The notes under the pieces are model-generated. The model was not told where the DNA came from. It saw only the letters and a program-made list of their open reading frames with translations, and made no database searches. The translations under genes were made by a program, and so were the position numbers. From positions 41,331-105,330 of the IMG/VR virus record IMGVR_UViG_3300044491_002068: a stretch of DNA of 64,000 bases; one strand, written 5' to 3'. Source of the DNA: a virus. Positions 1 through 64,000 of this stretch are shown here, piece by piece; within the stretch, counting starts at the first letter, position 1; each line of letters begins with the position of its first letter.

Positions 1-693
1 ATCGTTCTGTATTAACTGCATTTGAGCAGTCACCGCACTTTTGCCGTCAGTAGTTCTCCTCGTGCTTAAGTTGGTAACATAAAATGGATCAGTGTTATTT
101 GAAGGAATTGTGACTTCGAAACTATCTTGGTTTTTAACAATAAAATCCTGCGAAGCAAAATACAGTGTACCATTGGCTTCAAAAAATCTGAAGTCTAAAT
201 CTTTAGCCAACCGCTGTAAAACGTCGAAAGTTGACTCGTCTTTGTTGTCTGTGCTTTCCCGCACAATTGCGCCGTTGGCCGGAGAATCTTCAGCAAAAAT
301 TCTTAAACCAAACTTTGCTGCCATGTTAGCGGCAAACACGGACGGTGAGATGTTACCAAAATTGTATTGGCCCTTATCTCTACGCATCCTTTGTGTGGCC
401 TGCAATCTAGCAGTAACTTCACATGTGTCACTAGTGGCATGGCGCACCGCTATTGCGGCTATCTCAAATTTTAAGTCTTCACTCAAAAAGGTTACAGTGC
501 GACCAACCATGAAATAGTTATTGTTGTGCATGTAGAAGTAAGGGTCGGCCACAGTGAAACGGATTTCACTAACAAGATCAGCAGACAAATCGTAAGAAAA
601 ATTTGTTATAGAGTTACGTATTTCAACGTTTTTCTCTCCAACCTCACCAACCGTCACACTATTTAAAATATTTCTGATAGCATTAGAACTCAT
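1..693 (-). CDS. Baseplate hub / late control gpD-like protein (partial, runs off the window edge)
   Basis: Not in the ORF track. ATG at 693 overlaps the upstream TAA (TAATG) and the frame reads MSSNAIRNILNSVTVGEVG...ESTFDVLQRLAKDLDFRFFEANGTLYF. The ES-F-L-RLA motif is typical of hub proteins, and it lies after the TMP and tube initiator. Confidence 0.7.
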   Translation of the reverse strand, partial: MSSNAIRNILNSVTVGEVGEKNVEIRNSITNFSYDLSADLVSEIRFTVADPYFYMHNNNYFMVGRTVTFLSEDLKFEIAAIAVRHATSDTCEVTARLQATQRMRRDKGQYNFGNISPSVFAANMAAKFGLRIFAEDSPANGAIVRESTDNKDESTFDVLQRLAKDLDFRFFEANGTLYFASQDFIVKNQDSFEVTIPSNNTDPFYVTNLSTRRTTDGKSAVTAQMQLIQND

Positions 694-1436
694 TATAAAC
701 CGTAACCCATTACTTGTTGAGCAGCCCGTGCTGCCTCACTATCTGGCATACCTGCCGCAAGATACCCTTCATACAACTGCTCATATCTAGACGCTGCCGT
801 ATTAGCGCTGGCTGTTAAACCATCATAAGCAGGGTTGTCATCATCAATGGGGGCAACCACATTGGGCTGCGTGGAAATAGTAGGCTGACGATACACTGCT
901 TCAAGCAGGTACAAATCCTGCCTCGCAGATGAACTCTCAGTCAATTGAATACTTACCTGCGCCCGAACAGGGAACCCTTCAGCATCACGATACTTTACAG
1001 TATACGAAAACTGACTCATAACACACGTATAGTTGAGTTTATGCGTGCCATACGAAAACACACACTCCCAACCAAGATCAGCAATCTCCTCCAAACTATC
1101 TAAGTAGTCCGTAATCGGTGTAACACCACCAGACGGCTTGTCCGCCAAAACAGCCTGAAAAGAAACAGTCCGTAACTGCTGGCCCTCAAGAATAAGCAAA
1201 GGCTTGTTGTACGGGCGAGAAGTCTGAGTAAACCTACTAGCATAATTGTCAAACTGCATATCACTAGGACCAAACGGGAACTCAACGGTAATCTGACGAT
1301 TCTCGTATGAAGTGCCATTCCAATACTGTCCAGATGCATCAATTTTTGCACGCTTAGGATTAGCAGACCTGAAATTTCTTTCCAAAGTCTGATTAGTAAA
1401 CGCAGATTTAAACTGTGTCTTTACGGCACCGGCCAT
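693..1436 (-). CDS. Tail tube initiator / baseplate protein (GpU / CIS-tube-like)
   Basis: Directly after the TMP; FPFGP...RTVSF...G.PVRAQVSIQLTE pattern. Confidence 0.65.
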   Translation of the reverse strand: MAGAVKTQFKSAFTNQTLERNFRSANPKRAKIDASGQYWNGTSYENRQITVEFPFGPSDMQFDNYASRFTQTSRPYNKPLLILEGQQLRTVSFQAVLADKPSGGVTPITDYLDSLEEIADLGWECVFSYGTHKLNYTCVMSQFSYTVKYRDAEGFPVRAQVSIQLTESSSARQDLYLLEAVYRQPTISTQPNVVAPIDDDNPAYDGLTASANTAASRYEQLYEGYLAAGMPDSEAARAAQQVMGYGL

Positions 1437-1458
1437 GACAACAACTCCTTATTGAAAA

Positions 1459-4400
1459 TTATTCTTCACTCTTTGGGTCAATAGTAATCTGATAAATAAC
1501 CCCACCACGTTCTTCCGTGGTTTGGCCATTAACGCTAATCATGGGCTTAGCAAGATTGTCGCTAATAGTTTGCAGAAGCATTGTCTGCGCTCCCATGTCG
1601 TCACCACTGGCTGTCAAGTAGTCAATCATGATTCGTTTAGATTCATCCTCGCCTACAGCAGCAACCAGACTTCTCTGGAACTCTTCGGCGCTAGCAGGAT
1701 TAGCAAGGCTACGTTGCGTCGCCATGTATCCGCCGATACCCCGCCGAATCTTTCCATCAGCAAACTTGTCTTTATACACCTCGCTTGCTCTACCGCCAGC
1801 GTACGCTCTGAAATCTTCAAAACCTGCACCAGAGATGTCTACCCCACCCTGAGCCAAAGCACCAAAGTCCCCAGAGACAATACCAGTGCGCAAACTCTCT
1901 CGCTGGAAAGACGTACGATTAATCAAATTAGACACAGCATCAATATTTCCACTACCGTACGCTTCCCTAAGGTCTCCAACAGAAATACCGTACGCTTCCG
2001 ACATGCGCTTAAACAATCCAGTTTCCATATCGCTAATACCGAACTGTTGCATGAATTTATCAGCGTCACCAAACGCACCGGCCTGTGCCTGCTGGCGCAA
2101 CTCCAACACACCGCTCAGACCGGCAATATCAGCATCAGCCCCAAACGCCATCTCTGCCGCAGCAAACCTGTCAACAAAATCAGAAGCAAGACTAACATCA
2201 TACGTTCCGCCCCTAGTGGACTCCGCCAATGCATTTAAAGCGGCATCGCTGCTAGCCATCTTGTTGGCCCTGCCAGCAATAGTATTCGCAAAATCGGGTA
2301 AAAACGTTTGAGTTCTATCAATCTCTGGAGCAAAGAAAATTTCGGCCAAACCGGCTAAACCTTCTAGACCCAAGTTTTTCTGCAGGTCAATCCCTAGAGC
2401 AGTAGTGAACTGTTGAATTTGTTGTTCAGACAACCCTAATTCATTAGTCAAAAGTGCAGTATTAGTGTTTAAACGGTTAATAGCGTTATCAATCGCCAAA
2501 ATTGCGGTTTCGGCCTCCGACAAATATTCAGGTAAACGACTAAACACTTCGTCAGCATCAAACTTTTCACCAAGAATGCCCAACTCTTGGAACATGTCGG
2601 TCATCTTTGTGAACTCTTCGCTATCTTTACCTACAGTCTCCGCCAATACTACGTCTAGGGGTATTCGTCTCCTAGCGCTTTGGCGCCTAGCCTCAGCAGC
2701 AGTAAATTTACTGGCCTTGCCAGCGGAAATAGCGTCACCCACAGCAACATACTGCTCTACTAAACTAGCACGAGTAGACATTTTCTCATCACTGCTCATA
2801 CCCAAAACATCTAAATTAGCAAGAGTATCCAACTGCTTATCCATCGCCTCTTCGGTGGCTTTACGAATCTTTTCTTTACCCTTACGTCCAGCAAACCACG
2901 TGGCGACACCGCCTACAACGGCACCCACCGCAGCACCTACCGCAGTACCGACAACAGGAATTACCGAGCCAATAGCGGCCCCAGTCAAAGCGCCACCACC
3001 AATGCCCGCCGCCATACTGCCAACGCCACCACCATTATCGTAGGCGCTTTTAATGCCCATACCCATAATAGCCGCCCCCGCAATCCCCATTCCGGCAACT
3101 GCCGTGCCGGTTCCAGCGGCAGCAAAACCCGGACCAATCCTTGTTTTTCCGAGCAAATTCTTACTCAACTGACTACCGACACCGCCACGCATACTTTGCC
3201 GCATAAAGCCTGCGCCTGTTTTAATCCCTCCACCAACTTTAGATAACATGCCGCCTGCACCTTTGAAGCCAAGCGCTTTTACGGCACCAAAACCACCAAG
3301 AAGCATCATGCCAGTAACCACATCTGGAATGATACCAACTAGCGCAGCAATTGCCTTAGCCAACACCTCAACAACAGGAGCCAGCGTGCTAATTGCGTCA
3401 GCAAGACCAGAAATAATGTCCGGTACTTTTTCAAACAAAGGCATCATTGCTGACAAAACTTTACCTAAAGCCGGAACAAGTTCAGAAGCGACACGATTCA
3501 AAGCATCAATAATAGTAGGTAACTTCGCAAAGAAGCCTCCCTGACCAGCACTACCCAAATCCAACAAAGCGCCAACAACATTACCGATAGCCGCACCAAA
3601 CTCTTTAAAGTTCTCTGCATTCCCCTCAATAAGACCAGAAAACTCTCTAAAAAGACCACGCCCGCCAGCCGTACCGGCCATCGCCTTAAACATGTCAATA
3701 ACAACATCCGCAGCAGGCTCAAACTGGCGTAAAAAGTTTCCAACATTATAGAAAAAATGACTAATCGCTTTGAAGAAGCCGACAAACTTCTCGGCAGTAT
3801 TTTCTATCGTATCTAAATGTCCAATAATATTACTACGGACAAACTCACTGACCGTATCGACAATAGTTACAAGCGTGGGAGCAAACGACTCGGAGCCAAA
3901 ACGCTGAACCACAGCCGTCAGGCTGAGAATATCCTCACGAAGAATCTTAGAAATCTGCAAGAAAGCATTACGGAAAGGTCCAAGAAGCGGCTCACCAACA
4001 TCGGCAAAAATGCCTTTAATCCCAGCAAACTCAGTCTTAATAGTGCCAACAAACGTTTGTGCAATCGCCTCACCGGCACCTTGGAAAGCGTCCGCAGTAG
4101 CACCGCCACCAGAAACAGCAGACACAAGACCACTCATGGTACTAATGCCAGTAAGAGAATCCTTTTTGAAACCGACAGCGCCCTGAGTGGCCTGAATCGC
4201 TTTCTTTACATCACCGCCAGCAAACGCCGCCGCTAAAGACTGCGCCGCTTTAGCATCCCCACCAGTTATATTGTACAACTGGCTAACAAGCGAATTGGCT
4301 TGAGAACCACGTACACCTGCACGGGCAAGCGAACCAGTGATAGCAGTAGTTGCTTCACCACCAAGCAAGCCCGTCATGCGAGAGCCAATACCACGACTTA

Positions 4401-4884
4401 AAGCAATAGCGCTTTTCTTCCCAGCCGCACCACCACCAAGAAGCGGAGCCAACTGGGCCTCCTGAAACTCACGCATAGCAGCCGCAGCCACAGCCAGACC
4501 AGTAGCAACGGCGGCAGCAGCAATAGACAACCCCTTAAGTGCTATCTGATACGATTTAACAGCAACACGGCCAGTAACCAACGCAGCCTTAGCCGCTAAC
4601 AAACCGGCAGTAAACAAACCGATCTGGCCAGCAAGCGCAATAAACGAAAACTTTCCTAAAGTCTTTAGGAACTTTCCGAACGTGGAGCCGAACTTCATGA
4701 GCGCTTTATTCACACGATCAAAACTCTTCTCGGTGCGCCTATTGTTTCTATCTAAGTCACGAGACTCACGGTTGAACGAACGGGTACGATCCTCTAAAGA
4801 TTTAATACGGCGCTCAATGCCAGCCAAATCGCCGCCAATATCGGCGTCGATTTCAACCTTAATTACAACTCTTTCTTCAGTCAT
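1459..4884 (-). CDS. Tape measure protein
   Basis: 1141 aa, Ala/Gly-rich and helical with a GAAIGSVIPVVGTAVGA glycine zipper; follows the tail assembly chaperone. Confidence 0.9.
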   Translation of the reverse strand: MTEERVVIKVEIDADIGGDLAGIERRIKSLEDRTRSFNRESRDLDRNNRRTEKSFDRVNKALMKFGSTFGKFLKTLGKFSFIALAGQIGLFTAGLLAAKAALVTGRVAVKSYQIALKGLSIAAAAVATGLAVAAAAMREFQEAQLAPLLGGGAAGKKSAIALSRGIGSRMTGLLGGEATTAITGSLARAGVRGSQANSLVSQLYNITGGDAKAAQSLAAAFAGGDVKKAIQATQGAVGFKKDSLTGISTMSGLVSAVSGGGATADAFQGAGEAIAQTFVGTIKTEFAGIKGIFADVGEPLLGPFRNAFLQISKILREDILSLTAVVQRFGSESFAPTLVTIVDTVSEFVRSNIIGHLDTIENTAEKFVGFFKAISHFFYNVGNFLRQFEPAADVVIDMFKAMAGTAGGRGLFREFSGLIEGNAENFKEFGAAIGNVVGALLDLGSAGQGGFFAKLPTIIDALNRVASELVPALGKVLSAMMPLFEKVPDIISGLADAISTLAPVVEVLAKAIAALVGIIPDVVTGMMLLGGFGAVKALGFKGAGGMLSKVGGGIKTGAGFMRQSMRGGVGSQLSKNLLGKTRIGPGFAAAGTGTAVAGMGIAGAAIMGMGIKSAYDNGGGVGSMAAGIGGGALTGAAIGSVIPVVGTAVGAAVGAVVGGVATWFAGRKGKEKIRKATEEAMDKQLDTLANLDVLGMSSDEKMSTRASLVEQYVAVGDAISAGKASKFTAAEARRQSARRRIPLDVVLAETVGKDSEEFTKMTDMFQELGILGEKFDADEVFSRLPEYLSEAETAILAIDNAINRLNTNTALLTNELGLSEQQIQQFTTALGIDLQKNLGLEGLAGLAEIFFAPEIDRTQTFLPDFANTIAGRANKMASSDAALNALAESTRGGTYDVSLASDFVDRFAAAEMAFGADADIAGLSGVLELRQQAQAGAFGDADKFMQQFGISDMETGLFKRMSEAYGISVGDLREAYGSGNIDAVSNLINRTSFQRESLRTGIVSGDFGALAQGGVDISGAGFEDFRAYAGGRASEVYKDKFADGKIRRGIGGYMATQRSLANPASAEEFQRSLVAAVGEDESKRIMIDYLTASGDDMGAQTMLLQTISDNLAKPMISVNGQTTEERGGVIYQITIDPKSEE

Positions 4885-4900
4885 AAACGCCCCTAAGCAC

Positions 4901-4946
4901 AGAAAAACCGGGAATCCCTATAGAGTTATTCTATAGAAATTCCCGG
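4901..4946 (-). terminator. Long hairpin plus U-tract between chaperone and TMP
   Basis: CCGGGAAT..CTATAG / CTATAG..ATTCCCGG inverted repeat (4908-4946), followed by TTTTTCT on the minus strand. Confidence 0.6.
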
Positions 4947-4949
4947 CTC

Positions 4950-5156
4950 TCAGTAACCACCTCGTGAACCTCTTCGTTGTCTTTCTCGCTCAGCATGATC
5001 AGTAGCAAGCGCTTTAGCCGCCGCTAATCGGATGAGCCACTCATCATAATCGCAGTTCAAGATGTCTAAAGGATCGACATGGAATGTTTCGGCAAGCCTT
5101 GCTGCTGAACGTATCCTAACGTCTTGGGCTAGTTCATCAACTAGCCCTTCGTAGGG
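4950..5156 (-). CDS. Frameshifted C-terminal extension of the tail assembly chaperone (gpGT-like)
   Basis: The -1 frame is open from GAC CCT ACG and reads PYEGLVDELAQDVRIRSAARLAETFHVDPLDILNCDYDEWLIRLAAAKAL...GGY*. It has no ATG or SD of its own and sits just before the TMP. Confidence 0.75.
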   Translation of the reverse strand, partial: PYEGLVDELAQDVRIRSAARLAETFHVDPLDILNCDYDEWLIRLAAAKALATDHAERERQRRGSRGGY

Positions 5157-5656
5157 TCCTCAGCCTCAACATCGTCACCGTAACCAGCGTAATCAAGAAT
5201 CTTGAGAGCCACAGACTCCAAGTGCGGATCAACACCGTAAAACGCACGAATAGCGTCAGGTAACGGACGATCAGTGTTGGTCATCTCCATAACAACCGGA
5301 GACGCAAACGTAATCGCATTACCGTTATCGTCTAAAACTAACTCGTCGTTGTAGTAAATGCCGGTAACAGTCTGGCCAACAACGTAGCACGAAAACTTGA
5401 TGGAATCAAGTTCGTCAGTCTTTCGGTTCGTGGCATTACGACGCCACGACTTCAACTGCTCATTAGTAATATTGGGTGAGAACCTAACAGTCACACCCTT
5501 ACGCTCCGGCACAGGCATCTCAATTTCGGGACGAGTAACTTCCTTAGAAATCTCTTCCTTCAACTGATCTAGAACGGTAAGCCTACCGCCAGTCTTACGC
5601 TTCGGAGTTACCTCGTCAGCACTTGCTACTTCAATAATTTCGTTTTCGTCACTCAT
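5141..5656 (-). CDS. Tail assembly chaperone (gpG-like)
   Basis: Position upstream of the TMP; ends EDPTKG* with an overlapping -1 ORF. Confidence 0.75.
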   Translation of the reverse strand: MSDENEIIEVASADEVTPKRKTGGRLTVLDQLKEEISKEVTRPEIEMPVPERKGVTVRFSPNITNEQLKSWRRNATNRKTDELDSIKFSCYVVGQTVTGIYYNDELVLDDNGNAITFASPVVMEMTNTDRPLPDAIRAFYGVDPHLESVALKILDYAGYGDDVEAEDPTKG

Positions 5657-5691
5657 AGAGTTATGATAGTAATTTCCATCAATCCTGTCAA
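5657..5691 (-). promoter_or_regulatory. Sigma-A promoter, leaderless
   Basis: TTGACA-N17-TATCAT-N6-ATG. Confidence 0.8.
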
Positions 5692-5704
5692 CTACTTAGA
5701 AAAA

Positions 5705-6454
5705 TTAATCGGCTAGCGCTTCCCAAGTGCGCTTACCAACAACGCCGTCCACAGTCAGCCCCTCATCCTTCTGAAACTGACACACAGCATTATAGGTAAC
5801 CTTGCCAAAAACCCCGTCAATACCGGAACTAGTCTTAGGGCGCTTAGACAACTTGTACCCATTCTTATCCAGCAATTTTTGTAAAAACTCCACTACTACG
5901 CCACGGTCACCACGGCGCAATGTAGTGTCAAAACAAGCGGAAATGAACTTAAGAACGCCAGCCTGTTCTGACTTGACAGAAGCCGCACGAGGTATCTTAA
6001 CCTCACCCTTAACCGGGAACCACTCCATCTTTGTTCCGCTAACCTTGCACGGTTGATGATGCCACCACTCAGAAGAAACTGTCTTAACAATACCATATTC
6101 TGCGGCAATAGCATTAATTTCAGAAGTAGACAAAGTTTTATCCATCTGACGGAAATCTACAGCATACCCGTATCCTTCAAAACTGGGCTGAGACATATGA
6201 TACGACCCCTGAAACCCTGCACTGTTTCTGCGGTCAGGATTAGCGGCCAAATTAAAACCACGCTTACGAGACTTGTAGCCGTCATACAAATACTTCTGCT
6301 GCTGATACGACCTTACTCCAGAACTCACACGCACACGATGACCCTTGGCCAAATTAGTGATACGTGGGTCGTTGAAGAACGCCTCAAGTCGTGCCTTGAA
6401 CTTAGGATGAAGGTCTTTCACATTAACGTGATTGCCTGTCGTCGGAATACTCAT
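5705..6454 (-). CDS. Endolysin: M15/VanY-type Zn peptidase plus C-terminal peptidoglycan-binding domain
   Basis: SGVRSYQQQ..LY, SYH, AVD and EWWH motifs; LRRGDRG..V..LQ..L...IDGVFG...FQ..GL.VDGVVG..TW resembles PG_binding_1. Confidence 0.85.
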   Translation of the reverse strand: MSIPTTGNHVNVKDLHPKFKARLEAFFNDPRITNLAKGHRVRVSSGVRSYQQQKYLYDGYKSRKRGFNLAANPDRRNSAGFQGSYHMSQPSFEGYGYAVDFRQMDKTLSTSEINAIAAEYGIVKTVSSEWWHHQPCKVSGTKMEWFPVKGEVKIPRAASVKSEQAGVLKFISACFDTTLRRGDRGVVVEFLQKLLDKNGYKLSKRPKTSSGIDGVFGKVTYNAVCQFQKDEGLTVDGVVGKRTWEALAD

Positions 6455-6527
6455 AACTTTACCTTTTGTAGAAAATACGTTACGTATCTACAGTATAACA
6501 AAACAGAATGGAAATCAACCACTGCAC

Positions 6528-6555
6528 AAAAGAAAAAGCGCTACCTAAGTAGCGC
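6528..6555 (-). terminator. Intrinsic terminator after the tail tube gene
   Basis: GCGCTAC-TTAG-GTAGCGC followed by TTTTTCTTTT. Confidence 0.8.
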
Positions 6556-6586
6556 CCTTCCTTTAAATTGTTTATGTGTTAGTTTA

Positions 6587-7036
6587 TTACGCCGCCGAAA
6601 CAGTGCTGACAGAGAAAGTCAGCGAGTATGACGCAGGCGCACCCGAAGATGCGTCGCCGTCAGGCTCCGTAAGTCCAACAAGCAGAGTCTTAGCATACAC
6701 ACGCTCTGACCCCGGCTCTTTAAGTTCACAGTTAAGCGTGAGAATAGTCAAGTCATAGTAAGTCATACCAACCAACTGACGAAGATTGTTCAACTTTGGA
6801 CCATCTTCGTCAGGATCGTAAAACTTGCTAATCGTGATATCACCAATCTCTGAGGGAGCACAAAGAACCTCAGGGAACGTGCTGTTACCATCATAAACTT
6901 TTTCTACAGCAGCACTGATTTCTCCGCCGCTAACAGTTGCAAAGTACTTCGGGAAAATCGGGCCGGGAGCGTGCCCCGGAACGTTTCCTGTCGGTTCGAT
7001 TGTTGCAACAATTTGCCTTTGAGTTGCCTTAGCCAT
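6587..7036 (-). CDS. Tail tube protein
   Basis: 149 aa immediately after the sheath; F.T.SGG...I.ISK pattern. Confidence 0.8.
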   Translation of the reverse strand: MAKATQRQIVATIEPTGNVPGHAPGPIFPKYFATVSGGEISAAVEKVYDGNSTFPEVLCAPSEIGDITISKFYDPDEDGPKLNNLRQLVGMTYYDLTILTLNCELKEPGSERVYAKTLLVGLTEPDGDASSGAPASYSLTFSVSTVSAA

Positions 7037-7048
7037 TTAAATATCTCC

Positions 7049-8566
7049 TTAGATTACGGGGGCCGAGAGATTGCTCTTAGTGATAACAATATCAATTAGG
7101 TCCGCAACACCGGAAACCCGGACACCGACCTGAGCCTTAACAAGCCCAGTAGCAAGTTGCGTAGTGGGGTTGATTGTGCTATCAACCACAACGTTGTAAC
7201 CGGGGTCAATGAGGACACCAGTCTCGTCGTATGCCTCAAACAATCCGCCAGCCACACGAATGGGCTCAAGGAATGCTTTGAGGGAGCCACGGATTTTACC
7301 GAACAGCCCGCCACGACCATCAATGGTCGAAAACACATACTGCTCCATGCGCTCCTCAGCACCGACAACAATGTAATTCAGAGTGTCACGCTGAGTAATA
7401 TAACGCCAGTTAGCCTCATCGTTAGAAGCAGAGCGAGCACCATACACACGGAAAGTGTTACCAATCTTACGGATAGCGTTCACACGAGCCTCATCAAGTG
7501 CATCACCAGTAGCAGGTGTCACATCGTAAGCAAGTGCTCTGACAGTACTGGCCTGAGAAATCTGACCAGCACCCGCACGCCATGGGCCACCCGCCTCTTG
7601 AATAGCACGGGCACGAGCACCCGCCGCATACGCATCAGCAGTAATCGTAATTGTAGAACCCTGCACAGGGTTTGTACCCGTAGCAAGTTCTGGAGCAGAC
7701 GGAGCCGCAACCTTAATCTGTGGCCAATAAAATGCCATGTAACTAGCCTTAGGATCAGCCGCATAATCAGCAGCCGCAGACTTAGCGGCAGACGCTGTAG
7801 TTGAGTCTAAACCAATAATTGCAATCCGATTATTAGCAGCAGCATGATCACGCAAATCATCCCACACCGCAGACTTGTTCTCTGCAGAAAAACTGCTTAA
7901 AAGCGCAGGAGCGCAAATAGCACCACTCTTAAAGTTAGGGCTAATCGGAGTAGTGTCTGGGTGAATAGCAGCAGAATACTCTGAAGGAGTTACGTCAGAA
8001 CCATCTGATCCTCCAGCGAGAGTGTAGTCCGCAACCTTAGGCACTAACTCTGTTGAAGAAGAATGCAAAGACAACTCCACCAAATGGCTGACAGCCGAAG
8101 AATTTATAACATTAATCGCATCAGTGACGCTAGTCAAGTCACGGGTCGTGAGAAGAACAACATCATCCAAAACAACCTTAATCTTGAAACCAGAAACATC
8201 AGCCGCAACGACATTCACATCCAGATATGCAGCCCACGCTCCAGCATTCTTCGCTGTAGCAGTCAAAGTTTCAGCATCGTCAGCATCAAGAAGATCAATA
8301 GTTCCTGTTGCGTTAGACGCACCAATAATACGCATCACATAACAACGTGAGCCACCCTCATCAAAGAAAGCCTTCACATGAGGATAAAGTGATCCTGATT
8401 CGTAGTTTCCGTAGTAGGTCGTATAGTCGCTGAACGAACGAAGAAGCGTGGGCTCATCCAAAGGACCACGCTCAGTCTCGCCAACCATAAATACTTGACC
8501 TGCCACGATATCTCCAGTACCCACAGGACCAGTGCGGACTGCAGTAGTGACGTTAACTCCCGGCAT
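7049..8566 (-). CDS. Contractile tail sheath protein
   Basis: MPGV start, G.TERGP, KNAGAW, VNAIR...VYGARS, NWRYI..R sheath motifs. Confidence 0.93.
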   Translation of the reverse strand: MPGVNVTTAVRTGPVGTGDIVAGQVFMVGETERGPLDEPTLLRSFSDYTTYYGNYESGSLYPHVKAFFDEGGSRCYVMRIIGASNATGTIDLLDADDAETLTATAKNAGAWAAYLDVNVVAADVSGFKIKVVLDDVVLLTTRDLTSVTDAINVINSSAVSHLVELSLHSSSTELVPKVADYTLAGGSDGSDVTPSEYSAAIHPDTTPISPNFKSGAICAPALLSSFSAENKSAVWDDLRDHAAANNRIAIIGLDSTTASAAKSAAADYAADPKASYMAFYWPQIKVAAPSAPELATGTNPVQGSTITITADAYAAGARARAIQEAGGPWRAGAGQISQASTVRALAYDVTPATGDALDEARVNAIRKIGNTFRVYGARSASNDEANWRYITQRDTLNYIVVGAEERMEQYVFSTIDGRGGLFGKIRGSLKAFLEPIRVAGGLFEAYDETGVLIDPGYNVVVDSTINPTTQLATGLVKAQVGVRVSGVADLIDIVITKSNLSAPVI

Positions 8567-8688
8567 GTTTAGCCTCCATTTTCCTTGTTTCTATCAATAC
8601 CGTATTGATTTGCCCTGCGGGGCTAAGACCAAAAAAGTCTTCTCTATCAACTATTATATTACCATGATACGTCTACGTGTGAAGGTAA

Positions 8689-9558
8689 CTATATCGTAGA
8701 AGATTTAAATGGAATCCCATACGTGGGCAGTACATCTTCCATCCAGCCCTGAGAACTATTCAAAGCCAGCGCTTCTGAAAGATTCTTAGGTGACTTATCA
8801 TCAGCAGGCGCAGGATCATACCCAAACTCGTAAATATAGTTTCCATCTGTAAACAGATCGCCTGCACGCACCCTCTGCTCAATGATTCTATAACGGCCAC
8901 GCATCGGACCTTCTCCATGCTCCTGAGCATACGACCTAGACGGCGTAACCCAGTCACCCGAATTGATAGCATCAACACCTTCCTCAGGCACCGCACGATA
9001 CATGATCACTTCGGCATCCGGATTGCCACGGGCCGCAGATATAATCGAAAATAGTTCTCTATCTCGTCGGGCGTCTGCGGGATCACCAGAACCGTACAAC
9101 CGCATTCCCATTGGAGAATAAACATCTTCAGGATATATTGCACTTAAATCATGTAATGCTGCACCAGTGTCTCGTGTAGGAGCAGAGTGGAGGCCACGGT
9201 AATCCTCGATAGTAGGTCCCTTATCGACAGTACCTAAAGTTGTAGTAATATTTCCCATTGAATCGCCAATGGTACCCAAACGATCACCAATAGAAAGGTT
9301 TTCAGTTCTCCACGTCTGAGAATACGAAACGTCATTACCATCAGCATCAACTAGACGTAACCCGTCTAACTGTGAAATATTAGTACCAGTAAGCAGATCA
9401 GAAATTTCTTCGCCAGCCGCATTAATGTACTTAGCGCCAGCAGGTCGTTCAAATGCCGTACCCTCCTGAACAACACCGTCATTATCGGCATCCTTAGGGT
9501 TACGATTATACGGCTCTGCCCGTAAACCACCCCATCGTGTAGCGCCACCAATAGCCAT
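8689..9558 (-). CDS. ADP-ribosyltransferase-like protein (ART-PolyVal type) with an N-terminal DADNDGVVQEGT.FERP module
   Basis: YRGLHSAP...MYRAVP...INSGDWVT.S.SYA..HG...V.A.DL...GN..YE.GY, an R-S/T-E ART-like pattern. Confidence 0.55.
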   Translation of the reverse strand: MAIGGATRWGGLRAEPYNRNPKDADNDGVVQEGTAFERPAGAKYINAAGEEISDLLTGTNISQLDGLRLVDADGNDVSYSQTWRTENLSIGDRLGTIGDSMGNITTTLGTVDKGPTIEDYRGLHSAPTRDTGAALHDLSAIYPEDVYSPMGMRLYGSGDPADARRDRELFSIISAARGNPDAEVIMYRAVPEEGVDAINSGDWVTPSRSYAQEHGEGPMRGRYRIIEQRVRAGDLFTDGNYIYEFGYDPAPADDKSPKNLSEALALNSSQGWMEDVLPTYGIPFKSSTI

Positions 9559-9570
9559 ACTACTATCCTA

Positions 9571-10443
9571 TCATGCAGACGGAGTTACTTCAAGGCTGCT
9601 AGCCGAATATGCTCCAGTACCCGCAGAGTTTAGCGCTGCTACTCTGAACTGATATCCTACACCATTAGTTAGACCAGTAACCGTGTAAAACCCCTGAGTA
9701 GAGGATGTATCGGCTACAGCAGTCGTCCACGTAGCACCTGAATCGGTACTCTGCTGAATAACGTAACCAGTAATATTATGGACGCCGCCATTCCATGTAG
9801 ACTCATTCCAATTCAGCACCACTTCAGTATTGCTAGCCACAGCAACCAAACTAGTCGGTGCATTCGCAGTAACAGGCATCTTTGTAACAGTAACTTCACT
9901 GCTCTGCTGAATACCTAACGGATCAACGTCAACAACTTCTTCAAGTGACAAATCGTAAGCAATATATGCGCCTGCCAACAATCGCTCACCCTTGATTAAA
10001 GTTAAATCTGAAAACTCTTCTCTAATTGTACCCTCATCAATTTTCGGGTAACACGGAACAGACGAATCATACCTAGACAGCGACGGACCGTCCATCAACG
10101 CTTCACGAACCACCGTTGTCAAGTTGTCACGCTGCTCAGTTACCGTCTCAGCACCAGACGCACGAGTCCACACATATGTGCGCATCTCGTAAGTTACACG
10201 AAAATTAGGGTCAGCATCCGGCTCATAATCAGTCCGAGTAACAGAACGTGTGTTGATTACCATAGTAATAATCGTTGGCCAAGCATCCAGCGCAAATGGC
10301 TCGTAACTCAAGTAACGACGTGGATCAGGTAACTGAGAACTGCTCAAATTCCAATAGTTTCTATACGTAATCAAACGAGGAGGCATATCATTAGCCAAAT
10401 AATTTGACACATAGTTTTTTGCTAATCTAGGACCCGACATCAT
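9571..10443 (-). CDS. Tail terminator / neck protein with a C-terminal fibronectin type III domain
   Basis: Position in the neck block; the C-terminus P..L.A...V.L.W...ITGY.IQ.S.D.G.TW...YTVTGLTNG..YQFRVAA.N.AG.G..S is FN3-like. Confidence 0.7.
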   Translation of the reverse strand: MMSGPRLAKNYVSNYLANDMPPRLITYRNYWNLSSSQLPDPRRYLSYEPFALDAWPTIITMVINTRSVTRTDYEPDADPNFRVTYEMRTYVWTRASGAETVTEQRDNLTTVVREALMDGPSLSRYDSSVPCYPKIDEGTIREEFSDLTLIKGERLLAGAYIAYDLSLEEVVDVDPLGIQQSSEVTVTKMPVTANAPTSLVAVASNTEVVLNWNESTWNGGVHNITGYVIQQSTDSGATWTTAVADTSSTQGFYTVTGLTNGVGYQFRVAALNSAGTGAYSASSLEVTPSA

Positions 10444-10444
10444 T

Positions 10445-10939
10445 TTAGATCATAAACCCTCTCATGGCATCGGCGTACTTAACCCCGATAGAACCATGTA
10501 CGATGTACTCTGCCACAACGTTACCCGTACGCTGCTTCATCAGGTTTGGCACAAACACAGGCTTACGCTGAGCCATGTTGCGAGTACCCGACTGATGCCA
10601 CCTTGCGTAAGGAATATCAGTACCGAACGTTGCGGTACTCAATCCTATGTCCCTGATCGAACCACGAGCACTGTTCATAGTTAAACTGCGCTCTAAATCA
10701 CCAGTCCTGACTAGGATGCCGTTTGCGCCATAATTCTCAGTCTTCCACGATGCGTACTGTGGGTCAAGAGGCGACCACGGGAAGCCTCTATCAGACATAC
10801 CCTCACGACGAAAGTTGTCTCTATGGGACTTTTGTAACTCCTGCATGACCCAGCGTAACACTGGCCTAAAATCACGAGAACGACGAGTCATAGCAGCGAA
10901 CTTGCGCTTCAAAGCGCTGGTATCAACCTTGACGGTCAT
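10445..10939 (-). CDS. Neck / virion morphogenesis protein (P2 gpS / Mu gpG-like)
   Basis: W.PL...Y...K.....ILVRTG.L..S....FGT..PYA..HQ.GT..M..R motif. Confidence 0.8.
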   Translation of the reverse strand: MTVKVDTSALKRKFAAMTRRSRDFRPVLRWVMQELQKSHRDNFRREGMSDRGFPWSPLDPQYASWKTENYGANGILVRTGDLERSLTMNSARGSIRDIGLSTATFGTDIPYARWHQSGTRNMAQRKPVFVPNLMKQRTGNVVAEYIVHGSIGVKYADAMRGFMI

Positions 10940-10940
10940 A

Positions 10941-11582
10941 TCAGGCCACCCTTACTCTTCGGTACCTCTTAATGCTCATGAGTTCACGCTCGCTGAACCC
11001 AGTCTCTAAAGGAGCGACATTTCTAGTAGTCAAATCCTTCAAACCTACAACATCATCATGCATATTCTGCATCTCACGAGTAGCAGCACGCAACAACAAC
11101 AACTTGAACGCTTTAATATTCGCACCGTCCAAACCGGCAGTGTACGTGATTGAAACACGATCATTTGCAAAGGCATTGAACAACTCAACACCGAAATCAC
11201 GAGTAATGTAGTCTCGCTCGGCCACCTGAACTGTAGTACTTCCAGTAGGGCTAGCGGGTGTGATAGAAATAGACGATACAGAAATCACAGGACTGTTCTC
11301 TAAGTACAAAGTGTACATTGGCGTATACACGATCCCCGGACCAGTAAGAGTCGTGGCGGGATCAGTCGCATAATTGTAGTAGTACTGATTGTTATTTACA
11401 CCACGACCGTAGTCGGGAATACGATAAGATTCAGTAAACTCGGTTTGCTCAATCGGACGACGCAAATACGCTTCTAACTCTGCCTGCAGACCGTCGATCA
11501 CAAACTGTGCAGCATCTTCCTGCACATTTGTTAGCGTAATGTCCATGTATGTTGTAATGTCAGATACAGTTATAAGCGCCAT
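10941..11582 (-). CDS. Head-tail adaptor
   Basis: ALIT..D...Y, LE.YLRR, V.ITYTAG, ...I.RYRR C-terminus. Confidence 0.75.
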   Translation of the reverse strand: MALITVSDITTYMDITLTNVQEDAAQFVIDGLQAELEAYLRRPIEQTEFTESYRIPDYGRGVNNNQYYYNYATDPATTLTGPGIVYTPMYTLYLENSPVISVSSISITPASPTGSTTVQVAERDYITRDFGVELFNAFANDRVSITYTAGLDGANIKAFKLLLLRAATREMQNMHDDVVGLKDLTTRNVAPLETGFSERELMSIKRYRRVRVA

Positions 11583-11618
11583 CTCAGTCCCACAAAGTCA
11601 AATTAAAAATTATATCAA

Positions 11619-11768
11619 TCAGCCCTGAGTACGAGCGCCCGGACCAGCAGTACCTCTAGGAGTCCTACCCTGCTCACGCAACCTGCGGCGGATACGCTCT
11701 CTAACACGGTTAATTAAGCCACGCTCTTCTCTAGTTTCGCTATCTTTGATAGTAATTGGCTCAGGCAT
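11619..11768 (-). CDS. Small Arg-rich protein (49 aa)
   Basis: Below the track cutoff; GGAGG SD; MPEPITIKDSETREERGLINRVRERIRRRLREQGRTPRG... Confidence 0.6.
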   Translation of the reverse strand: MPEPITIKDSETREERGLINRVRERIRRRLREQGRTPRGTAGPGARTQG

Positions 11769-11839
11769 CGAAAACCTCCAAAAGTTCATTCTTCCACTAC
11801 TTATAATACCGCAATATATGGGTGGTTTGAGATTACTCC

Positions 11840-12331
11840 TTACTCATCTCCCATAGGGAAAAAGAAACTCCCATCTAACAACATCATACCAATGACCGAA
11901 TACCCGATAATATCCATGTAGGTATCCTCTAACGCCTCATTTTTTGCAGAAGCGCCAGACGCCAACAAGTTCTCTAGACGAGCAACTTTATCGTGAAGGC
12001 GCAGAATCAGACCTTTATGCGAAAATCTGGCAATATTTTCTGGACCGTAGTCTCGCTGCTTGTCGCACAAAGTATTAGCCACAAACACCTGATCCATTGA
12101 AGGATTTGCATTTAGAGACATGCACGCAAGTTGCGACCACAACGACGAACTAGTCAACTCTTCAGTACCCAGAAAATAAGTTTCGATTAGCATATCTACA
12201 TGCTCACGGATATCTCTAGTTATATCTTCAGACTTTACAAGGGGAGCCATTTCCCACACGAACTTTGTATGGATATGGGCTGAGGACTCCCAAGTCTTTG
12301 ATAGTTGGTCAGTTACCACGTTGACCTCCAA
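11840..12331 (-). CDS. Nucleotide-modification-associated (DUF1599/Nmad1-like) protein
   Basis: KQ.DYG..NI....GL..R..DK..RL.NL....NE.LEDT..DI.GY motif. Confidence 0.75.
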   Translation of the reverse strand: MEVNVVTDQLSKTWESSAHIHTKFVWEMAPLVKSEDITRDIREHVDMLIETYFLGTEELTSSSLWSQLACMSLNANPSMDQVFVANTLCDKQRDYGPENIARFSHKGLILRLHDKVARLENLLASGASAKNEALEDTYMDIIGYSVIGMMLLDGSFFFPMGDE

Positions 12332-12614
12332 CGGCGTGGGAAATCATGACCTTCAGCATGTAAAACATCCAGAATGTTCCGGTTACCGCAAACGCTTGAC
12401 CATAGCCGATTCCCGGCTCAAAGATGTCTAAATTTGGCCAAGCAGAATTCACTGCCATGTTTGAAAGCATCACAGAAAGTGCTGTCATTCCATTAAAAAT
12501 ACCAAAGACAAAAATGCCGTTAAGTAATGACAGTGCTGGGCCCATGCGATCAGGTTTACTTTCTTGAGTGAGTTTACCGAGAATTGTTTCCCAGTCGTTT
12601 CTATCGTTGTTCAT
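12309..12614 (-). CDS. Hypothetical membrane protein
   Basis: Two hydrophobic segments; coupled to its neighbours. Confidence 0.6.
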   Translation of the reverse strand: MNNDRNDWETILGKLTQESKPDRMGPALSLLNGIFVFGIFNGMTALSVMLSNMAVNSAWPNLDIFEPGIGYGQAFAVTGTFWMFYMLKVMISHAVGGQRGN

Positions 12615-12990
12615 TTTTCTCCTTAACTATTTGATGAATTCGCTGACGAGACAAACCGTAAGCCTTGGCAATTTCAGAAAGCGACGAGCCTTTGGAATAT
12701 GCGACACGGATTTTGTTGTTGCGTAGAACAACCAACGCATGTGATTGGGGCCCCGGTCTCAATGGCCCCCAGTCCCAAGTCGGTATACTTGCTAGTAGCC
12801 GTACCCTATCATCTGACAGTGCATTCTGTCTGTATCTTGTACGCATATAACTGACCCAGTTACCCAAGTTAATTTCTTCACCAGAGTCTAAGAACTCTAT
12901 GTGCCCACTAGGAACTGCTGCGTCGCCATACCGCTGCTGATACTGTACTAGGGCACTATAGTGCTTCTTCCATCGTGCGTTATGGTTCAT
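12601..12990 (-). CDS. Helicase-associated (HA) domain plus sigma-region-4-like HTH regulator
   Basis: W...Y.AL..Y....G...VP....LG.WV...R..Y....LS..R...L is HA-like; SLSEIAK.YGLSRQRI.QI is an HTH. Leaderless promoter TTGACA-N17-TAACAT-N6-ATG at 12991-13025. Confidence 0.75.
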   Translation of the reverse strand: MNHNARWKKHYSALVQYQQRYGDAAVPSGHIEFLDSGEEINLGNWVSYMRTRYRQNALSDDRVRLLASIPTWDWGPLRPGPQSHALVVLRNNKIRVAYSKGSSLSEIAKAYGLSRQRIHQIVKEKNEQR

Positions 12991-13042
12991 AATTGTATGT
13001 TATTAAAAATCGTCTTCCGTGTCAAGTTGTCGTTGCGAGAAT

Positions 13043-13396
13043 TTATGCAAACTCAATCGTTTTAGACAACGCACGAATTGTTGCAATAGTCTCAGAAAGC
13101 CCTGCGGCCTCAGACCATACAACTAAATCATCACCTACTTCTGCTTCCAGCGCTTCCCAACAGTAAATAAACCGCTTCCTGTAACTCGCCGGAATTGATT
13201 CCACAATTAAATAGAAATCATCGCACTCAGGTACGCCAGACAAACCAAAAATGGCACCAAGTGCATATGGTAAAGAAACTGAGCCGAACTCATCAACAGC
13301 GACAGTGTAAGAAAGCCCGCAGTAGTCGATCATATCAGCCAAATACGATAAATCAACAAAAATCTTTTGCTCTTGATATTTCTTTAACATCGACAT
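13043..13396 (-). CDS. Hypothetical protein (start revised to the leaderless ATG at 13396)
   Basis: TTGCAC-N18-TATACT-N6-ATG. Confidence 0.6.
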   Translation of the reverse strand: MSMLKKYQEQKIFVDLSYLADMIDYCGLSYTVAVDEFGSVSLPYALGAIFGLSGVPECDDFYLIVESIPASYRKRFIYCWEALEAEVGDDLVVWSEAAGLSETIATIRALSKTIEFA

Positions 13397-13410
13397 AACA
13401 TTAGTATAAA

Positions 13411-13540
13411 TACAAAGCGGGGTCCGGTGCAAGTGACCAGACCCCGCCTAGATAATTCGATTGTATAATCGGTTACCGGCTTCTTAACCGATCTCCACAA
13501 TCTCCTCCTTCGGGGTTAGCCTACTTGCCGGTACAAGTAT
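13411..13540 (-). ncRNA. Candidate sRNA / minigene transcript
   Basis: Two hairpins, a strong SD followed by GTG GAG ATC GGT TAA, and a GC-rich terminator at 13417-13447. Confidence 0.4.
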
Positions 13541-13595
13541 TAATCTATACCCCTAACTTGCGCCAAAACGCAACTCTCTTAACTATAATACCAAA

Positions 13596-14108
13596 TCACC
13601 CGAGCAGAGAATCTCCGGGCTTCCATGCGCAACCAGTAAGTCCACCTGTCTGAAGTGCCTTGAGAGTACGAAGTATTTCATCAACGTTTCGACCAGTATC
13701 CAAATCGTTCACAGTCAAAGAACGAATCATTCCATCTTCGTCTAAGATGAACGTGGCACGCAAAGCGACATTTTCCCACTCATCATCAACACCAATCATT
13801 CTAGCCAAAGACAGTCCTGTATCGGCGCAAAGATTATGACGGATACCAGAAATCATAGCATTTTGGTTCTTCCACGCTAACTTGCAATACTCATTGTCCC
13901 CACTAAAACCAAGAACAGTTACGCCTTCATCAACAAGGCGATCCATCTCGGCAATTTCAGTGGGACAAATGAAAGTAAAGTCCTTAGGGTAGAAATAAAT
14001 TACACTCCACCCACCTAGAATGTCATCTAGGCAAATATCAACAATGTTGTTATCCCTATCAATGGACTTAACTCCAAAAGGCGGGAACGGTTCTGCTACT
14101 CCAATCAT
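13596..14108 (-). CDS. ahpC: Typical 2-Cys peroxiredoxin
   Basis: FYPKDFTFICPTE, RATFI.D, GRNVDE.LR...ALQ; leaderless promoter TTGACA-N17-TATCAT-N6-ATG at 14109-14143. Confidence 0.92.
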   Translation of the reverse strand: MIGVAEPFPPFGVKSIDRDNNIVDICLDDILGGWSVIYFYPKDFTFICPTEIAEMDRLVDEGVTVLGFSGDNEYCKLAWKNQNAMISGIRHNLCADTGLSLARMIGVDDEWENVALRATFILDEDGMIRSLTVNDLDTGRNVDEILRTLKALQTGGLTGCAWKPGDSLLG

Positions 14109-14144
14109 ATGGGTATGATACAAAGAATGGTAGAACTTGTCAAG

Positions 14145-16094
14145 TTATCGAATGGGACAACTTCCTGTTGAACAGTCCGCATCGAATTCGTCGTCTGACA
14201 TGATAGTTGAACCCGTCAACTTCTCACCAAGAGGAGAAGTAGCATCAATCATAGCAGTATACTCTTCTAAAGACAACTCGCCCATCGGAGCCTGATCGAA
14301 ACCATGCTCGCTATGAAGCAGGAACGAAACAGACTTCATCTCACCCCAGTTCTCGGAAAGATACTCACGAATCTCATCCAACTCTTCCTTACGGTAGTAC
14401 ACAGTCACTGAAATAGCATTGTCTGCCCAAACCTTCTGCAACAGTCGAACAAGGTCCATCTGTTGAACAGCGGACATGCTTTCAGCAAGAATAGTGTTCT
14501 CTGGGAAAGCACACGGGAACTCAACCACAACAGTCCTATGGTCCTCAGAACCATCGAAGTTCCGCAGGGGCTCAACATGGAATCCCTTGTTGCGGCAATA
14601 ATTAACAAGAATATCTCCGGATGCCATACGCATACGCTTAACGAAGTACTGACTGAAGCCCGGATGCACGCCCGGAGTCACACCCGGAAGCAGGCTCAAA
14701 GTACCTGAAGGCTTAATGGTCGTGAGACGAACAGACTCTGGCCAGCCACGCTCTGCAGACCACTCTGCATCAAAAGCACGCAAAGACTTGTATGTTTCAT
14801 CCAACCATTCGATCTTATCCATCGCCTGAGCAACACCAGTGATACCCAAACCCAGACGCATATTTGACGAAGTGATCCTATCCGAAGCAGGGTCAAGATA
14901 AGACAAAGCAGACGTAGCCTTCTGAACCTTATACAGCAACCTAGCAATATCAACCAACTCTTCCTTCGAAGAAATCATAGGCAAGAAAATCTCTGAAAGG
15001 TTACACGACTCACGATTAGCCAACGGAATCTCAGCGCAAGGATTAACGCCAACAATAGACGGATCAGGGCGCTCCTCGCCCATACGCCCAAACTTGCGAG
15101 AGTTGTCAAGGTTGAAGAAACCGTACGGCTCCCCATTCCCCTTATACCCCTCCCAAATAATGTCTGGCATATCCTTCATCTGCTCATTAGAAACAAACAC
15201 AGTGTTGTTTGACATGGCCCGCTCAATAGGGATATTGCCAAGGTCCCAGCGCTTAGCCATCAAATACTGCTCGTCGTCCAAACGGCCAACGGCTATCTCT
15301 GCGCTACGACGAACATTACCAGCAACAACAATAGAGCCGATAATGTTCATGCAATCCAGAACTTCAACCGAAGTAAGCGTACGACCAACAGCGCCATCCA
15401 GAACGGCGCAAATCTTTTCAATACCAGAAATAAGAATATTCGGGCCAGAAGCAGTACCGCCAAACGTCTTGATCGGTACACCAGCAGGGCGAATCAGATG
15501 AGTGGCATAAGTCATCTTACGAGGGAAGTCATCATCACCAAGATAGCACTCAAAAACCTTACGAATGACATTACCCCAACCCTCACGAGTATCTGGAACA
15601 ATGAAGTCGGAATCGTTAGCATCCTGATTATCTACCCACGCCGCACGAACAACACCCAAACGCTCAGGCTTATCACACGAGAAGCCAACACCGCCTCCAA
15701 GCATTAGGCGCTCAACGGCCCAAGAAAAATCACTGGGCTTCTCTACATCAACAAACCAGCAGTTAACAAGACTATCGCCACCAAGACGCTTATTGTTAGG
15801 AGTACCCAACTGCCACAACATCCTACCAGCCACAGAACCCTTCAAATTGAAAAGGTAGTCGTACAGCCTGATTGCCTCGTCTTCTGACAACTGAGCACCA
15901 ATCTCCTGTGCACCATTAACCACACGCTGAATAGTTTCATGCCACTCCTCGGTACGAACGATAGTATCACCCTCAAATATAGGTCGGGCATAGGTTCGCT
16001 TATAAGTCACATACCCTAAGCCACTGAATCCCCACGGGGGCATCTTGTCTTCGTACGAAGCGGCGTATGTGTCTGAAATGAGGAAATGGCTCAC
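14145..16094 (-). CDS. nrdJ: Class II (B12-dependent, monomeric RTPR-type) ribonucleotide reductase
   Basis: YKRTYAR, VVAGNVRRSAEI, NPCAEI, KPSGT and a C-terminal C..GSCPIR. Confidence 0.92.
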   Translation of the reverse strand: MSHFLISDTYAASYEDKMPPWGFSGLGYVTYKRTYARPIFEGDTIVRTEEWHETIQRVVNGAQEIGAQLSEDEAIRLYDYLFNLKGSVAGRMLWQLGTPNNKRLGGDSLVNCWFVDVEKPSDFSWAVERLMLGGGVGFSCDKPERLGVVRAAWVDNQDANDSDFIVPDTREGWGNVIRKVFECYLGDDDFPRKMTYATHLIRPAGVPIKTFGGTASGPNILISGIEKICAVLDGAVGRTLTSVEVLDCMNIIGSIVVAGNVRRSAEIAVGRLDDEQYLMAKRWDLGNIPIERAMSNNTVFVSNEQMKDMPDIIWEGYKGNGEPYGFFNLDNSRKFGRMGEERPDPSIVGVNPCAEIPLANRESCNLSEIFLPMISSKEELVDIARLLYKVQKATSALSYLDPASDRITSSNMRLGLGITGVAQAMDKIEWLDETYKSLRAFDAEWSAERGWPESVRLTTIKPSGTLSLLPGVTPGVHPGFSQYFVKRMRMASGDILVNYCRNKGFHVEPLRNFDGSEDHRTVVVEFPCAFPENTILAESMSAVQQMDLVRLLQKVWADNAISVTVYYRKEELDEIREYLSENWGEMKSVSFLLHSEHGFDQAPMGELSLEEYTAMIDATSPLGEKLTGSTIMSDDEFDADCSTGSCPIR

Positions 16095-16247
16095 TGAAAA
16101 TTCTCCTTGTATAAAGTGTGTGTGTACTATTAAAAATGGTGGTTTTAGTATTCTAACCGGTGGGACAAAATGAAAAGCGTCAAGTTGTCGTGAGACTCAA
16201 ACAAATTTGAGTTCTCATCATACCACAGTCCTAGATGTCTGTCAAAA

Positions 16248-16973
16248 TCAGAGTTCTGCTAACTTCCTAGCCAACTCAGTCTCGCCACAGAACAACAAAA
16301 AAAGTCCAGCAGGCTGTTTGTTTATCGAAACAACTGCTTTTTCACGTTTGCTGATGTTCACGGAGAACAAACCAGCCGCAGACAACTTCCGGATAGAGTC
16401 AACAAAACTTAAAGTAGAATCAATCTCTAAACCGTGTGTCTTTGCTTTTTTCATTAGGAGGCTTATACTACCAGACAACTTACCTTCAGTCAACAGGGAA
16501 TATAGCAACACCGTCGCAAACGCTTCCCAACTACCAAAAAGTGACAAAGATGGTCTAGTTGAAATGTTGGATAGCAGGGAATCGCTCCTAGACGACAGGC
16601 ACACCGCTGCTTCCAAAGCATAGTCAAACTCATCGTGGATAGCAAAAAATAATACGGCATTGTCACGCACCTCCACCATGCTCAACACTTGATTCTCAAA
16701 AACACAATCAATCAAGCAGAATTCACTCGCAACGGAAACTACAGTCTCAGCCTGATCAAAAGAATACGTCTCAGTCCCAGAATTAACTATGGAGTGAAAA
16801 ACTAAAGCAAGGTCAAGGGTTTGGTCGTGTACCACACCTTGCTCATGAACAATAAACTTTAAAAGATTAGATATGCCAAAAATTAAATCGTCATCAATAG
16901 AGTCCAGTACCTCTACATCGTCATTTGTCCACGTAGGTATAGGGAAATCTGTGTCGTCTTCAAATATGGGCAT
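16248..16973 (-). CDS. Hypothetical protein
   Basis: 241-aa ORF; extended -10 TGcTATACT-N5-ATG embedded in the capsid terminator. Confidence 0.65.
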   Translation of the reverse strand: MPIFEDDTDFPIPTWTNDDVEVLDSIDDDLIFGISNLLKFIVHEQGVVHDQTLDLALVFHSIVNSGTETYSFDQAETVVSVASEFCLIDCVFENQVLSMVEVRDNAVLFFAIHDEFDYALEAAVCLSSRSDSLLSNISTRPSLSLFGSWEAFATVLLYSLLTEGKLSGSISLLMKKAKTHGLEIDSTLSFVDSIRKLSAAGLFSVNISKREKAVVSINKQPAGLFLLFCGETELARKLAEL

Positions 16974-16985
16974 ACCCTAGTATAG

Positions 16986-17015
16986 CAAAAGCCCCCCAGC
17001 CGAAGCCGGGGGGCC
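16986..17015 (-). terminator. Intrinsic terminator after the major capsid gene
   Basis: GCCCCCCGGC-TTCG-GCTGGGGGGC-TTTT. Confidence 0.9.
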
Positions 17016-17048
17016 CTTGAACTAATTACTGTTTTTAATTACAGATTA

Positions 17049-18335
17049 TCAGGACGGCTCAGCGTCAAAGTCAACATAAACGAATGACTCTGGGCGCTTC
17101 ACAGCGAGAGCAAGACGCTCTTCAGCAAGCACCACGATGGCGTTGCGAGTGAAGAAGTCCTCATGATTCTCTGAAATACGGATAGATGCAGCCTCACGGT
17201 CATACAACTGAGCACCGGTACCGAACGCACCAACGAGAGCCTTGCCCTCGGTCATGGCCGGAGTGTCGATGACAGGAATACGCCAGACACGTGACTCAGC
17301 GCCACCAGCAACTGACATGGCAAGCAGGTAAGTACCCTGCGAGTTCTTCGTCAGTTCGATGTCTTCCCAGTCTGACGGGTGGACGATGATGCCGGTCGGC
17401 TCGTAGTAGGCGAGGTACGCCAGAGTAGCCGCACGACGGAGAGCATCCGCCTTTGTGTCAGCAACAGGCGAAGTTGCACCTGTTGACCATGCGTACGTCT
17501 GGATTCCAGACGTAACCGTGATACCAGTAAGGTCCTCGCCGGTACCAGTACCGTTGAGAATCTGAGCATCCTCAGTCAGACGCAGACCGTAAAGCAGTTC
17601 GTTGTCGATGATCGACCGCAACTGCGGCTCATCAGCAAGAACGTTACGGTGAGCGGCTTCCCAGTGAGCGATGGTCCGAACTGGAGCCTGCTCACCCGTG
17701 AAGGTCATTGATGACTGTGGCTTCTGACCGAAGGCGCTACCTGAATACTCAGGAACCACCGAAGCGGCGTTTGTAAAGCCAGTCTGACGGAAGTACTCAA
17801 TGACAGCAGCATTCGTGGTACGTGCCGGGAAAAGGTCACGAACACGGCTACGACGCTGTGCAATTGGGACAATACCGTCACGCTCAACACCACCAAAAGC
17901 AGAAGGTGTGCCTGAAGGAAGACCTGAATAGATGTCCTTCGTGTGAAGTGACTTCGCCTCGAAAGGAGCAGTCATGTTCACGCCAGCCTTACCACCCTGA
18001 AGTGACTTGAACTCGTTTGAGTTGAGGAATGCCTCACCGACTGAACGGCTACGGGCAACTTCACGCTCAACACCTGCAGCAACTTCTGCTGCAACTGACT
18101 TGTACTCGGCCTCTGAGGACCAAGCCGACACGTCACGAAGTGTGGTCATGTCATCAATAAGACCCTTGATTTCACGAATCTGGGTCATGTTATTCTGGAA
18201 TGCTGACTTCTTCTCGTCATCAGCGATGAGGGTTGTGCCCTCAAACTGCATCGAATCAGCGATCTGCTGCTGCTCTGACATCTTCGAAGTCAGAGCGGTC
18301 TTCAGTTCGTTGAGCCGACTCTCATCAAAACTCAT
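17049..18335 (-). CDS. HK97-fold major capsid protein with N-terminal delta domain
   Basis: KP.S...F......V.TIAHW, L.D.PQL.S.I...L.YGL...ED.QILNG.G, F.RN...V.AEERLALAV.RP. Confidence 0.95.
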   Translation of the reverse strand: MSFDESRLNELKTALTSKMSEQQQIADSMQFEGTTLIADDEKKSAFQNNMTQIREIKGLIDDMTTLRDVSAWSSEAEYKSVAAEVAAGVEREVARSRSVGEAFLNSNEFKSLQGGKAGVNMTAPFEAKSLHTKDIYSGLPSGTPSAFGGVERDGIVPIAQRRSRVRDLFPARTTNAAVIEYFRQTGFTNAASVVPEYSGSAFGQKPQSSMTFTGEQAPVRTIAHWEAAHRNVLADEPQLRSIIDNELLYGLRLTEDAQILNGTGTGEDLTGITVTSGIQTYAWSTGATSPVADTKADALRRAATLAYLAYYEPTGIIVHPSDWEDIELTKNSQGTYLLAMSVAGGAESRVWRIPVIDTPAMTEGKALVGAFGTGAQLYDREAASIRISENHEDFFTRNAIVVLAEERLALAVKRPESFVYVDFDAEPS

Positions 18336-18526
18336 GTTCAGTCTCCTTAAAGTTTGAGTTTAACATGTTTACTGTTTAATGACAGGCGACCCAACGAAAT
18401 TGTTGAACACCAGTCAAGTATTATGCTAGCACCTGCGTAAAGACAATCACGGAAACTTTTGCAATAATCTATTGAAGGGCTAACAATTTATAGTCTACTG
18501 TATATACCTAGGATAGATCAAGTAGT

Positions 18527-20041
18527 CTACTTGCGAGTACTGCGAGGATGCTTCTTGGGGAGAAGATCATTGTCCGTAGTGTACTTTGGATTAGCAGGCT
18601 TACCGCTAGACGTTAGTTTCAAGAACGCATTGACACGCCCCATCGCCCACTGTTGCCTATTCATTTTAGGTCTATGCGTCTGAGAGAAAGCCCCTGCACC
18701 ACGGCGCCACACTGCTTTAAGCATCCCTAAAGTCACCTTGCGTTCCTCTTTACCACGCTTAACCATTCGCTCATTATGCTCTGTAACCTTGCCCTTTAGC
18801 GCATTCTCAACAGCATCAGATAGCGCTATGCCCCCACGTGTGCTTGCAGCCGAACCCGGCTTATTCTTATCTGACCCACGTACACGCTCTGAAGGCTTAG
18901 CAGGTGTTTTAGGGTCATTAGGACCATACGCCTTTGCTGATTTCTCTCGCTTCTTCCAAGACTCTGGAATAATATCAAGCCGACCAAGAGCACGAGCACG
19001 CTTCAAAATATGTCGCTTAGCGGCATCAGGGTCCTTCCCTAACCCAAACGCCTGAATCGCATTACGCAAATCCCCAACATCACGAATAGGGTACGACCCA
19101 TCAGGAAGTGCCCATCCACGCTTAGCATACTCGTCTCGGCGGCGGTCCGTATAGACACGCTTCTCTTCTATAGAATCGAACGACTTTGAAGTCCCCTCCA
19201 CCCTAGCAACAATATCCTTAGACCACGTATATCCAGCGTCACCGCCCCACAACGCCCAAGCAATTCGACCATTGGACGGGAAACCTTTCTCACCCGGACG
19301 ATAGCCTTCAGCCTTGGAATCACTTTGGTGCCTATCAAAAAACGCTTTCATACGTTTTACCGTTCGATAAGGAAGGTCTTTGCCATTCTTTATATCACGA
19401 GCACGAGCAATACCTACCATTGTCCCACCACGACCAAACTCTTTACGCCACTTAAGGGCACGCTCTGCCTCATCCACCATACCTGACGTGGGTTTAAAAG
19501 AATCGCTTGCTGCAGCCTTGGCGGAAACTAAACCACCGCCCGGAAGAGTCTCAATGCCACGAGGGCCACGCTCACGCAAATTTTCCCAAGTCTGACTATC
19601 CGTAACAACACGACGGGCGGGGCGAGCGGCACGAATAATACGGGAATTCCTACGGCCACCAGAGTTCCCGTGCGCCGCATTATGTTCCTCTGGAGTCCCA
19701 CACGGAGCCCATACACCTTGACGTGGCTGGTGAGCGCCAACACACCCTAAACGAACAGCAGCCATCTCAGCCTCCGCACGAGTAGAGAACATGGCTTTAT
19801 CCTTAACAGCCTTTAAATTAAAGAACTCTTCAACAACCTTCTTGCCCCGCTGCTTTTTCTTCCACTCCCTAAAAGCAGGATTACCTAATTCAATTAATTT
19901 TTGTAAGTCACGAGAAGACTCGCACGGACCCCAAGCGTCCTCGCTGACACGATGCGCCCCAGAACACCCCAATATTTCAGAAAGTTGCTCAGCAAGTTCC
20001 TTAGTTGGTACGGTCTGTTCTAAAATAGGGTCCTTTGCCAT
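18527..20041 (-). CDS. Modular head-associated protein (2x GCxGxH..PC modules, WALWGGD domain, LPDGSYPI domain, LKAVWRRG..WAMGRVN domain)
   Basis: Modules shared with the 27991 and 29838 ORFs; located just upstream of the MCP. Confidence 0.7.
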   Translation of the reverse strand: MAKDPILEQTVPTKELAEQLSEILGCSGAHRVSEDAWGPCESSRDLQKLIELGNPAFREWKKKQRGKKVVEEFFNLKAVKDKAMFSTRAEAEMAAVRLGCVGAHQPRQGVWAPCGTPEEHNAAHGNSGGRRNSRIIRAARPARRVVTDSQTWENLRERGPRGIETLPGGGLVSAKAAASDSFKPTSGMVDEAERALKWRKEFGRGGTMVGIARARDIKNGKDLPYRTVKRMKAFFDRHQSDSKAEGYRPGEKGFPSNGRIAWALWGGDAGYTWSKDIVARVEGTSKSFDSIEEKRVYTDRRRDEYAKRGWALPDGSYPIRDVGDLRNAIQAFGLGKDPDAAKRHILKRARALGRLDIIPESWKKREKSAKAYGPNDPKTPAKPSERVRGSDKNKPGSAASTRGGIALSDAVENALKGKVTEHNERMVKRGKEERKVTLGMLKAVWRRGAGAFSQTHRPKMNRQQWAMGRVNAFLKLTSSGKPANPKYTTDNDLLPKKHPRSTRK

Positions 20042-20592
20042 TACAACCCTCCAACTACTTTCAAAATTTGAGTAATAGCGGTAGTATCTTTCGTGGTTTC
20101 AGCAGACTTCAACAACGCATAAACTGCTTTAATGTCATCAACATAGGAGTCCGGTATATCGTCAGGGTCAACGTCTGGATTAGTTTCTAAGTCTTCACGT
20201 AAATCTGTGAACGCCTGAATAAGCCTACTTATCTGAGCAAACGAAACCAAGCCCGGATTAGCCGTGGGAAACATAGTGATATATGTTTGCAAATCTGCTT
20301 CAGATAAAGAATCAATATGCTTTTCCATCTTTTCCGACTCAGCATTATACTCTTTAATATCAGTTAACATAGAGTCATACTGATCTTCAGAAATCTCGGA
20401 AGCGTCAGGAAAAAAATGAAGAAGACGCTCGTCAGTGTAAATAGGGACATCGAAATCCCTCAACAACTCAAATTGCTCTACAATCTCTCGTGCCTCGTCT
20501 TCCCAACCACTGCGAGCAGTGAACTCTGCGGTTCTTTCATCAGACAACTTCAAAATAATAGCAGACTTTCCTTTTAGCAGAAAATATTTCAT
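20041..20592 (-). CDS. Hypothetical acidic protein (candidate immunity or partner of the giant protein)
   Basis: Translationally coupled downstream of the kinase-tipped giant ORF. Confidence 0.6.
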   Translation of the reverse strand: MKYFLLKGKSAIILKLSDERTAEFTARSGWEDEAREIVEQFELLRDFDVPIYTDERLLHFFPDASEISEDQYDSMLTDIKEYNAESEKMEKHIDSLSEADLQTYITMFPTANPGLVSFAQISRLIQAFTDLREDLETNPDVDPDDIPDSYVDDIKAVYALLKSAETTKDTTAITQILKVVGGL

Positions 20593-20792
20593 GACTTGTC
20601 CTCACGCATGATGTCCCAATATGAGTATCCGGAACGAACCAACTCTTCGATGGTTTTTGGAGATAGGATGGCAATCTCGCTAAGAAAATGTGCCTGATCT
20701 GCAGGTCGTAAGAAATCGGCTGTCGCTACACCGTCAACAAACGATACTGTTCCCCGCTTTTTGTTGTTTAAGTAAAATGTATATTTTTCCAT
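20589..20792 (-). CDS. Small hypothetical protein (candidate HipS-like antitoxin)
   Basis: 67 aa directly after the kinase domain; N-terminal beta-strand pattern YTFYLN.KKRGTV.F. Confidence 0.5.
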   Translation of the reverse strand: MEKYTFYLNNKKRGTVSFVDGVATADFLRPADQAHFLSEIAILSPKTIEELVRSGYSYWDIMREDKS

Positions 20793-20804
20793 AATAACCC
20801 TACT

Positions 20805-23800
20805 CTACCGTCTCCTGAGAATCATTGCAAGAACATCGTCAGTGCTAGCATTGAGTAACCACTCATAATTTTGATTTACTCTTCCAGCACCAACACTGAA
20901 CGTTGCGGTTGGCTGATGATTATCGAGACCACCTACAACCCCTTGTACATCATCATTGAAACTTCCTAAGTTTCGGTGGTTTTCACGCAAAGTTTCAAGA
21001 GCAGCCTCAACTTCACGGCGAACTCTTTGTCGGGATGCCGCACTGCGTGCTGCAGTTAGTCTAAGACCCGCAAGGAGATTATTTCGGGATGAACTCTCTG
21101 TCACCCATGCACGCATTCTTTCGGCTGGATCGTCCGCTACATTAGCGACACTGCCCCCGAACTTGCCCCCATTGAGACCGAAACCGTTATCAATCGGTAC
21201 AAGCGCCCATGGCGAATTATCGTTTCTCCGAGAAAACAAGAAGTTGTTTCTATGCCTATCAGTGTTTCCAGAAACCATGTCAAGTAGGGTTAAGCGAACA
21301 TGATCCCTAACAGAACCCGTATTAAGAGGAACGTCTACCGCCTGCTCAACCTGACCACCATGGTAGTTCTGAGCCAAATCTACAACAATTGTCGGAGTTT
21401 GTGTTCCCCTATTATTAGCCCGAGCAGCAGGACCGTCAAACCTGATTTGCCCCTGAGCAAAACCGAATCTTTCTCCTAAAGCAGCACCCAACGCCTCATT
21501 ATATGCCTCATCAGGAACAGCACCTCTACCACCGGAATATTTAACTCCAAAGAATTGACCAGTGTCACGATCACGGTATCGGTCCATACCATTAATTCCA
21601 CCACCCTGCGCAATAATCTCAAACCTTTTGTCAGGTCCTCCCGCATTTTGTTCAATTGCATCACGCAAGAACAAGTCAGGAACGTCGGCTAAATTGCCGC
21701 CTCCGGGGGCCATGAACTGCACGGCATCATCTTTAGTGTTTATGTTCTTGTTACCAATCTCAACCTGAGTGGTAATTAGTGCACGATTGTTATTATCTCC
21801 ACGCCCAAGGAACCTACGATAACCCCTTCGAACTGCCTGAACACGCTTAACTACGTTTCTACGAACGGGAGCACCGGGAGCATCGGGAGCATCGGGAGCA
21901 CCGGGGACATCGGGAGCATCGGGAGCACCGACAGGCTTGGGAGCAGACAACCCAGAAATATCAAGTCTTGCATCTCCGAGTGTCTCACCGATGGACAGGA
22001 AAACCCCTTCAGCCGGAGTAATTTGCAAGTCGTTCATTTCTAAATCAGGAATTCCGGCGTCATTCACTTCGGTCTTGAGCACGTCAAAATTTCTACTCGC
22101 CTCCTCGGAACTTAACCCCTTATTCCACGCAGCCCCTTGTATCCAGTTGTAAGCCGGAGTATTTCTACCCTTTGACCCGTCAGCAGAAGTAGGTAGCAAC
22201 CCATTAAGGAAATCAAAATGGCCCGGAACATTATCATAGTCGTCGTTGGCTATACCAACTTTTCCGCTCTCAACCAAAGCACGCAAACGATTACCACTAT
22301 CCTTATCGCCTACTACTAAACGAGCGGAAATCTGGAGTTTGGTGGGCTTGACCCCATTCGCTAAACTCTCGTAGTACTTGTCGTACTCTGTTAGGAGCCG
22401 TTGCGCACCATTATTTATGCCCTGTAAGTTACGAGGCTCTACCGCCCTAAATCCTTGTGCAGCCCATGCCGCTTTTCCTACATCAGCAGGACTAGTCTTA
22501 ACATTATCTATACCGATGCCCCTGTAAAACAGGAAAGCATTACTGTTAAACTCACTAGCAAAGCCTCCACCAACACTGAAGCCAACCATATTTTCGTCAG
22601 GCGCACCTCGTTGTGGGCCAAACCTGCCAGTATTAGGGTCGAAGACGGTCTTAGTCCCCAACGTAGCGTGGTAGACTTCAGTGTCGTCAGTGAAGGACCT
22701 ACTGAAACTATCATTAGGCCAGCCAGATCGTCTCAACTCATTGCCGACTAAAGTTTCGCTACCATCATCATTTAGACGATAAACCTTGAAACGTGATGAT
22801 CCACTAACACGAGAAGGTGCGCCGTCATTGGTAAAACGGATGTCTCCTTCATCTATAACAGGGGTAACAGTCTTTCTATAAGTCACGCCATTAATAGTTT
22901 GTGTACCAGCCGCTACCTCCACATTATGTGAAAACATCTTCTTGACGTACGCACGGCGCTCCTCAAGAGACTTCTTTTTGAAAGCCTCAAGACCAGTCAA
23001 AACTTGTCCGTCAGGCATGGTGTGAGTTACTTCGTATGGTCTATCATCACCATAACGGGCAGCAGCAATCTTATCCATCTGTGCTTGCCGTTGACGAGTT
23101 TTGCGGGCACGCTGACCTTTCCAGTCAAACGAAAGCAACTTCTTAATTCTGCTAGTAGAAGAAGACGAAGCAGGAATACTCTCTACCTGATCCTCCACGC
23201 TAGCAACAACGCCACGCCTGCGCTCCTCTTCTGCCTCTAAATCCCGAATTTGTTGTACAATGCCGCCCTCAAACTCTTCGGGTACGGCAGCAGCCAACGC
23301 CTCAAGATCATTTATCTGTCTAGCAATTGCGGAATCGTCACGATCTTCAATAGGTCGGTCATTTTGATAAACATTGTTAAGCCTTCGCCTCTCCCGCTCA
23401 TCACGAAGTGTTTGCCTGACCTTAAGTAGGTCGTCGTCTACCCCATTGATGCCAACCTGCAAGACATGCTGGTCAAGTGCAACCAACTCACCAACTACGT
23501 CGTCATCGCTCAGATTTTGTATGTCCGACTCGTTCAAAGCCTTAAGACGCTGAACTCTATCAGAAATGTTTTCGTCTGGGTCACCACCGTTCTCCAACAA
23601 ATCTCTGCGACGAGACTCTGCTCTCAACTTATCTATGGCTTGAGCGAGCCTGCGTGGGGGAGGACCGTTCCTATCCCTGCCCCAATTTCTATACTCACTA
23701 TCAAGGCGACCTAAATCACGAGCCAGATCATCGGGAGACATGTTACGAATGTCTGTATCACTCAACGCACGGATTCTTTCAATCTTGTCGTCAACATCCT

Positions 23801-26800
23801 CTACATCGCTAGCCTGCCTGACACTAGACTTAGGGTCATTATTGATAACCCTTTTTACGCTAGCACCATCCAAATTGCGTGCATTTGCAATAGCGTCACG
23901 ACGGTTAGGAGAAAGTCTCATCAAATGATCGCTAGCAGCCGCCTGAATTTCTTCATCAGAATTAGCGACCTCAACTTTACGAGAAAACTCGTTCAACTCT
24001 AAGAAGTCGTTAAGCCTGCGTTGCCACAGCCTACCCCTATCTGGCGCTGACTCACTATCGTCAACAAGGAGTTCTCTAATACGCCTACGCATATCGCTCA
24101 CACTGAAGTCGTTTGGATTAGAAACACCCAACTCTGTAGCCCACTGCTGTGCCAATTCGTCAAACTCGTTAAGAGCCTGATTTACGACATTTATTTGCTC
24201 ATCCCCAGTAAGCATATCAAAACGGTCTTCATCTTCTACTTGAGCGTGTCTACCATTCCAGAAGTCTCTTAACATATCGACATCAACAGGTATACGAGCA
24301 TCGGGAGAGACAGGACCATTGCGTTCTTCCCGCTCAGCCTTAAGTCGCTCTAATAGTTCCTTCTCTTCATCATCCAAATCTTTAATATTGTCCAAAGCAC
24401 GAATGAAGCGAGACAAATCATTATCATCAAGATTGTTGACGAAATCTCCAGTCATACCACCCTGCCGCAAATCGAAATCTTGCTGGCGCTCTTGCAATTC
24501 GTCTAACACATCTAGCGCTTCCTGATCTGGATCAGGAGAGACACTATCCGGAACAATATCTACACCATCAGCAGGGCCCCTATTGTCACGCTCAGCACGC
24601 AACTTATTGAGAATCTCTTGACCCTCTGTCCCCAGAATATCGTTGTCTAAGCCTTCTATAACATTGATGTACTTATCTAACTCATCATCATTCAAATTCT
24701 GAATAAAGTCACCGGTCATGCCGCCCTGTCGCATATCAAAGTCTTGCGCACGCTCCTGAAATTCGTCAAGCCCACGTAACCCTCGCTCCGTCCGAAGCCG
24801 CTGCAAAAGTTCTTGTTCCTCTTTGTCAGGATCAGGAATCTGCTCTAACGCATTAACAAACCTATCAAGATCGTTATCTTTCAGATTTTCAACAAAGTCA
24901 CCGGTCTTGCCGCCCCGACGCACGTCAAAGTCTTCCTGCATCTTCTGCATCTCGTCTAGAACCGCAAGGTAATCTTCATCTCCTGCATCACCCGGAACAC
25001 GAGGACGCTCGCCCGGAACGTCCATATCATTACCTAAATCAAGGTTTTCACTAAGATTACGGCGACGAATTTCATCCTCAATCATCTGGCTACGTGCAGC
25101 ACGGGTAGTATCGCCATCAAATCGTGGCGCCTCACGAGACCTTAGCAATTCTTCATCCGACATGTTTCGGATTTCTTTAGCCATACGACGCCTATCCTCG
25201 TCGCTCGTCGCCTCTCCCGGAACACGACGCCGCCCGCCCGGAACAAAGGGACGCCCGTCACCTTCATCACGAGGACGCCCGCCCGGAACACGAGGACGAC
25301 CGTCTCCGTCATCACGAGGACGCCCACCCGGAACACGAGGACGACCACCCGGAACATTGGCATCGCCATCCCCCGGACGACGATCACGACCACGCCGATT
25401 ACCCTGCATGGCATCACCAAGGCGCTCCAGCAATTCACCAAGTTTCTCAATACCAGCCAAGATAGCGTCAACAATTCGTGCACCAATATTACGACCGTCC
25501 TGATCCCTAGGAGGGTTATCAGTCATTCGACCAGCCTCAATATTAGCAGCCTTCTCCAAACGCTGAAAAGCATTGCGGATATCAGAAATATCGGCGTCGG
25601 CAAAATCATCACCGTTTACAACATCACGTAAATTCTCAAGAGCATCAGCAAACTCTTCGCCATTTAGAAGATTTTTTTCCTCGTCAGTTAAATCAGCATC
25701 GGAAACCTGCTCCCCTAGCGTCCTTCCAAGCCTACCCGGACGCCTATCTTCAGTCTTATCAAAAACATCAGACAATTTGCCCATAGTATCATCTAGGCGA
25801 GTTGTTGCTTCAGACAACTTGGACTTGGTATCAGGAGTTAAACGGCTCCCACCATCTCCGGGCTTTACATCCCGACGACGCTTGCGCCTATCCATAGCGT
25901 CTTCAATAGTTACACCTAAATCAACCAGACCATTAATTACACGCCTATTCAAAGAATAGCCACAATTGCGACCAAACTTGTCACTAATACGACCACCATA
26001 CCTAGTGCCCGGAGGGCAGCGATACCTGCTGATGTTTGTGTCAAAGATAGCACGAGTACGCCCACTAGTGATAACCTTAGGCTTCTTACGGGCTTTAAAG
26101 TCGTAATTAGCCTGATCTACAGATTGTACAAAAATATTTGTACGGGCCTCAATACTCTTTTTGTAATTCAAGTTATGAACATTTACAAATGTATCAGTCT
26201 TAGTAGAAACAAAGAAAGGATTCAATGACTTTGCTTCACCGGAAATCTCGTATACTGGAGCGTCCTTTGCACGTCGTGGTGCAGAGCGAGACAGGAACGT
26301 TTCATACACCCAGCGAGGAACTGTCAACATTTTCCCACCAGCCGCAACAACCTGAATCAACTCATTGTCAGCCTTTACCGGCTTGTAACTGTTATTAGTT
26401 ACACGACCAAATGAAACTTCAAACCTTCCTGAAGAATTAGTAACATACTCGTAAATAGCGGCAGAAGGATCAGGCAGATCAGCGGCCCGCCGAATAGAAG
26501 TTGGGAAAACTCTGCGTAAACTATCAATTTCTTCAGGTGACAACTCGCCACCAACTCGGCTAATCTTTAATGCACCAATTTCAGGGAACCCAATATAAAC
26601 ATCACGAAGTCCAGTAGAAAGCGCAGGGAAAGCCTCCCTACCAATCTGGCCAGAAGTGTAAACATCAATTAAAGAACCGTCAACAAGGTCATCAAACTCG
26701 TCAAGTTTCCCTAGAGCAGCAACAGAAACAACCGGCTCAAGAATAACTCCATCACGTCGCACTGTCCTAGCGGAAAAATCACTCTCAGCAATACGAGAAA

Positions 26801-27809
26801 GAACTAAATCTACAGAAGTCTCTCGTCTAGTGGGACTACCCTTCTTTGGAGCAACAGGAATCTGAGCAGCACGAATTATATCGTAAGCGCTCCTATTCTG
26901 ACGAAGATCACCAATCTCCCGCACCAACGTAGCATTCCTCGCTAACTGGGCCAAAGCACGCTGTGCACCAGCGGAAGGAGAACCGGGACCAATTTTAGGG
27001 ATACCTAAAATCTGAGCACCGCAAGTGCTGAACTGAGAATTGGTAAACGTGCCGCCCTTTTCAAAACCCGGAGGACAACGGTACTGATTACGTGCCCCAC
27101 GCCCAGCACCACTCAACAGACGACGACCCATACCACGAGCGCTTGGAAGACCACGCCCACCCCCCGGAGTCAGCGTCTCATAAATCTGTGATCGCACAGG
27201 ACTACGCACATCAGACAAGTCACCCGGAGCAAGCATAGTACCAACAGCCTGAATACCCTGAGCGGTACCCGAACTGCTACCAAATATTCCTACTCTCTTC
27301 TCCTCAAGACCGTCAGACATGGGTACACGCATGGAAGACGTGGCAAATAAAGCGGCCTTAAGATCGACAGCATTTTGTCTACCTGCAATGGGTTGAACTA
27401 AAACCCCATTGAAATCACGAGACTGCCGAACAACTAACCTAAACGCAGAGACATCAGTTATTTCCTGTGGAACGTATGCTGACTTCGCCCTGCGTGCACC
27501 AGTACGTACACTTCTGCGGACACTTCTACGCTTCCCGCCACGGCGACCATGGTGATTTCCTTCGTTTGGCCACTTCCCTGTAATCTCATGGTGAAGCCAT
27601 GCGCAAATACGCTGAGGCTTGCCACCAAACTGGGGCTTGTCCATTAGTGTTATAACGCAGCGTCGAAAGCCCCCCGGCTTCTTCATTATTGGACGCCAGT
27701 ACTTTATCAGTTTCTCTAGATTACCACGACGAGGACCACGCCCACGGAGAACTTCACCAGTAATTGCTTCCTGTGGAACACCCACTACTTCTTTAACGTC
27801 AATCGTCAT
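20805..27809 (-). CDS. Giant polyvalent head/internal protein with GNAT-like and C-terminal HipA/PI3-4K-like kinase domains
   Basis: Kinase motifs GVKY..E..NEALGA.L, NTDRHRNNFL and LVPIDNG; GNAT-like GGGFASEF...YR..G......DVGKAAWAAQGF; internal repeats. Likely start MTIDVKEV at 27809. Confidence 0.7.
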   Translation of the reverse strand: MTIDVKEVVGVPQEAITGEVLRGRGPRRGNLEKLIKYWRPIMKKPGGFRRCVITLMDKPQFGGKPQRICAWLHHEITGKWPNEGNHHGRRGGKRRSVRRSVRTGARRAKSAYVPQEITDVSAFRLVVRQSRDFNGVLVQPIAGRQNAVDLKAALFATSSMRVPMSDGLEEKRVGIFGSSSGTAQGIQAVGTMLAPGDLSDVRSPVRSQIYETLTPGGGRGLPSARGMGRRLLSGAGRGARNQYRCPPGFEKGGTFTNSQFSTCGAQILGIPKIGPGSPSAGAQRALAQLARNATLVREIGDLRQNRSAYDIIRAAQIPVAPKKGSPTRRETSVDLVLSRIAESDFSARTVRRDGVILEPVVSVAALGKLDEFDDLVDGSLIDVYTSGQIGREAFPALSTGLRDVYIGFPEIGALKISRVGGELSPEEIDSLRRVFPTSIRRAADLPDPSAAIYEYVTNSSGRFEVSFGRVTNNSYKPVKADNELIQVVAAGGKMLTVPRWVYETFLSRSAPRRAKDAPVYEISGEAKSLNPFFVSTKTDTFVNVHNLNYKKSIEARTNIFVQSVDQANYDFKARKKPKVITSGRTRAIFDTNISRYRCPPGTRYGGRISDKFGRNCGYSLNRRVINGLVDLGVTIEDAMDRRKRRRDVKPGDGGSRLTPDTKSKLSEATTRLDDTMGKLSDVFDKTEDRRPGRLGRTLGEQVSDADLTDEEKNLLNGEEFADALENLRDVVNGDDFADADISDIRNAFQRLEKAANIEAGRMTDNPPRDQDGRNIGARIVDAILAGIEKLGELLERLGDAMQGNRRGRDRRPGDGDANVPGGRPRVPGGRPRDDGDGRPRVPGGRPRDEGDGRPFVPGGRRRVPGEATSDEDRRRMAKEIRNMSDEELLRSREAPRFDGDTTRAARSQMIEDEIRRRNLSENLDLGNDMDVPGERPRVPGDAGDEDYLAVLDEMQKMQEDFDVRRGGKTGDFVENLKDNDLDRFVNALEQIPDPDKEEQELLQRLRTERGLRGLDEFQERAQDFDMRQGGMTGDFIQNLNDDELDKYINVIEGLDNDILGTEGQEILNKLRAERDNRGPADGVDIVPDSVSPDPDQEALDVLDELQERQQDFDLRQGGMTGDFVNNLDDNDLSRFIRALDNIKDLDDEEKELLERLKAEREERNGPVSPDARIPVDVDMLRDFWNGRHAQVEDEDRFDMLTGDEQINVVNQALNEFDELAQQWATELGVSNPNDFSVSDMRRRIRELLVDDSESAPDRGRLWQRRLNDFLELNEFSRKVEVANSDEEIQAAASDHLMRLSPNRRDAIANARNLDGASVKRVINNDPKSSVRQASDVEDVDDKIERIRALSDTDIRNMSPDDLARDLGRLDSEYRNWGRDRNGPPPRRLAQAIDKLRAESRRRDLLENGGDPDENISDRVQRLKALNESDIQNLSDDDVVGELVALDQHVLQVGINGVDDDLLKVRQTLRDERERRRLNNVYQNDRPIEDRDDSAIARQINDLEALAAAVPEEFEGGIVQQIRDLEAEEERRRGVVASVEDQVESIPASSSSTSRIKKLLSFDWKGQRARKTRQRQAQMDKIAAARYGDDRPYEVTHTMPDGQVLTGLEAFKKKSLEERRAYVKKMFSHNVEVAAGTQTINGVTYRKTVTPVIDEGDIRFTNDGAPSRVSGSSRFKVYRLNDDGSETLVGNELRRSGWPNDSFSRSFTDDTEVYHATLGTKTVFDPNTGRFGPQRGAPDENMVGFSVGGGFASEFNSNAFLFYRGIGIDNVKTSPADVGKAAWAAQGFRAVEPRNLQGINNGAQRLLTEYDKYYESLANGVKPTKLQISARLVVGDKDSGNRLRALVESGKVGIANDDYDNVPGHFDFLNGLLPTSADGSKGRNTPAYNWIQGAAWNKGLSSEEASRNFDVLKTEVNDAGIPDLEMNDLQITPAEGVFLSIGETLGDARLDISGLSAPKPVGAPDAPDVPGAPDAPDAPGAPVRRNVVKRVQAVRRGYRRFLGRGDNNNRALITTQVEIGNKNINTKDDAVQFMAPGGGNLADVPDLFLRDAIEQNAGGPDKRFEIIAQGGGINGMDRYRDRDTGQFFGVKYSGGRGAVPDEAYNEALGAALGERFGFAQGQIRFDGPAARANNRGTQTPTIVVDLAQNYHGGQVEQAVDVPLNTGSVRDHVRLTLLDMVSGNTDRHRNNFLFSRRNDNSPWALVPIDNGFGLNGGKFGGSVANVADDPAERMRAWVTESSSRNNLLAGLRLTAARSAASRQRVRREVEAALETLRENHRNLGSFNDDVQGVVGGLDNHQPTATFSVGAGRVNQNYEWLLNASTDDVLAMILRRR

Positions 27810-27978
27810 TAGAGTCCCCGTCATTCTTAAGCGGCTCAAAGACGTGAATTAAGCCGTCCTCATCTACATATTCTACAGGCTTTTTGTGTGCCGTGCTACC
27901 AAGAAACGCAGTCGCTCCAATATTTAGCAACGCTTCGTTTGCTAATATGACTCTTTTCGCAACGGATGATGGAGTCAT
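27799..27978 (-). CDS. Small hypothetical protein (59 aa)
   Basis: Below the track cutoff; GGAGG SD; MTPSSVAKRVILANEALLNIGA...DSNDD*; stop overlaps the giant gene start. Confidence 0.65.
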   Translation of the reverse strand: MTPSSVAKRVILANEALLNIGATAFLGSTAHKKPVEYVDEDGLIHVFEPLKNDGDSNDD

Positions 27979-27990
27979 TTAAGCCTCCGC

Positions 27991-29805
27991 TCAGGAAAGC
28001 CCTTCCTCCATCAAACTCTGGAATTCTTGAAGGGCGTTTACAATATCAGCGTCAAGTGACTTCTCTTCGTCGCCTGATTCCTGCCCAGAGTCCATCGACC
28101 AGTCTTCTGGGATCATGTCTTCAAGGCCAAGTTCTTTTGCTCGCTTAGTAATATGAGCCTTTGCGGCTTCAACGTCGCTTGCACGCCCATGTGCTTGAAT
28201 TGCATTCTGCAAATCGGCTTCATCAGCAATAGGGAATGAACCGTCAGGCATTGCTTCACCAGACTCTGACATCGACTCACGCTGTTCACGTGAATACATT
28301 CGCTTAATCTGAAGTTCAGCCTCTAATGCCTTAATCTCGTCCTCTTCGGTCATTTCGTACTTAACTTCGTCAATGAGGTCATATTCGTCATAGCCAAGAA
28401 CCTTGCCCTCAACGGAGATGAAGAAGTCGTAACTCTTTTCGCTAGCCTCAACCTCAACAACATATACGTCCTCATCAGCGAAAACGTCAACCATAACACC
28501 CATGACTTCTCCCTTTGCCTCAACATCCATATATGCGAATGCTGTGACAGCGGCCTGCTCTGCGTCAGATTTAGAAATGATGTTAATCTGCTCAAGCGAC
28601 TTGCCCTCAAGCGCATTCTCATCAATCTTCAACCAACCCAGTTCCTGACCATCACCGGAAAGGAAAACTTCAATACAGGAGCCATCAGCACGCTTAACAT
28701 CAACAACGAACATGTCGTCAGCAACTGAATAGCCCGAACCCACAACCTCAGAGCCTTCATAGGCACTCTTAACTTGCGATTCAATATCACCCAATCCGGG
28801 GAGACCATCTTCGGGTGAGCAGCCACCGTGGCAGAATTCGCAAGGCTGATTAACCGACTTGCGTTGGAATCCGCACAAGAAGTCCTCTTCAGACTTCATA
28901 CCGCCTGCAGCAGCAGGAGCAGCAGGAGCAGTAGGAGCAGCGGGAGCAGGAGCAGCGTCTGGAGTCTCGTCAACATCGCTCTTAGCCAAATCAAGCCACT
29001 CTTCATGCGTGGCGCATGGCATGAACTTAACGCCAGCACGGTGCACACCCTCGCAACCTAGAACTGCGGCACGCTCAATCGCTTCTGCCTCAGTGTCAAA
29101 CATGTCCACATTTGATTCGCCATCTTCAGCCTTTTCGCCATTATCGGCCATCTTGCGCATGGCAACAACTTCCATTGGGCTACGGCGACGGTAACTCATA
29201 CCGTAGCCCTTCCCTGTACCCTCTTCGTAAACCGCAACTTCCTCGAATGCGGACTTAGCGTCTTCATCTAGACCGTCGTAATCTTCTGATGAAATAAGTT
29301 CGCCTTCTTCCATCATTTCCTTAAAACGAGTGTCAGTTAGGAACATAGAGGGCTTATCAACGGTGGCCGGATTCATCATAGACATGATCTTAGCGGCCTT
29401 TTCACTTACAACAGAGTTGTCCACCGACTTCTCTTCTGCATCTTCCTCGCCAGAAACTTCATCAGCGGTTTCTTCTACCTCTGCGTCGCCAGAAACGTCT
29501 GCCTCAGCATCCTCTTCCTCAGAATCATCTTCTGCCTTGAAACGGAACATCCAGCCCATTGGCTCCTTAGTTTCCTCATTCATGACATTGATCATCTCGT
29601 ATCCTTTTTGATCTTCTTCATCAAGAACGGAAAATGCGGCCTCGTCTAAGAGTTCACCAGCATCGACAGACTCCTTGAATCGAATGTCAGTCATGAATAC
29701 AGAAGGTGCGCCCTTCTCGTCCACATTAGCACTCTTTTCCTCAGAAGAAAGCAGAGCATCCATATCCTCAAACTTCTTAAGATCGTCATTCATGTTTTCA
29801 CTCAT
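27991..29805 (-). CDS. Acidic modular head protein (internal repeat, GCxGxH..PC module, PepSY-like repeats, MPDGSFPI domain)
   Basis: P.(V/M)F.TD.RFKE repeat x2; modules shared with neighbours; AGGAG SD before ATG 29805. Confidence 0.65.
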   Translation of the reverse strand: MSENMNDDLKKFEDMDALLSSEEKSANVDEKGAPSVFMTDIRFKESVDAGELLDEAAFSVLDEEDQKGYEMINVMNEETKEPMGWMFRFKAEDDSEEEDAEADVSGDAEVEETADEVSGEEDAEEKSVDNSVVSEKAAKIMSMMNPATVDKPSMFLTDTRFKEMMEEGELISSEDYDGLDEDAKSAFEEVAVYEEGTGKGYGMSYRRRSPMEVVAMRKMADNGEKAEDGESNVDMFDTEAEAIERAAVLGCEGVHRAGVKFMPCATHEEWLDLAKSDVDETPDAAPAPAAPTAPAAPAAAGGMKSEEDFLCGFQRKSVNQPCEFCHGGCSPEDGLPGLGDIESQVKSAYEGSEVVGSGYSVADDMFVVDVKRADGSCIEVFLSGDGQELGWLKIDENALEGKSLEQINIISKSDAEQAAVTAFAYMDVEAKGEVMGVMVDVFADEDVYVVEVEASEKSYDFFISVEGKVLGYDEYDLIDEVKYEMTEEDEIKALEAELQIKRMYSREQRESMSESGEAMPDGSFPIADEADLQNAIQAHGRASDVEAAKAHITKRAKELGLEDMIPEDWSMDSGQESGDEEKSLDADIVNALQEFQSLMEEGLS

Positions 29806-29837
29806 TTTTTGAACTCCTAAATCCTTCAAAGAGTATA

Positions 29838-31433
29838 CTACTCAACACCGTTATCGGTGTCAAGGTCTGTGTTCTGGGTAATAGAAATCTGAGGATCGAA
29901 CTCAAGGTTGGCTAAAGCGCTAGCGACCTTAATCATCAGTTCCTCGTGATTCATCTTAGTGGAAAAGTGTAGATCGACACCATCAATTGTTTTGAAGGCA
30001 AAAACCGGCACATCCACCATAGCCTTGCTGACATCAAACGCATGGCTATCAGCACACTTGACATGTACGATAAAGCCAGACGTGATCTTCTCATTCTGCT
30101 CGGCAGGAAGAGACATTGGTGCTGAAGTCAAGAACTTCTCAACTTCGTCAATAAGACCTAGAGTCGCCTCACGTAATTCGCCAGCGCCACGAAGTTTAAG
30201 CATCTCGTTGTATGCCATAAGTAGCAGAGTCATTGGGTCCTTCAAGTGATCTTTGTCCCCATACGAGCGGCGCTGATCATCGTCATAGTCGCCACCCTTT
30301 ACGCTATCGCATGAGCAGCCACTCTTGGACTCTTCAACACTAACCCCTGCTAGGTAGTTATTATGTGAGTTGATGTTTGCGTTACCGTCAAACTTTTCCA
30401 CAGCCTCCAAGTACTCGGCATGTGTTTCACACGGCAGGAAACCACCTCCGTGCGAGTGCCAACCGGAGCAACCGAAAGTCTTTGACCACGCCAGAGCGAT
30501 ATCAGGAGTAGCCCAAGTACCCTCTTCATTATTACCGTCACGGATACCTTCAGGCTCATCGGCGTCTTTGGCCTCTGGCTCTTTAACCATCATTGCGGGA
30601 GGAGCACCCTCTCCTACTGGAGCGTAAGTCATAGTAGGCTTAACACGAGTTGGCTTACCTAACGCTATCTGATCTCCTTCTGTGGAAAATGTCGCCATCC
30701 ACACCATGTCCTCACCGGTCTGGAAAATAACGTTGTTGTCTTCAATGTTTAAAATCTGTACAGGCTTATTCAACGCACGAGATATCAAGCGTCCCATCAT
30801 GGACGACATGGCATCTACGTCGTTTGACGCCCCGCCCTTATAATCATTCATTGTGATTGTGACTTCCTTTGCTTGTGCATTTTTCTCGTCATCTTTTACA
30901 GAAATGGTGCCGGTCAACTGATTGGCCCCGTGCAGCACTGGTGAAATTTCATAAAGTTCAACTTCTTTGAGAATGTTAGCCTGCTTAACTGCATCAAAGT
31001 CAGCGTCTAAAGTCTTGTAACCAATAGACCACTCTTGGTCATGCCCGTAGAAAGCAACATTAGCAAAAGCCTCACGGCCACGCTCTGTGTTCAAATTGAA
31101 CTGAACCTTGGCAAATAGCCCACCTACTCCTGCCTGCTTCATCTTATCAGGAAGCCGGGGGTCAGTCTTGGGTACTTCATAGATTTCAATAACTTTACCG
31201 ATTGGTTGATTCCAGTCGTGACCCCATACAACTCTAGGCTTGCGACGCTTTAAGGAACCAGAAAATGCGCCGGAGATAACAATATCCCCAACTGAGTCTT
31301 TATTACCGATGCCTGATACGAACGCTTCTACGATTCCTTGCGCTTTATCAATCCCGATTTGGCCTGAAATAGCCTTAAAATCAAAAGCCTCGTCGGTTTC
31401 TGATGCTTGATTTTGTGAAACTAGAGTAGTCAT
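29838..31433 (-). CDS. HK97-family prohead protease with C-terminal extension
   Basis: DSVGDIV..GAF, WGHD..QPIG, WSIGY, LYEISPV..GAN; AAGGAG SD before ATG 31433. Confidence 0.9.
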   Translation of the reverse strand: MTTLVSQNQASETDEAFDFKAISGQIGIDKAQGIVEAFVSGIGNKDSVGDIVISGAFSGSLKRRKPRVVWGHDWNQPIGKVIEIYEVPKTDPRLPDKMKQAGVGGLFAKVQFNLNTERGREAFANVAFYGHDQEWSIGYKTLDADFDAVKQANILKEVELYEISPVLHGANQLTGTISVKDDEKNAQAKEVTITMNDYKGGASNDVDAMSSMMGRLISRALNKPVQILNIEDNNVIFQTGEDMVWMATFSTEGDQIALGKPTRVKPTMTYAPVGEGAPPAMMVKEPEAKDADEPEGIRDGNNEEGTWATPDIALAWSKTFGCSGWHSHGGGFLPCETHAEYLEAVEKFDGNANINSHNNYLAGVSVEESKSGCSCDSVKGGDYDDDQRRSYGDKDHLKDPMTLLLMAYNEMLKLRGAGELREATLGLIDEVEKFLTSAPMSLPAEQNEKITSGFIVHVKCADSHAFDVSKAMVDVPVFAFKTIDGVDLHFSTKMNHEELMIKVASALANLEFDPQISITQNTDLDTDNGVE

Positions 31434-31531
31434 GACTCTCCTTAAGTACCATTGCAACATTCATATGATACACCCCTCCAGTAGATGATGATGAAGTGTT
31501 TATATAAACATGCTATTTTCTTTTTATATAA

Positions 31532-32290
31532 TTATACGCCGAACTTTAATACACACCTACAGTTTATAGTCAGCGGCGGCGGAGCAAGAGGGTCTTTAGG
31601 GAACCTGATAGCCACACCGTCCACGAAAAATGCGGAACCTACAGGTACTTTATCCCCGTGTAACTTGCGATGATCGGTCCGAACACGCTCATCACGAAGC
31701 GACACCCACTGCTTATAAACACTTAAACCGTCCCTTGACTCCTTTACGGAATCCTGTAAGCCCTGATTGTACGGACCTAATACAGCAGAATCAATAATTA
31801 AAGGCTTACGCTTTGATCGCAGTTTATTGAAAACACTTTTAACTAAAGAATAGGCTAAAGCGACTTTGAGAGCAATGTCAACATCTCTGCCATCTTCGTC
31901 AGTAAGTGCTGCTGCGACACCAAGTGCTGCAATAACTTGATCACGAGTCGTGGAATTGAAAGAGTTAACTACAGATGCCTGATTTGCTAATGCAGCGGAT
32001 CGCTCTTCACCACTTACCTGTCGTCCATAACCCTCGGTGATATTGTCAGAAATGGCCTTGTCATAAACTGCGCCCATTGCCTCAACTAGTTGGTTTGTCT
32101 GAAGAGACAGCATATACACAGAAAGGATTCCCGCTACAGCGCCAGCGCCAAAAAGGGCCTTACCTTCGTCGCTATTCAATCTATCTAAAACTAATTGCTC
32201 TTGTGTATCAAAAATTTCCTCTAAAGCCGAAGACACTTCGTCTTCCATCGAATCTACACGATAAAGTGTTTTCTCTTCCCAAGTAGGCAA
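31532..32290 (-). CDS. MuF / SPP1 gp7-like minor head protein (probably translated as a portal fusion)
   Basis: KQW....DERVR..H..LHG......F......RFP.DP......INCRC; no SD at the TTG, and the frame stays open back to a slippery site at 32341. Confidence 0.88.
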   Translation of the reverse strand: MPTWEEKTLYRVDSMEDEVSSALEEIFDTQEQLVLDRLNSDEGKALFGAGAVAGILSVYMLSLQTNQLVEAMGAVYDKAISDNITEGYGRQVSGEERSAALANQASVVNSFNSTTRDQVIAALGVAAALTDEDGRDVDIALKVALAYSLVKSVFNKLRSKRKPLIIDSAVLGPYNQGLQDSVKESRDGLSVYKQWVSLRDERVRTDHRKLHGDKVPVGSAFFVDGVAIRFPKDPLAPPPLTINCRCVLKFGV

Positions 32291-32316
32291 AAGACTTAAA
32301 TTAGTTTGGCTATCTA

Positions 32317-33780
32317 CTAAGGAGATTGATTTTGTAAAGGGCGGCTCTGCTCACCCTCCGCTTCACTTAACTCACTAGGTACTTGAGCGGCGCTAGCCTC
32401 AATCCGCTGTGTCCCTTGAACCGTCCCCGTGGGAACAAATGCCCCTTGTTCCGGACTAAATTCTGTGACCTGCTGTTGCTGTGCTTCTGAAGCCTGCACG
32501 TCTAAGGGAACGCCTCCCTGAACGTCTGCCCCCTCATTCATTGGCTTTTCTGTGTTGGCAATTGGTGTCTGGTTGGGGTTAGACAACAACGAGTCAGCAA
32601 TGTCTGAAACAACTTTCTTTCTTCCAGACGCCTCTCGGTACTCATTGGTGCTAATGAGACCCTGCTGGTATTCTGTCAAATAGTGACGCTCACGCTCCTG
32701 TTTTGCAAGAACAAGGATGGGGACGTTTGACGTATCGAAATCAATGAAGTAGGTGTCATCAAGTCTATCAAATGAACGAGCAATCAAATCCAAGTGGGGT
32801 GACATCGTTTCCATCCAGAACACCTTGCCCTCTTCCATGGCGTTAGAGAATGTTCTATTTGAGGAGTTACCAATAATCGACTCTGGTACACCAAATGCCG
32901 CTAGAATCTCCTCTTTTGTAACAGTACGCATTTGAATATATGCCGCATCCCGTGGGCTGGCAGCAGTATCAACGAAGTCGGCACCATCGTCAGATGAAAT
33001 CACGCCTACCGAACCAACACGTCCAATATTCCCACGAAACCTTGAGCGCAACTCCTCTTTATCCTCGTCAGCAATCTCGCTACGAAGGACAAGGAGACCA
33101 CCCGGACGGCCATCGTTAATCAAAAAGTTTCGGTTATAAATTTTTGCTAAGTTCTCTAATTCAATAGCAACGCCTGCAGCCTCCATTGGGGTCATGGATA
33201 GGTACGGGTCTAATGGGTGTGGGCGTCTAATCCAAATAACATTCTTAGGTGGGATAGTGCGCTTTTCCATTGCGCTTATCTTTACCTCAAACCCTTTAAC
33301 AAAGTTGTTCACATCGGGAATAGGGGAGGTATTCTGAGGAGGAAGTAGGTGCAAAGCAATTGGTACACCACTACGTCCACGAACAATTTCGACAAAAGCA
33401 CCCCGGCTGCTCATTAACAACTGAGAAGATAGTCGATAGCGGAAAGCGAAAGCGTTTTCCCCAGCATTCGCTGTGTTATTGAATAGACGTAGTAATGAGT
33501 GGTCGTCTACAATTTCACCAAATGGATTATTGTCTTTTCTGAATATCATGGGTAGACGTGCTTGGTTGGAAGCAATAACGTCTATAGCCCGGAAAACCCA
33601 TGTTACTTTAGCCACACCTTCACGGTATGCTTTAACAATATCCCAACCGTCATGGTACCCTTCGTTTCTTCCCTGAATTGAAGGACTGTACGAAATGGGT
33701 GCACCGACTGAGACGGGAGCCGCTTTCTGACCAGTTACAATATTTTCAAGAGATTTACTAGACGTATTGTTCCAAGCCAT
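32317..33780 (-). CDS. HK97-family portal protein
   Basis: WVFRAIDVIA...A.LP, N.F.NDGRPGG.L, EI.AAFGVP..IIG.....TF.N motifs. Confidence 0.93.
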   Translation of the reverse strand: MAWNNTSSKSLENIVTGQKAAPVSVGAPISYSPSIQGRNEGYHDGWDIVKAYREGVAKVTWVFRAIDVIASNQARLPMIFRKDNNPFGEIVDDHSLLRLFNNTANAGENAFAFRYRLSSQLLMSSRGAFVEIVRGRSGVPIALHLLPPQNTSPIPDVNNFVKGFEVKISAMEKRTIPPKNVIWIRRPHPLDPYLSMTPMEAAGVAIELENLAKIYNRNFLINDGRPGGLLVLRSEIADEDKEELRSRFRGNIGRVGSVGVISSDDGADFVDTAASPRDAAYIQMRTVTKEEILAAFGVPESIIGNSSNRTFSNAMEEGKVFWMETMSPHLDLIARSFDRLDDTYFIDFDTSNVPILVLAKQERERHYLTEYQQGLISTNEYREASGRKKVVSDIADSLLSNPNQTPIANTEKPMNEGADVQGGVPLDVQASEAQQQQVTEFSPEQGAFVPTGTVQGTQRIEASAAQVPSELSEAEGEQSRPLQNQSP

Positions 33781-33938
33781 TACTCAGCCCCTAATAGATA
33801 GCCGTACGCACCGCAAGCGAATCCAGCACTTGCCAGACCCCATCCTAAACTTAGTATACTAACACCAAAGCCTATTAATAGTATACCAGCGCACATAAGA
33901 ATATGTGCCGCTGCAGATCGATTTACAAGATTCTTCAT
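33780..33938 (-). CDS. Small membrane protein upstream of the portal (52 aa)
   Basis: MKNLVNRSAAAHILMCAGILLIGFGVSILSLGWGLASAGFACGAYGYLLGAE; TAATG-coupled to the portal; leaderless promoter TTGTCT-N17-TAAAGT-N6-ATG. Confidence 0.75.
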   Translation of the reverse strand: MKNLVNRSAAAHILMCAGILLIGFGVSILSLGWGLASAGFACGAYGYLLGAE

Positions 33939-33979
33939 GAATATACTTTACCGTGAATTTGTCTAGGAGACAAGCACAT

Positions 33980-35296
33980 ATGTCCAACGAAACAGCCGAC
34001 TGGCAGAAAATCAAAGAATATCTTGAGCCAAAGCGCTCAGAGTATTGGGTGGAGGAGCCATCTCTGACACAAAAGGTATTCTTGAAAGCAACAACTCAGG
34101 AAGTATTATTTGGTGGTGCCGCTGGTGGGGGAAAGTCATCTGCCCTTATTATGGCGGCACTCCAATATGTGGACGTTCCGGGCTATAGCGCTATCCTTTT
34201 CCGACGAACTTACGCCGACCTTGCTCTACCCGGAGCACTCATGGACCGATTTAGGGACTGGATAATGCAGTATGACGATGTTAACTGGAACGCTAACCAG
34301 TATACTGCAACATTCCCAAGCGGAGCACGAATCACATTCGGCTACTTGAATAACGTTAACGACTATCTGAGATACAAAGGTTCCGAATTCCAATTCATCG
34401 GAATGGACGAGGTTACTGAAATTAGAGAATCAGACTATCGCTATATGTTCTCTCGTCTCCGCCGACCGGCATCAGGGCCACTGGCACAAGTACCTCTGCG
34501 TATGAGGGCAGCGACAAACCCTGCGCCCAACTGGGTGAGGCAACGGTTCTTGGTGGAAGGTAAAAAGACAGGAAGAATATTTATTCCTTCAATGCTTACA
34601 GACAACCCCGGAATCGACCCAGACTCCTACCGAGCCATGCTGGCAGAACTAGACCCCGTGGAAAGAAAGAGGCTGGAGTTTGGAGACTGGTGGTCAACCA
34701 CGCTTGGGTCAATGTTTGATAGGAACAACTTTGAGGTTGTAGAACCATCAGAGATACCTACATTCTCAAAAGACACATCCATTATCAGATTCTGGGATTT
34801 GGCTGGAACAGAGCCATCACAATCAAACCCCGACCCTGACTGGACTGTTGGCTGTCTCGGCGCATTCGATAACGGAGTTTTCTATATTCTTGACGTGCGT
34901 AGAATTCGTGCTAAAGGTGAAAAAATTGAAAAGTTTATTAGAGACACTGCGGAAGAAGACGGTGTAGAAATAGCAATTCAAATGGAGCAAGAACCCGGCT
35001 CTGCGGGAAAGAACCTAATCGACCAATATGCTAGATACGTATTGCCCGGATATGCGTTCTCTGGTCAGAGAGCAACAGGAGACAAGGTTACACGAGCAAA
35101 ACCGTTTGCCGCAGCAGTGGCTAATGGAAACGTCCGACTCGTTCAGGCAGACTGGAACACAGACTTTATTGATGAAATGTCAGCATTCCCAGAAGCACGA
35201 GTCCACGACGACCAAGTTGACGCAGCGACACATGCATTCAATGTTTGCGCAGGGCTTGGAATGGGGCTCAAGCGAAAGATAGAAATTATCTGCTAA
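33980..35296 (+). CDS. terL: Terminase large subunit
   Basis: Walker A FGGAAGGGKS, Walker B IGMDE, ATNP, nuclease WDLA...HDDQVDA; AGGAG SD. Confidence 0.95.
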   Translation: MSNETADWQKIKEYLEPKRSEYWVEEPSLTQKVFLKATTQEVLFGGAAGGGKSSALIMAALQYVDVPGYSAILFRRTYADLALPGALMDRFRDWIMQYDDVNWNANQYTATFPSGARITFGYLNNVNDYLRYKGSEFQFIGMDEVTEIRESDYRYMFSRLRRPASGPLAQVPLRMRAATNPAPNWVRQRFLVEGKKTGRIFIPSMLTDNPGIDPDSYRAMLAELDPVERKRLEFGDWWSTTLGSMFDRNNFEVVEPSEIPTFSKDTSIIRFWDLAGTEPSQSNPDPDWTVGCLGAFDNGVFYILDVRRIRAKGEKIEKFIRDTAEEDGVEIAIQMEQEPGSAGKNLIDQYARYVLPGYAFSGQRATGDKVTRAKPFAAAVANGNVRLVQADWNTDFIDEMSAFPEARVHDDQVDAATHAFNVCAGLGMGLKRKIEIIC

Positions 35297-35874
35297 AGAG
35301 TTTCCCAACTCAAATGCTTGCGGTATACATCGGGCTTGACCACTGTCGGGTCTACCCACCAATCCTCATGAATTGTTCTAGCAACAAGAGTGTATCCTAA
35401 CGCATCAAGAATTTCTCTTTGAGCGTCACGTATAGATGTATTCCTAAAATACATGTTAGCATCATGCTCAAACGTTATGACAGTAAACCTGTACAAAGTC
35501 AGCGGTAGGGCAATGAGTCCCAACAACGAAGTGTACGGGCTTCCGTTAGGGCGCATTTCCTCAGTATACCCAGCATCAATATCTACCTGTAAAAAGTCGA
35601 TCTGGTTAGGGAACCCTGCAGACTTAAAGTAATCAGTGTAATCGAAATCAAGCGCATCACCATAACAAGGATTGCTTCTGTTCGCAGTAAACTGTTCCCT
35701 GCGGTCTTTCTCAATTTCAAAAGAAACTCCACGCCAATTGAAATCTTGTTCCAACACACGAGTGTTGCTACCCTCATGGGAGTTAAACGCACCCAACTCA
35801 ACGTAGTAGCCGTCGTGCTTCTGCTCAGTAATATCAATTACGAAGTTCTCTTGTAGGCTTTCACTGAACTGCAT
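35293..35874 (-). CDS. FkbM-like SAM methyltransferase
   Basis: GYYVELGA....SNT..LE..F.W.G..E; IDFLQVDID; F.VITFEH; EDWWV. Confidence 0.75.
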   Translation of the reverse strand: MQFSESLQENFVIDITEQKHDGYYVELGAFNSHEGSNTRVLEQDFNWRGVSFEIEKDRREQFTANRSNPCYGDALDFDYTDYFKSAGFPNQIDFLQVDIDAGYTEEMRPNGSPYTSLLGLIALPLTLYRFTVITFEHDANMYFRNTSIRDAQREILDALGYTLVARTIHEDWWVDPTVVKPDVYRKHLSWETL

Positions 35875-36406
35875 TTTTATCTCTCCAAAACTTTGTAGAT
35901 GAATACTTCACTCCTGAGGTTATAGTCTCGGAGCGGTGGACGTGCTCGCACCCAAACATAACAAGCATGTTGCTTTCTGGCTGAATAACAAGACCGAGAT
36001 TGGGAAAAACTAAATCTCCTCCGCTATAACCATTGTTTAAAAAATGAACAGTGCTGTAAACGTGCACATTTTCTCTCAACTCAGGGTCGCTGGCGTTATG
36101 GTACATATCGTCGTGGTCAGGCATACTCTGACCAACTCTGTACATTACAGCAGGCACGCTAATGTTCTCAACACCATTAAATCCATAGGTACCTAATAGT
36201 GCCAGTGCAATGTCTTCAACATACTCGGAAACAACCTCAAACATTTTAGGATCGCTAGCATGGTCTGGAGCATACGTTAAAAATGTATGATGTGGGGTGA
36301 CCTGAATATTATTTTGGTCCACATTTATAAGTGCCCCCAGTAGCATCTCATAATTAGTACTAAACTCACGAAACACATATATATTGTCGGCTAGGTGCTC
36401 AACCAT
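35861..36406 (-). CDS. 2OG-Fe(II) oxygenase (prolyl-4-hydroxylase-like)
   Basis: Y..GQ.M..H.D, FLN..Y.GG.L.F, H....IT.G.KY. Confidence 0.8.
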   Translation of the reverse strand: MVEHLADNIYVFREFSTNYEMLLGALINVDQNNIQVTPHHTFLTYAPDHASDPKMFEVVSEYVEDIALALLGTYGFNGVENISVPAVMYRVGQSMPDHDDMYHNASDPELRENVHVYSTVHFLNNGYSGGDLVFPNLGLVIQPESNMLVMFGCEHVHRSETITSGVKYSSTKFWRDKNAVQ

Positions 36407-37344
36407 TTAAACACATCAACTTTTAATCTATGGCTATAGTTGTCAACTTCAAACATCTGCTGTGCGGCTTCATCCTCTGCAACATTCCTGTGGAAGTCAA
36501 TGTACTCGCAAATTCCATTAAATGTTGCCCACCTACAATTCCCAAAACATCCTTGATTGTGTTGGGACTTAATTAACTTCCTGATAGTGTCGTGTACACT
36601 TTCAGCGTGTTCTCGTCTTTTCTCAGTTGTCGCTGAATTAACGGGCCAGAATTTCTCTAACGTCTCGTTGTCATAATTACTGCTACTGGGGCGAAATAGA
36701 TTTCTGATACTAGTACCTAAATACTTAGACCACTCTTTTCGCATCTGTAAAACTTCCACTGCTTGCTTGTCTAAGTCGGCCTCACTTGGTGTGTGGCGCT
36801 TCCGTATGCTGAAATCAACAGCAGGTGTTGAGGCAACTCTGTAAATTGTTCCGGTCAGCCTACGGGCATCTAGGTTGTAGTAGCAAATGGGAATACTTCC
36901 GTCATGGGACGACATTACAACTATGTATGAGTCAATGAAGTCATCTCTGCCAGTACTACATCTAACACTTATAGCGCCAGTATGAACTACAGCAAAAAAC
37001 TTTCTTCCCTCGTCAAGAGTTCCACAGCCCAGTAATCTTGCCGACGAGCCTGCTTTATTAACTATCCCTATTGCACGATTTAGGATTTTCTGGTTCTGCT
37101 CTATTTCGTATCGGTCCTTAACGACTTCCCAGTTTTCAAGGAATCCACCAGAATCAGAAAGTACCTCCCGGCCAGTAACGAACCGATTAGGTACCTCAAC
37201 AAATTCTGACTTGAACTTGTCGAATACAAACACCTGATTTACTACTACTAAATAGTCTGCTGCGGCATTAGCGAGTAGAGAGTCAGCGGAAGCAGACTCA
37301 TCATTAAATGCGGATATTAAAGACTGCCAAGGTTTAGCGGTCAT
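36391..37344 (-). CDS. DUF932 / LGT_TIGR03299-like protein
   Basis: Y.I.QN, G.L.EGR.FF, SSHDGS, RHT, W..FN.I.EY.D.HR. Confidence 0.65.
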   Translation of the reverse strand: MTAKPWQSLISAFNDESASADSLLANAAADYLVVVNQVFVFDKFKSEFVEVPNRFVTGREVLSDSGGFLENWEVVKDRYEIEQNQKILNRAIGIVNKAGSSARLLGCGTLDEGRKFFAVVHTGAISVRCSTGRDDFIDSYIVVMSSHDGSIPICYYNLDARRLTGTIYRVASTPAVDFSIRKRHTPSEADLDKQAVEVLQMRKEWSKYLGTSIRNLFRPSSSNYDNETLEKFWPVNSATTEKRREHAESVHDTIRKLIKSQHNQGCFGNCRWATFNGICEYIDFHRNVAEDEAAQQMFEVDNYSHRLKVDVFKWLST

Positions 37345-37660
37345 CCCCAGAGCCACCGATCTTGCCTCGCTCTTTACGGCTAGATAACTTGCTAATATTC
37401 ATGTCGGCAACATTATCAAGGGTATAACCTAGTTCCCAAGCGAGACTAGACACATACCACAACACATCGCCAAGTTCCTTAACGATATCCGCTTTGTGCT
37501 GTTCCGAAAACTCTCCGTTATTGTCACGGATAACTTTCTTCACCTTGTCAGCAACCTCACCTGCCTCACTCGTAAGACCAAGTGTAGTGTACTCAACACC
37601 ACGTGTAGGCGGGAAAACAGCGGTCTCATTTGCCGCCACCTGATAAGCGTTCATTTCCAT
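37334..37660 (-). CDS. mazG: MazG-like NTP pyrophosphohydrolase
   Basis: LGL.SEAGEVADKVKK, ELGDVLWY, N..KL..R..RG.I.GSGD.R. Confidence 0.88.
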   Translation of the reverse strand: MEMNAYQVAANETAVFPPTRGVEYTTLGLTSEAGEVADKVKKVIRDNNGEFSEQHKADIVKELGDVLWYVSSLAWELGYTLDNVADMNISKLSSRKERGKIGGSGDDR

Positions 37661-37674
37661 TTTATACCTCTTTC

Positions 37675-38196
37675 TCACACCTGCTCGGCGTGTCCTGTCA
37701 CTCTCTCAACGGTAATGTCTTCACCAGTGTTGGACTCAATCGGTACCCACGCAGGAGAATAAGAGTGTTGCTTGATTTTACGCATTTTAATTAAAGAGCC
37801 GTCAGCGAGAATATCAAACTCATCTTTAGTCATAGACATACGTTTACGTAAAGAATCGTGGTCGTAACTTCCGGACGACAATATTCTCTGAATCATTCGT
37901 GACAGATACTTGGCTATAACGATGCCTCTATACCTGTTCATGTCGATGTGTAGCAGCATGGCGGCAATATCGTCAACGTCCACTACTACAACAGGGACCT
38001 TGCTTATTGACTGCTCGTTTGCAATTAGCCACCTATGGTAACCGTCCACAATCGTTCCGTCAGGTTGAATTACAATTGGTGACAAAATACCATACGTGCC
38101 GATTGACTCTGAAAGTCTCTTATAGTCAGGTGTTACAATATAACACGCAGACGCCCATTTGGCGGGTCTAAGTTCTGATACTTTCGTGTAGTCCAT
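37675..38196 (-). CDS. ParB/Srx-like nuclease (IbrB-like)
   Basis: L.ESI..YG..SPIV....IVDGYHRW, ..MNR.RG; leaderless promoter TTGACA-N17-TAAAGT-N6-ATG at 38197-38231. Confidence 0.8.
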   Translation of the reverse strand: MDYTKVSELRPAKWASACYIVTPDYKRLSESIGTYGILSPIVIQPDGTIVDGYHRWLIANEQSISKVPVVVVDVDDIAAMLLHIDMNRYRGIVIAKYLSRMIQRILSSGSYDHDSLRKRMSMTKDEFDILADGSLIKMRKIKQHSYSPAWVPIESNTGEDITVERVTGHAEQV

Positions 38197-38205
38197 CTAG
38201 ATACT

Positions 38206-39384
38206 TTACCGAGTATCGTCTTGAATGTCAAGGCTGTCAGCATCCATGAGCATCTGATGGTCTTGGTCCAGTAAGGCAACCCGCTTATTGTGTGCTTTTG
38301 TTTTTGGACCAACTGGACTTGGGGTTCCGATAAACGTGTTAAGCATGAGTGTTCTAATTAAATGGTCAACAGGGTAACCGTACGGGTCTTTGACGTGGCG
38401 CTTCTTGAATTCATTCGTATACACCATTGCCGCTTTGCGCATTCCTTGTGTCAAAATATTGTCATCAATGCAATACTTCGCTCCCTTCCAGCCCATCTCA
38501 GAGTACATGTCAATAACCTGTTCAATATCGAACTCTGACCATAACTGGCGCTGAGCGTCGATACTGGGGAAACACCTAACTAGGTTGTCGTAAAACTCTG
38601 GCTCCGTTCGAATAACATCCGTTAGCCGTCGTGCGGCCACAGAGTGTAAAGGGATACCCACACGCTGGTTTGCTCCACTCATGGCGGCGAAGTCGTAGTA
38701 CTCGCAGTACTCAGCACCATGCTCCTCTGTGATAAACTTTAGAACGTCGTCTGATGTCCAGTCGTATATTATCTTTGCGAACCTTAAAGGAACAGCCTTA
38801 GAAAGTTTGAATGGTCGATTGATATAGTTCTCGTGCAACTTCTGTGTAACAGTACGATACCTAATCATGGACTCATTAGCACGGATTCCAGTAATGAAAG
38901 CAGTGCGTCCACGCTTGCCTTGCATTGTGTATTCGTCAATTCGGCGTGGAATTGCTTCAGCAGGGTTAAGCCCGAAGTCCTCTGCACGGATTGCCCCATC
39001 AGGATAAGGTCTAAATAAGCGCCCTTCTTTCTCACGCTGCTTAGACCATAATAGGATATACTGCCTTGCCCCAAGAACCCACAGTTCTTGCCCCTGTGGT
39101 AAGCAGTACCACTCCATGTCCACCCAATCGTAGTTGCTTACACGGGTCACGTAGTCCTCAATAGAAGGTGAAAGCATCTCCTCATCTCTAAATATGACTT
39201 TGACAGGACCCAGCCCACGTTCTTCATGAACTTCTTTTGCTAGAAGTAGACATGCTGTAGAATCCTTACCGCCACTGAACTGTACGCATACAGTATCGAA
39301 CGTATCATATATATGACGAATCCGCTGCCTTGCAGCGTCAACACAGTTTATGTCAAGAAACATTCGGCGTCTAGGCATGATCAA
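38206..39384 (-). CDS. PAPS-reductase-like PP-loop protein (IbrA-like)
   Basis: A..RI..I...FD...V.FSGGKDS, F.DEE, GIRA.ES..R, IYDW...DV. Confidence 0.85.
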   Translation of the reverse strand: MIMPRRRMFLDINCVDAARQRIRHIYDTFDTVCVQFSGGKDSTACLLLAKEVHEERGLGPVKVIFRDEEMLSPSIEDYVTRVSNYDWVDMEWYCLPQGQELWVLGARQYILLWSKQREKEGRLFRPYPDGAIRAEDFGLNPAEAIPRRIDEYTMQGKRGRTAFITGIRANESMIRYRTVTQKLHENYINRPFKLSKAVPLRFAKIIYDWTSDDVLKFITEEHGAEYCEYYDFAAMSGANQRVGIPLHSVAARRLTDVIRTEPEFYDNLVRCFPSIDAQRQLWSEFDIEQVIDMYSEMGWKGAKYCIDDNILTQGMRKAAMVYTNEFKKRHVKDPYGYPVDHLIRTLMLNTFIGTPSPVGPKTKAHNKRVALLDQDHQMLMDADSLDIQDDTR

Positions 39385-40178
39385 CCACGGGGTGAATGTT
39401 GCTGAACGAAATCCAGCATCCGTTCTGCAGTCGTATCACCATCATAAGCAGGACTTTCCTTCAACCACTTTAAGAACGAATACCATTTTGACTGCTGATC
39501 TGAATTCTCAAACACAATCGTGAACTGAATCGAAGCGTTCCTTACCCCTGACGTACCAGCCGCTGTGCTTCCCTGTGTTACTATGTCTGAGGTTGTAGTA
39601 CGTGTAGGGTCCACTGTTGCCCCAGAGGTTGGAGAAGGAGCCGGAGTCCGATCCGTGTTGATAGGGGTGTGATCAGAGACATCAGAAATAACAATCTCTG
39701 GGGCGTTCCACCCACCATTAGGGTCAACTGTCTCGCCAAACTCTATAGAGATTACAGAGTTCTCTATGGCAGCAACGGAAAAGTCATCCCACCCTAGCAA
39801 CTCAAAAAAATCTTCATCATCAGTTAAGACGGAAGTTAGCATGTCGTAAAGCATCTCATTATCGGTGGTGCCTAAATCAGAAATCCTGTTATCAGCAAGA
39901 GCAAAAGCAAGTGCATCATCCGAATTCATATCGACAACAGATACAGCAATGCGATCCCAACCTAAACGCTTAGCCGCTTCCAACTGGTGATTACCAGCAA
40001 TAACAACTAAAGTTCCGTCACTGTCAGTAACTGCAACAATAGGCTTGACTTGTCCGAACTTCTTATACGAAGCCATAATGGCGTCTACATTACCACGTCT
40101 AGCATTATTCTCTAAGGGTTTCAACAAACCGATATCGACTGCTAGCACTTCGATGTTATCAGCAATATTATGTTTCAT
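39381..40178 (-). CDS. ParB-N domain protein
   Basis: N.R.G.VDAI..S...FGQ.KPIV, VIAGNH..EAA..LGW, A.A.ADNR. Confidence 0.8.
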   Translation of the reverse strand: MKHNIADNIEVLAVDIGLLKPLENNARRGNVDAIMASYKKFGQVKPIVAVTDSDGTLVVIAGNHQLEAAKRLGWDRIAVSVVDMNSDDALAFALADNRISDLGTTDNEMLYDMLTSVLTDDEDFFELLGWDDFSVAAIENSVISIEFGETVDPNGGWNAPEIVISDVSDHTPINTDRTPAPSPTSGATVDPTRTTTSDIVTQGSTAAGTSGVRNASIQFTIVFENSDQQSKWYSFLKWLKESPAYDGDTTAERMLDFVQQHSPRG

Positions 40179-40783
40179 GTCGCATACCCCATCACCGCAC
40201 ATTGCCAGTGCCAATACCCAACGACTGGCCATGTGATTCCGGTACTAGAATCCTCCCAAGATTTCATTGATACATCACACGGGATTGTATCTGAGTAAAC
40301 TGAGCAGTTATCAAACACTGACTTCATAATTGATAGCATCCTCTCCTCGTGGCAGTTCCAATGATGTGCGGCACCGTCCCACCACTCGGGAGGCTGCGCC
40401 GAATACGCATCAGAGTTAATGAAAGAAGTGTACCCTCCATATACGTCCTGATGTTCCATTACAGACTCAATCATTGACCACGGCTCAGAATTCTTTCGCC
40501 ACCGCTTAATCGTCTTGTAAACGTCAGGACCCACCGCTAAAATGGGGGCTCCCGGTTTAGCGATACGGTTCATTTCAACTAGGAATGCACCTACGTCGCT
40601 CCAATCCATATGCTCTAACACATGGCCTAGAAAAATGGCGTCGAACCTATCACTATCAAAAGGATACGGCTCGTTGGGGGTAACTACAACGTCAGGCTTG
40701 GTTTGGTGATCCTCCCAAACATCTGTGTTAATCCATCCGTTAGCATAGTGTGTACCGCACCCAACATTTAAATATTCTTTCAT
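40175..40783 (-). CDS. Class I SAM-dependent methyltransferase
   Basis: LNVGCG....GWIN.D, PF...FDAI...HVLEH, E..R..KPG. Confidence 0.8.
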   Translation of the reverse strand: MKEYLNVGCGTHYANGWINTDVWEDHQTKPDVVVTPNEPYPFDSDRFDAIFLGHVLEHMDWSDVGAFLVEMNRIAKPGAPILAVGPDVYKTIKRWRKNSEPWSMIESVMEHQDVYGGYTSFINSDAYSAQPPEWWDGAAHHWNCHEERMLSIMKSVFDNCSVYSDTIPCDVSMKSWEDSSTGITWPVVGYWHWQCAVMGYAT

Positions 40784-40792
40784 TACATGTCC

Positions 40793-41143
40793 TCAGAACT
40801 TTGTTTGTGATCTTACGTTTGCAGAAATTGTCCGTAAAGCGTCACAAGCAGTTCTTAAAGAATGCAGTCGTTCTCGCTTTGCTTTAACAAGGGCTTCTGC
40901 TACCATAGCGTCATAGTACAGATCACTAGTCTTGTAACCAGCCCAACTTTCTTTTTGTTTTACAGCGCCTTCAGCAGCGAGGTACTCTTTGAACCACTGC
41001 TTTTTGTACTCTGCCTCTTTTACAGCATGGTCTTTAGCGAGAATCTCAAACGCTTCTGTCTCGGTTTCTAGATCGCTAGTCAATCTAATTAATTCTGATT
41101 CAACCTCAACAGTGCTGATCGGTGCCGTGCGGATACTACCCAT
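40793..41143 (-). CDS. Hypothetical coiled-coil protein (possibly UvsY-like)
   Basis: Helical 116 aa; leaderless promoter TTGACC-N17-TATTAT-N6-ATG. Confidence 0.55.
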   Translation of the reverse strand: MGSIRTAPISTVEVESELIRLTSDLETETEAFEILAKDHAVKEAEYKKQWFKEYLAAEGAVKQKESWAGYKTSDLYYDAMVAEALVKAKRERLHSLRTACDALRTISANVRSQTKF

Positions 41144-41155
41144 AACCATATAATA

Positions 41156-41533
41156 CTATCCACTGACCAGTAGGTCAAGAGCGATTTGTAGACGCTTAAC
41201 CTCAGCGTCCCAATCAACTTTAACTCCGGGTACTCCAATCTCCAAAAGATGATCTAAAGCCTCTCGGCCTAACTCATCCTCTAACCAACGTGCCCACACT
41301 AAAGGGTTTTTAGACTGCTTCCAATGGCACGAAGCGCATAAGGCTACAGCATTGTTTTCGTCTGTCCTCGTGGCAGAAATACTTCTAGACAGAATGTGGG
41401 CACACTGAATTTGCTTTCCGTCATCTTTTGTTGCACCACACCATCTGCAAGTAAAGTTGTCTCTAGTCCTTACATACAGGCTATGAAGTTTAGTGGCCTT
41501 CGCTTTAGCCTGCTTACCATAACTAGCAGACAT
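41156..41533 (-). CDS. NinG/Rap-like HNH-fold nuclease
   Basis: S.YVR.RD..C..CG, QCAH..SR....TR.DE.N...LC..CH. Confidence 0.75.
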   Translation of the reverse strand: MSASYGKQAKAKATKLHSLYVRTRDNFTCRWCGATKDDGKQIQCAHILSRSISATRTDENNAVALCASCHWKQSKNPLVWARWLEDELGREALDHLLEIGVPGVKVDWDAEVKRLQIALDLLVSG

Positions 41534-41534
41534 G

Positions 41535-42434
41535 TTACAACGGTATATTTTGATTAATGGGGAAAAACCAACCAGCGTCCTCAAACTGTTCTGCCTTAGG
41601 CATGTCTGGTCTGTGCGAAACTCCTGAGTAGTGTATGATTGCGGATTCTCTCCATAGGTCAGGATTGTTTGGACTAGACCCACGATGCATTAAACGAGCG
41701 TGCCACACTAGTACGTCCCCACGCTTAGCAGTAAACTTCTCAGTTTTAAGTCCACCACGTTCCAGCAAATCCTCAAACATTGGTGTTAAAAACCGCTCTG
41801 AATACTTAGGCCACAGCGGATCGTTGCGCTCATTTGCAGATAGTCTACTTAGAGTTTTATCCTGTGTTATAATTGGTAAAACATGCGAACCCCGAACAAA
41901 CTCAAACGGGCCAGAATCTTCGTGGATGTCATCTAAAGCAATCCAAACCGCAAGGTAATGATCACGATTGGAATCAGGGTTTAAATAACCGTCTTGATGC
42001 CAATTACGCTGTGTTGATTTCCACCCAGTAAGGTTCAAATGGACACCCATATTATCGCCAATGATATGGGATAGGACATCGTGCAACGGCTTATACGTAC
42101 ACAGACGCATTAGACTTTCAACCTGAAAGTATGCGCACTCGCCGGGATACCCCATAGGGCGATCATTATTCACTCGGTTATGTTGAATCCAGTCATTACG
42201 ATAAGCGTCAATCATATCATCCGGAATAAATGACTCTAAAATTGCCACGCCGTCTCTTCTCCAAGATGTCTGCAAGTCACTCAAGAACTGCGAATTAACA
42301 TCCTCTCGGTCAAGAGGGGGCAACTCATTATCTGCGAAACTTCCAGACAAAGAATTTATTTCATCTAAAATGTCTGGATGCTCAGTCAGCGCTGAACCAA
42401 TGAGGCTTTGCAATATTTCCTTGCGACCACTCAT
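41535..42434 (-). CDS. PhyH-family 2OG-Fe(II) dioxygenase (start uncertain)
   Basis: WHQD, VWIALDD....GP...V.GSH, GDVL.WH..L.H.G. Confidence 0.85.
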   Translation of the reverse strand: MSGRKEILQSLIGSALTEHPDILDEINSLSGSFADNELPPLDREDVNSQFLSDLQTSWRRDGVAILESFIPDDMIDAYRNDWIQHNRVNNDRPMGYPGECAYFQVESLMRLCTYKPLHDVLSHIIGDNMGVHLNLTGWKSTQRNWHQDGYLNPDSNRDHYLAVWIALDDIHEDSGPFEFVRGSHVLPIITQDKTLSRLSANERNDPLWPKYSERFLTPMFEDLLERGGLKTEKFTAKRGDVLVWHARLMHRGSSPNNPDLWRESAIIHYSGVSHRPDMPKAEQFEDAGWFFPINQNIPL

Positions 42435-42915
42435 ACCTAACCCTTTCTGCTTCCTTGAAGCCGTCTTCATTGTTGCACCAACTCTCCAGATGCAAACCTA
42501 ATCGCTCGGCATTCTTCGGGTCAGTGGTTATTCTGTTATGGCATGGACGGCAGACGGCAAGAAGATTTCGTAAATCTATAATCGACCCTCCCTGCGACCT
42601 GTTGACTATCTCATGGATATCACGGGTTTTATTTGGCGTGTAAACCAAAGAATCGTTAGCCTTCCTTGATAAATCAAACATTACTTTATTTGGCGTGTAA
42701 ACCAAAGAATCGTTAGCGTTCCTTGCTATATCAAACATTATCCAAAGCAGGCACGCCTCACAATAGTTGCGCTCCTGTACAAGAGTTTTAACTATCTCTC
42801 TTCGCTCAACATAGGTATCGCTCATTTTCTTTGAGCGATTCTGTAAGGGTGATCTTTTTAAAGTACTATCACCACGCTTAATAGGACTTCTCTTCAAAGG
42901 CTTACCTCTTTTCAC
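42382..42915 (-). CDS. HNH endonuclease with a basic N-terminus and an internal 19-aa duplication
   Basis: KR..LKR..; CEAC...HE...RS.GG.....NL..VCR.CH..I. Confidence 0.75.
   Translation of the reverse strand: MKRGKPLKRSPIKRGDSTLKRSPLQNRSKKMSDTYVERREIVKTLVQERNYCEACLLWIMFDIARNANDSLVYTPNKVMFDLSRKANDSLVYTPNKTRDIHEIVNRSQGGSIIDLRNLLAVCRPCHNRITTDPKNAERLGLHLESWCNNEDGFKEAERVRYEWSQGNIAKPHWFSAD
42628..42740. repeat. 57-bp tandem duplication
   Basis: TTTATTTGGCGTGTAAACCAAAGAATCGTTAGC..TCAAACATTA at 42628 and 42685. Confidence 0.95.
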
Positions 42916-44014
42916 GGCGTGCCTCCTTTACTAGGGTAGCGATATTTTCAGCAAGCCTCTCAGCACCAATAGTTACATCGAACTTTTTGGCCTTTTGCTT
43001 GAACTCTAATCCTTTTTCGACACGGTAGTCGCCATCACTGAAGACCTTAAGTAATTTAACGTAGTCCTTTTCAGACTTTGCCAAAAAGCCAATCCCATGC
43101 TCTTCCACTAACTCCTCGTATTGTGGAGACCAAGAAGCAACAAATGGAATACCTGAAGCGGCATACTCTAATCCCTTAATATAGGACTTTGCGTGGTTGA
43201 AGGGAATATTAGTAAGTGGCACTATACCTGCGTTAAACAACATGCCATTCTGTAACTCGTAAGGGGGTAAGAAAGGACTAGTAGAGACCGCCCCAGAAGA
43301 CACCCCAACTTCCTTGTAGAATCTGGGATGATTAGGAGCAACGATATCTCCGGTATGATGCCATGTGGCAAACTGTGAAATCTGATTAGCAACCGGACGA
43401 AGTATCTCTAAATCACCGCTTCTATGAGCAGTGGACCCCATCCAACCAACAGTAAACTTTGTGGCATTCCGTGGTTCAAATGGTTTAACTTTACTAAACT
43501 GATTAGTGTTAACGTAGTTGGTCTGAAGCACCACATTCTCGTTCCACCGTTTAACCTGATTAAATAAAAACGGAGTAGAAGTCAACACACCATCTGAAGC
43601 AATCAATATATCCTTATACCAGTTGATGTTTTCTTTTACATTTTTACTTGGATCAGACAAACGGTGTGCGGCATTCTTCTCACTAAGCCCCCAATACCAA
43701 TCGTCTAAATCGTTCAATACGACTTGACCAGAAGCCTGCGCTGAACGCATGTCAGGCAAAACGTCCATATGCATAAACCGCTGTAAAACCATTACATCAC
43801 AATCAAAATGTGTCTTATTGTGGAAAGATGCTACACCGAAAGTTTTTGCTCTGTTATCAAAAGCCAAACCGCCCAGAACACAATCATAACCACTCTCAGA
43901 CAAGACACGAATAAACTGCCCTAGTCTAATATGGCCTGACCCTCCCATTACGGGATTACCAAAAGGGTCCCTCATAGACAGCGACCAGTCAGCAGAAGCA
44001 AAACCAATCTTCAT
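42902..44014 (-). CDS. GT-B glycosyltransferase
   Basis: DLDD, VGWMGS..H..DL, GIVPL....FN.AKS.IK.LEY.A.GIP.VAS. Confidence 0.85.
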   Translation of the reverse strand: MKIGFASADWSLSMRDPFGNPVMGGSGHIRLGQFIRVLSESGYDCVLGGLAFDNRAKTFGVASFHNKTHFDCDVMVLQRFMHMDVLPDMRSAQASGQVVLNDLDDWYWGLSEKNAAHRLSDPSKNVKENINWYKDILIASDGVLTSTPFLFNQVKRWNENVVLQTNYVNTNQFSKVKPFEPRNATKFTVGWMGSTAHRSGDLEILRPVANQISQFATWHHTGDIVAPNHPRFYKEVGVSSGAVSTSPFLPPYELQNGMLFNAGIVPLTNIPFNHAKSYIKGLEYAASGIPFVASWSPQYEELVEEHGIGFLAKSEKDYVKLLKVFSDGDYRVEKGLEFKQKAKKFDVTIGAERLAENIATLVKEARREKR

Positions 44015-44469
44015 CAGAACTTCCACTCCCCATCCAGCGACGCCCACAATGCAGTATCTGCCTCGCAGGGCTCCCTAGAATCAGATACTCTCCTTCTATG
44101 TTCAATAATACAATCACGGAGAAACGTGGCAAGGGAAACAGAGGGATCAGTAGCGTCACCTAGTGCGGACATTCTATCCAACTCGGCTAGACGCTTTTCG
44201 GCATGAAACCGAAAACGCATAGACTTACTTTTCTGATCCTCAAGTGCCGCAGCAGGATCAACAGAGAAGTCGGTGTACGTAGACCGTAGAGCAGAAATCT
44301 CTGTATCAAGCATATCAATCTTTCCTGATACGGTCTCAATTATATCTAGTAAACATGCACGCCACAAATCTCGATTTTCTTCAAGTCGCAAATAGTCTCG
44401 TGTGCGCTGATCTGCTTTATTCTTAATATCCTCAGAAACTAGTAAAGCGAAGTTATTTATTGATCCCAT
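44014..44469 (-). CDS. Hypothetical protein
   Basis: Coupled ORF in the operon. Confidence 0.6.
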   Translation of the reverse strand: MGSINNFALLVSEDIKNKADQRTRDYLRLEENRDLWRACLLDIIETVSGKIDMLDTEISALRSTYTDFSVDPAAALEDQKSKSMRFRFHAEKRLAELDRMSALGDATDPSVSLATFLRDCIIEHRRRVSDSREPCEADTALWASLDGEWKF

Positions 44470-44470
44470 A

Positions 44471-45253
44471 TCAACTCCACGCAGGACAGAAAGGCTTGTA
44501 GTCGCACCAGTTACACAATGGACCAGTGCGTGTCTCAAAATCACCAGAACTACAACTCGTAGTAACTTGATCCCATGTGTTTGTTAGTTCTACCCTTACG
44601 GCAGACTCTAACTCTTCGTCTACATTGTAGCGAGCGAACTGGCCAGACTTTACATACAGTAACTCAGCCCGACCAACATCCATACCTGTCTGCTCTTTAA
44701 GCAAAATAGCATAAATGGTGATTTGCATTTTCTTCTCCCACTCATATTGTGGGCGAGGCTTCTTGCCAGTCTTGTAGTCTGAAATGACGAGTTTGTCATC
44801 TTCAACTGACCACCTGTCAATAATACCAAAAAGAGGTACACCGTCAATAGAGCCATCCATCTTGGCTTCAATTCCGCCAGCATCAAAAGACGTTGGGTCC
44901 TCCATACCGAAATAGTTTTCTATGCACCACCACGACTTCCAGCGGAACTCGTTTTCATCACACTTGACTCTCAAAGAATGAAACTCGTCGCCCCATTTGG
45001 ACTCCCACAATTCACGTGCAAACCTGCGAGCAGTCACCTCAGTCCTCTCAGCACGCTCAACCTTGAACAACTCTTCAAGCACCTCGTGAACAAACGACCC
45101 TAGTACCTGAGCCTCCGTAGACTCAGACGGTAACTTGTCTAACCTAGAAAACTTATACTTTAACGGGCACTGCTGAAATGTGCTAATAGAACTAGGTGAC
45201 ATATACGGAGGGTCATCATATGTCATAAGCCCTGACGGCGGAAGGTTAGTCAT
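44471..45253 (-). CDS. PD-(D/E)XK RecB-like exonuclease
   Basis: SPSS...F.QCP, GS.VH.VLE, GIIDR, DYKTG, Q...Y, C.WC.Y...C. Confidence 0.88.
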   Translation of the reverse strand: MTNLPPSGLMTYDDPPYMSPSSISTFQQCPLKYKFSRLDKLPSESTEAQVLGSFVHEVLEELFKVERAERTEVTARRFARELWESKWGDEFHSLRVKCDENEFRWKSWWCIENYFGMEDPTSFDAGGIEAKMDGSIDGVPLFGIIDRWSVEDDKLVISDYKTGKKPRPQYEWEKKMQITIYAILLKEQTGMDVGRAELLYVKSGQFARYNVDEELESAVRVELTNTWDQVTTSCSSGDFETRTGPLCNWCDYKPFCPAWS

Positions 45254-45896
45254 TGCTCTCCTCAGTTGAAACAGAAACGGACTTAACGAAAGCCAACATC
45301 TGCTCCAAAAGAGTACGTGTGACATGCTCACGCTCAAACGGCAACCCGCCGCTAATATCATCCCAATGCGAACGGGCATCAGTTATGGAAGCCGGTGGCA
45401 TATTATTCAAAACCCCACGCAACTTCTCAAAATGCTCTACGCTAATTGGTTGATCTGCCTGATCCTCAACAGCCTCCAGATACATGGCCTCCTCGGAACG
45501 TGCAAGATACAAGCCTACACCTAAATGCTGTGCCGCCTTCTTCAGTGCGTCGGAAACTGCACCCTTCATCTCATCCCCAAGATCAACAATGTCTCCACCC
45601 TTAGTGCGCTTAACCTTCTGACCGCCAATACCATCCCTGATAACAGTCAAAGCAGGAGCATCATTAGTAGGTACAAAAGTGGCCTCTAACCGAACATGGG
45701 CAACAACGAAATCTGGATCACGACTATCACGCTCACACGATATGACACTATACGACCACATGTCAATGCCCAACACCTTATTCAAACGAGTAATGACCTC
45801 GCTGATAGGAATATACGTAAGGCTAGCCCCACCCTTCTTGAGTTGGCGCTCAACTTCTTTCGGAAACGGCTCCGACAAACTATTTAAAATGCTCAC
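45246..45896 (-). CDS. Rad52/Rad22-family single-strand annealing protein
   Basis: L..PF, LTYI....V..RLN.VLG...W, K.A.SDALK.AA..LGVGLYL. Confidence 0.85.
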   Translation of the reverse strand: MSILNSLSEPFPKEVERQLKKGGASLTYIPISEVITRLNKVLGIDMWSYSVISCERDSRDPDFVVAHVRLEATFVPTNDAPALTVIRDGIGGQKVKRTKGGDIVDLGDEMKGAVSDALKKAAQHLGVGLYLARSEEAMYLEAVEDQADQPISVEHFEKLRGVLNNMPPASITDARSHWDDISGGLPFEREHVTRTLLEQMLAFVKSVSVSTEESND

Positions 45897-46405
45897 TTAT
45901 CTCTCCTAATAACTAGACTTTTCTTCGACTCTCCAACTTCACAATACTCATCAGCATCCAAATGAAGTTCCTTCAACTTTGAAACCTTCCAATAAGAAAT
46001 ACCGGCAAACTGCAAAGCCTCACGAATCATATCGACAGGCGACTTAGTTATTTCACCCGTGTTCAAATCGACACTGCTATCAACAATGCGACGGCTCACA
46101 TCAGAAATGATACTCTCGTGATCCCAACTCTTGCGAGGAGCGCCAGACTTGATTTCAACAGTTGCACCGTCCACTACGACAGGTACCCCAACAAATCCAA
46201 TGTGCTCAGTCAAAATGCTCTGCAACTCATTAAACAGATCGGTGACGTAACCCTTAACGCCATGAAGATCAGTAGCCAACTGCAACAACTCTGTGTTCTC
46301 AGCAAACTCCAAATTATTTGGCAACTCCATCAAGTCAGACTCAAAACTACGAAGGCTAGTCACCACTTGTTTAAGTGCATCGGTAGGGTTCTCTAAAACA
46401 GACAT
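45893..46405 (-). CDS. Hypothetical protein of the recombination module
   Basis: AAGGAG SD; upstream TTGACT-N17-TAGAAT promoter. Confidence 0.6.
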   Translation of the reverse strand: MSVLENPTDALKQVVTSLRSFESDLMELPNNLEFAENTELLQLATDLHGVKGYVTDLFNELQSILTEHIGFVGVPVVVDGATVEIKSGAPRKSWDHESIISDVSRRIVDSSVDLNTGEITKSPVDMIREALQFAGISYWKVSKLKELHLDADEYCEVGESKKSLVIRRDK

Positions 46406-46462
46406 CTAACTCCTTAATAGATAGTAAATACATAGGTATTCTACCGAATTTCAATATAGAAG

Positions 46463-46843
46463 TCAACCCTCATCCAGCACCCTGCGGAGAGAAGCAGACA
46501 AATTAGAATCGTACGGAACGGAAGTCGAACTGATCGCCTCACGAAGAATCTCCGACAACTTTAAACCCATATACTTGCTAGCGTTATCGCTTACCGCCTC
46601 ACGAAGATCATCATTCTCAAGGCCCTCCAAATCAACCATAATTTTATTAATAACGAACTCGTCAATTTCCTCATTCATGTACTCCTCCGAAACAGCAAGC
46701 ACCATAGCACTTTCATCCCACAAAACAATATCAAAATCCTCACCATCAAGGGCAGAAGACGGTGCAACAATAAAAGTGATAGTAGCATCACCACGCTTCA
46801 ATACGGCGAGAACATCATCATCGAACTCGTAGTCCTCACTCAT
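46463..46843 (-). CDS. Hypothetical acidic protein
   Basis: ATGA-coupled to whiB. Confidence 0.6.
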   Translation of the reverse strand: MSEDYEFDDDVLAVLKRGDATITFIVAPSSALDGEDFDIVLWDESAMVLAVSEEYMNEEIDEFVINKIMVDLEGLENDDLREAVSDNASKYMGLKLSEILREAISSTSVPYDSNLSASLRRVLDEG

Positions 46844-47076
46844 GCATCAACACTATCAACTAAACGGGAAAGTTCTGGACCAGTTTTTCCTCCCCATACA
46901 CCAATCGTCAAATTGTTGCGAACAGCAAACTCAAGACACTCCGATGTGTTAGGACACTCCGAAGAACAAATACTTGACGCCAATTTCCTGCTAGCAGGCT
47001 TAGCCGAAAAAAACAATCTATCCTTACCCGCACAAGGTGCATCCTTATACCACGGGGGACAATCTATAGAAAACAT
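46840..47076 (-). CDS. whiB: WhiB-family Fe-S transcription factor
   Basis: W...A.C...LFF, A..IC...CP...ECL.FA, GVWGG. Confidence 0.92.
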   Translation of the reverse strand: MFSIDCPPWYKDAPCAGKDRLFFSAKPASRKLASSICSSECPNTSECLEFAVRNNLTIGVWGGKTGPELSRLVDSVDA

Positions 47077-47183
47077 AACACTCCTTGACTTGTAAACTAC
47101 ACATATTTTAAAACACGACTGTCAAGCAGACAACCCATAAACCGAACTTGACCACACCCCCCACGATGCTGTAACATAGCCCC

Positions 47184-47610
47184 AAACTAACAAGGAGCAA
47201 ACTACCAAAAGACTGCAACCGGGAAATCCCGATGACATACACGTTCACTGAAGGACCGGTGGGTTACACTCGTTACGCAACTGGTACTTACTGATAAGAC
47301 GGGCACGCCTGCCCAAAGAGGAACGATATGAATCACACGATACACTGGAACAACATCCTTGACGGGATGCCAGTCACTGCACGGAGAGCATCAAGCCTTG
47401 AGGAACAGGTTCGGAACAAGCAAACGCCCAAGCGGTTCCGGCACACGGGCTACTAGAGCCAAATCTAGGGAGAGTGGGCATCGCTGAAAAAATAGGCGGT
47501 GTTTGGGGTCCATGAAGTGAACAGCCTCTAATAATGCTTACGGGTTCGTCCTAAGGCTATCGTGAAGTAGCGTCAACTACCACACGATAGGGTGGGAGAG
47601 AAATACCCAA
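47184..47610 (+). ncRNA. Candidate large structured ncRNA
   Basis: Own promoter TTGACC-N18-TAACAT (47148-47177); no ORF of 60 aa or more; at least 8 hairpins plus a long-range helix pairing 47243-47257 with 47507-47522. Confidence 0.55.
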
Positions 47611-47612
47611 AA

Positions 47613-47960
47613 TCAGAGCAGACGCTTCACCTGCTGAGCATCAATGAAAACCGTCGCTGTGCCGTTGAAAAACTCAACTTGATCAATAGGGACACCAACC
47701 TTAGAGGCAATCGTCGCCTTAGCCCGAAGTTCCTCCATCGGGTCATACTCAACCCATGCATCCATCCAAGGATCATCCTGAACACTTACCGGCAGAGTAG
47801 CAAGACACGACTTACAGCACAGTTTGTCCTCCTGAACTTTAGGCTTACGTTTAGTCTCCGTAGTGTGTGTACACTCCAACTCAACATGCCAACTAGTACT
47901 GCCGTACTCACCAACTTTCACAGCGTTGACCACCATGCGCTTAGGTCCTCTTTTATCCAT
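47613..47960 (-). CDS. Zn-ribbon hypothetical protein
   Basis: LEC.H...C..C; leaderless TAAAAT-N6-ATG. Confidence 0.6.
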   Translation of the reverse strand: MDKRGPKRMVVNAVKVGEYGSTSWHVELECTHTTETKRKPKVQEDKLCCKSCLATLPVSVQDDPWMDAWVEYDPMEELRAKATIASKVGVPIDQVEFFNGTATVFIDAQQVKRLL

Positions 47961-48016
47961 AAATCTATTTTACTAGCCCCCTTGACTGTATGCCACCGTT
48001 CTCATACAATACCCTC

Positions 48017-48997
48017 ATGGACAAAGATAAACTTTTAGAAGACGCCGTAGCGCAAATTGAAAAGCAGTTTGGTGCTGGAAGCATCATGCGGCTTGGGGAC
48101 AACGCCTCCATGAAGATCGAAACCGTTTCAACCGGATCAATCGCTTTAGACTTGGCCCTAGGTGTGGGTGGATTACCTAAGGGACGAGTAACAGAAATTT
48201 ACGGACCAGAGTCATCTGGCAAGACCACTATCGCCCTGCACGTTATCGCAGAAGCACAGAAGCGTGGAGGAAGGTGCGCATTCATTGACGCAGAGCACGC
48301 ACTAGACCCAATATACGCAAAGGCAATTGGATGCGATATCGACAACCTTCTTGTTTCCCAGCCAGACACTGGCGAGCAGGCGCTCACAATTACCAACCAA
48401 CTTATCGCTTCAGGTGCGCTAGATGTCGTAGTCGTTGACTCTGTTGCCGCATTGACCCCTCGTGCAGAAATCGAAGGCGAAATGGGAGACAGCCATGTTG
48501 GCTTACACGCCCGTCTAATGTCGCAGGCAATGCGAAAGATTGTCGGAAACCTAAACAACTCAAAGACCGTTCTGATCATGATCAACCAGTTGCGAGAAAA
48601 GATTGGCGTAATGTTCGGTTCACCAGAAGTGACAACAGGTGGAAAGGCTCTAAAGTTCTACGCATCAGTCCGAATGGATATTCGCAGAATTGAGACACTC
48701 AAAGACAAGGATAACGGAGAAGCATCCGGCAACAAAACCCGTGTCAAGGTAGTCAAGAACAAGGTAGCCCCACCTTTCCGACAGGCAGAATTTGAAATTG
48801 CTTACGGTGAGGGGATTAGCAGAACTGGTGACATTGTAGATATTGCCGTAGAGATGAAGATCATCGACAAGAAGGGGGCATGGTACGCCTACAAGGGTGA
48901 GAACATCGGGCAGGGAAGGGCTAACACAAAAGTCTACTTGGATGAAAACACTGAAGTTAGAGAAGAAATTGCCGCCAAGATTTACGATTCGATTTGA
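48017..48997 (+). CDS. recA: RecA recombinase
   Basis: [41 protein letters not shown]; leaderless promoter TTGACT-N17-TACAAT-N6-ATG (47982-48016). Confidence 0.97.
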
Positions 48998-49045
48998 CAG
49001 ACGCTATCATATGTAGTATTCTTGCTAATCAAGGAGGACCTACAA

Positions 49046-49348
49046 ATGGCACGAAAGAAGAAAGAAACACAACCCGTTGGACCGCCAGAAGGCTGGCTTG
49101 TCTCTGAAGAGTATCAAATTTCCCCGCAAGTGACTCTTTCAAAGGGCGACGAGTGTCGTATCAAGGGAGAACAAGGGAAATACAAGTTCATACGCCACGT
49201 AATAAACACTAACGTGGACAGTGAATGGGTTGACCTTTGGGGAGGCTCGCACGGTCATGGTCAATGGCGATCCGTGCACATACACATGCTGAAGCACATC
49301 CCCGAGAAGCGGTCCCGAAGAAAGAAAGAACCCCAGCCACAAACGTGA
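49046..49348 (+). CDS. Hypothetical SH3-like protein
   Basis: TTGACA-N17-TATTCT promoter and AAGGAGG SD. Confidence 0.6.
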   Translation: MARKKKETQPVGPPEGWLVSEEYQISPQVTLSKGDECRIKGEQGKYKFIRHVINTNVDSEWVDLWGGSHGHGQWRSVHIHMLKHIPEKRSRRKKEPQPQT

Positions 49349-49398
49349 CTGGGGTACTTCCCTGTTAGGGAAGGTAAGAGCAAACTATTCCCCTAACA
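49322..49398 (-). ncRNA. Candidate sRNA
   Basis: TTGATT-N17-TAAGAT promoter (49404-49432), 10-bp stem-loop, then terminator ACCCCAGTCAC/GTGGCTGGGGT-TCTTTC. Confidence 0.5.
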
Positions 49399-49449
49399 AA
49401 CATATCTTATAGGACTGCTAAACCTAAATCAAGCGGTCCGGGCACTTTC

Positions 49450-49647
49450 TCAGACGAGAGAAGCGGTTGTCTTGTCACCGACCTTAGTAGCGGCGAAAGA
49501 CTTCACCACTGAAAGGGCAGCAGCAAGCGCAGCCGTAGCAGCGCCCTTGGCTGAACTGAGGTCTGCCACAACAAACATAGCCAGAAATGTCTGGGCAAAT
49601 GTCATGAGCGCACGCTCTCCAGCCTGTTTGTAGATGCTTACATCCAT
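49450..49647 (-). CDS. Holin (r1t-like)
   Basis: ERA..TFAQ.F....A.AA.LSV.KS with two TM segments. Confidence 0.75.
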   Translation of the reverse strand: MDVSIYKQAGERALMTFAQTFLAMFVVADLSSAKGAATAALAAALSVVKSFAATKVGDKTTASLV

Positions 49648-49744
49648 AAGTTTCTCCTTGTTAGGGGATAATTAAAAGGCAAATTGCCTCTCTTTTATTG
49701 TACCACAAGGATAATATCGCTCAGGAACTACCTTTATACAAAAG

Positions 49745-50005
49745 TTAGTCTAGGTTTTTCTTAGGCTGAGACAAGGTGAATGCAGAATCAATCTCTTCGG
49801 CAGTAATCTTACCATCATCGGCATAAGCAGCCGCCAACTTCTGGAGAACAGTAGCCGCACTTGTGACACCCGCCAAGAACGCCGCCTTCCACGGATCAAT
49901 TCCACCAATAAGACTAGAGCCACCAATAATAGCCATAGCATTCATCATAAAGACGGCCATGATTCTGCCAGCAGTATTCCATACGAGTTTACTTGTCTGA
50001 GTCAT
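49745..50005 (-). CDS. Holin-like membrane protein
   Basis: Two TM segments; C-terminal DDGKIT.EEI..AF. Confidence 0.55.
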   Translation of the reverse strand: MTQTSKLVWNTAGRIMAVFMMNAMAIIGGSSLIGGIDPWKAAFLAGVTSAATVLQKLAAAYADDGKITAEEIDSAFTLSQPKKNLD

Positions 50006-50213
50006 CGCTTCTCTCATCATCTACATAGTCTAATACCGTACCAACAAGATGCAGTGCAAGACCGGCTACAGAAATATATATTCCTTGCTTTAACGTGGTT
50101 GACGATAAAGTTATCAGAACCAGTCCTGTGCCTGCCAAAGTCCAACCGAGATAAAACATCTCTCTAACGATGCGCCGCAATGAACCTATAATAGTTTTAA
50201 ATATTGTTCTCAT
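49989..50213 (-). CDS. Small membrane protein
   Basis: WTLAGTGLVLITLS; two TM segments. Confidence 0.55.
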   Translation of the reverse strand: MRTIFKTIIGSLRRIVREMFYLGWTLAGTGLVLITLSSTTLKQGIYISVAGLALHLVGTVLDYVDDERSDDSDK

Positions 50214-50227
50214 AGTGCCTCCATTCA

Positions 50228-52297
50228 CTAAGAACGCCTCTTTCTAGAAGAAGCCTTTTTCTTGTCTCCTCCGCCAGTGTCACCACCACCAGCGCTACCA
50301 CCACCGGAGCCTCCACCGCTTGGCCCGCCACCGCTAGCCCCAGATGCCGCAACCGCCACCGTCACTGCTGCTGTTGCGGCAACAACTGTACGACGAGTTT
50401 CAGTATCGACCGTCGAACCCTCAGCCACATACTGATTAAACGCCTCATCATCAAAAATATCAACCGCCGACTCAAACTCCTTTTTGACTTCATCGTCCGC
50501 ATCGTTAATTGCTGCAACCAGAATCACCTTAGCGGTGTCAGAAATCTTATCAAAGTTATCGTCAGTCACTAGACTTTCTATTTCGTCAACAGTTACGTCA
50601 CCGTCAACAACACCCAAAAACTCTTCTGCCAAATCTTCATCTAAAGTATCTAGTTCCTCAACTATTTTAACTTCTGCAGGGTCAACTTCAAGTAAGTCTA
50701 CGCCTTGAGTATTAATACCAAGTTGTTTAAACTCAACTTCAGTTTCAGCCGCTCGTTCTTCTTCTAGCGTCGGCGGCACGGTGGTTGTTGTAGGCGGTGT
50801 CCTCGGGATCGTCGTACTCGTTGTTGTACTCGTAGTGGGGGCGACTGTCGTCGTAGTCGTTGTCGATGTGGACGATGTGGTGGTTGTCGTGGTAGTACTT
50901 GTTGATGTAGTTGTAGTCGGGGTTACCGTAGTCGTCGTAGCCGGTACGGTTGTCGTTGTCGTTGATGGCGGTGCCTCCGTTGTCGTTGTTGTAGGCGCTA
51001 CCGTCGTCGTAGTCGTTGGCGGCAACGTCGTTGTTGTCGTTACAGGTATTGTAGTGGTTGTGGTTGTCGTTGGAGGCAAGGTCGTAGTCGTTGTTGTCGT
51101 CGTTGTAGTCGGAGGAACGGTGGTTGTCGTCGTTGTCGTCGGAGGAGTACCTTCTGAAACTTGAATTTCCATAGTCTCACCAACATGACAATCATTCTCA
51201 GAACCACAAGCAAGAATGTTAAAGTACCATACTGCCGTTCCTAAATCATCGTAAGCAACCGTGTAAGAAGTCGAAGAAATGTTTTGAGTGTAAGTAATGT
51301 TAGACTCATCTATCTCCCACGGATCACCAAGTTGGTTCCAAGCGATCTTGTAATGCGCAGGATCAACAAAACCATCGCTAGAAGCATCCCAACTAAACGT
51401 GAGGTCGCCAGTAGCGTCATCCCGCTCGTAACTCTGATTGTCTACTACGTCAGGCATGTTCATGATAGAAGTTGAGGCTATGGATGTCCAACTAGAGTAT
51501 AAAGCGTTCGTGTCGTTATCCGAACGGACCTTAACATTGAACAAACCATGTGCTTCGTTGAACAACTGCTCAATGTAAGAAGCACTGAACGTGTACTCAG
51601 CAACTAAAGCATTTTCGTCTCCGACGTTACCAGTTGCCACGCCATATGGTCCAGCGTTCCCATCGTCGTTCAGGCCAAACCCGATAGCGTAACGTTCTGG
51701 ATCAACGTTTCCGTCAGTTGGGGCATCCCAATCGGCCTTTACCGTACCGTTGTAGTAGTCAACGGTTAAAGTCAAGTTGGTAGGATCGCCTATCGTTTGA
51801 GGAATTGTCGTCGTGGTCGTCGTCGTGCTGGTCGTTGTTGGTGTACCGCCAGAAAGTTCATAGTTCTGGATCACCAACTCGTAGGTACCATCTCCCCAAT
51901 TTGAAGTACCGCCAATACCAAACTGTTGGCAGCAATATCCAGCCCTAATTCGATACTCGCCGGGGTCAAGGTCGATAACAATTTTCGATGAAACACACTG
52001 CCCTTGCCCGTGGTTACCGTCATCGTTTTCAGTTATCAGTGCGCCCGTCGATTCAGGATTATCGTCATACAGCCACAAGTACGGATCGGTAGTAAGAACC
52101 TCGCAGTTCTCGTTAGAGTTACCATAAATGTAAACAGTCTCAGTTTCCGATACCGTAAAGTACCAGTCAGACTCTTCAACCACCTCATACGACGAAGCCG
52201 AGGCCGTAGGGGAAAACCAAGCCAGTAACAGCAACCACACAAACATTGCTTTAGCAGCACGCCTGTACGTCCTACCACGTCTCCACATAACTTTCAC
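50228..52297 (-). CDS. Exported surface protein with PPC/FN3-like domains and a long Thr-rich linker
   Basis: Signal peptide ending ASA; DPYLWLY..ENDD..G.Y.I (PPC-like); poly-Thr at 50780-51150; hydrophobic and basic tail. Confidence 0.7.
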   Translation of the reverse strand: MKVMWRRGRTYRRAAKAMFVWLLLLAWFSPTASASSYEVVEESDWYFTVSETETVYIYGNSNENCEVLTTDPYLWLYDDNPESTGALITENDDGNHGQGQCVSSKIVIDLDPGEYRIRAGYCCQQFGIGGTSNWGDGTYELVIQNYELSGGTPTTTSTTTTTTTIPQTIGDPTNLTLTVDYYNGTVKADWDAPTDGNVDPERYAIGFGLNDDGNAGPYGVATGNVGDENALVAEYTFSASYIEQLFNEAHGLFNVKVRSDNDTNALYSSWTSIASTSIMNMPDVVDNQSYERDDATGDLTFSWDASSDGFVDPAHYKIAWNQLGDPWEIDESNITYTQNISSTSYTVAYDDLGTAVWYFNILACGSENDCHVGETMEIQVSEGTPPTTTTTTTVPPTTTTTTTTTTLPPTTTTTTTIPVTTTTTLPPTTTTTVAPTTTTTEAPPSTTTTTVPATTTTVTPTTTTSTSTTTTTTTSSTSTTTTTTVAPTTSTTTSTTIPRTPPTTTTVPPTLEEERAAETEVEFKQLGINTQGVDLLEVDPAEVKIVEELDTLDEDLAEEFLGVVDGDVTVDEIESLVTDDNFDKISDTAKVILVAAINDADDEVKKEFESAVDIFDDEAFNQYVAEGSTVDTETRRTVVAATAAVTVAVAASGASGGGPSGGGSGGGSAGGGDTGGGDKKKASSRKRRS

Positions 52298-52379
52298 CCC
52301 AAATACACAGTAACACCTTCTACTATTGTACCAGCCACAAAGACTTGCTAAATTCAGAGAATGCAGTATAATAGTGATT

Positions 52380-52598
52380 ATGCCTACATACGACTACAAA
52401 TGTGAAACATGTGGCGTGTTTGAACGCTTCCAGAAAATATCTGAGGCAAACCTGTCCGAATGCCCTACCTGTGGCAGTGGTGTAAAGAAACTTTTCAGCC
52501 CTCCGGGCGTAGTTGGGATGCCAAACGGACCTAAAAACACTGCCCCAACGTACAGGGGAGACAGGTCCCCTGTATGGAATAGCGCTCAGGCCGAGTGA
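52380..52598 (+). CDS. FmdB-like zinc-ribbon protein
   Basis: MPTYDYKC..CG..E......CP.CG..V.K; leaderless TTGCTA-N16-TATAAT-N7-ATG. Confidence 0.8.
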   Translation: MPTYDYKCETCGVFERFQKISEANLSECPTCGSGVKKLFSPPGVVGMPNGPKNTAPTYRGDRSPVWNSAQAE

Positions 52599-52599
52599 A

Positions 52600-53202
52600 A
52601 TGGGTACGTTCACCTTCATAACAGGAACAATGTCATCTGGAAAGACAACGCATCTACTTCAAACACACTTCAACATTGAATCGGCATTCCCCGGTCAAGT
52701 AATGCTTCTAAACAAAAACGATAGATCAGGCGAATCAGTATGCAGCAACCGAACAGGAGGCGCATCGCTATCTACTGGCCTAACTGACGACAGCAGCATA
52801 GTTGACATTATAACCAACGAAGAGCAGAGAACTAGGACAACCATAAGTCACGTTTTCATTGATGAAGCGCAGTTCTTGTCAAAAGACCAAGTTGAGTCAC
52901 TAGCCTACTTAGCGGATGTCCACGACATAAACGTTTATGCCTACGGTCTAATGACATCATACAAAGGAAAACTGTTCGACGCCACAATCCGAATATTAGA
53001 ATTGTGTGATAGGGTTATTCAAGTTAGCAACGGTATGCGATGTTGGTGCGGCAAAAGAGCCACACACAATGCACTATTCGTTGCTGGCGCTAAAGCATCA
53101 TCTGGTGCCACAACAATCGTTGACAACTCTGATATGATTGACTATCAGGTTATGTGTCGAAGACATTTCTTAGAGCACATAGAAAACACTTCTAAACCTT
53201 AG
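52600..53202 (+). CDS. tdk: Thymidine kinase
   Basis: GTMSSGKTT, FIDEAQFL, YGL.T.Y.G.LF, C.CG..ATHN, Y...CRRH. Confidence 0.88.
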   Translation: MGTFTFITGTMSSGKTTHLLQTHFNIESAFPGQVMLLNKNDRSGESVCSNRTGGASLSTGLTDDSSIVDIITNEEQRTRTTISHVFIDEAQFLSKDQVESLAYLADVHDINVYAYGLMTSYKGKLFDATIRILELCDRVIQVSNGMRCWCGKRATHNALFVAGAKASSGATTIVDNSDMIDYQVMCRRHFLEHIENTSKP

Positions 53203-53398
53203 CAGTGAAAGTAATAGTCTCTCCATCGTAAGAGACAACTTCCATACTGATCCCTTCAAACAAAATGTTGACCACCTGAATCATGTCATCAATAGTCAAC
53301 TCTTTGTCATCATCCTCAGGGTCAGCCAAATCAACAAGGGTGTCCACGAAATAGTCGAACACCGCCATGCGTGCTTCATAAATGTTTTTGTCAGACAT
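53192..53398 (-). CDS. Small acidic hypothetical protein
   Basis: Leaderless TTGATT-N17-TATACT-N6-ATG. Confidence 0.6.
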   Translation of the reverse strand: MSDKNIYEARMAVFDYFVDTLVDLADPEDDDKELTIDDMIQVVNILFEGISMEVVSYDGETITFTAKV

Positions 53399-53514
53399 GT
53401 AAGTAGTATAATCGGAAAAAACTTGACAATCAAGCAATTCAGTCTTGACAGCCTAACCCACACTAATGTATACTACGTGAGTACAGCAAATAGACAAACA
53501 TGATAGGAGACTCA

Positions 53515-53955
53515 ATGAGCAATGCTGACATTACAGTAACCGGAAATCTTACGGTTGACCCCGAACTCAAGTTTGGTGCAAATGGAAATGCCCGACTTGG
53601 ATTCTCAATCGCTTCCAATAAGCGATATCAGGTCAACGGAGAATGGAAGGAAGAGACATCCTTCTTCAACGTCACAGCGTGGCGGACACTTGCAGAGAGC
53701 GCCGCAAGCGTTCTTGAAAAGGGAATGCCAATCATCGTCAAGGGACGACTGGAACAGCGAAGTTGGGAAGACAGTGAAGGAAACAAGAAGTCCACTGTCG
53801 AAATTGTTGCAGATACCATCGGGGTGAACACCTTCGGTATCGAAAGTCTGGAGCGCCGACGAGGTGGTGCAGGAAACTCAGGGGGCAATGAGCGCCCACG
53901 AGTTCCGGCAAAGGCTGCTGCAGTACCGTCTAGCGATCCTTTCGAAGACTTTTAA
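53515..53955 (+). CDS. ssb: Single-stranded DNA-binding protein
   Basis: GNLT.DPEL.F, F..V.AWR.LAE, GRLEQRSWE, acidic PF tail. Confidence 0.95.
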   Translation: MSNADITVTGNLTVDPELKFGANGNARLGFSIASNKRYQVNGEWKEETSFFNVTAWRTLAESAASVLEKGMPIIVKGRLEQRSWEDSEGNKKSTVEIVADTIGVNTFGIESLERRRGGAGNSGGNERPRVPAKAAAVPSSDPFEDF

Positions 53956-53997
53956 GTAAAGTTTTCAACTGAAACATTTCGTTGAAAGGAGTTGAGA

Positions 53998-54021
53998 GTG
54001 GCCCCGAAAGGGGTCATTTTC
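53998..54021 (+). terminator. Intrinsic terminator after ssb
   Basis: GTGGCCCC-GAAA-GGGGTCAT-TTTC. Confidence 0.8.
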
Positions 54022-54056
54022 GTTTGAGCATGTTATACTATATGTATAACCTGTTC

Positions 54057-54120
54057 TGCTGAGTGGGGTGTGTGGAAGTAGAGAGCCATGCACCCCACAC
54101 AGCACTCTCTACATAGGAGT
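54057..54120 (+). promoter_or_regulatory. Structured 5' leader of the HNH gene
   Basis: 19-bp stem; loop GTAGAGAG is complementary to the adjacent CTCTCTAC next to the SD. Confidence 0.6.
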
Positions 54121-54126
54121 TTCACG

Positions 54127-54723
54127 ATGAAGACGTGTTCAGACTGTCAGTTAAGTCAGCCTTACACTAACTACTACAAGGATAAGGCAGGCCGAGACGG
54201 TTTTAAGGCTAGATGCAAATCATGTATCAAGCGATATGCAGAAAGAAACCGTGAGCACATAAAGGCTTACAAAGCCGCATACCGTGAAAAGAACCGTGAG
54301 GCTATCCACGTTGCCCAACGAGAGTGGTACGTTGCTAACGCTGACTATGCTAAAGCAAAAAATAAACAGTACCGGCGAGACAACCCCGAAAAGGTATCTC
54401 ATAGTGAACGTCACCAAACGCACAAGCGTCGGGCAAGAATGAAATACACGGTGCCCCAACGTTGGCGTAAAAGTGCGGAAACACCCAACCGCTGCTACTG
54501 GTGTGGAGGTGACATCTCCGAATACCATGAGATTGACCACATCATGCCAATCTCGTTAGGTGGTCCTGTTAAAGATTACAACGAAGTACGGGCCTGCCAA
54601 GACTGCAACGGAGCCAAATGGAACAAGCACCCACTAGTGTGGATTGCAGACCAATTTGACAACCGTCCACTCAATGAGGTATGCTTAGGAGATGGACAAA
54701 CACGAATGCAAGTCAATTATTGA
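54127..54723 (+). CDS. Free-standing HNH homing-type endonuclease
   Basis: KTC..C...Y.....DG....CK.C Zn finger; C.WCG...DHIMP.S.GG.....N....C..CN..K. Confidence 0.85.
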   Translation: MKTCSDCQLSQPYTNYYKDKAGRDGFKARCKSCIKRYAERNREHIKAYKAAYREKNREAIHVAQREWYVANADYAKAKNKQYRRDNPEKVSHSERHQTHKRRARMKYTVPQRWRKSAETPNRCYWCGGDISEYHEIDHIMPISLGGPVKDYNEVRACQDCNGAKWNKHPLVWIADQFDNRPLNEVCLGDGQTRMQVNY

Positions 54724-55153
54724 ACTTCTAAGCGTAACATGGGACAAGCCGCTAGACACAACCGCACTTACAGTCAGGGCAAAGGGTTACTGGGAATACC
54801 TTAGCGATATTCCATACGAAGAAACAAAGTCAACCATCAAGAAGATGGGTGTGGCTGGTAGAAAATGGATGCCCAAACCCGGAGAACTAAGAATTGCCAC
54901 GATAGCAGAAATGCGTGACGAGCAACTACCTCCTGAACCTGAAGAGGCGTGGACAGTTCTACAATCTATAGGTCAGAAAATCTACAGCGGCACTTACGAC
55001 TACGACAAGCCACACCCAGTGCTTGCTGAAACTATCAAAAGGCTAGGAACAAACGCCACAGCCTTGACAACCAACTCAGACCGTGCTATGTTTATATCTC
55101 TTTACGAGAAGACACGGGAGTCATACATTTTGGAGAACTATGGAACCGATTGA
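54692..55153 (+). CDS. Replication protein (helicase loader/inhibitor G39P-like)
   Basis: W..L.D..Y......K......P.PGELR, PEEAW; precedes the primase-helicase. Confidence 0.55.
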   Translation: MDKHECKSIIELLSVTWDKPLDTTALTVRAKGYWEYLSDIPYEETKSTIKKMGVAGRKWMPKPGELRIATIAEMRDEQLPPEPEEAWTVLQSIGQKIYSGTYDYDKPHPVLAETIKRLGTNATALTTNSDRAMFISLYEKTRESYILENYGTD

Positions 55154-56939
55154 TAACGTACTATCACGACTAAACCACACAACATCAGGAAAAGAACAAT
55201 GGGACGCAACCTGCCCATGTCGCAATGACGACGAGAACCCTTCACTACGTGTTTCTGTAGGCAAGCAAGGTCAAGTACTCATGAAGTGCCTACGGGGCGG
55301 AGGATGCGACCTTAACGAAATTTGTGACTCTATCGGTTTAGAGATGGGTGACCTTTTTCCTAAGGACACCAAAAAGCCAAAGAAGAGTAAACTGGAACTA
55401 GTAGAAGCCTACCCATACTTTGATGCTGACGGAATACTAGTCATGGAAGTTTTGAGGTATGCCGACGAAACAGGTAAGAAGACATTCAGACAGCGGCGAC
55501 CAAACGAAAGTGGAGGTTGGGAATGGTCAACCTCAGACATTGTAAAGCCACTTTATCGTTTACCTCAAGTTATTGCCGCAAAAGAAAACGGTCTACCAAT
55601 CTATGTAGTCGAAGGTGAGAAAGACGTACACAGCCTAGAAGCAGTAGGTAAGGTTGCAACAACTAATCCGGGTGGTGCAGGAGCAGAGGGCCAAAACAAG
55701 TGGATGCCTCATCACACAGAAGCGCTCGCTGGAGCAAAAGTAATCATTATTTGCGATAACGACGAACCGGGATACCTGCACGCCAGAGCAGTAAACAAGA
55801 CGTTGACAGAAGCCGGTTGTAAGGTTAAGGTCTTTAAGCCGGGGAAACACAAAGACGTAAGCGACATGCTTGCAGCAGGGGAAGACTTGACAAATGGACT
55901 TGTGCCATTTGATGAAACTGTTGAAATTCAAACAGAAGAAACTAGTAGCCCCCTCGCTACTTTGATTACCAATTTAAGTGAATTAAAGAACGCTAATGTA
56001 AGCAACAACGTTCTATTAGGAAGAGTCGCCGCACAGTTCGACTCATTCCTGTCAACAAAAGACGAAGAATACACAGACACCGGCAACCTTGTTGAGTGGA
56101 CACCGTTCCTTGAAACAGACGTTGACTTATCATACGATTGGGTTATCCCCAATGTACTGGAACGACAAGAGCGTGTAATTGTTGTTGCCGCCGAGGGTGC
56201 AGGTAAGACCACGCTAGCACGACAGGTTGCGCTAATGTCAGCCGCAGGCATCCATCCTTTCAGGAGGGACGCTATGCCGCCAGTACGTACTCTCATGATC
56301 GACCTAGAAAACCCAGAGCGAATTATTCGCCGTACATCCATGCGAATCTACGACAAAGTTAAATGGTTCGGTAAGCATGAGGACATGGACGCACATCTTC
56401 TCATGAAGCCAGATGGCGTGAACCTACTGACAGCAAAAGATCGTGCATTGATTGAAGAGCACGTTGCGGCAGTAGAGCCAGACATCCTGTTCTTCGGCCC
56501 ACTATACAAGTCATTCATTGACCCCGGTGGGCGCACAGCAGAATCAGTTTCAATTGAAATCGCACGGTTCTTAGATTACATTAGACACACCTATAACTGT
56601 GCTCTCTGGATTGAACACCACGCACCACTAGGTTCAGGCGGACAACGTGACCTTCGACCATTCGGGTCAGCAGTATGGTCACGATGGTCAGAATTTGGTC
56701 TAGCCCTATCCCCCGACCCTACCGATCCCGAACTTATCGAATTCAAGCACTACCGTGGACAGAGAGAAGCCCGAGAATGGCCTGCACTGTGCAAGCGGGG
56801 AGAGACATGGCCATTTGAAGTCGTAGAGTTTTCTCAATACCAAAACTCTGTCTCACCACAAGGCTCAGGGAGAAGCGACGAACAACTTAACGAGGCATAC
56901 CAAAACGAAGAGTTTGACGACGAAGTTACCCCGTGGTAA
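55140..56939 (+). CDS. Primase-helicase (Zn finger + TOPRIM + RecA-type AAA_25 ATPase)
   Basis: CPC..D.NPSL...C..GC; VVEGEKD, DNDEPG, KD.SD; AAEGAGKT, DLEN, HH, P.GS. Confidence 0.88.
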   Translation: MEPIDNVLSRLNHTTSGKEQWDATCPCRNDDENPSLRVSVGKQGQVLMKCLRGGGCDLNEICDSIGLEMGDLFPKDTKKPKKSKLELVEAYPYFDADGILVMEVLRYADETGKKTFRQRRPNESGGWEWSTSDIVKPLYRLPQVIAAKENGLPIYVVEGEKDVHSLEAVGKVATTNPGGAGAEGQNKWMPHHTEALAGAKVIIICDNDEPGYLHARAVNKTLTEAGCKVKVFKPGKHKDVSDMLAAGEDLTNGLVPFDETVEIQTEETSSPLATLITNLSELKNANVSNNVLLGRVAAQFDSFLSTKDEEYTDTGNLVEWTPFLETDVDLSYDWVIPNVLERQERVIVVAAEGAGKTTLARQVALMSAAGIHPFRRDAMPPVRTLMIDLENPERIIRRTSMRIYDKVKWFGKHEDMDAHLLMKPDGVNLLTAKDRALIEEHVAAVEPDILFFGPLYKSFIDPGGRTAESVSIEIARFLDYIRHTYNCALWIEHHAPLGSGGQRDLRPFGSAVWSRWSEFGLALSPDPTDPELIEFKHYRGQREAREWPALCKRGETWPFEVVEFSQYQNSVSPQGSGRSDEQLNEAYQNEEFDDEVTPW

Positions 56940-56987
56940 CACCCTAAATATTTGACACACCACCAAAAGAAGGTGTAAAATACAAGT

Positions 56988-57070
56988 ATCGCTCAAATAC
57001 ACAATAACACCATTGGTATTTCCTCCAGCGATGTTAGCCCCGGCAAAACCTGCTGGGGCTAACTTATTTC
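56988..57070 (+). ncRNA. Candidate sRNA with a bulged CCUCC
   Basis: TTGACA-N18-TAAAAT promoter (56952-56981), nested stem, then a 13-bp terminator hairpin at 57033-57063. Confidence 0.6.
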
Positions 57071-57153
57071 TGACATAGCAGATTTGCTAAACGCACCGAA
57101 CTGTGGTATACTGGCTGACAGCAGTAAACAACTGTCAAAACAAAAGGAGCAAA

Positions 57154-57756
57154 ATGACCACAAACGAATACGCAGTTTTTCTTGACGTTGATGGAGTAAT
57201 CAACAGCCTAAACCACCTGTATCAAGGCGGAAAAGTTAAGTTTGACTACCACACACAGCCACACGTTGCAGGACAATACACTGTATGGGTTCCAGAATAC
57301 ATGGGACCCCTCGTACAAGCCATCGAAGCAAGTTCCGACCTGTACTGGCTTACCACATGGCGAGAGAAGGCCAACGAGCACATCTCACCAATCCTAAACA
57401 TCTCTTCCAGCACCAAGGTGATTGACGACGGCACCAATATTCGCACTGTATCGTGGAAGTACAACGCATGTCTAGACATCGCCAAGCAACTCAGCGAAGA
57501 CGGAAAGACCGTACTGTGGATCGAAGACTTCGGAGGACGCCACTACGACAAGCGACACAAGCAGTACTTGACCTATGTTGACACCGACGCACGCAATGAA
57601 GGAGTATTCCTCCCTCAGCACCTGCCAGCAGACTTCATGAGTCACATCATAAAGAATGGCGGATACACCGGCCCGACACACGTCGCCGCCCCCAACGAGA
57701 CTGGTAAGCCTAGCGCATACGCAATCTACCGTGACACACACGGGGTGACCGCCTGA
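57154..57756 (+). CDS. HAD-family phosphatase (Swiss-Army-knife type)
   Basis: FLDVDGV, W.TTW, WK, WIED. Confidence 0.75.
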   Translation: MTTNEYAVFLDVDGVINSLNHLYQGGKVKFDYHTQPHVAGQYTVWVPEYMGPLVQAIEASSDLYWLTTWREKANEHISPILNISSSTKVIDDGTNIRTVSWKYNACLDIAKQLSEDGKTVLWIEDFGGRHYDKRHKQYLTYVDTDARNEGVFLPQHLPADFMSHIIKNGGYTGPTHVAAPNETGKPSAYAIYRDTHGVTA

Positions 57757-58436
57757 TGACAAACGAACTATCAGTACTATCAGGAGGATTTGTCCGACTA
57801 GATGCCGTCAACGCCGACGACCTCAGCGTAGTGAACGCCGCACGAGTAAGTTTTGGGAAAAAGTCAGACACAATGACAGACGCAGACGACGGACTCGTAG
57901 GATTCCTGATGCGAGAAAAGCATGGAACACCATTCGAACACAACTTCTTCAGGTTCCACGTAAAGGCACCAATATTTGTAGTCAGAGAATGGTTCAGGCA
58001 CCGCATCGGATGGTCATACAACGAATACTCTGGCAGATACAGCGAAATCCCCACAGAAGCATACCTCCCCACAGGAGAGCAAATGCGAACCCAAACAGGG
58101 AAACCCGGAGCATACACGTTTGAACCAATGGAAAACGGTCAGTTCTCACAAGACAGAATCAAACTGTCCTACATGCAATCATTCGGCGCATACGAAAAAC
58201 TCCTAGAAGAAGGAGTAGCAAAAGAAGTAGCACGGATGGTACTACCAGTAGCGACATACACCGAATTTTACGCCACCACAAACGCACGGGCACTAATGAA
58301 CTTTATCAGTCTCCGAGGAGACCAAACCGCACAATGGGAAATCAGGCAATACTCAAACGCCCTAGAATACTTCCTATCAGAAAACATGCCCGCAACATAC
58401 AGACACTTTAAGAACAACGAAAATCAAGCACCCTGA
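57756..58436 (+). CDS. thyX: Flavin-dependent thymidylate synthase
   Basis: NAARVSF, HGTPFEH, REWFRHR..SYNEYSGRY, EVAR.VLP, AQWEIR. Confidence 0.96.
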   Translation: MTNELSVLSGGFVRLDAVNADDLSVVNAARVSFGKKSDTMTDADDGLVGFLMREKHGTPFEHNFFRFHVKAPIFVVREWFRHRIGWSYNEYSGRYSEIPTEAYLPTGEQMRTQTGKPGAYTFEPMENGQFSQDRIKLSYMQSFGAYEKLLEEGVAKEVARMVLPVATYTEFYATTNARALMNFISLRGDQTAQWEIRQYSNALEYFLSENMPATYRHFKNNENQAP

Positions 58437-58447
58437 AAGAGAGCAAA

Positions 58448-59314
58448 ATGAAATACAACCACAAAATTTTTTGGAACGATAAATACACAGGAGCCGAATA
58501 CGCATTCGACACCACCCGCAAAAGCGCAGAAATCGTGGAAGCAATCGGAACCCAAAACATTAGCGACCCCCAAGAACAAGTAGCCGAAGCCGAAAAGCAA
58601 ATAGGCTTAGCACTAACAAACGAATACTTCGACGCATTACAATACGGAACCCCGCTTTTCCTATCAGAAAGCAACGGATTCAAGTGGGACTACGGCATCT
58701 ACCAAATGGCCATCAACTCCACAGCAGGAGTAATGTCTGCAGTCCAGCACGCCCTAGACAACAACACCGTAGCAGGAAGCCTATCGTCAGGACTGCACCA
58801 CGCAAACCACGAACGGGGAATGGGATTCTGCACAGTCAACGGACTAGGAGTAGTCGCAAACTGGCTACAAAACCTTCACATCACCATCCTAGACTTCGAC
58901 GCACACTGCGGAGGAGGCACAGTAAGCATGATTCGGCACCACGGAATGCAAGACAGAGTTGAAGAGTACGACATCTCAACTAACAAGTTTGACGACTACG
59001 AAGAAGACAGTACCCACAACATCCGCATCGCAACAAACGACGCACAGTACTTAAAGACCGTAGATCAAACACTAGACGGCATCAAGCCCGACACAGAACT
59101 CGTATTGTACAATGCGGGAACAGACCCACATCCAAGAATTACACATGATGCACTAGCAGAACGGGACCGTACAGTATTCCAATGGGCAAAAGACAACAAC
59201 AAGCCCATCGCATACGTCCTAGCAGGCGGATACACCATGTCACAAACAATGGAAGAACTCGTTCAATCACACATCAACACCCTAGATGCCGCTGACAGCA
59301 CCATTCAATTGTGA
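58448..59314 (+). CDS. Histone-deacetylase-family (Zn-dependent) deacetylase
   Basis: GLHHA....GFC..N, ILDFDAH.G.GT, YNAG.DP, VLAGGY. Confidence 0.88.
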   Translation: MKYNHKIFWNDKYTGAEYAFDTTRKSAEIVEAIGTQNISDPQEQVAEAEKQIGLALTNEYFDALQYGTPLFLSESNGFKWDYGIYQMAINSTAGVMSAVQHALDNNTVAGSLSSGLHHANHERGMGFCTVNGLGVVANWLQNLHITILDFDAHCGGGTVSMIRHHGMQDRVEEYDISTNKFDDYEEDSTHNIRIATNDAQYLKTVDQTLDGIKPDTELVLYNAGTDPHPRITHDALAERDRTVFQWAKDNNKPIAYVLAGGYTMSQTMEELVQSHINTLDAADSTIQL

Positions 59315-59326
59315 TAAACTAAAAAC

Positions 59327-60292
59327 ATGAACGAAATCACAGTCATAGACAACTACGAATACAACGGTGAAAGAACAGACACCGCCGGATTCTACGAAAA
59401 ATATGGCTTCGCAGTTATCCCCAACGCAGTCCCCGACACGTCACTAGACATGTACGGGGATTGTTGGGATGCAAACTTCAACACCCCCGACAACCCCCAC
59501 TTCGTAGGCTGGGAAGACGACAAAGCATACATGCACGTCCCAGAACTAAAAGAAGTACTCTGCCACAAAGGCGTAAACGACTTCTTCAGAAAAATCGACA
59601 TCGCAGTAGCGCTACACGTAACAAAAACACGGATGAACGTTCAACACACAGGATGGCACCACGACGCAACCCACCCACACGAAATAGGCCCAAAAAACTA
59701 TGTAGGCGGACTCGTAGCATTAGGTGACTGCAACGAAACAAACGGCGCAATCGAAGTAATCCCCGGATCACACAAATGGGACCTCAACTACCGAGAACGA
59801 TACAGCAACCCAGACAAAAGCGGATTCATCCACGGAGACGAATTCGAAGAACACCGACAAAAAATAAACGCACCCATCGTACAAATCCACGCCCAAAAAG
59901 GCGACCTGCAAGTATGGCACGGACGATCCGTACACCGAGCATCACAACCAACAGACAACACTACACGCAGACCAGCAGTAGTAGCACACTGGTGCAACAG
60001 GCTCGTAGCCGAAGAAGAAGTAGAAAAAGCAGGAGGACACGTCCCCTACGACACAATGGCAGACGACCTACTCACAAACAAATCAAGATCAAACGAACAC
60101 TTCTTCCAACGATGGGGAGAAGACGGCGGATTCTATTACCCCAACTGCACCATCACACGCACATGGCTAAGCAGAACCCACCCAGAAGTACCATACGACA
60201 AAGTACTATGGGAAGAACTACCATCATACGGAATTTACCCCACAGACGGAGACCCAAACCTCCTACTCCCAGACGGCGGCGGACAATACTAA
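59327..60292 (+). CDS. PhyH-family 2OG-Fe(II) dioxygenase
   Basis: WHHD, VALGD....NGA..VIPGSH, GDL.VWHG..VH; leaderless CTGACA-N17-TAAACT-N6-ATG. Confidence 0.82.
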   Translation: MNEITVIDNYEYNGERTDTAGFYEKYGFAVIPNAVPDTSLDMYGDCWDANFNTPDNPHFVGWEDDKAYMHVPELKEVLCHKGVNDFFRKIDIAVALHVTKTRMNVQHTGWHHDATHPHEIGPKNYVGGLVALGDCNETNGAIEVIPGSHKWDLNYRERYSNPDKSGFIHGDEFEEHRQKINAPIVQIHAQKGDLQVWHGRSVHRASQPTDNTTRRPAVVAHWCNRLVAEEEVEKAGGHVPYDTMADDLLTNKSRSNEHFFQRWGEDGGFYYPNCTITRTWLSRTHPEVPYDKVLWEELPSYGIYPTDGDPNLLLPDGGGQY

Positions 60293-60300
60293 ACTCCGAC

Positions 60301-60912
60301 ATGCACACAGAAATAACACAACACCCACTAATACAACTCAACGCCTACACACGCACACTCACAGGAATCAACAACGAAAAAATTACACAACAAATACTCA
60401 ACGACTCCACACCAGTAGACCCAAACCTACAACTACACAACCACCACAACCCACACCACACCTACTACGAAGACGTACTACCCCCACGCACCCCCGAAAT
60501 AACACAACTAGAAAACGAAATAAAAACAACAATCGAAACAATAACCAACCAACAATACAAAATAACAGAACTCTGGTCAATCACAACACACCCCGGCCAA
60601 TCAATAATCACACACAACCACAAACTCAACACACACCTACACCCCGAAGAATACTACTCATTCGCATACTACCCTTACGCCCCAAAAGGTTCAAACCCGT
60701 TACAATTCCAAATCAACCACAGCAACACAATAGACCAAATAGTTAGCATCCCAGTCGAAACAGGAAAACTCATAATATTCAACTCGTACATAAACCACCA
60801 CACACAACGCCAACACAACAACGACATACGAATAAACATAAGCGGAAACCTGTCACCACAAACACCCAGAACAACACCAAACAACGACTGGACCCCATAC
60901 CACACCCGATAA
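60301..60912 (+). CDS. Putative 2OG-Fe(II) oxygenase
   Basis: W.....PG....H.H, S..YY, G.LIIF.S...H.......RI.IS.N. The true start is ATG 60301, not the track start at 59776. Confidence 0.7.
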   Translation: MHTEITQHPLIQLNAYTRTLTGINNEKITQQILNDSTPVDPNLQLHNHHNPHHTYYEDVLPPRTPEITQLENEIKTTIETITNQQYKITELWSITTHPGQSIITHNHKLNTHLHPEEYYSFAYYPYAPKGSNPLQFQINHSNTIDQIVSIPVETGKLIIFNSYINHHTQRQHNNDIRINISGNLSPQTPRTTPNNDWTPYHTR

Positions 60913-60949
60913 ATTTGCCAACCACAACAAAATATGGTAAAATAGCGGC

Positions 60950-61270
60950 ATGGAACCATACGGAACACTCCCAACCTACACAGACACAGTAGACTACCTC
61001 ACCGAAGCAAACCCAGAAGCCCTCTACGCAGACGGCCTAGAAGAAGCCTGCATCGGACACACCGAAATCTACAAAACACACCCACGAGGCGGAAAATATA
61101 AACTACCCCTCGCCGTATACAGCAAACAAAAAATAATTAAACTACTCATCGAACGAGACGGCATGACCAACGAAGAAGCCGAAGAATACGCAGAATACAA
61201 CATTTACAGCGCATACATGGGCGACCACACACCCCTCTACCTAGACGAAACATACCACGTCAACCTGTAA
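60950..61270 (+). CDS. Conserved phage hypothetical protein
   Basis: ADG.E.A.IG, VYS..KII..L...DGMT.EEA.EY..YNI..AY.G..TP; leaderless TTGCCA-N17-TAAAAT-N6-ATG. Confidence 0.75.
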   Translation: MEPYGTLPTYTDTVDYLTEANPEALYADGLEEACIGHTEIYKTHPRGGKYKLPLAVYSKQKIIKLLIERDGMTNEEAEEYAEYNIYSAYMGDHTPLYLDETYHVNL

Positions 61271-63157
61271 ATGAAAAAACTGTACCTAGACGGCACAAAA
61301 CTCGTCCTCAAAACACCCTACAACAAAGACGAAATAACAGCCCTAAAAACATCGTTCCCCAACGCCCGCTGGGACAAACTCAACAAACACTGGACACTAC
61401 CCCTCAACACCCTGAAACAAGCAATCATCTTCGCCAACTCATGGAACATAGACGTGGACGAAGAACTCATCCACCTACAACTACCCGACCACCCAATAGG
61501 CGAAACCACCATACGACTCGAAAAAAACATCCTAAAAATCAACGTCCCCTACGACACCCTACAAATCAGCGACCTCAAATCCATCCCCGGCATCAAATGG
61601 AACCCCCAACACAACCAATGGGAAACACCATACACAAACGTCCACGAACTCATCCAATGGGCAACCAAATACAACCACCCAATACCCCAACACATCCAAA
61701 CACAAGCACAAATCGAAACCAAAAAAGCACAACACGCCCAAGAACTCACACAAGCCACCGACGCAAACATAACCATACCCACACTCCAACTAGACCTCTA
61801 CCCATACCAAAAAGCAGGCGTACAATACGCCACCGAAAAACAACGCACCTTCATCGCAGACGAAATGGGCCTCGGCAAAAGCCTCCAAGCCCTCGCCACC
61901 ACAGAACACACCAACCAATACCCAGCCCTCATCGTATGCCCAACCAGCCTCACAGAAGACTGGAAAACAAAAATCGAACAAGCCCTACCACACCGCACCA
62001 CCCAAACCATCGAAGGCCGCAAAACCCCCAACATGACCGAAACCGACTACACCATAATCGGCTACCCCAACATACACACACAAAAACAACACCTCAACAA
62101 CCAAAACTACAACACCCTCATCCTAGACGAATCACACTACTGCAAAAACCCAGACGCCCAACGAACAAAAGCCGCCAAAAACCTAGCCAAAAACATCCCA
62201 AACACCGGCAACATCCTACTCCTCACCGGCACCCCCATCACCAACATGCCAGCAGAATACGCCCCACAACTAGAAATCCTAGGCCACATAGAACAATTCG
62301 GCGGCAAATGGAACTTCTACAAACGCTACTGCGGAGCATACCGAGACAACTGGGGACACTGGCAAACCCACGGAGCCACCAACCAACAAGAACTCCTACA
62401 AAAACTACAAACAATCTGCTACATCCGCAGAGAAAAACAACACGTCCTCCCCGACCTACCCCCAATCACATACAACACCATCCACACCACAATGGACAAA
62501 AAACACCGCACCATGTACAACCACGCCCTCAACGACCTCCAAGAATGGTACACCCAACAACAAGAACAACTCGCCATCCAACAAGGCAACAACCCAAACC
62601 AAGCCCGAATCCGAGCACACTACGCCACCCAAAACTACGAAAACCTCATCCAACTCACAGAACTCAGAAAAATCGCCGCCCTCAGCAAAATCACCCACGC
62701 CCTAGAATGGACAGAAAACGCAAACAACCAAGGACAAAAAATCGTCATAGCCGCCCACCACCGCCACATAGTACAAACCCTAGCAAACGAACTCAACGCC
62801 CCAATGATCATAGGCGGACAACCACCAAAAGACACCGAAAAAGCAAAACACCAATTCCAAAACAACCCCAACACCAAAAACATCATCATCTCAATAGACG
62901 CCGCCGCACACGGACACACCCTCACCACATCACACAACATGCTATTCATCGAAGCACCATGGACCCCCGCCAAATACCACCAAACATGCGCCCGAATCCA
63001 CAGAATAGGACAAACCCAACCAGCAACAATCCACAACCTCATAAACCCAAACACAATCGACACACACATCTACCAAACCCTACAAAACAAAACCCAAAAA
63101 ACACAACCAGCCATAACACCAACAGCCATCCAAAACATACTCAACACCAAACCCTGA
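61271..63157 (+). CDS. SNF2-family helicase with two N-terminal HARP-like repeats
   Basis: LYPYQ..G, ADEMGLGKS, LDESH, LTGTP..N, RIHRIGQ; duplicated PY....LK..P..W.....W..P. Confidence 0.88.
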   Translation: MKKLYLDGTKLVLKTPYNKDEITALKTSFPNARWDKLNKHWTLPLNTLKQAIIFANSWNIDVDEELIHLQLPDHPIGETTIRLEKNILKINVPYDTLQISDLKSIPGIKWNPQHNQWETPYTNVHELIQWATKYNHPIPQHIQTQAQIETKKAQHAQELTQATDANITIPTLQLDLYPYQKAGVQYATEKQRTFIADEMGLGKSLQALATTEHTNQYPALIVCPTSLTEDWKTKIEQALPHRTTQTIEGRKTPNMTETDYTIIGYPNIHTQKQHLNNQNYNTLILDESHYCKNPDAQRTKAAKNLAKNIPNTGNILLLTGTPITNMPAEYAPQLEILGHIEQFGGKWNFYKRYCGAYRDNWGHWQTHGATNQQELLQKLQTICYIRREKQHVLPDLPPITYNTIHTTMDKKHRTMYNHALNDLQEWYTQQQEQLAIQQGNNPNQARIRAHYATQNYENLIQLTELRKIAALSKITHALEWTENANNQGQKIVIAAHHRHIVQTLANELNAPMIIGGQPPKDTEKAKHQFQNNPNTKNIIISIDAAAHGHTLTTSHNMLFIEAPWTPAKYHQTCARIHRIGQTQPATIHNLINPNTIDTHIYQTLQNKTQKTQPAITPTAIQNILNTKP

Positions 63158-63252
63158 CATAACACAAACCGAACAACACCATAAAAATATAGCACACCAG
63201 CCCCAAGGGGGTTGATTCGGGGTCGAAAAGTTTGCGGGACTACCTCGGTTTG

Positions 63253-63283
63253 TCGAACAGGTGTTCGTCGAACGTATGTTCTG
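63253..63283. promoter_or_regulatory. Two tandem actinobacterial LexA (SOS) boxes
   Basis: TCGAACAGGTGTTCGT and TCGAACGTATGTTCTG versus the consensus TCGAAC-N4-GTTCGA. Confidence 0.75.
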
Positions 63284-63552
63284 TGGATAACTCTGTTGAT
63301 AACTCGGGTGTTCTGTGGATAACTCGGTCGTTTGACTGTGGATAAGTCCCGACTTGTCCACAAGTTGGCTGTGGATAACTTAACGATTTTTAGGTGCCGG
63401 TATTCCGTTACGAGTTCGGAGTTTTCCACAGGGTTTTCCACAGGGTTGTGGACAACTTCGGGTGGTTTTCTGTGGATAATGGCCTAGTTTTCCACAAGTT
63501 TTTGTGGATAACTTTAGTAGTTTTTACTAAACTGTGGATAAGTTGGGGATAA
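63282..63552. repeat. Array of 14 DnaA boxes (oriC-like or DnaA-titrating)
   Basis: 7x TGTGGATAA, 2x TTGTCCACA-type, 3x TTTTCCACA and 2 other one-mismatch boxes. Confidence 0.92.
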
Positions 63553-63721
63553 CGTGGACTGATGATCGGTAGCGGGTGTCCGTTTCGTTCGTCATTGCCT
63601 ACATAGTGCAGCCGATATGTGACAATACCGGAAGGGTCGCCGGTTCGGTGTCGGTTGCTCTTTCGGGTGTCCGTGTCGTCTCTGCCGATTGTCTCCCGCT
63701 ATGGCGAGTGTATGGCGAGTA

Positions 63722-64000: not shown

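Follow-up and report, generated by a model that had tools for sequence, protein, structure and literature searches.

Capsid-packaged and injected phage enzymes include the T4 Alt ADP-ribosyltransferase, internal proteins, the N4 virion RNA polymerase and the MuF-toxin fusions. We know of no dedicated active-site-binding partner gene for T4 Alt, the N4 virion RNA polymerase or the MuF-toxin fusions. The polyvalent proteins were described by Iyer, Burroughs, Anand, de Souza and Aravind (2017, J Bacteriol, PMC5512222), who inferred their capsid packaging and injection and listed kinase, GNAT and NUDIX domains in or beside them. The polyvalent-protein kinase is of the Ser/Thr/Tyr type; its C-terminal subdomain has been lost entirely, and most of its occurrences are in (pro)phages of Verrucomicrobia-Chlamydia and Bacteroidetes (PMC5512222). 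The same paper mentions T4 Alt and N4-like RNA polymerase fusions in passing and alludes to cassette arrays of polymorphic toxins.

The locus analysed here belongs to an uncultured, contractile-tailed phage and lies in a window of 64,000 nucleotides from its 105-kb IMG/VR viral contig. Like the polyvalent proteins, its giant gene encodes a very long multi-enzyme polypeptide beside portal/terminase/head genes, with domains swapped between relatives. As proposed below, the protein would also behave like T4 Alt and the N4 RNA polymerase, which are encoded among the head genes, synthesised late and carried inside the head into the next host along with the DNA, to act as infection begins; T4 Alt, the N4 polymerase and the MuF-toxin fusions are not homologous to it. 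A term search of PMC5512222 gave no Cys-knuckle front module, protease fusion, RCPPG cargo tag or per-kinase small partner. No close cultured relative of the phage was found, and no cultured phage carries the giant gene. Mycobacterium was ruled out as host by the G+C content of about 46-48% and the absence of a close cultured relative.

Head operon and architecture of the giant protein

The giant gene is a single uninterrupted minus-strand open reading frame (20805..27839) opening at a TTG at 27839. Homologues align from Met11, so the ATG at 27809 was taken as the true start; the gene thus spans 20805..27809 and encodes 2,334 aa. Residues are numbered on P0001, the TTG-start translation. The length matches the ORF of about 2,330 aa noted in the initial annotation between the protease and the major capsid protein, and the gene indeed lies between the S78 prohead protease and HK97-type capsid genes, an interval that also holds three more head-module genes (612, 59 and 504 aa). 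The tightly coupled operon, all on the minus strand, runs from the portal protein (32317..33780, PF04860) through a MuF-like minor head protein (31532..32290, PF04233, over the Pfam cut-off), the prohead protease (29838..31460, Peptidase_S78, with a long C-terminal extension carrying DUF3721), a 612-aa acidic head-module protein (27991..29829, DUF3721 Cys/His motif), a conserved 59-aa ORF (27799..27978), the giant, a 67-aa gene, a 183-aa gene and a 504-aa basic head-module protein (18527..20041, two DUF3721 motifs and DUF5824) to the major capsid protein (17049..18335, HK97 fold, Phage_capsid). The MuF-like protein is a separate 252-aa gene, and the suggested MuF linkage of the giant was dropped. 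The stop of the 59-aa ORF, directly upstream, overlaps the giant start by 11 nt, and most of the closer related loci have an ORF of 56-64 aa in its place. Pieces of the 612-aa protein have paralogues in the tail of the protease and in the 504-aa protein.

The front module (25428..27809, minus strand, residues 11-804, pI 9.9) holds all the cysteines of the giant, just six (61, 79, 255, 273, 608 and 626), which fall within three motifs. These and H83/H84 are invariant in 17 homologues of 44-65% identity, far from chance, bearing out the N-terminal Cys/His modules first noticed. Sub-module A (27525..27722) has the Cys2-His2 motif RRCV ... ICAWLHHE ... WPNEGNHH and matches phrog_6439; a conserved basic Arg/Ser stretch lies downstream of it. 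The two RCPPG..GG..CG knuckles lie, on the same minus strand, at 27018..27080 (Cys255, Cys273) and 25959..26021 (Cys608, Cys626). Searches of Pfam, NCBIfam and PDB sequences returned nothing for the module, its protease fusion, the RCPPG tag of split cargo proteins or the small kinase partners described below, and PHROGs gave phrog_6439 alone, a family of unknown function. The module is 45-65% identical in 64 giant homologues and is kept in 449 IMG/VR loci and 0 cultured phages. Another lineage (L095/L097) carries sub-module A as a fusion with a genuine S78 prohead protease, and in split relatives (L083-L106) the region of the second RCPPG knuckle heads each of several separate cargo proteins; both observations link the front end with the inside of the prohead.

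The front module is followed by a variable, acidic, helical spacer (23163..25427, minus strand, residues 805-1559, pI 4.5, no Cys), repeat-rich as first described, with three DFD.R.GG.TGDF units, PRVPGG repeats and an APDAP linker. Residues 1560-1960 (21960..23162, minus strand) are confidently predicted to fold as an alpha/beta plus helical domain. Its conserved GGG loop, DG..W and GFR motifs at about 22440-22700 mark the segment that had been called GNAT-like; the segment is the core of this well-folded domain, and its GNAT identity is weakly supported.

Kinase domain and the two downstream genes

The C-terminus consists of a Pro/Ala linker and an atypical protein-kinase-like domain (20808..21962, minus strand), folded from about residue 2010. 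The catalytic residues are intact (K2100, E2111/E2115, D2194-R-H, N2199 and D2217), and the catalytic loop NTDRHRNN lies at 21243-21266, within 2 nt of where it was initially placed. Four kinase residues (D235, R236, N240 and D258) never vary among 43 homologues, and four more (K141, E152, E156 and H237) hardly do. The structure model (pLDDT 84, pTM 0.84) retains a long helical C-lobe; unlike the polyvalent-protein kinase, this domain is PI3/4K/CotH-like. The best structural matches were CotH of the Bacillus spore coat, type II PI 4-kinases and CtkA (about 240-250 residues, Z 12.8-14.3, rmsd 4.1-4.5). The top VIA Z scores were 14.3 for CotH (rmsd 4.3, 248 aligned) and 13.7 for PI4KII-alpha, a gap below 1 that does not favour CotH over PI4KII, followed by CtkA (12.8), Vps34 (12.3), HipT (11.9) and HipA (11.0). 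The domain has the D-R-H-x-x-N catalytic loop and metal-binding Asp of PF00454; unlike CotH, PI4KII and CtkA, to which it is 9-14% identical, it is part of a giant protein encoded in a phage head operon.

Pfam PI3_PI4_kinase matched at E 3.6e-4 with 21 bits, under its gathering score of 27.1, and HipA_C at E 0.18 with 11.9 bits against a cut-off of 30.5. PF00454 was matched at E<=0.01 by 28 of the 43 homologues; among the copies encoded as separate ORFs, one tested copy passes and another meets the gathering score. The HipA_2 or HipA_C profiles matched 7 of the 43, weakly. No HipA N-terminal or Couple_hipA match was obtained in the giant or the 67-aa protein by profile search, and the GAQxK loop is absent from the kinase sequence. 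The intact kinase claimed initially stands, while "HipA-like" is too narrow for it, because CotH and PI4KII (Z about 14) lie ahead of HipT and HipA (Z 11-12). The models place it as an atypical kinase of the PI3/4-kinase-CotH-HipA superfamily. We consider a lipid substrate unlikely in bacteria.

The 67-aa gene (P0002, 20589..20792, minus strand) begins 12 nt past the stop of the giant and is coupled by an ATGA overlap to the acidic 183-aa gene (P0003, 20041..20592, minus strand), which overlaps the start of the next gene by TAATG; both are real, conserved genes, as had been suspected. A complex of the kinase with both proteins was predicted, following the modelling suggested initially, and the median ipSAE for the 67-aa partner was 0.63, while the best control (kinase replaced) reached 0.36 and two unrelated partners 0.00. 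Of 80 solved complexes 58 attained that mark, as did 2 of 110 mismatched pairs; this calibration is only rough, because we used our own alignments and three chains. The runs share at least 71% of contacts with a partner pLDDT of at least 78; the lowest of the three scored 0.28. The predicted contacts join kinase residues 141, 152, 235, 237-240 and 257-258 to residues 52-63 of the 67-aa protein. The model places the SGYSY segment of the small protein in the catalytic cleft and has the 183-aa protein bind the 67-aa protein through helix 40-59.

A kinase-bearing ORF lies upstream in 16 of 16 loci having a 67-aa homologue. In L025/L026 a 183-aa homologue follows a kinase-less giant, after an unrelated ORF of 53-55 aa, and the 183-aa gene is thus not kinase-specific. 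That the kinase is inherited together with the neighbouring 67/183 genes could be due to nothing more than their physical linkage. The antitoxin cassette envisaged at first was narrowed to the 67-aa protein, linked to the kinase by the predicted complex and the conserved gene pairing; its likeness to HipS found no sequence support in profile searches. HipA/HipT with HipB/HipS share the kinase superfamily and a small adjacent-gene product, which here is predicted to bind the kinase. They differ in that this kinase has neither HipA-specific sequence features nor N-subdomains nor HipB, the partner is unrelated in sequence, encoded downstream and predicted in the catalytic cleft, and the setting is a virion module instead of a chromosomal toxin-antitoxin operon.

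Domain exchange among relatives

The gene order of the head module recurs in the 80 loci fetched out of the 449 found. The front module is constant and the remainder swappable: P0042 has NUDIX at 1266-1371, P0051 has sigma70-r4, HTH and PolyA_pol domains, and P0061 has a LigT/2H domain preceding the front module. This comparison upheld the polyvalent architecture initially proposed. More distant phages encode the giant in pieces, as several kinase proteins in tandem arrays. In a further set of 24 loci, an ORF of 60-135 aa comes after 45 of 50 kinase ORFs, compared with 10 of 50 other ORFs of at least 300 aa, and 30 of the 45 small partners form one family with the [ST]G[FYM]SY motif common to the 67-aa protein. 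Most lineages of the head module, though not all, have the kinase, and a locus often encodes two or three copies of it. NUDIX-type giants without the 67/183 pair also contain it, showing that a 67-like partner is not always needed; this wide occurrence suggests that the kinase may serve a core phage function and not a variable weapon.

Proposed role

It is plausible, on an evenly balanced judgement, that the giant is a capsid-loaded, injected polyvalent effector with an intact kinase and its own 67-aa inhibitor. The effector reading is supported by the architecture, and the antidote reading partly, for the 67-aa gene alone; why a lytic phage would need an antidote is not obvious. The steps that we infer, from packaging and ejection to kinase inhibition and the identity of the substrates, would be these. 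The basic Cys-knuckle front module would place the giant inside the prohead at head assembly. The payload would be the C-terminal 800 residues behind the acidic spacer, namely the GNAT-like domain, of uncertain activity, and the atypical kinase. As long as the giant is in the producing cell, its kinase would be kept silent by the 67-aa protein, which would fill the catalytic cleft while the 183-aa protein holds it. The giant would be expelled with the DNA into the next host, unfolding at ejection would strip off the 67-aa protein, and the delivered kinase would phosphorylate host targets for takeover or counter-defence.

A morphogenetic, CotH-like kinase is an unlikely but serious alternative. 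Its targets would be the phage's own head-interior proteins, either the front module, rich in Ser and Arg, or the proteins of 612 and 504 aa, and their phosphorylation would drive head assembly or DNA packaging or set its timing; the 67-aa protein would be a regulator or a substrate of the kinase. CotH is the best structural match, though within 1 Z of PI4KII, the Arg/Ser stretch after sub-module A resembles kinase-substrate tails, and the occurrence of the kinase in most lineages, often in multiple copies, suits a core assembly role. However, several paralogous kinases, each with a small partner, look more like diversifying effector/partner cassettes than like a single housekeeping assembly enzyme, and in sister giants NUDIX, sigma/HTH or LigT domains, with no obvious part in assembly, take the place of the payload or are added to it.

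We give a similarly small chance to the 67-aa protein being a substrate, activator or loading chaperone of the kinase, maybe co-packaged, with the 183-aa protein a general chaperone for basic head cargo. A SGYSY segment modelled at the catalytic loop would fit a substrate as well as a plug, and structure prediction does not distinguish these roles from inhibition. An obligate phospho-acceptor would be expected to keep its Ser and Tyr, yet the homologues of the split type and of L017/L019 do not conserve these positions. The 183-aa gene in L025/L026 suggests a general adaptor acting with a cargo-specific small protein, and its pI of 4.3, against 9-10 for the front module and kinase, suits a chaperone.

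It is decidedly improbable that the giant stays unpackaged, as a late cytoplasmic multi-enzyme protein or a scaffold/core part removed before packaging, its operon position reflecting timing. Very large proteins are costly to fit in a capsid, and related actinophages have at the same position a 1,633-aa "capsid maturation protease" that is processed, not delivered; yet the front-end modules are fused to a prohead protease and common to other head-interior proteins, and the architecture matches polyvalent proteins inferred to be packaged (Iyer et al. 2017, PMC5512222). Least of all do we expect the kinase to be a toxin of the HipA/HipT type whose target is an aminoacyl-tRNA synthetase and whose antitoxin is the 67-aa protein, supplying the missing N-terminal subdomain as HipS would: HipT and HipA are among the structural matches, a few family members weakly match HipA profiles and a small downstream protein is predicted to bind, but CotH, PI4KII, CtkA and Vps34 all rank above HipT, PI3_PI4_kinase outscores HipA_C in the query and 28 of 43 relatives, and the HipA N-terminal match and GAQxK loop are lacking.

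The split relatives resemble polymorphic toxin/immunity cassettes, as a constant N-terminal tag and an enzyme recur in tandem, each followed by a small ORF; unlike those, the arrays lie in a phage head module, carry nearly always the same kinase family and have no secretion system. The 67-aa family shows weak homology to the partners of about 100 aa of these distant kinases, with one phmmer edge at E 6.6e-4 and an hhalign probability of 9.9% (P 0.003).

The giant gene and its head operon

The source of the window is a 105-kb linear IMG/VR viral contig with a completeness of about 71% (CheckV), and the G+C content is 44-50%. The head module is encoded on the minus strand in the order portal (PF04860), MuF-like minor head protein of 252 aa (31532-32290, PF04233), S78 prohead protease with a long tail (29838-31460), an acidic 612-aa protein (27991-29829), a 59-aa ORF, the giant gene (20805-27809), a 67-aa gene (20589-20792), a 183-aa gene (20041-20592), a basic 504-aa protein (18527-20041) and the HK97-type capsid protein; the large terminase gene lies upstream and is divergently oriented. 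Flanked by terminase, portal, MuF, S78 protease and HK97 capsid genes, the giant gene stands in a phage head-morphogenesis setting. Its ATG overlaps the stop codon of the 59-aa ORF, the 67-aa gene begins 12 nt past its stop, ATGA is common to the 67-aa and 183-aa genes and TAATG to the 183-aa gene and the next one, indicating one translationally coupled block.

The giant ORF is uninterrupted from 27839 to 20805. The homologues start at Met11, so the gene was taken as 20805-27809 with a product of 2,334 aa (residue numbers below follow the translation from the TTG at 27839). This confirmed the ORF of about 2330 aa between protease and capsid genes reported in the initial annotation, and a frameshifted or chimeric ORF was rejected as homologues of the same length exist. 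The suggested link to MuF toxins was not borne out: PF04233 matched the separate gene at 31532-32290, and a MuF-toxin fusion was rejected because the giant protein itself gave no PF04233 match.

A GCxGxH...PC motif (Pfam DUF3721) was observed in four copies in total in the protease tail and in the 612-aa and 504-aa proteins, and a DGS[FY]PI...AI motif is common to the latter two. By these motifs the three appear to be paralogous proteins of the head interior. The capsid gene is followed by a 241-aa ORF of unknown function and a class II (B12-dependent) ribonucleotide reductase gene (14145-16094).

Capsid and portal show 43-48% identity to their counterparts in contractile-tailed actinophages, among them the Gordonia phages DalanDe and GMA6 and Brevibacterium phage Cantare; as a clue to the host this is weak. 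A Mycobacterium host was rejected on the G+C content and the lack of close relatives. Among 50,697 cultured-phage records, no nucleotide relative of the region was found by megablast and no relative of the front module (residues 11-804 of the giant protein) or of the kinase by tblastn. Beyond viral contigs, the front module turned up in MAGs of five unrelated phyla, assigned to Phycisphaerae, Gammaproteobacteria, Verrucomicrobiales, Microbacteriaceae and Bacteroidia (loci L108-L114); most likely viral contigs were caught up in these bins, which therefore give no guide to the host. In DalanDe, one of the phages in culture whose capsid protein is closest, the gene immediately upstream of the capsid gene encodes a 'capsid maturation protease' of 1,633 aa (L082, ON755184.1 22424-27325); it holds the same position as the giant gene but is a different, non-homologous giant gene.

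A constant front module and a variable back half

The six cysteines of the giant protein were all placed by motif search inside three motifs, C61/C79 (with H83/H84), C255/C273 and C608/C626, and none of them varies among 17 homologues that are 44-65% identical. The N-terminal Cys/His modules described earlier were thereby verified. The repeat-rich spacer was also recovered at residues 805-1559 (pI 4.5), where self-BLAST listed no repeats but the motif search did confirm three DFD.R.GG.TGDF units and PRVPGG repeats. An APDAP-type Pro/Ala linker lies just N-terminal of the kinase. The front module gave no match among PDB sequences in phmmer and profile searches and no usable match in the ESM Atlas, and the giant and small genes gave none in NCBIfam.

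Database search revealed 64 homologous proteins of 1,400-3,900 aa. Residues ~11-800 are common to nearly all of them at 41-63% identity, with a few distant ones at 30-34% over a shorter span, and the later parts diverge in content. The same GNAT-like and kinase end is present in about half of the giants at ~30% identity. Elsewhere in the family, a NUDIX domain was found at 1266-1371 of P0042, sigma-70 region 4, HTH and a poly(A)-polymerase-type (PolyA_pol) RNA-binding domain in the 3,742-aa P0051, and a LigT/2H phosphoesterase N-terminal to the front module in P0061. A comparison of domain variability among relatives had been proposed as a check, and it showed NUDIX, sigma-70 region 4/HTH/PolyA_pol, LigT and kinase variants behind or with one front module. 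Two front-module peptide patterns recovered 449 IMG/VR relatives; in the 80 loci fetched from these, with ORFs called by a simple longest-ORF script, the portal-to-capsid gene order is conserved.

The segment annotated as GNAT-like (residues 1560-1960) was modelled with a pLDDT of 89.6 as a long beta-sheet leading into a helix-strand-helix core and a helical bundle. A family-conserved GGG loop ahead of the helix and a DG..W..GFR motif behind it correspond to the GNAT motif A/B layout. The domain gave no Pfam match even at E<=10, and a PF00583 search of the whole viral record returned no match and no control loci either. Neither the family profile nor phmmer found a GNAT among PDB sequences, and Foldseek against the PDB gave nothing below 1e-3. 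Exhaustive structural comparison (VIA) gave a top Z of 5.4, which is below the usual noise; roughly 20 of the 50 best rows were GNAT/HAT enzymes at Z 4.2-5.0, including NatD, p300, HAT1, PatZ, RimI and MccE. Among predicted viral structures (BFVD), the domain matched three actinophage 'acetyltransferases' at E 0.008-0.075 and, more strongly (E 1e-7 to 9e-4), phage proteins of 700-960 aa that are uncharacterised; the ESM Atlas leads were all sub-0.9. The segment proposed earlier as GNAT-like is a well-folded domain with an A/B-type layout and no GNAT profile match, and it is at most a putative, weakly GNAT-like domain.

With an intact kinase, a second folded domain that is weakly GNAT-like and the front module on one polypeptide, a head-gene setting and swapping domain content, the giant protein shares these features with the phage-class polyvalent proteins and in them matches their definition (Iyer et al. 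2017, PMC5512222).

The C-terminal kinase and its small partners

The C-terminal 385 residues of the giant protein (segment position + 1959 gives the residue number) matched PI3_PI4_kinase (PF00454) at E 3.6e-4 with 21.0 bits against a Pfam gathering score of 27.1, while HipA_C reached E 0.18 and 11.9 bits, its cut-off being 30.5. When 1.8 billion representatives were searched exhaustively, only 94 relatives came to light, carried by proteins of 190-3,500 aa. Forty-three of these were aligned: D235, R236, N240 and D258 do not vary, and K141, E152, E156 and H237 hardly do; PF00454 matched 28 of the 43 at E<=0.01 (best 4.8e-8), HipA_2 six, Fam20C five and CotH two. Two kinase copies from loci in which the giant is split were tested against PF00454, one passing the cut-off at 31.5 bits and the other meeting it at 27.1 bits. 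The segment had no match among PDB sequences (phmmer and profile), and a single-protein scan of viral contigs for the kinase found nothing.

The AlphaFold model of the kinase (pLDDT 84, pTM 0.84) gave weak Foldseek E-values (~4e-4) that consistently pointed to PI3K, PI4KII, actin-fragmin kinase, HipT and CtkA. In VIA alignments the highest Z was obtained for CotH (14.3, rmsd 4.3 over 248 aligned residues), followed by PI4KII (13.4-13.7), CtkA (12.8), Vps34 and PI4KIII-beta (about 12), HipT (11.9) and HipA (11.0). Model and alignment together contain the bilobal kinase fold, the catalytic Lys and Glu, the D-x-H-x-x-N loop and the metal-binding Asp. Based on the conserved catalytic residues, the confident fold and the Z-scores, the domain is predicted to be an intact atypical kinase of the PI3/4K-CotH-HipA superfamily, not specifically HipA-like. 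Of the HipA-like kinase proposed in the initial annotation, the intact kinase therefore stands and the HipA-specific identity does not: HipA_C fell short, CotH and PI4KII scored above HipA, no GAQxK loop was found in the giant protein, and the giant and 67-aa proteins gave no HipA_N or Couple_hipA match at E<=0.1 and none in NCBIfam. The same profile searches gave no sequence support for the suggested resemblance of the 67-aa ORF to HipS or the HipA N-terminal subdomain.

With iterated profiles, homologues of the 67-aa protein were found in 16 loci and of the 183-aa protein in 17, with a 183-aa-like match in L026 also seen by tblastn; members of both families are 20-36% identical. Every 67-aa homologue has a kinase-bearing ORF upstream, which is either the giant itself or, in the split lineage, a separate 857-1,020-aa kinase protein after a 1,600-aa giant. 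An additional ORF of 71-83 aa, forming its own family, was observed between the kinase gene and the 67-aa homologue in the split type (L029-L042). In L025 and L026 the 183-aa homologue follows a kinase-less sigma-type giant and is preceded by an unrelated 53-55-aa ORF, and the 183-aa gene is thus not kinase-specific.

NUDIX-type giants have an apparently intact internal kinase and carry three other small genes in place of the 67/183 pair. In five of them (L002, L005, L006, L011 and L045) this kinase lies at residues ~1500-1850 with D-N-H-G-x-N and FDAG motifs, and in some it had been missed by Pfam and by the first profile scan. The 67-aa and 183-aa families appeared unrelated to the small-ORF families of other lineages (NUDIX-type 150/112/117-aa, 80-92-aa and 96-103-aa), with hhalign probabilities <2% and a single exception of 26% between the 183-aa family and a 107-aa ORF. 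On a front-module tree the GNAT-kinase-67-183 and NUDIX architectures are interleaved, the window standing beside a NUDIX clade and L011 beside L017 and L019, which indicates that the back half and its small genes were exchanged together; physical adjacency alone could explain this joint exchange.

In the 24 further viral loci described below, 45 of 50 kinase-bearing ORFs with downstream sequence are directly followed by a same-strand ORF of 60-135 aa, compared with 10 of 50 other ORFs of >=300 aa. A small downstream protein is accordingly a conserved feature of the kinase system, although these proteins may or may not all be homologous. Thirty of the 45 form one family with a conserved [ST]G[FYM]SY motif. 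A weak relation connects it with the 67-aa family: phmmer gave a single edge at E 6.6e-4, and hhalign a probability of 9.9% (P 0.003). The aligned part is precisely the SG[FY]SY segment.

The binding of the 67-aa protein was analysed by three-chain prediction with the kinase and the 183-aa protein, the 67-aa protein being the scored partner and each chain having its own alignment. Three runs gave ipSAE values of 0.63, 0.28 and 0.75 (median 0.63), against 0.00 for two unrelated partners and 0.36, the best control, when the kinase was swapped for an unrelated protein. The mark applied is one reached by 58 of 80 solved complexes and by 2 of 110 mismatched pairs, counts that hold only roughly here, as a job of three chains with own alignments differs from the calibration. 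Contact agreement between runs was >=71% and partner pLDDT >=78. In the best run, residues 28-39 and 52-63 of the 67-aa protein contact the glycine-rich strand (118-126), K141, E152, D235, H237-N240 and D258, that is, the catalytic cleft, and residues 28-37 lie against helix 40-59 of the 183-aa protein; SGYSYW is what the model places in the cleft. This prediction supports, rather than shows, binding of the 67-aa protein to the kinase. Of the kinase complexes with each small ORF that were proposed earlier as a check, the one with the 67-aa protein is supported by this model; the 183-aa protein is predicted to pack on the 67-aa protein and is not specific to the kinase.

A candidate capsid cargo system

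A locus scan with a narrower kinase alignment led to 24 further viral loci, in which the giant is broken into separate proteins (ORFs again called by the longest-ORF script). In L095 (1232-3334) and L097 the Cys2-His2 part of the front module (YWRPIM...CAWLHHE) is embedded in a genuine S78 prohead protease (residues 346-427). Giant residues ~140-520 correspond to a separate 572-aa protein, and the second RCPPG region (~545-657) recurs at the N-terminus of each of two to four separately encoded cargo proteins, the majority of them with a kinase at the C-terminus. Three features, namely the architecture, the fusion to the protease and the recurrence of the RCPPG region as the N-terminal tag of several cargo proteins, argue that the front end puts proteins in the prohead interior. 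In these distant loci (L083-L106, e.g. L098:430-12803), two to three separate kinase proteins were observed per head module, most with an N-terminal RCPPG region and most then followed by an ORF of ~100 aa.

The giant protein would then be a fused string of cargo units, with the kinase as the main payload delivered along with the DNA. The 67-aa protein would be the cognate partner that binds its cleft, most simply an inhibitor, so that the kinase would be silent during virion building. The main rival is a CotH-like morphogenetic kinase having the phage's own head proteins as substrates, for which the near-universal presence of the kinase in the head module speaks; the effector reading gains over it from the tandem, diversified cassettes of tag, kinase and partner and from the existence of NUDIX, sigma and LigT alternatives. 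It is possible, though on balance doubtful, that the loci represent an undescribed phage-head cargo system. In it the RCPPG..GG..CG tag and the Cys2His2 module, also found on the prohead protease, would mark proteins for capsid loading. As the main cargo, private atypical kinases of one family, each with a cognate 'plug' of ~70-120 residues, would be carried in tandem cassettes or in one giant of 2,000-3,900 residues, and the system would be widespread in uncultured aquatic phages. If true, it would be the counterpart, delivered by virions, of polymorphic toxin/immunity arrays.

Phage proteins injected with the DNA act from the very start of infection, and outside model phages few have been described. 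In the present case, uncultured aquatic phages form a large clade, with the front module in 449 IMG/VR loci, that spends at least 7 kb of head operon on a candidate injected protein, whose payload would be an intact kinase family without a characterised member, apparently with a dedicated small partner. The proposal, if true, would supply three things: a capsid-loading sequence tag, a new phage kinase class acting on host targets and a natural protein inhibitor of those kinases. It would also explain the recurrence of giant genes between protease and capsid genes.

The sigma-type giants (P0048-P0055, 1,830-3,905 aa, and those of L025 and L026) carry the same front module; most contain sigma-70 region 4 and HTH_3 and some poly(A)-polymerase/CCA-type domains, with P0054 having no Pfam match on record. 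Their domain content suggests that they may be virion-delivered transcription factors, a logic reminiscent of the N4 virion RNA polymerase.

Follow-up and report, generated by a model that had tools for sequence, protein, structure and literature searches.

A slippery heptamer conserved between the portal and MuF genes of an uncultured phage lineage: a probable site of programmed -1 frameshifting

The window analysed here, 64,000 nt of the uncultured phage record IMGVR_UViG_3300044491_002068 (positions 41,331 to 105,330), carries a MuF-like reading frame that overlaps the end of the portal gene in the -1 frame, which raises the question of how the MuF-like protein is produced. The initial annotation proposed that a programmed -1 frameshift near the portal stop codon fuses MuF to a part of the portal subunits. 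The junction was analysed in the window and in its relatives, and the readings that compete with this proposal are considered below where the evidence bears on them.

The portal-MuF junction in the window

The portal gene is located on the minus strand (32317-33780) and encodes a zero-frame product of 487 aa, which was assigned to the HK97 portal family by a Pfam hit on PF04860 (residues 61-384, E 1.6e-55; 189 bits against a cut-off of 39.1). Among structures in the PDB it matched the portals of RcGTA and HK97 (393-431 aa; 6TE8 at E 3e-24), and it exceeds the length of solved HK97-type portals by a low-complexity C-terminal extension comprising approximately the last 70-90 residues. The -1-frame ORF (31532-32341, minus strand; 269 codons plus the stop codon) encodes a variable linker of 20 residues followed by the MuF-like protein, which generated hits on PF04233 (ORF residues 183-268, 38.9 bits against a cut-off of 29.6) and on phrog_2468, 'head morphogenesis' (E 7e-20). 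The two products also aligned to successive parts of one profile, phrog_2662 (717 positions), the portal to positions 37-464 and MuF to positions 480-707. The window does not carry a single-frame fusion of the phrog_2662 type, as its portal is read in frame 0 and its MuF in frame -1, and stop codons separate them in both directions. The junction is located in the head module, between portal and MuF, and adjoins terL and the prohead protease gene.

The minus strand at the junction reads ...GAG CAG AGC CGC CCT TTA CAA AAT CAA TCT CCT TAG TAG, and this reading confirmed the annotated heptamer C_CCT_TTA (32335-32341), of the X_XXY_YYZ form, in phase with the portal zero frame. The zero frame terminates at a TAG (32317-32319) 5 codons 3′ of the heptamer, followed by a second TAG at 32316-32314. 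The -1 frame is closed by a TGA (32351-32353) 3 codons 5′ of the heptamer, and therefore has no start codon further 5′; from 32350 it is open through the heptamer and straight into MuF until the stop codon at 31534-31532, as had also been annotated. The zero-frame portal C-terminus reads ...EGEQSRPLQNQSP, and the predicted trans-frame product consists of portal residues 1-482 and a further 267 residues (749 aa in total, junction ...SRPL/TKSI...), with a predicted trans-frame tryptic peptide ending in ...EGEQSRPLTK. The chance of finding one in-phase heptamer within an overlap of about 11 codons is about 4%, and CCCTTTW was not enriched as a word in the window (11 found versus 14.9 expected); the window alone is therefore only suggestive.

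Conservation of the cassette among relatives

Sixty IMG/VR contigs, drawn from 53 dataset ids, carry the exact 24-nt cassette GAGGGTRRGAAGAGNNNCCCTTTW, with portal identities of 61-87%. The zero frame ends 3-14 codons past the heptamer in all 60 contigs, and the -1 frame runs for 260-273 codons in the 53 contigs with enough fetched DNA and is still open at the end of the fetched DNA in the other seven. In a first set of related loci, all 55 that have MuF in the -1 frame carried an in-phase C_CCT_TTW, as did all 60 cassette contigs. A search for DNA similarity in cultured phages found none, and neither were relatives found in 185,579 prokaryote genomes, so that no prophage and no direct host assignment is available; WhiB and the nearest phages point to Actinobacteria as the host. 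The clade of the window is actinophage-like and aquatic, and carries C_CCU_UUW with an SD-like element.

The offset between the two genes might be thought to result from a sequencing or assembly indel, or from the recent breakage and ongoing decay of an in-frame portal-MuF fusion gene, given that the nearest cultured relatives, phrog_2662 and one related contig (L016) all have portal and MuF in frame. However, the same -1 geometry recurs in 60 contigs from 53 datasets across 61-87% portal identity, and the offset is always -1 and always at the same heptamer. The MuF dN/dS was 0.03-0.22 with dS from 0.35 to 3.7 (at least 1.0, hence saturated, in 8 of 9 pairs), and by this measure MuF is expressed and under purifying selection. 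The assembly indel that the initial annotation had named as grounds for rejecting its own proposal is excluded by the 60 independent contigs; together with gene decay it is refuted for practical purposes, and we give it next to no probability.

A synonymous-site test was then applied to 33 distinct portals, in which 115 invariant columns of residues with at least four codons and 79 invariant columns of two-codon residues were available. Only two invariant columns used a single codon, the heptamer Pro (CCT in 33/33) and an upstream Glu (GAG), so that CCT was the sole unvarying codon among the 115 columns with at least four codons; the mean top-codon frequency elsewhere was 0.48 in these columns and 0.67 in the two-codon columns. 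The codon before the heptamer is CGC, GTC, GCC, GAC, CTC, TAC or GGC, thus encoding seven different residues but always ending in C, and the last codon of the heptamer is TTT in 26 portals and TTA in the other 7. These counts indicate that the heptamer is kept at the nucleotide level beyond what the protein requires, and it is this conservation in relatives, not the window alone, that puts the site far beyond chance. As a check of its proposal, the initial annotation had suggested looking for a conserved heptamer and -1 overlap among related phages; both were present in every relative of this layout, against a background of saturated synonymous change.

The upstream GAG belongs to a second conserved element, GGAGGG (32354-32359, minus strand), which has the form of a Shine-Dalgarno (SD) sequence and was absent from the initial annotation. 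Its codons are GAG in 33/33 and GGT in 32/33 distinct relatives, amid otherwise scrambled synonymous sites, and its distance to the heptamer is fixed at 13 nt across the relatives. A similar GGAGGGG serves as the ribosome-binding site of the phage's own protease gene. The -1-frame stop codon (TGA, TAG or TAA) also lies at the same distance from the heptamer in every relative. It was considered as a functional element, but a simpler source is at hand, since GGT precedes a codon that begins with a purine and encodes a charged residue; the stop is possibly a by-product of GGT and this purine-rich codon.

Origin of the MuF product and the frameshift reading

The most direct alternative to recoding is that portal and MuF are two ordinary genes, in which case all MuF would arise by initiation at a start codon of its own, in the window the TTG at 32288-32290 (minus strand), and the heptamer would represent no more than a conserved Pro-Phe/Leu at the portal C-terminus. 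No other canonical start codon occurs in the window between the heptamer and the MuF fold, and this TTG lies three codons before the fold. The initial annotation described it as having no SD, and indeed no SD-like sequence is present upstream of 32290, although this does not disqualify it, because only about a third of the phage's genes are preceded by an SD-like sequence. Separate translation also occurs in the sister clade L018-23, where MuF is made from its own ATG. Against this, no ATG, GTG or TTG occurs between the -1-frame stop codon and the conserved W-E-x-K in 31 of the 33 distinct junctions; in these 31 the first such codon appears 21-77 codons after the heptamer, inside the fold that starts at residue 21, and the TTG of the window has no counterpart. 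Moreover, peptide constraint cannot explain the invariant CCT, the invariant third-position C across seven residues or the GAG GGT, and all 60 contigs, with linkers that differ in length and sequence, preserve an open -1 frame as far back as the heptamer. An independent MuF N-terminus, which the initial annotation had listed as evidence against a fusion, is thus lacking in 31 of the 33 junctions but has a candidate in the window itself. The -1 ORF of the window is long, overlaps the site and is under selection, and owing to the TTG it is only in part without a start of its own; some independent initiation may occur there. As a full account of the locus, two separately translated genes are very unlikely.

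On the combined evidence from the window and its relatives, we consider it very probable that C_CCU_UUA directs programmed -1 ribosomal frameshifting by tandem slippage and thereby joins portal to MuF; the central proposal of the initial annotation is thereby supported, the heptamer and the -1 overlap being kept in relatives. Heptamers of the H_HH.U_UU.Y type rank among the most efficient in E. coli, where C_CC.U_UU.A gives > 0.1% slippage without stimulators and is under-represented in genes (PMC4066793). In E. coli the form with a final A (UUA), as in the window, is the weaker one. No report of a portal-MuF frameshift was found in the literature, in which portal-MuF fusions are reported.

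Recoding by another route would leave the same two reading frames. Three such routes were considered: slippage on C_CCU that involves only the tRNA-Pro in the P site, beside a slowly decoded UUA or UUU in the A site; slippage of RNA polymerase; and termination at the portal stop followed by reinitiation. C_CC.U tetramers do allow some -1 slippage in E. coli (PMC4066793), and the lack of a detectable 3′ structure would also fit such a route. But the A-site triplet is only TTT or TTA, and never TTC, TTG or CTN, as tandem slippage requires; the T run of 3-4 bases is too short for transcriptional slippage as known; and reinitiation is opposed by the absence of a start codon near the portal stop in relatives and by the varying distance from that stop to MuF. 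These other mechanisms, taken together, are highly improbable.

For tandem slippage, the following course of events is proposed. When the P site holds tRNA-Pro on CCU and the A site tRNA-Leu on UUA, the GGAGGG located 13 nt 5′ would pair with the anti-Shine-Dalgarno end of the 16S rRNA in the elongating ribosome, and in a fraction of ribosomes both tRNAs would re-pair one base back, on CCC UUU. The shifted ribosomes would continue in the -1 frame through the flexible linker of about 20 residues into MuF, giving two products, the 487-aa portal, presumably the majority, and the 749-aa portal-MuF protein. Fusion subunits could then enter the portal dodecamer; because the portal C-terminus faces the capsid interior, MuF would be brought into the head at the portal vertex in limited copy number. 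That slippage occurs and that the fusion enters the dodecamer is inferred; as the initial annotation suggested, frameshifting may set the stoichiometry, and MuF may later be released by proteolysis.

The GGAGGG is the candidate stimulator of this slippage. At dnaX and IS3/IS911-type sites an SD-like sequence pairs with 16S rRNA in the elongating ribosome (PMC5009743; Larsen et al. 1994, as cited in PMC4066793), and stimulatory SD-like sequences were sought 6-17 nt upstream of slippery sites by Sharma et al. 2014 (PMC4066793). Folding of the 70 nt after the heptamer in the 33 distinct junctions gave no conserved 3′ RNA structure or common hairpin; MFE z-scores were around zero (-2.7 to +1.5) and the linker sequence is not conserved. 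Any stimulation would therefore have to come from the GGAGGG, and slippage may be inefficient. Local hairpins 3′ of the heptamer were seen in a few lineages (L076, L065 and L067). No tRNA genes were found in the window, so no phage tRNA could tune the site.

The folded part of MuF begins at a W-E-E-K motif (32270-32281, minus strand). In the family alignment W21 is conserved at 90% or more and K24 is invariant, and the AlphaFold model of the MuF ORF (pLDDT 88) shows disorder over residues 1-20 and a first long helix beginning at W21. In the gene that follows, the protease domain terminates in a conserved ...ISVK, which is weak, circumstantial evidence for proteolysis. That W-E-E-K is a processing site of the prohead protease, and that MuF is released by cleavage there, is a speculative suggestion. 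MuF had no sequence match among solved structures, and Foldseek of its AlphaFold model against the PDB returned no significant match, only generic helical bundles; the fold thus adds nothing on MuF function.

Gene layouts in the family and comparison with known systems

Cassette presence co-varies with gene layout. The L018-23 clade is without the cassette and its MuF, with its own ATG, overlaps the portal end; a second clade (L028-40/55/57/79) lacks both the cassette and an adjacent MuF, and no MuF was found elsewhere in four contigs of this clade, which are only 29-45% complete; in the L016 record, which retains the cassette, portal and MuF are in frame. As MuF is free in one sister clade and absent beside the portal in another, covalent linkage is not obligatory in the family. 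In a tree built by a quick method the frameshift layout forms the basal lineages and each other layout one nested clade, which gives a provisional order of gains and losses for the four layouts. The nearest cultured relatives by portal (43% identity) are in-frame portal-MuF fusions, including those of phages Cantare and DalanDe, at whose fusion junctions no slippery heptamer was found in phase. In a set of 5.8 billion proteins, no close in-frame longer MuF homologues were found, only four distant Streptomyces/JGI portal-MuF fusions.

To our knowledge, few programmed frameshifts are conserved in phage structural genes, the main examples being the G/GT tail chaperone and certain capsid or decoration proteins. 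A second case shared by a whole lineage, in the head module, would change annotation, as MuF is now called as a start-less or wrongly started ORF, and would provide a genetic basis for the sub-stoichiometric loading of a minor internal head protein at the portal. Since toxins and other cargo are often borne by the MuF domains of other phages, the mechanism would also bear on the cargo dose per virion. The four states in one family (MuF fused constitutively, joined by the proposed frameshift, encoded separately, or absent beside the portal) offer a test of why stoichiometry matters, and the short cassette, apparently without need of a 3′ structure, a clean model for SD-stimulated slippage on C_CCU_UUW. 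It is possible, though on balance we doubt it, that portal-to-MuF -1 frameshifting is a general and repeatedly evolved solution in tailed phages, in which a few dodecamer subunits carry a tethered MuF that the prohead protease frees at W-E-x-K for delivery with the DNA. If so, it would constitute a head recoding class comparable in conservation to the tail G/GT, and would break the symmetry of the portal vertex in a defined way.

Among known recoding sites, the cassette resembles those of E. coli dnaX (tau/gamma) and IS3/IS911, which combine an X_XXY_YYZ heptamer with an SD-like sequence about 10-14 nt 5′ (PMC5009743), and in the IS3 family the shift gives a longer fusion of two ORFs, as is predicted here. 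The dnaX/IS3-type sites, in contrast, use A_AAA_AAG in place of C_CCU_UUW and carry a conserved 3′ hairpin or pseudoknot, whereas none was found here, and the present site lies in phage head genes. The gpG/gpGT site of lambda resembles the proposed site as a -1 frameshift kept across a phage lineage in a structural-gene operon; there the ratio of a minor, longer product to a major, shorter one is fixed, and conservation concerns position and function more than sequence (Xu, Hendrix and Duda 2004, cited in PMC7302621 and PMC7911831). The lambda pair are tail chaperones with a less conserved sequence, while the present site is located in the head module between portal and MuF, would presumably serve internal-head-protein loading at the portal vertex, and is conserved in the cassette sequence itself.

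The initial annotation's statement that portal-MuF gene fusions exist holds for Microbacterium clusters EA3/EA5/EA8 and EB (PMC7302621) and for Brevibacterium phage Cantare (gp7) and Gordonia phage DalanDe (gp18). These actinophage fusions, with that of Streptomyces phage Gilgamesh (gp46), have the same domain order, PF04860 then PF04233, and a long low-complexity linker, but are encoded in one ORF, so that every subunit carries MuF; here the two domains are in different frames and the MuF-less portal would be the default product. In SPP1, with the same portal-then-MuF order, the MuF protein gp7 reaches the capsid interior via the portal gp6 in few copies (PMC6316719), which upholds the low copy number stated in the initial annotation. 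SPP1 encodes the two proteins in separate genes, and gp7, which has a start codon of its own, associates with the portal non-covalently, whereas the association predicted here is covalent.

Portal–MuF junction and its genomic setting

On the minus strand of the window, the portal gene (33780..32317; 487 aa; PF04860, E = 1.6e-55) is followed by a MuF-like ORF ending at 31532 (PF04233, 38.9 bits; cut-off 29.6), after which comes a gene for a prohead protease fusion (31460..29838; Peptidase_S78). The large terminase gene (33953..35296, plus strand) is divergent from the portal. The window was taken from a 105-kb viral contig in IMG/VR with a completeness of about 71%. The portal gene ends with ...CGC CCT TTA CAA AAT CAA TCT CCT TAG TAG, closed by two TAG stops in tandem (32314-32319, minus strand), and contains in the portal phase a slippery heptamer of the X_XXY_YYZ type, C_CCT_TTA (32341-32335, minus strand). 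In the -1 frame, a TGA at 32353-32351 is the last stop before an open stretch of 269 codons that crosses the heptamer and runs into MuF. The initial annotation had described both the in-phase heptamer and the open -1 frame accurately, and upstream inspection agreed with its remark on the TTG at 32290, which is the sole canonical start codon ahead of the MuF fold in the window and is not preceded by an SD-like sequence. As the chance of an in-phase heptamer within the 11-codon overlap is roughly 4% and the word CCCTTTW showed no enrichment in the window, the site taken alone was only suggestive. An early indication that portal and MuF go together came from phrog_2662, a 717-position "portal" profile spanning both ORFs, the portal matching positions 37-464 and the MuF ORF positions 480-707.

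In the prohead protease, Peptidase_S78 covers residues 41-188, and the fused C-terminal part of about 350 aa bears a Cys/His-rich DUF3721-like motif. The sequence ...GTISVK at the end of the protease domain was conserved in 26 relatives and is a possible self-cleavage site. DUF3721 was also found (E = 2.5e-11) in the 612-aa ORF located after the protease (27991-29829, minus strand), for which no PHROG match was obtained. The best match of the terminase among cultured viruses was Methanobacterium phage psiM2 (44% identity over 92%), slightly better than the actinophage matches. As the window carries a gene for a WhiB-family transcription factor (46840-47076, minus strand; PF02467, E = 9e-13) and the nearest cultured phages infect Actinobacteria, the host is likely to be an aquatic actinobacterium of moderate G+C; a search of prokaryote genomes found no relatives.

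Conservation of the slippery site among related loci

With the portal as query, IMG/VR yielded 80 loci sharing 61-87% identity. MuF was next in the -1 frame at 55 of them, and all 55 carried an in-phase C_CCT_TTT or C_CCT_TTA with a -1-frame stop exactly three codons 5′ of it. The stop (32351-32353, minus strand, in the window) varies among TGA, TAG and TAA at a fixed position and is kept even in the divergent locus L076, where the zero-frame (portal-frame) residues differ. It may arise incidentally where GGT precedes a codon starting with a purine, or it may itself be under selection. The flank consensus at the related loci was GGAGGGT-RR-GAAGAG-NNN-CCCTTTW. A pattern search of IMG/VR for this 24-nt cassette, which comprises an SD-like GGAGGG and the heptamer, detected 60 contigs with 53 dataset ids. 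The zero frame terminated 3-14 codons past the heptamer in all 60 contigs, and the -1 frame was 260-273 codons long in the 53 whose fetched DNA reached that far and still open at the end of the fetched DNA in the other seven. The initial annotation had proposed looking for the heptamer and the -1 overlap in related phages, where both thus proved to be conserved, and the recurrence of the same cassette and frame geometry across all of these contigs and datasets rules out an assembly error.

Codon usage was compared in an alignment of 33 distinct portals, containing 115 amino-acid-invariant columns with at least four synonymous codons and 79 invariant two-codon columns. The mean top-codon frequencies were 0.48 and 0.67, respectively, so synonymous sites are thoroughly mixed. 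A single codon was used in 33/33 portals at exactly two such columns, CCT for the Pro within the heptamer and GAG for the Glu within the upstream GGAGGG, and the Gly beside this Glu was encoded by GGT in 32. The codon preceding the heptamer encodes seven residues (R, V, A, D, L, Y, G) and is always NNC, so that the heptamer opens with its third-position C. At the end of the heptamer stood TTT (26 portals) or TTA (seven), changing Phe to Leu with the YYZ pattern kept. A conserved C-terminal peptide does not account for the unvarying CCT and GAG, or for NNC across seven residues. The codon-level constraint in this alignment is the pattern that a frameshift cassette should show, with selection on nucleotides and not just on a peptide.

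Access to the MuF fold and alternative layouts in sister clades

Of 33 distinct junctions, 31 had no ATG, GTG or TTG in the stretch from the -1-frame stop to the conserved W-E-x-K motif, and at junctions without an earlier start the first such codon lay 21-77 codons past the heptamer. This counts against an independent MuF N-terminus, the finding that the initial annotation had set against its own reading, although the TTG at 32290 may allow one in the window. In an AlphaFold model of MuF built on 26 family members (pLDDT 88), residues 1-20 after the heptamer formed a disordered linker and the first long helix began at W21 of W-E-E-K. Therefore, in most members the conserved MuF fold begins 5′ of any possible initiation codon and is reachable only from the portal frame. 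The dN/dS of the MuF ORF was 0.03-0.22 (dS 0.35 to 3.7, at least 1.0 in eight of nine pairs), indicating strong purifying selection.

Clade L018-23 lacks the cassette; its portal ends with ...SDEES, and MuF starts at an ATG of its own, ten codons ahead of W-E-E-K, so that it overlaps the last portal codons in the +1 frame. Clade L028-40/55/57/79 has neither the cassette nor an adjacent MuF, and four of its contigs, 29-45% complete, gave no PF04233 match. Its portal ends with ...SESAL. In the region about 100 nt past the portal stop, AT-rich intergenic DNA leads to a protease gene whose ATG start is preceded by a strong AAGGAGA. Locus L016 (4700-5240) is on the only contig with portal and MuF in one frame, and retains GGAGGGT and C_CCT_TTA; ribosomes slipping by -1 there would reach a stop after seven codons and yield a portal without MuF, a version of the switch with reversed polarity. 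This layout comes from a single contig and may reflect an assembly error. In a provisional, quick maximum-likelihood tree of portal cores (SH-aLRT support only, midpoint root), all basal lineages had the frameshift layout and every other layout formed one nested clade, which suggests that this aquatic clade started out with the frameshift and lost it on three occasions.

Proposed slippage and proposed role in the head, with a comparison to known systems

Taken together, cassette conservation, codon-level selection and the lack of a MuF start in most relatives support the programmed -1 frameshift from portal to MuF read by the initial annotation, and we consider it very probable that the frameshift is real. 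The heptamer would allow tandem re-pairing of tRNA-Pro from CCU to CCC and of tRNA-Phe or tRNA-Leu from UUU/UUA to UUU. In E. coli, the H_HH.U_UU.Y class ranks with the most efficient heptamers, and C_CC.U_UU.A, which is found in genes less often than expected, shifts at >0.1% with no stimulator present (PMC4066793). As no conserved 3′ RNA structure was found after the heptamer, GGAGGG is conserved 13 nt 5′ of it, and the phage's own protease gene has a near-identical GGAGGGG as ribosome-binding site, we propose SD-stimulated tandem slippage with GGAGGG as candidate stimulator. The dnaX SD-like spacing of Larsen et al. 1994 is reportedly similar. The 13 nt also falls within the 6-17 nt upstream range searched for stimulatory SD-like sequences (PMC4066793). 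Two products are predicted, the portal of 487 aa and a fusion of 749 aa in which residues 1-482 are followed by a further 267 (junction ...SRPL|TKSI...).

The C-terminus of HK97-type and SPP1 portals lies inside the capsid, and the fusion would tether MuF on the inside of the portal vertex. The window's portal ends in a low-complexity tail that reaches some 70-90 residues past the solved homologues (393-431 aa). The low-copy binding of gp7, the MuF homologue, to the SPP1 portal was correctly cited by the initial annotation: portal binding brings a few gp7 copies into the procapsid, and full infectivity needs gp7 (PMC6316719). Frameshifting would set the number of MuF-bearing subunits genetically. 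MuF might conceivably be cut free of the fusion by proteolysis: W-E-x-K hardly varies where the linker meets the fold, and the domain of the neighbouring protease closes with the conserved ...ISVK. As W-E-x-K is also retained in the clade with MuF as a free protein, it may be simply structural.

Full-text literature searches yielded no report of a portal–MuF frameshift, and neither "portal" nor "MuF" occurs in 300,000 of the 449,034 characters of a recoding review (PMC5009743). Mechanistically, this is a known kind of recoding, and the gene pair and purpose appear to be undescribed. Portal–MuF gene fusions do exist, as the initial annotation stated, and are known in Microbacterium phages (PMC7302621). 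The closest cultured relatives of the portal are actinobacteriophages (43% identity), and the "portal" genes of Brevibacterium phage Cantare (793 aa) and Gordonia phage DalanDe (923 aa) encode PF04860 and PF04233 in a single frame, with no in-phase slippery heptamer at the junction. Both domains are in one frame in Cantare and DalanDe, whereas in the window portal and MuF lie in the 0 and -1 frames.

What the first reader, a model, noticed from the sequence alone, without database searches (positions are those of the whole stretch)
57100..63720. Extreme graded A+C skew that flips abruptly at ~63205, next to the DnaA array
Seen: the + strand appears mildly A/C-rich across the window and becomes extreme approaching 63.2 kb. 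G+T is 11/60 in 62581-62640 and 5/60 in 63061-63120, then flips at CCCCAAGGGGG (~63201-63211) to 40/60 in both 63421-63480 and 63661-63720. The bias reaches the protein level: the SNF2 motif region reads AAAHGHTLTTS and the protein is rich in Q/T/N/H/P/K. Established: leading strands are usually G+T-rich and skew inverts at origins. Inference: this independently supports a bidirectional origin here. The steep gradient suggests prolonged single-strand exposure near the origin (D-loop or strand displacement, or repeated abortive initiation) or a first-injected or terminal segment.
Basis: partly seen in the sequence, partly recalled or inferred. Interest (0 to 1): 0.75.

Follow-up and report, generated by a model that had tools for sequence, protein, structure and literature searches.

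The report
Point-anchored extreme strand skew in phage
In this uncultured actinobacterial phage and its relatives, about 6 kb of working genes next to a probable replication origin have lost nearly all G and T from one strand at freely variable sites; the loss fades e-fold per kilobase from one fixed point, which looks like the scar of a one-strand DNA process whose mechanism is unknown.

Summary
In the SNF2 helicase gene (61271-63157), 0 of 628 codons end in T and only 4 avoidable codons end in G. The bias fits an exponential with an e-fold length of about 1 kb. It rises to at least 100-fold at an abrupt boundary near 63205.

It is not an artefact or a recent import. More than 30 relatives from separate metagenomes share it, and roughly 75 more distant SNF2 homologues lack it. 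Primase-helicase and ThyX orthologues are more skewed the closer they lie to the boundary. An intein inserted in one relative's SNF2 has taken on the same bias.

Right of the boundary, every relative has a conserved GAAAAGT element. It is followed by a hypervariable repeat array: DnaA boxes here, and other iterons or LexA boxes elsewhere. This supports an origin-like anchor.

The mirror-image flip is not general. Several relatives lack it, and the right arm of a relative is unskewed.

The best reading is a strand-specific mutation or repair footprint of DNA synthesis that starts at the anchor and runs leftward. The exact chemistry is unresolved.

The skew matches GRINS in kind but is not duplicated. 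This scan has noted similar anchored skews on other phage DNA. I found no published description for phages.

The parts
56952..57063 (+). Promoter-like site (TTGACA-18-TAAAAT, 56952-56981) and a strong terminator-like hairpin (57033-57063) between the primase-helicase gene and the first skewed gene. This is roughly where the skew becomes detectable.
55083..56939 (+). Primase-helicase (Toprim plus AAA_25), at baseline composition here (third-position G+T 0.40). Its orthologues are more skewed in relatives where the gene lies closer to the anchor.
57103..57756 (+). HAD-like phosphatase gene, where the gradient begins (third-position G+T 0.31).
57756..58436 (+). ThyX thymidylate synthase gene (third-position G+T 0.19; four-fold sites 0.10).
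58448..59314 (+). Histone-deacetylase-family (amidohydrolase) gene (third-position G+T 0.19).
59327..60292 (+). PhyH-type dioxygenase gene (third-position G+T 0.10).
60301..60912 (+). 2OG-Fe(II) oxygenase gene, with its likely start at ATG 60301 (third-position G+T about 0.05).
60950..61270 (+). Small gene of unknown family, conserved in relatives (four-fold G+T 0.02).
61271..63157 (+). SNF2-family helicase gene. No codon ends in T, only 4 avoidable codons end in G, and the amino-acid composition is reshaped.
57100..63205 (.). The skew domain: the plus strand loses G and T and the minus strand loses C and A. The excess fits E*exp(-d/L) with L about 1.0 kb for both transitions.
63158..63205 (+). 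Non-coding tail after the SNF2 stop. It is still A+C-rich (G+T 0.15) and holds an A+T-rich stretch (TAAAAATAT) conserved in several relatives.
63201..63231 (.). The anchor: a G+C cluster and short hairpin (CCCCAAGGGGG, 63201-63211), then the conserved GAAAAGT(TTGCGGGAC) element (63225-63231). The skew stops here within about 10 nt.
63254..63281 (.). Two LexA (SOS) boxes of the CGAAC-N4-GTTC type. Relatives carry up to 7 at this place.
63282..63552 (.). Array of 14 DnaA boxes (7 perfect, 10 of 14 reading on the minus strand). It is specific to this phage and a few relatives; others have different iterons at this place.
63700..63720 (+). Tandem ATGGCGAGT motif (period 11). It sits 541-631 nt after the SNF2 stop in at least 9 relatives and recurs further right in several of them.
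63722..64000 (+). C+T-only repeat tract (about 1% A in its last 200 nt, 63801-64000) running into the contig end. It is the likely reason the assembly stops here.

Best explanation
The domain is the long-term footprint of a strand-specific, distance-limited DNA process. The process starts at one fixed point (about 63205-63231) on the edge of an origin-like control region and runs leftward through the replication-module genes.

At every site free to vary, it drives G to A and T to C on the plus strand, which is the same as C to T and A to G on the minus strand. Its strength is at least 100-fold above background at the anchor and falls e-fold per about 1 kb. Silent sites have therefore become a two-letter (A/C) alphabet that now changes only by A<->C transversions, and the encoded proteins have been dragged toward Thr, Asn, Gln, His, Lys and Pro.

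The most likely cause is initiation of DNA synthesis at the anchor, unidirectional or strongly biased leftward. Either the old minus strand is repeatedly left single-stranded and deaminates (a D-loop, strand displacement or an R-loop). Or the first kilobases of new minus strand are made by an error-prone step that favours G.T mispairs.

Shown: the pattern, its anchor, its exponential form, its dependence on position, its age and its conservation. Inferred: that the anchor is a replication start, the direction of synthesis, and the chemistry.
For: 1. Extreme and specific pattern. There are no T-ending codons among 628, all 56 Leu codons are CTN, and all Gln/Lys/Glu codons are CAA/AAA/GAA. Four-fold G+T is 0.02.
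2. Exponential form. An exponential fits better than a step or a linear decline (negative log-likelihood 1411.9 against 1461.5 and 1429.9). The e-fold length is 1.0-1.2 kb. T-to-C and G-to-A decay with the same length, 0.99 and 1.00 kb, which points to one cause.
3. Positional, not gene-specific. Primase-helicase orthologues have third-position G+T of 0.28-0.36 at 3.8-4.7 kb and 0.40-0.52 at 5 kb or more (Spearman rho 0.72, p 1.5e-4). ThyX gives rho 0.51 (p 0.02). SSB and TK, further out, show no trend. A LAGLIDADG intein inside a relative's SNF2 gene is also about 75-100% A/C at third positions.
4. Derived in this clade. About 75 other SNF2 homologue loci have third-position G+T of 0.41-0.64 and two are partly skewed (0.27, 0.31). 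This clade has 0.02-0.06.
5. Ancient and at equilibrium. 93% of third-position changes between relatives are A<->C. Differences between near-identical pairs are mostly transitions (11 of 16), as expected if transitions arise but do not persist. The A<->C rate is not raised.
6. Non-coding DNA after the stop codon is also A+C-rich (G+T 0.15), so this is not codon selection.
7. Origin-like anchor. A conserved GAAAAGT element is followed by a hypervariable array of DnaA boxes, LexA boxes or lineage-specific iterons at the same place across the clade.
8. Weak skew of the same sign across the rest of the contig. Outside the zone, the plus strand is A+C-rich at four-fold sites in genes of both orientations: G+T 0.39 in plus-strand genes (n=1414) and 0.34 in minus-strand genes (n=12785).
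9. Per-site selection strong enough to override amino-acid choice at hundreds of sites is implausible for a bulk property. A 100-fold mutational or conversion bias would do it.
Against: 1. No experiment shows replication starting here.
2. An unskewed relative (L068) has 9 DnaA boxes plus 5 LexA boxes with no skew. Relatives with the same SNF2-GAAAAGT-array layout range from extreme to none: third-position G+T 0.03-0.05, 0.29, 0.37 and 0.44. An origin alone is therefore not sufficient, and a lineage-specific factor is needed.
3. All genes in the zone are on the plus strand in every relative examined. Independence from transcription direction could not be tested inside the zone. The zone's right edge is the 3' end of an operon, and its left start is near a terminator and promoter.
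4. The direction inferred from the sign depends on the model. Deamination or G.T-mispair errors imply that the minus strand is exposed or newly made. Repair specific for G:T mismatches would imply the opposite.
5. The phage polymerase has a proofreading domain. No deaminase or NucS gene was found in the roughly 70% of the genome available.
6. The right arm of a relative is neutral rather than mirrored.
Confidence: 0.55

Rival explanations
1. Biased gene conversion. A fixed nick or DNA end at the anchor is resected, and the 3'-ended plus strand invades a homologous copy (the phage encodes its own RecA). Heteroduplexes carrying G:T-type mismatches are cut or rejected, as by the actinobacterial NucS/EndoMS system, while A:C mismatches survive. 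A/C alleles on the invading strand therefore spread. The exponential would then be the tract-length distribution.
For: The phage encodes a bacterial-type RecA (454 bits), SSB and a Cas4/PD-(D/E)XK nuclease. An exponential with a length constant of about 1 kb is typical of resection or conversion tracts. Both transitions share one decay length. GRINS, the closest published skew, are tied to gene conversion in Actinobacteria. This model acts like per-site selection, so it can override protein constraints.
Against: No NucS gene is present in the available 70% of the genome, so host NucS would have to be assumed. No end or nick has been mapped at the anchor. The terminase gene is 28 kb away. The pattern of recent versus old substitutions does not distinguish this from mutation bias.
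Confidence: 0.17
2. Selection on base composition itself. Possible targets are a structure-free A/C messenger or single strand, a palindrome-free and therefore restriction-proof first-acting segment, or a G+T-rich minus strand favoured as a RecA-loading substrate.
For: A strand made of A and C cannot pair with itself. The zone has fewer palindromes in absolute terms (75 against 124 four-mers and 9 against 23 six-mers per 3 kb). Genes in the zone lack clear Shine-Dalgarno sequences. The pattern has been held for the whole divergence of the clade.
Against: Relative to composition, palindrome avoidance is no stronger in the zone (-1.6 sd) than in a control region (-4.5 sd). G-quadruplex motifs are not enriched. 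A smooth exponential across gene borders, the same decay for both transitions, dependence on distance for one and the same gene, and wholesale amino-acid change are hard to obtain from a bulk-property benefit spread over thousands of sites. Close relatives with the same layout do without it.
Confidence: 0.13
3. Transcription-linked mutagenesis of this operon. Either antisense or primer transcription runs leftward from the control region and exposes the minus strand. Or head-on collisions between leftward forks and the rightward-transcribed operon lead to error-prone patch synthesis of the template strand.
For: The zone ends at the operon's 3' end and begins near a terminator and promoter. All zone genes are co-oriented and would be head-on to a leftward fork. 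LexA boxes next to the anchor would tie activity to the SOS response, when error-prone host polymerases are induced.
Against: Ordinary transcription exposes the coding strand and would give the opposite sign. No leftward sigma-70-like promoter was found right of the anchor, and no Rfam RNA was found. The decline is exponential from the anchor rather than operon-wide. Extremely skewed relatives such as L008 and L112 have no LexA boxes.
Confidence: 0.1
4. A recent import of genes from a donor with this codon bias, or an assembly or sequencing artefact.
For: None beyond the oddity of the composition.
Against: More than 30 independent contigs from different metagenomes carry it. Genes of unrelated families share it in a smooth gradient. 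The Pfam domains are intact. Substitutions between relatives show long residence at equilibrium. Distant homologues are unskewed.
Confidence: 0.01

Closest known systems
[quoted passage not shown] 2021, PMC8256042)
   Same: Both show intense, correlated GC and TA skews (keto against amino) inside functional genes. The skew is strongest at third codon positions. It shifts amino-acid use toward Pro, Thr, His and Gln and away from Gly, Val, Cys and Trp. Both are enriched in Actinobacteria, and the mechanism is unknown.
   Different: GRINS are defined as duplicated regions (over 80% identity to another copy) linked to gene conversion. They can flip sign within 1 kb and have no anchor. This domain is single-copy, has one sign, is about 6 kb long, decays exponentially from a fixed point beside an origin-like array, and lies in a phage.
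Vertebrate mitochondrial strand asymmetry (gradient with time spent single-stranded during strand-displacement replication)
   Same: The coding (light-strand-like) strand is A+C-rich. The implied changes are C to T and A to G on the other strand. The bias varies with position relative to an origin and is strongest at third positions (established knowledge; PMC3269015 abstract).
   Different: Here the bias is far stronger (silent G+T at or below 0.02). It is confined to a few kb with an e-fold length of 1 kb rather than spread genome-wide. It is highest next to the presumed origin. Both transitions have the same length constant.
Replication-associated GC/keto skew switch at bacterial origins (chirochores)
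   Same: The strand that runs 5' to 3' away from the anchor is G+T-rich. DnaA boxes sit at the switch point. A weak, orientation-independent skew of the same sign covers the remaining 98 kb.
   Different: There is no general mirror image on the other side. The amplitude is at least 100-fold rather than a few percent, and the decay is steep and local.
Pol I mutation footprint next to the ColE1 plasmid origin (from my own knowledge, not checked in a paper here)
   Same: A unidirectional origin after which the first few hundred to few thousand bases are copied by a different polymerase, giving a strand-specific mutation gradient that decays with distance.
   Different: That footprint is seen with engineered error-prone Pol I in the laboratory. 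It is not known as a natural compositional domain, and no polymerase hand-off has been shown here.

Membership tests
GRINS (Nivina et al. 2021) | Region longer than 500 bp with mean absolute GC and TA skews above 0.15, the two skews correlated | tested here: met
   GC skew is -0.45 to -0.51 and AT skew +0.53 to +0.60 over 60-63 kb. Both decay with the same length constant.
GRINS (Nivina et al. 2021) | Duplicated: over 80% DNA identity to another region of the same locus | tested here: not met
   blastn of 57100-63205 against the whole 105-kb contig returns only the self match. The contig is about 71% complete.
Replication-origin skew switch (chirochore boundary) | The skew changes sign at the origin, with a mirrored skew on the other arm | tested here: not met
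   The flip to G+T 0.61-0.65 lasts about 500 bp in the window. It is absent in 7 equally skewed relatives. The right arm of relative G001 is neutral.
Replication-origin skew switch (chirochore boundary) | The skew follows the DNA strand, not gene orientation | tested here: inconclusive
   This is met for the weak contig-wide skew (plus-strand G+T 0.39 in plus-strand genes and 0.34 in minus-strand genes). It cannot be tested inside the extreme zone, because all real genes there are on the plus strand in every relative.
DnaA-dependent (oriC-type) origin | Cluster of DnaA boxes next to an unwinding element | tested here: inconclusive
   There are 14 boxes with at most 1 mismatch in 271 bp, including all 7 perfect boxes of the window. 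Only a short A+T-rich stretch (TAAAAATAT, about 63183-63194) lies nearby. Most relatives have other arrays instead. Firing was not tested.
Mitochondrial-type single-strand deamination gradient | The bias grades with position relative to the origin and consists of C-to-T and A-to-G changes on the exposed strand | tested here: met
   The gradient is exponential, both transition classes are involved, and orthologues depend on distance. The direction of change is inferred from composition, not from observed mutations.
Mitochondrial-type single-strand deamination gradient | Strand-displacement replication that leaves one strand single-stranded | not testable with these tools
   This needs nascent-strand or single-strand mapping in infected cells.
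SNF2-family helicase (the most skewed gene) | SNF2-related ATPase domain plus helicase C-terminal domain | tested here: met
   PF00176 at 2.4e-31 and PF00271 at 1.7e-13. 3184 homologues were found at E of 1e-10 or better, and some carry a precomputed HARP domain hit.

The most novel reading that the evidence does not exclude
A so far undescribed strand-specific DNA transaction starts at a defined site beside the phage origin. It could be a persistent displacement loop, a start made by an SOS or other error-prone polymerase, or mismatch-biased strand exchange. It raises transitions in one direction by at least 100-fold over about 1 kb. It has recoded whole genes into a two-letter silent alphabet. 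It would be the same unexplained process that creates GRINS in actinobacterial chromosomes, so the phage locus would be the first place where that process has a mappable start point.
Probability: 0.3. Interest if true: 0.9.

Novelty: new variant of a known kind. Interest (0 to 1): 0.78.

Why it matters
The mechanism behind intense keto/amino skews (GRINS) is an open question, because in chromosomes they have no visible starting point. Here the same kind of skew has four properties that make the question testable:
- a sharp anchor, located to about 10 nt;
- a simple exponential form;
- a conserved sequence element at the anchor;
- natural variants with the same layout whose skew is extreme, moderate or absent.

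One can map what starts at the anchor, compare lineages with and without the skew, and measure the local mutation spectrum.

The locus also shows how far a directional DNA-level force can reshape a working enzyme. About half of its residues come from six A/C-coded amino acids. It also leaves silent sites free to change only by A<->C transversions. This distorts identity-based comparisons and phylogenies, produces long spurious open frames, and should be allowed for when annotating such phages.

Tried and rejected
- Recent import or artefact: rejected.
- Selection for G-quadruplexes on the minus strand: no enrichment over phase-preserving shuffles (0 observed against 0.6 expected; C-runs 77 against 80).
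- Palindrome or restriction avoidance as the driver: avoidance relative to composition is genome-wide and weaker in the zone than in a control region.
- Raised A<->C transversion rate: not seen. Four-fold A<->C divergence in SNF2 (0.26-0.40) is below the two-state saturation level, while ordinary genes are saturated.
- Transitions-only test at amino-acid level: inconclusive. Compared with unskewed homologues, G-to-A (49 against 12 in reverse) and G-to-C (25 against 4) are both one-sided, which multi-step paths can explain at 40% identity.
- Known RNA families in 56.8-64 kb: none.
- Close DNA relatives among deposited phage genomes: none, only short ThyX or helicase hits at 70-83% identity.
- Phage-encoded NucS, tyrosine integrase and dCMP/cytidine deaminase: none in the two contigs, each about 70% complete.
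- DnaA or LexA boxes as a sufficient cause: rejected. The unskewed relative L068 has both, and skewed relatives L008 and L112 have neither.
An alignment-based metagenome scan gave L107, L124-126 and L129 instead.
- Literature: four full-text searches found no description of such anchored skews in phages.
Full report
**Setting.**
The window is the last 64 kb of a single 105,330-bp virus contig. The contig is rated about 71% complete. It ends in a C+T-only repeat. It encodes a large terminase, RecA, SSB, thymidine kinase, a primase-helicase, and a family-A polymerase with a proofreading domain.

- G+T per 200 nt falls from about 0.45 to 0.14-0.29 between 57 and 63.2 kb. It then jumps to 0.61-0.65 just after CCCCAAGGGGG at 63201-63211.
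- The skewed stretch is filled with real genes on the plus strand: a HAD-like phosphatase, ThyX, a deacetylase-family enzyme, a PhyH dioxygenase, a 2OG-Fe(II) oxygenase, a small conserved gene and an SNF2 helicase.
- In the SNF2 gene, none of 628 codons ends in T. Only four codons that had a choice end in G. All 56 Leu codons are CTN, and all Gln, Lys and Glu codons end in A.
- Four-fold sites are 98% A+C.
- The 48 non-coding bases after the stop codon are also A+C-rich (G+T 0.15), so the force acts on DNA, not on codon choice.

**Shape of the gradient.**
I excluded ATG and TGG and measured third-position G+T in 50-codon blocks against distance from 63205. The value is 0 of 483 over the first 1.6 kb. 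It climbs smoothly across gene borders to the baseline of 0.39 by about 6-7 kb. A model in which an excess rate decays exponentially fits much better than a step or a straight line (negative log-likelihood 1411.9 against 1461.5 and 1429.9). The e-fold length is 1.0-1.2 kb, and the excess at the anchor is of order 100-260 fold. I also fitted the loss of T among pyrimidine-ending codons and the loss of G among purine-ending codons separately. Their decay lengths are 0.99 and 1.00 kb, so one cause drives both.

**Conserved, old, and tied to position rather than to genes.**
- Twelve viral contigs and about thirty metagenome contigs encode the same SNF2 protein at about 60-90% identity. They show the same profile.
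- Among 80 loci of more distant SNF2 homologues, about 75 have third-position G+T of 0.41-0.64 and two are partly skewed (0.27 and 0.31). This clade has 0.02-0.06.
- The protein's share of K, N, T, Q, H and P is 0.47 against 0.26. Its share of G, V, F, W and C is 0.09 against 0.20.
- Between relatives, 93% of polarised third-position changes are A<->C transversions. The state is therefore an old equilibrium.
- Only near-identical pairs show mostly transitions (11 of 16). This is what is expected if transitions keep arising but do not last.
- The A<->C rate itself is not raised.
- The same gene is more skewed when it lies nearer the anchor. Primase-helicase orthologues have 0.28-0.36 at 3.8-4.7 kb and 0.40-0.52 beyond 5 kb (rho 0.72, p 1.5e-4). 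ThyX has 0.08-0.14 at 2.2-2.9 kb and 0.19-0.36 further out (rho 0.51). SSB and TK, beyond 5.4 kb, show no trend. These points are not phylogenetically independent.
- A LAGLIDADG intein inserted in the SNF2 gene of one sub-clade has also become about 75-100% A/C at third positions.

**What lies at the anchor.**
The A+C-rich run stops within about 10 nt in all relatives. The stop is about 45-50 nt after the SNF2 stop codon, at a G+C-rich stretch. A conserved element, GAAAAGT (often GAAAAGTTTGCGGGAC), follows at +53 to +164. Beyond it comes a region of about 500 bp whose content is hypervariable:
- in this phage, two LexA boxes and 14 DnaA boxes, including all seven perfect boxes of the window;
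- in L129, six DnaA boxes;
- in L001, L002, L011, L105 and L121, four to seven LexA boxes;
- in L011, L107, L108, L114/L117 and L116, unrelated iterons.

The region is closed in at least nine relatives by a tandem ATGGCGAGY motif at +541 to +631. This motif recurs further right in several of them. A conserved frame with interchangeable arrays of protein-binding repeats is what a replication origin with swapped initiator specificity looks like.

**What does not fit a classical bidirectional origin.**
- The G+T-rich flip is not general. Seven relatives with equally extreme SNF2 genes have G+T of 0.42-0.49 in the 650 bp to the right.
- In the window, the flip owes something to the orientation of the boxes (10 of 14 read on the minus strand).
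- One relative's contig (G001, 102.6 kb) runs 16.8 kb past the anchor. Its right arm has higher G+C (about 0.52), small genes, and no skew in either gene orientation. The cumulative keto skew therefore bends at the anchor but does not turn.
- On the left, outside the zone, the plus strand is mildly A+C-rich at four-fold sites in both plus-strand genes (G+T 0.39) and minus-strand genes (0.34). A weak skew of the same sign thus covers at least 98 kb.
- Together this points to a one-sided, leftward process rather than a symmetric one.

**An origin-like array is not enough.**
L068, an unskewed relative, has nine DnaA and five LexA boxes with flat composition around them. Lineages with the same SNF2-GAAAAGT-array layout have SNF2 third-position G+T of 0.03-0.05, 0.29 (L107), 0.37 (L129) and 0.44 (L124-126). 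Some lineage-specific factor sets the strength.

**Mechanism.**
The sign means that the minus strand gains G and T. Four kinds of event give that sign when they start at the anchor and move left:
- deamination of a displaced or lagging-template minus strand (a D-loop, strand displacement, or an R-loop made by leftward priming);
- error-prone synthesis of the new minus strand with G.T-type mispairs before hand-over to the proofreading polymerase;
- strand exchange from a fixed end, with rejection of G:T heteroduplexes;
- conflict-induced patch synthesis on the template strand of this head-on operon.

Three alternatives give the opposite sign and are set aside on that ground. These are ordinary transcription, a fork stalled on arrival from the left, and deamination of resected 3' tails.

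The exponential with a length of 1 kb suggests a process with a constant chance of ending per base, such as processivity, tract length or loop extension. I cannot separate the sub-models with sequence alone. I found no G-quadruplex enrichment, no zone-specific palindrome avoidance, no leftward promoter, no known RNA, and no phage NucS, deaminase or integrase in the available 70% of two genomes. Selection on composition as such remains possible. It is hard to reconcile with the smooth distance law, the shared decay of both transitions, the wholesale amino-acid change, and the close relatives that lack the skew.

**Comparison with known systems.**
- The closest published phenomenon is GRINS (PMC8256042). 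GRINS show the same correlated GC/TA skew inside working genes, the same third-position emphasis and the same amino-acid shifts, are enriched in Actinobacteria, and have an unknown mechanism. GRINS are defined as duplicated regions, and this one is single-copy. It is therefore not a member, and it has an anchor and a distance law that GRINS lack.
- It works like the mitochondrial single-strand gradient, but it is far stronger, local, and highest next to the presumed start.
- Full-text searches found no report of such domains in phages.
- Earlier notes of this scan describe similar point-anchored skews in other actinobacterial phages, and a look-alike of this very locus on another genome. I used them as leads only.

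**Limits.**
The genome is incomplete and the host is uncultured. All zone genes share one orientation. The correlation tests ignore phylogeny.

Noticed in passing
L009:8321-11278 (also L010, L137-L139; proteins P0008, P0009, P0013): In one sub-clade the SNF2 gene carries an in-frame insertion of about 357 aa right after the Walker A GLGK motif. It has two LAGLIDADG motifs and a C-terminal HN, so it is an intein with a homing endonuclease. Its third positions have largely taken on the local A/C bias.
   Followed up: partly
window 63700-63720; also L008, L011, L105, L111, L112, L116, L121, L123 at +541 to +631 after the SNF2 stop: A tandem ATGGCGAGY-N-(A/C)TGGCGAGY motif, always in the same orientation, closes the variable array region. 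It recurs one to three more times further right in several relatives. It may be a phage-specific operator or promoter element of the early region.
   Followed up: partly
window 63722-64000: A C+T-only repeat of 280 nt or more (units of about 12-14 nt) runs into the contig end, with about 1% A in its last 200 nt. Relatives have other low-complexity tracts at the same place (CTCTCCGGCC x10 in L117; G-rich repeats in L126). These tracts probably break assemblies, and such tracts can hinder polymerases.
   Followed up: partly
window 61441-63162 (+) and minus-strand ORFs 62635-63069 and 63070-63441: Because T (plus strand) and A (minus strand) are so rare, stop codons are scarce. Long spurious open frames appear in other frames and on the opposite strand of the SNF2 gene, which is a trap for gene callers.
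   Followed up: yes
window 63254-63281; L001, L002, L011, L105, L121 right of the SNF2 stop: Clusters of up to seven LexA (SOS) boxes within 500 bp sit beside the anchor in many relatives. This suggests that the control region is held silent by host LexA until DNA damage, yet no integrase was found in the available 70% of the genome.
   Followed up: partly
window 57756-63157, upstream of gene starts: Genes in the skewed zone mostly lack recognisable Shine-Dalgarno sequences. Their leaders are short and A-rich, and several starts abut or overlap the previous stop (ATGA at the HAD/ThyX junction).
   Followed up: no
G001 (relative), about 16.8 kb to the right of the anchor: The region right of the anchor has higher G+C (about 0.52 against 0.45), many small ORFs, and no DNA or protein similarity to any part of this contig. 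12 of 13 related contigs break within 4 kb of the anchor. This looks like a hypervariable early region.
   Followed up: partly
window 1-64000 generally (control region 50001-53000): Short palindromes are strongly under-represented relative to composition outside the zone (four-mers 124 against 183 expected; six-mers 23 against 47). This is consistent with genome-wide restriction avoidance.
   Followed up: partly
window 61271-61800 (SNF2 N-terminus): The N-terminal 175 residues contain two copies of a W-x-x-x-x-K-x-W-x-x-P type repeat. Some homologues carry a precomputed HARP-domain hit (PF07443), so the enzyme may be an annealing helicase of the SMARCAL1 type.
   Followed up: no
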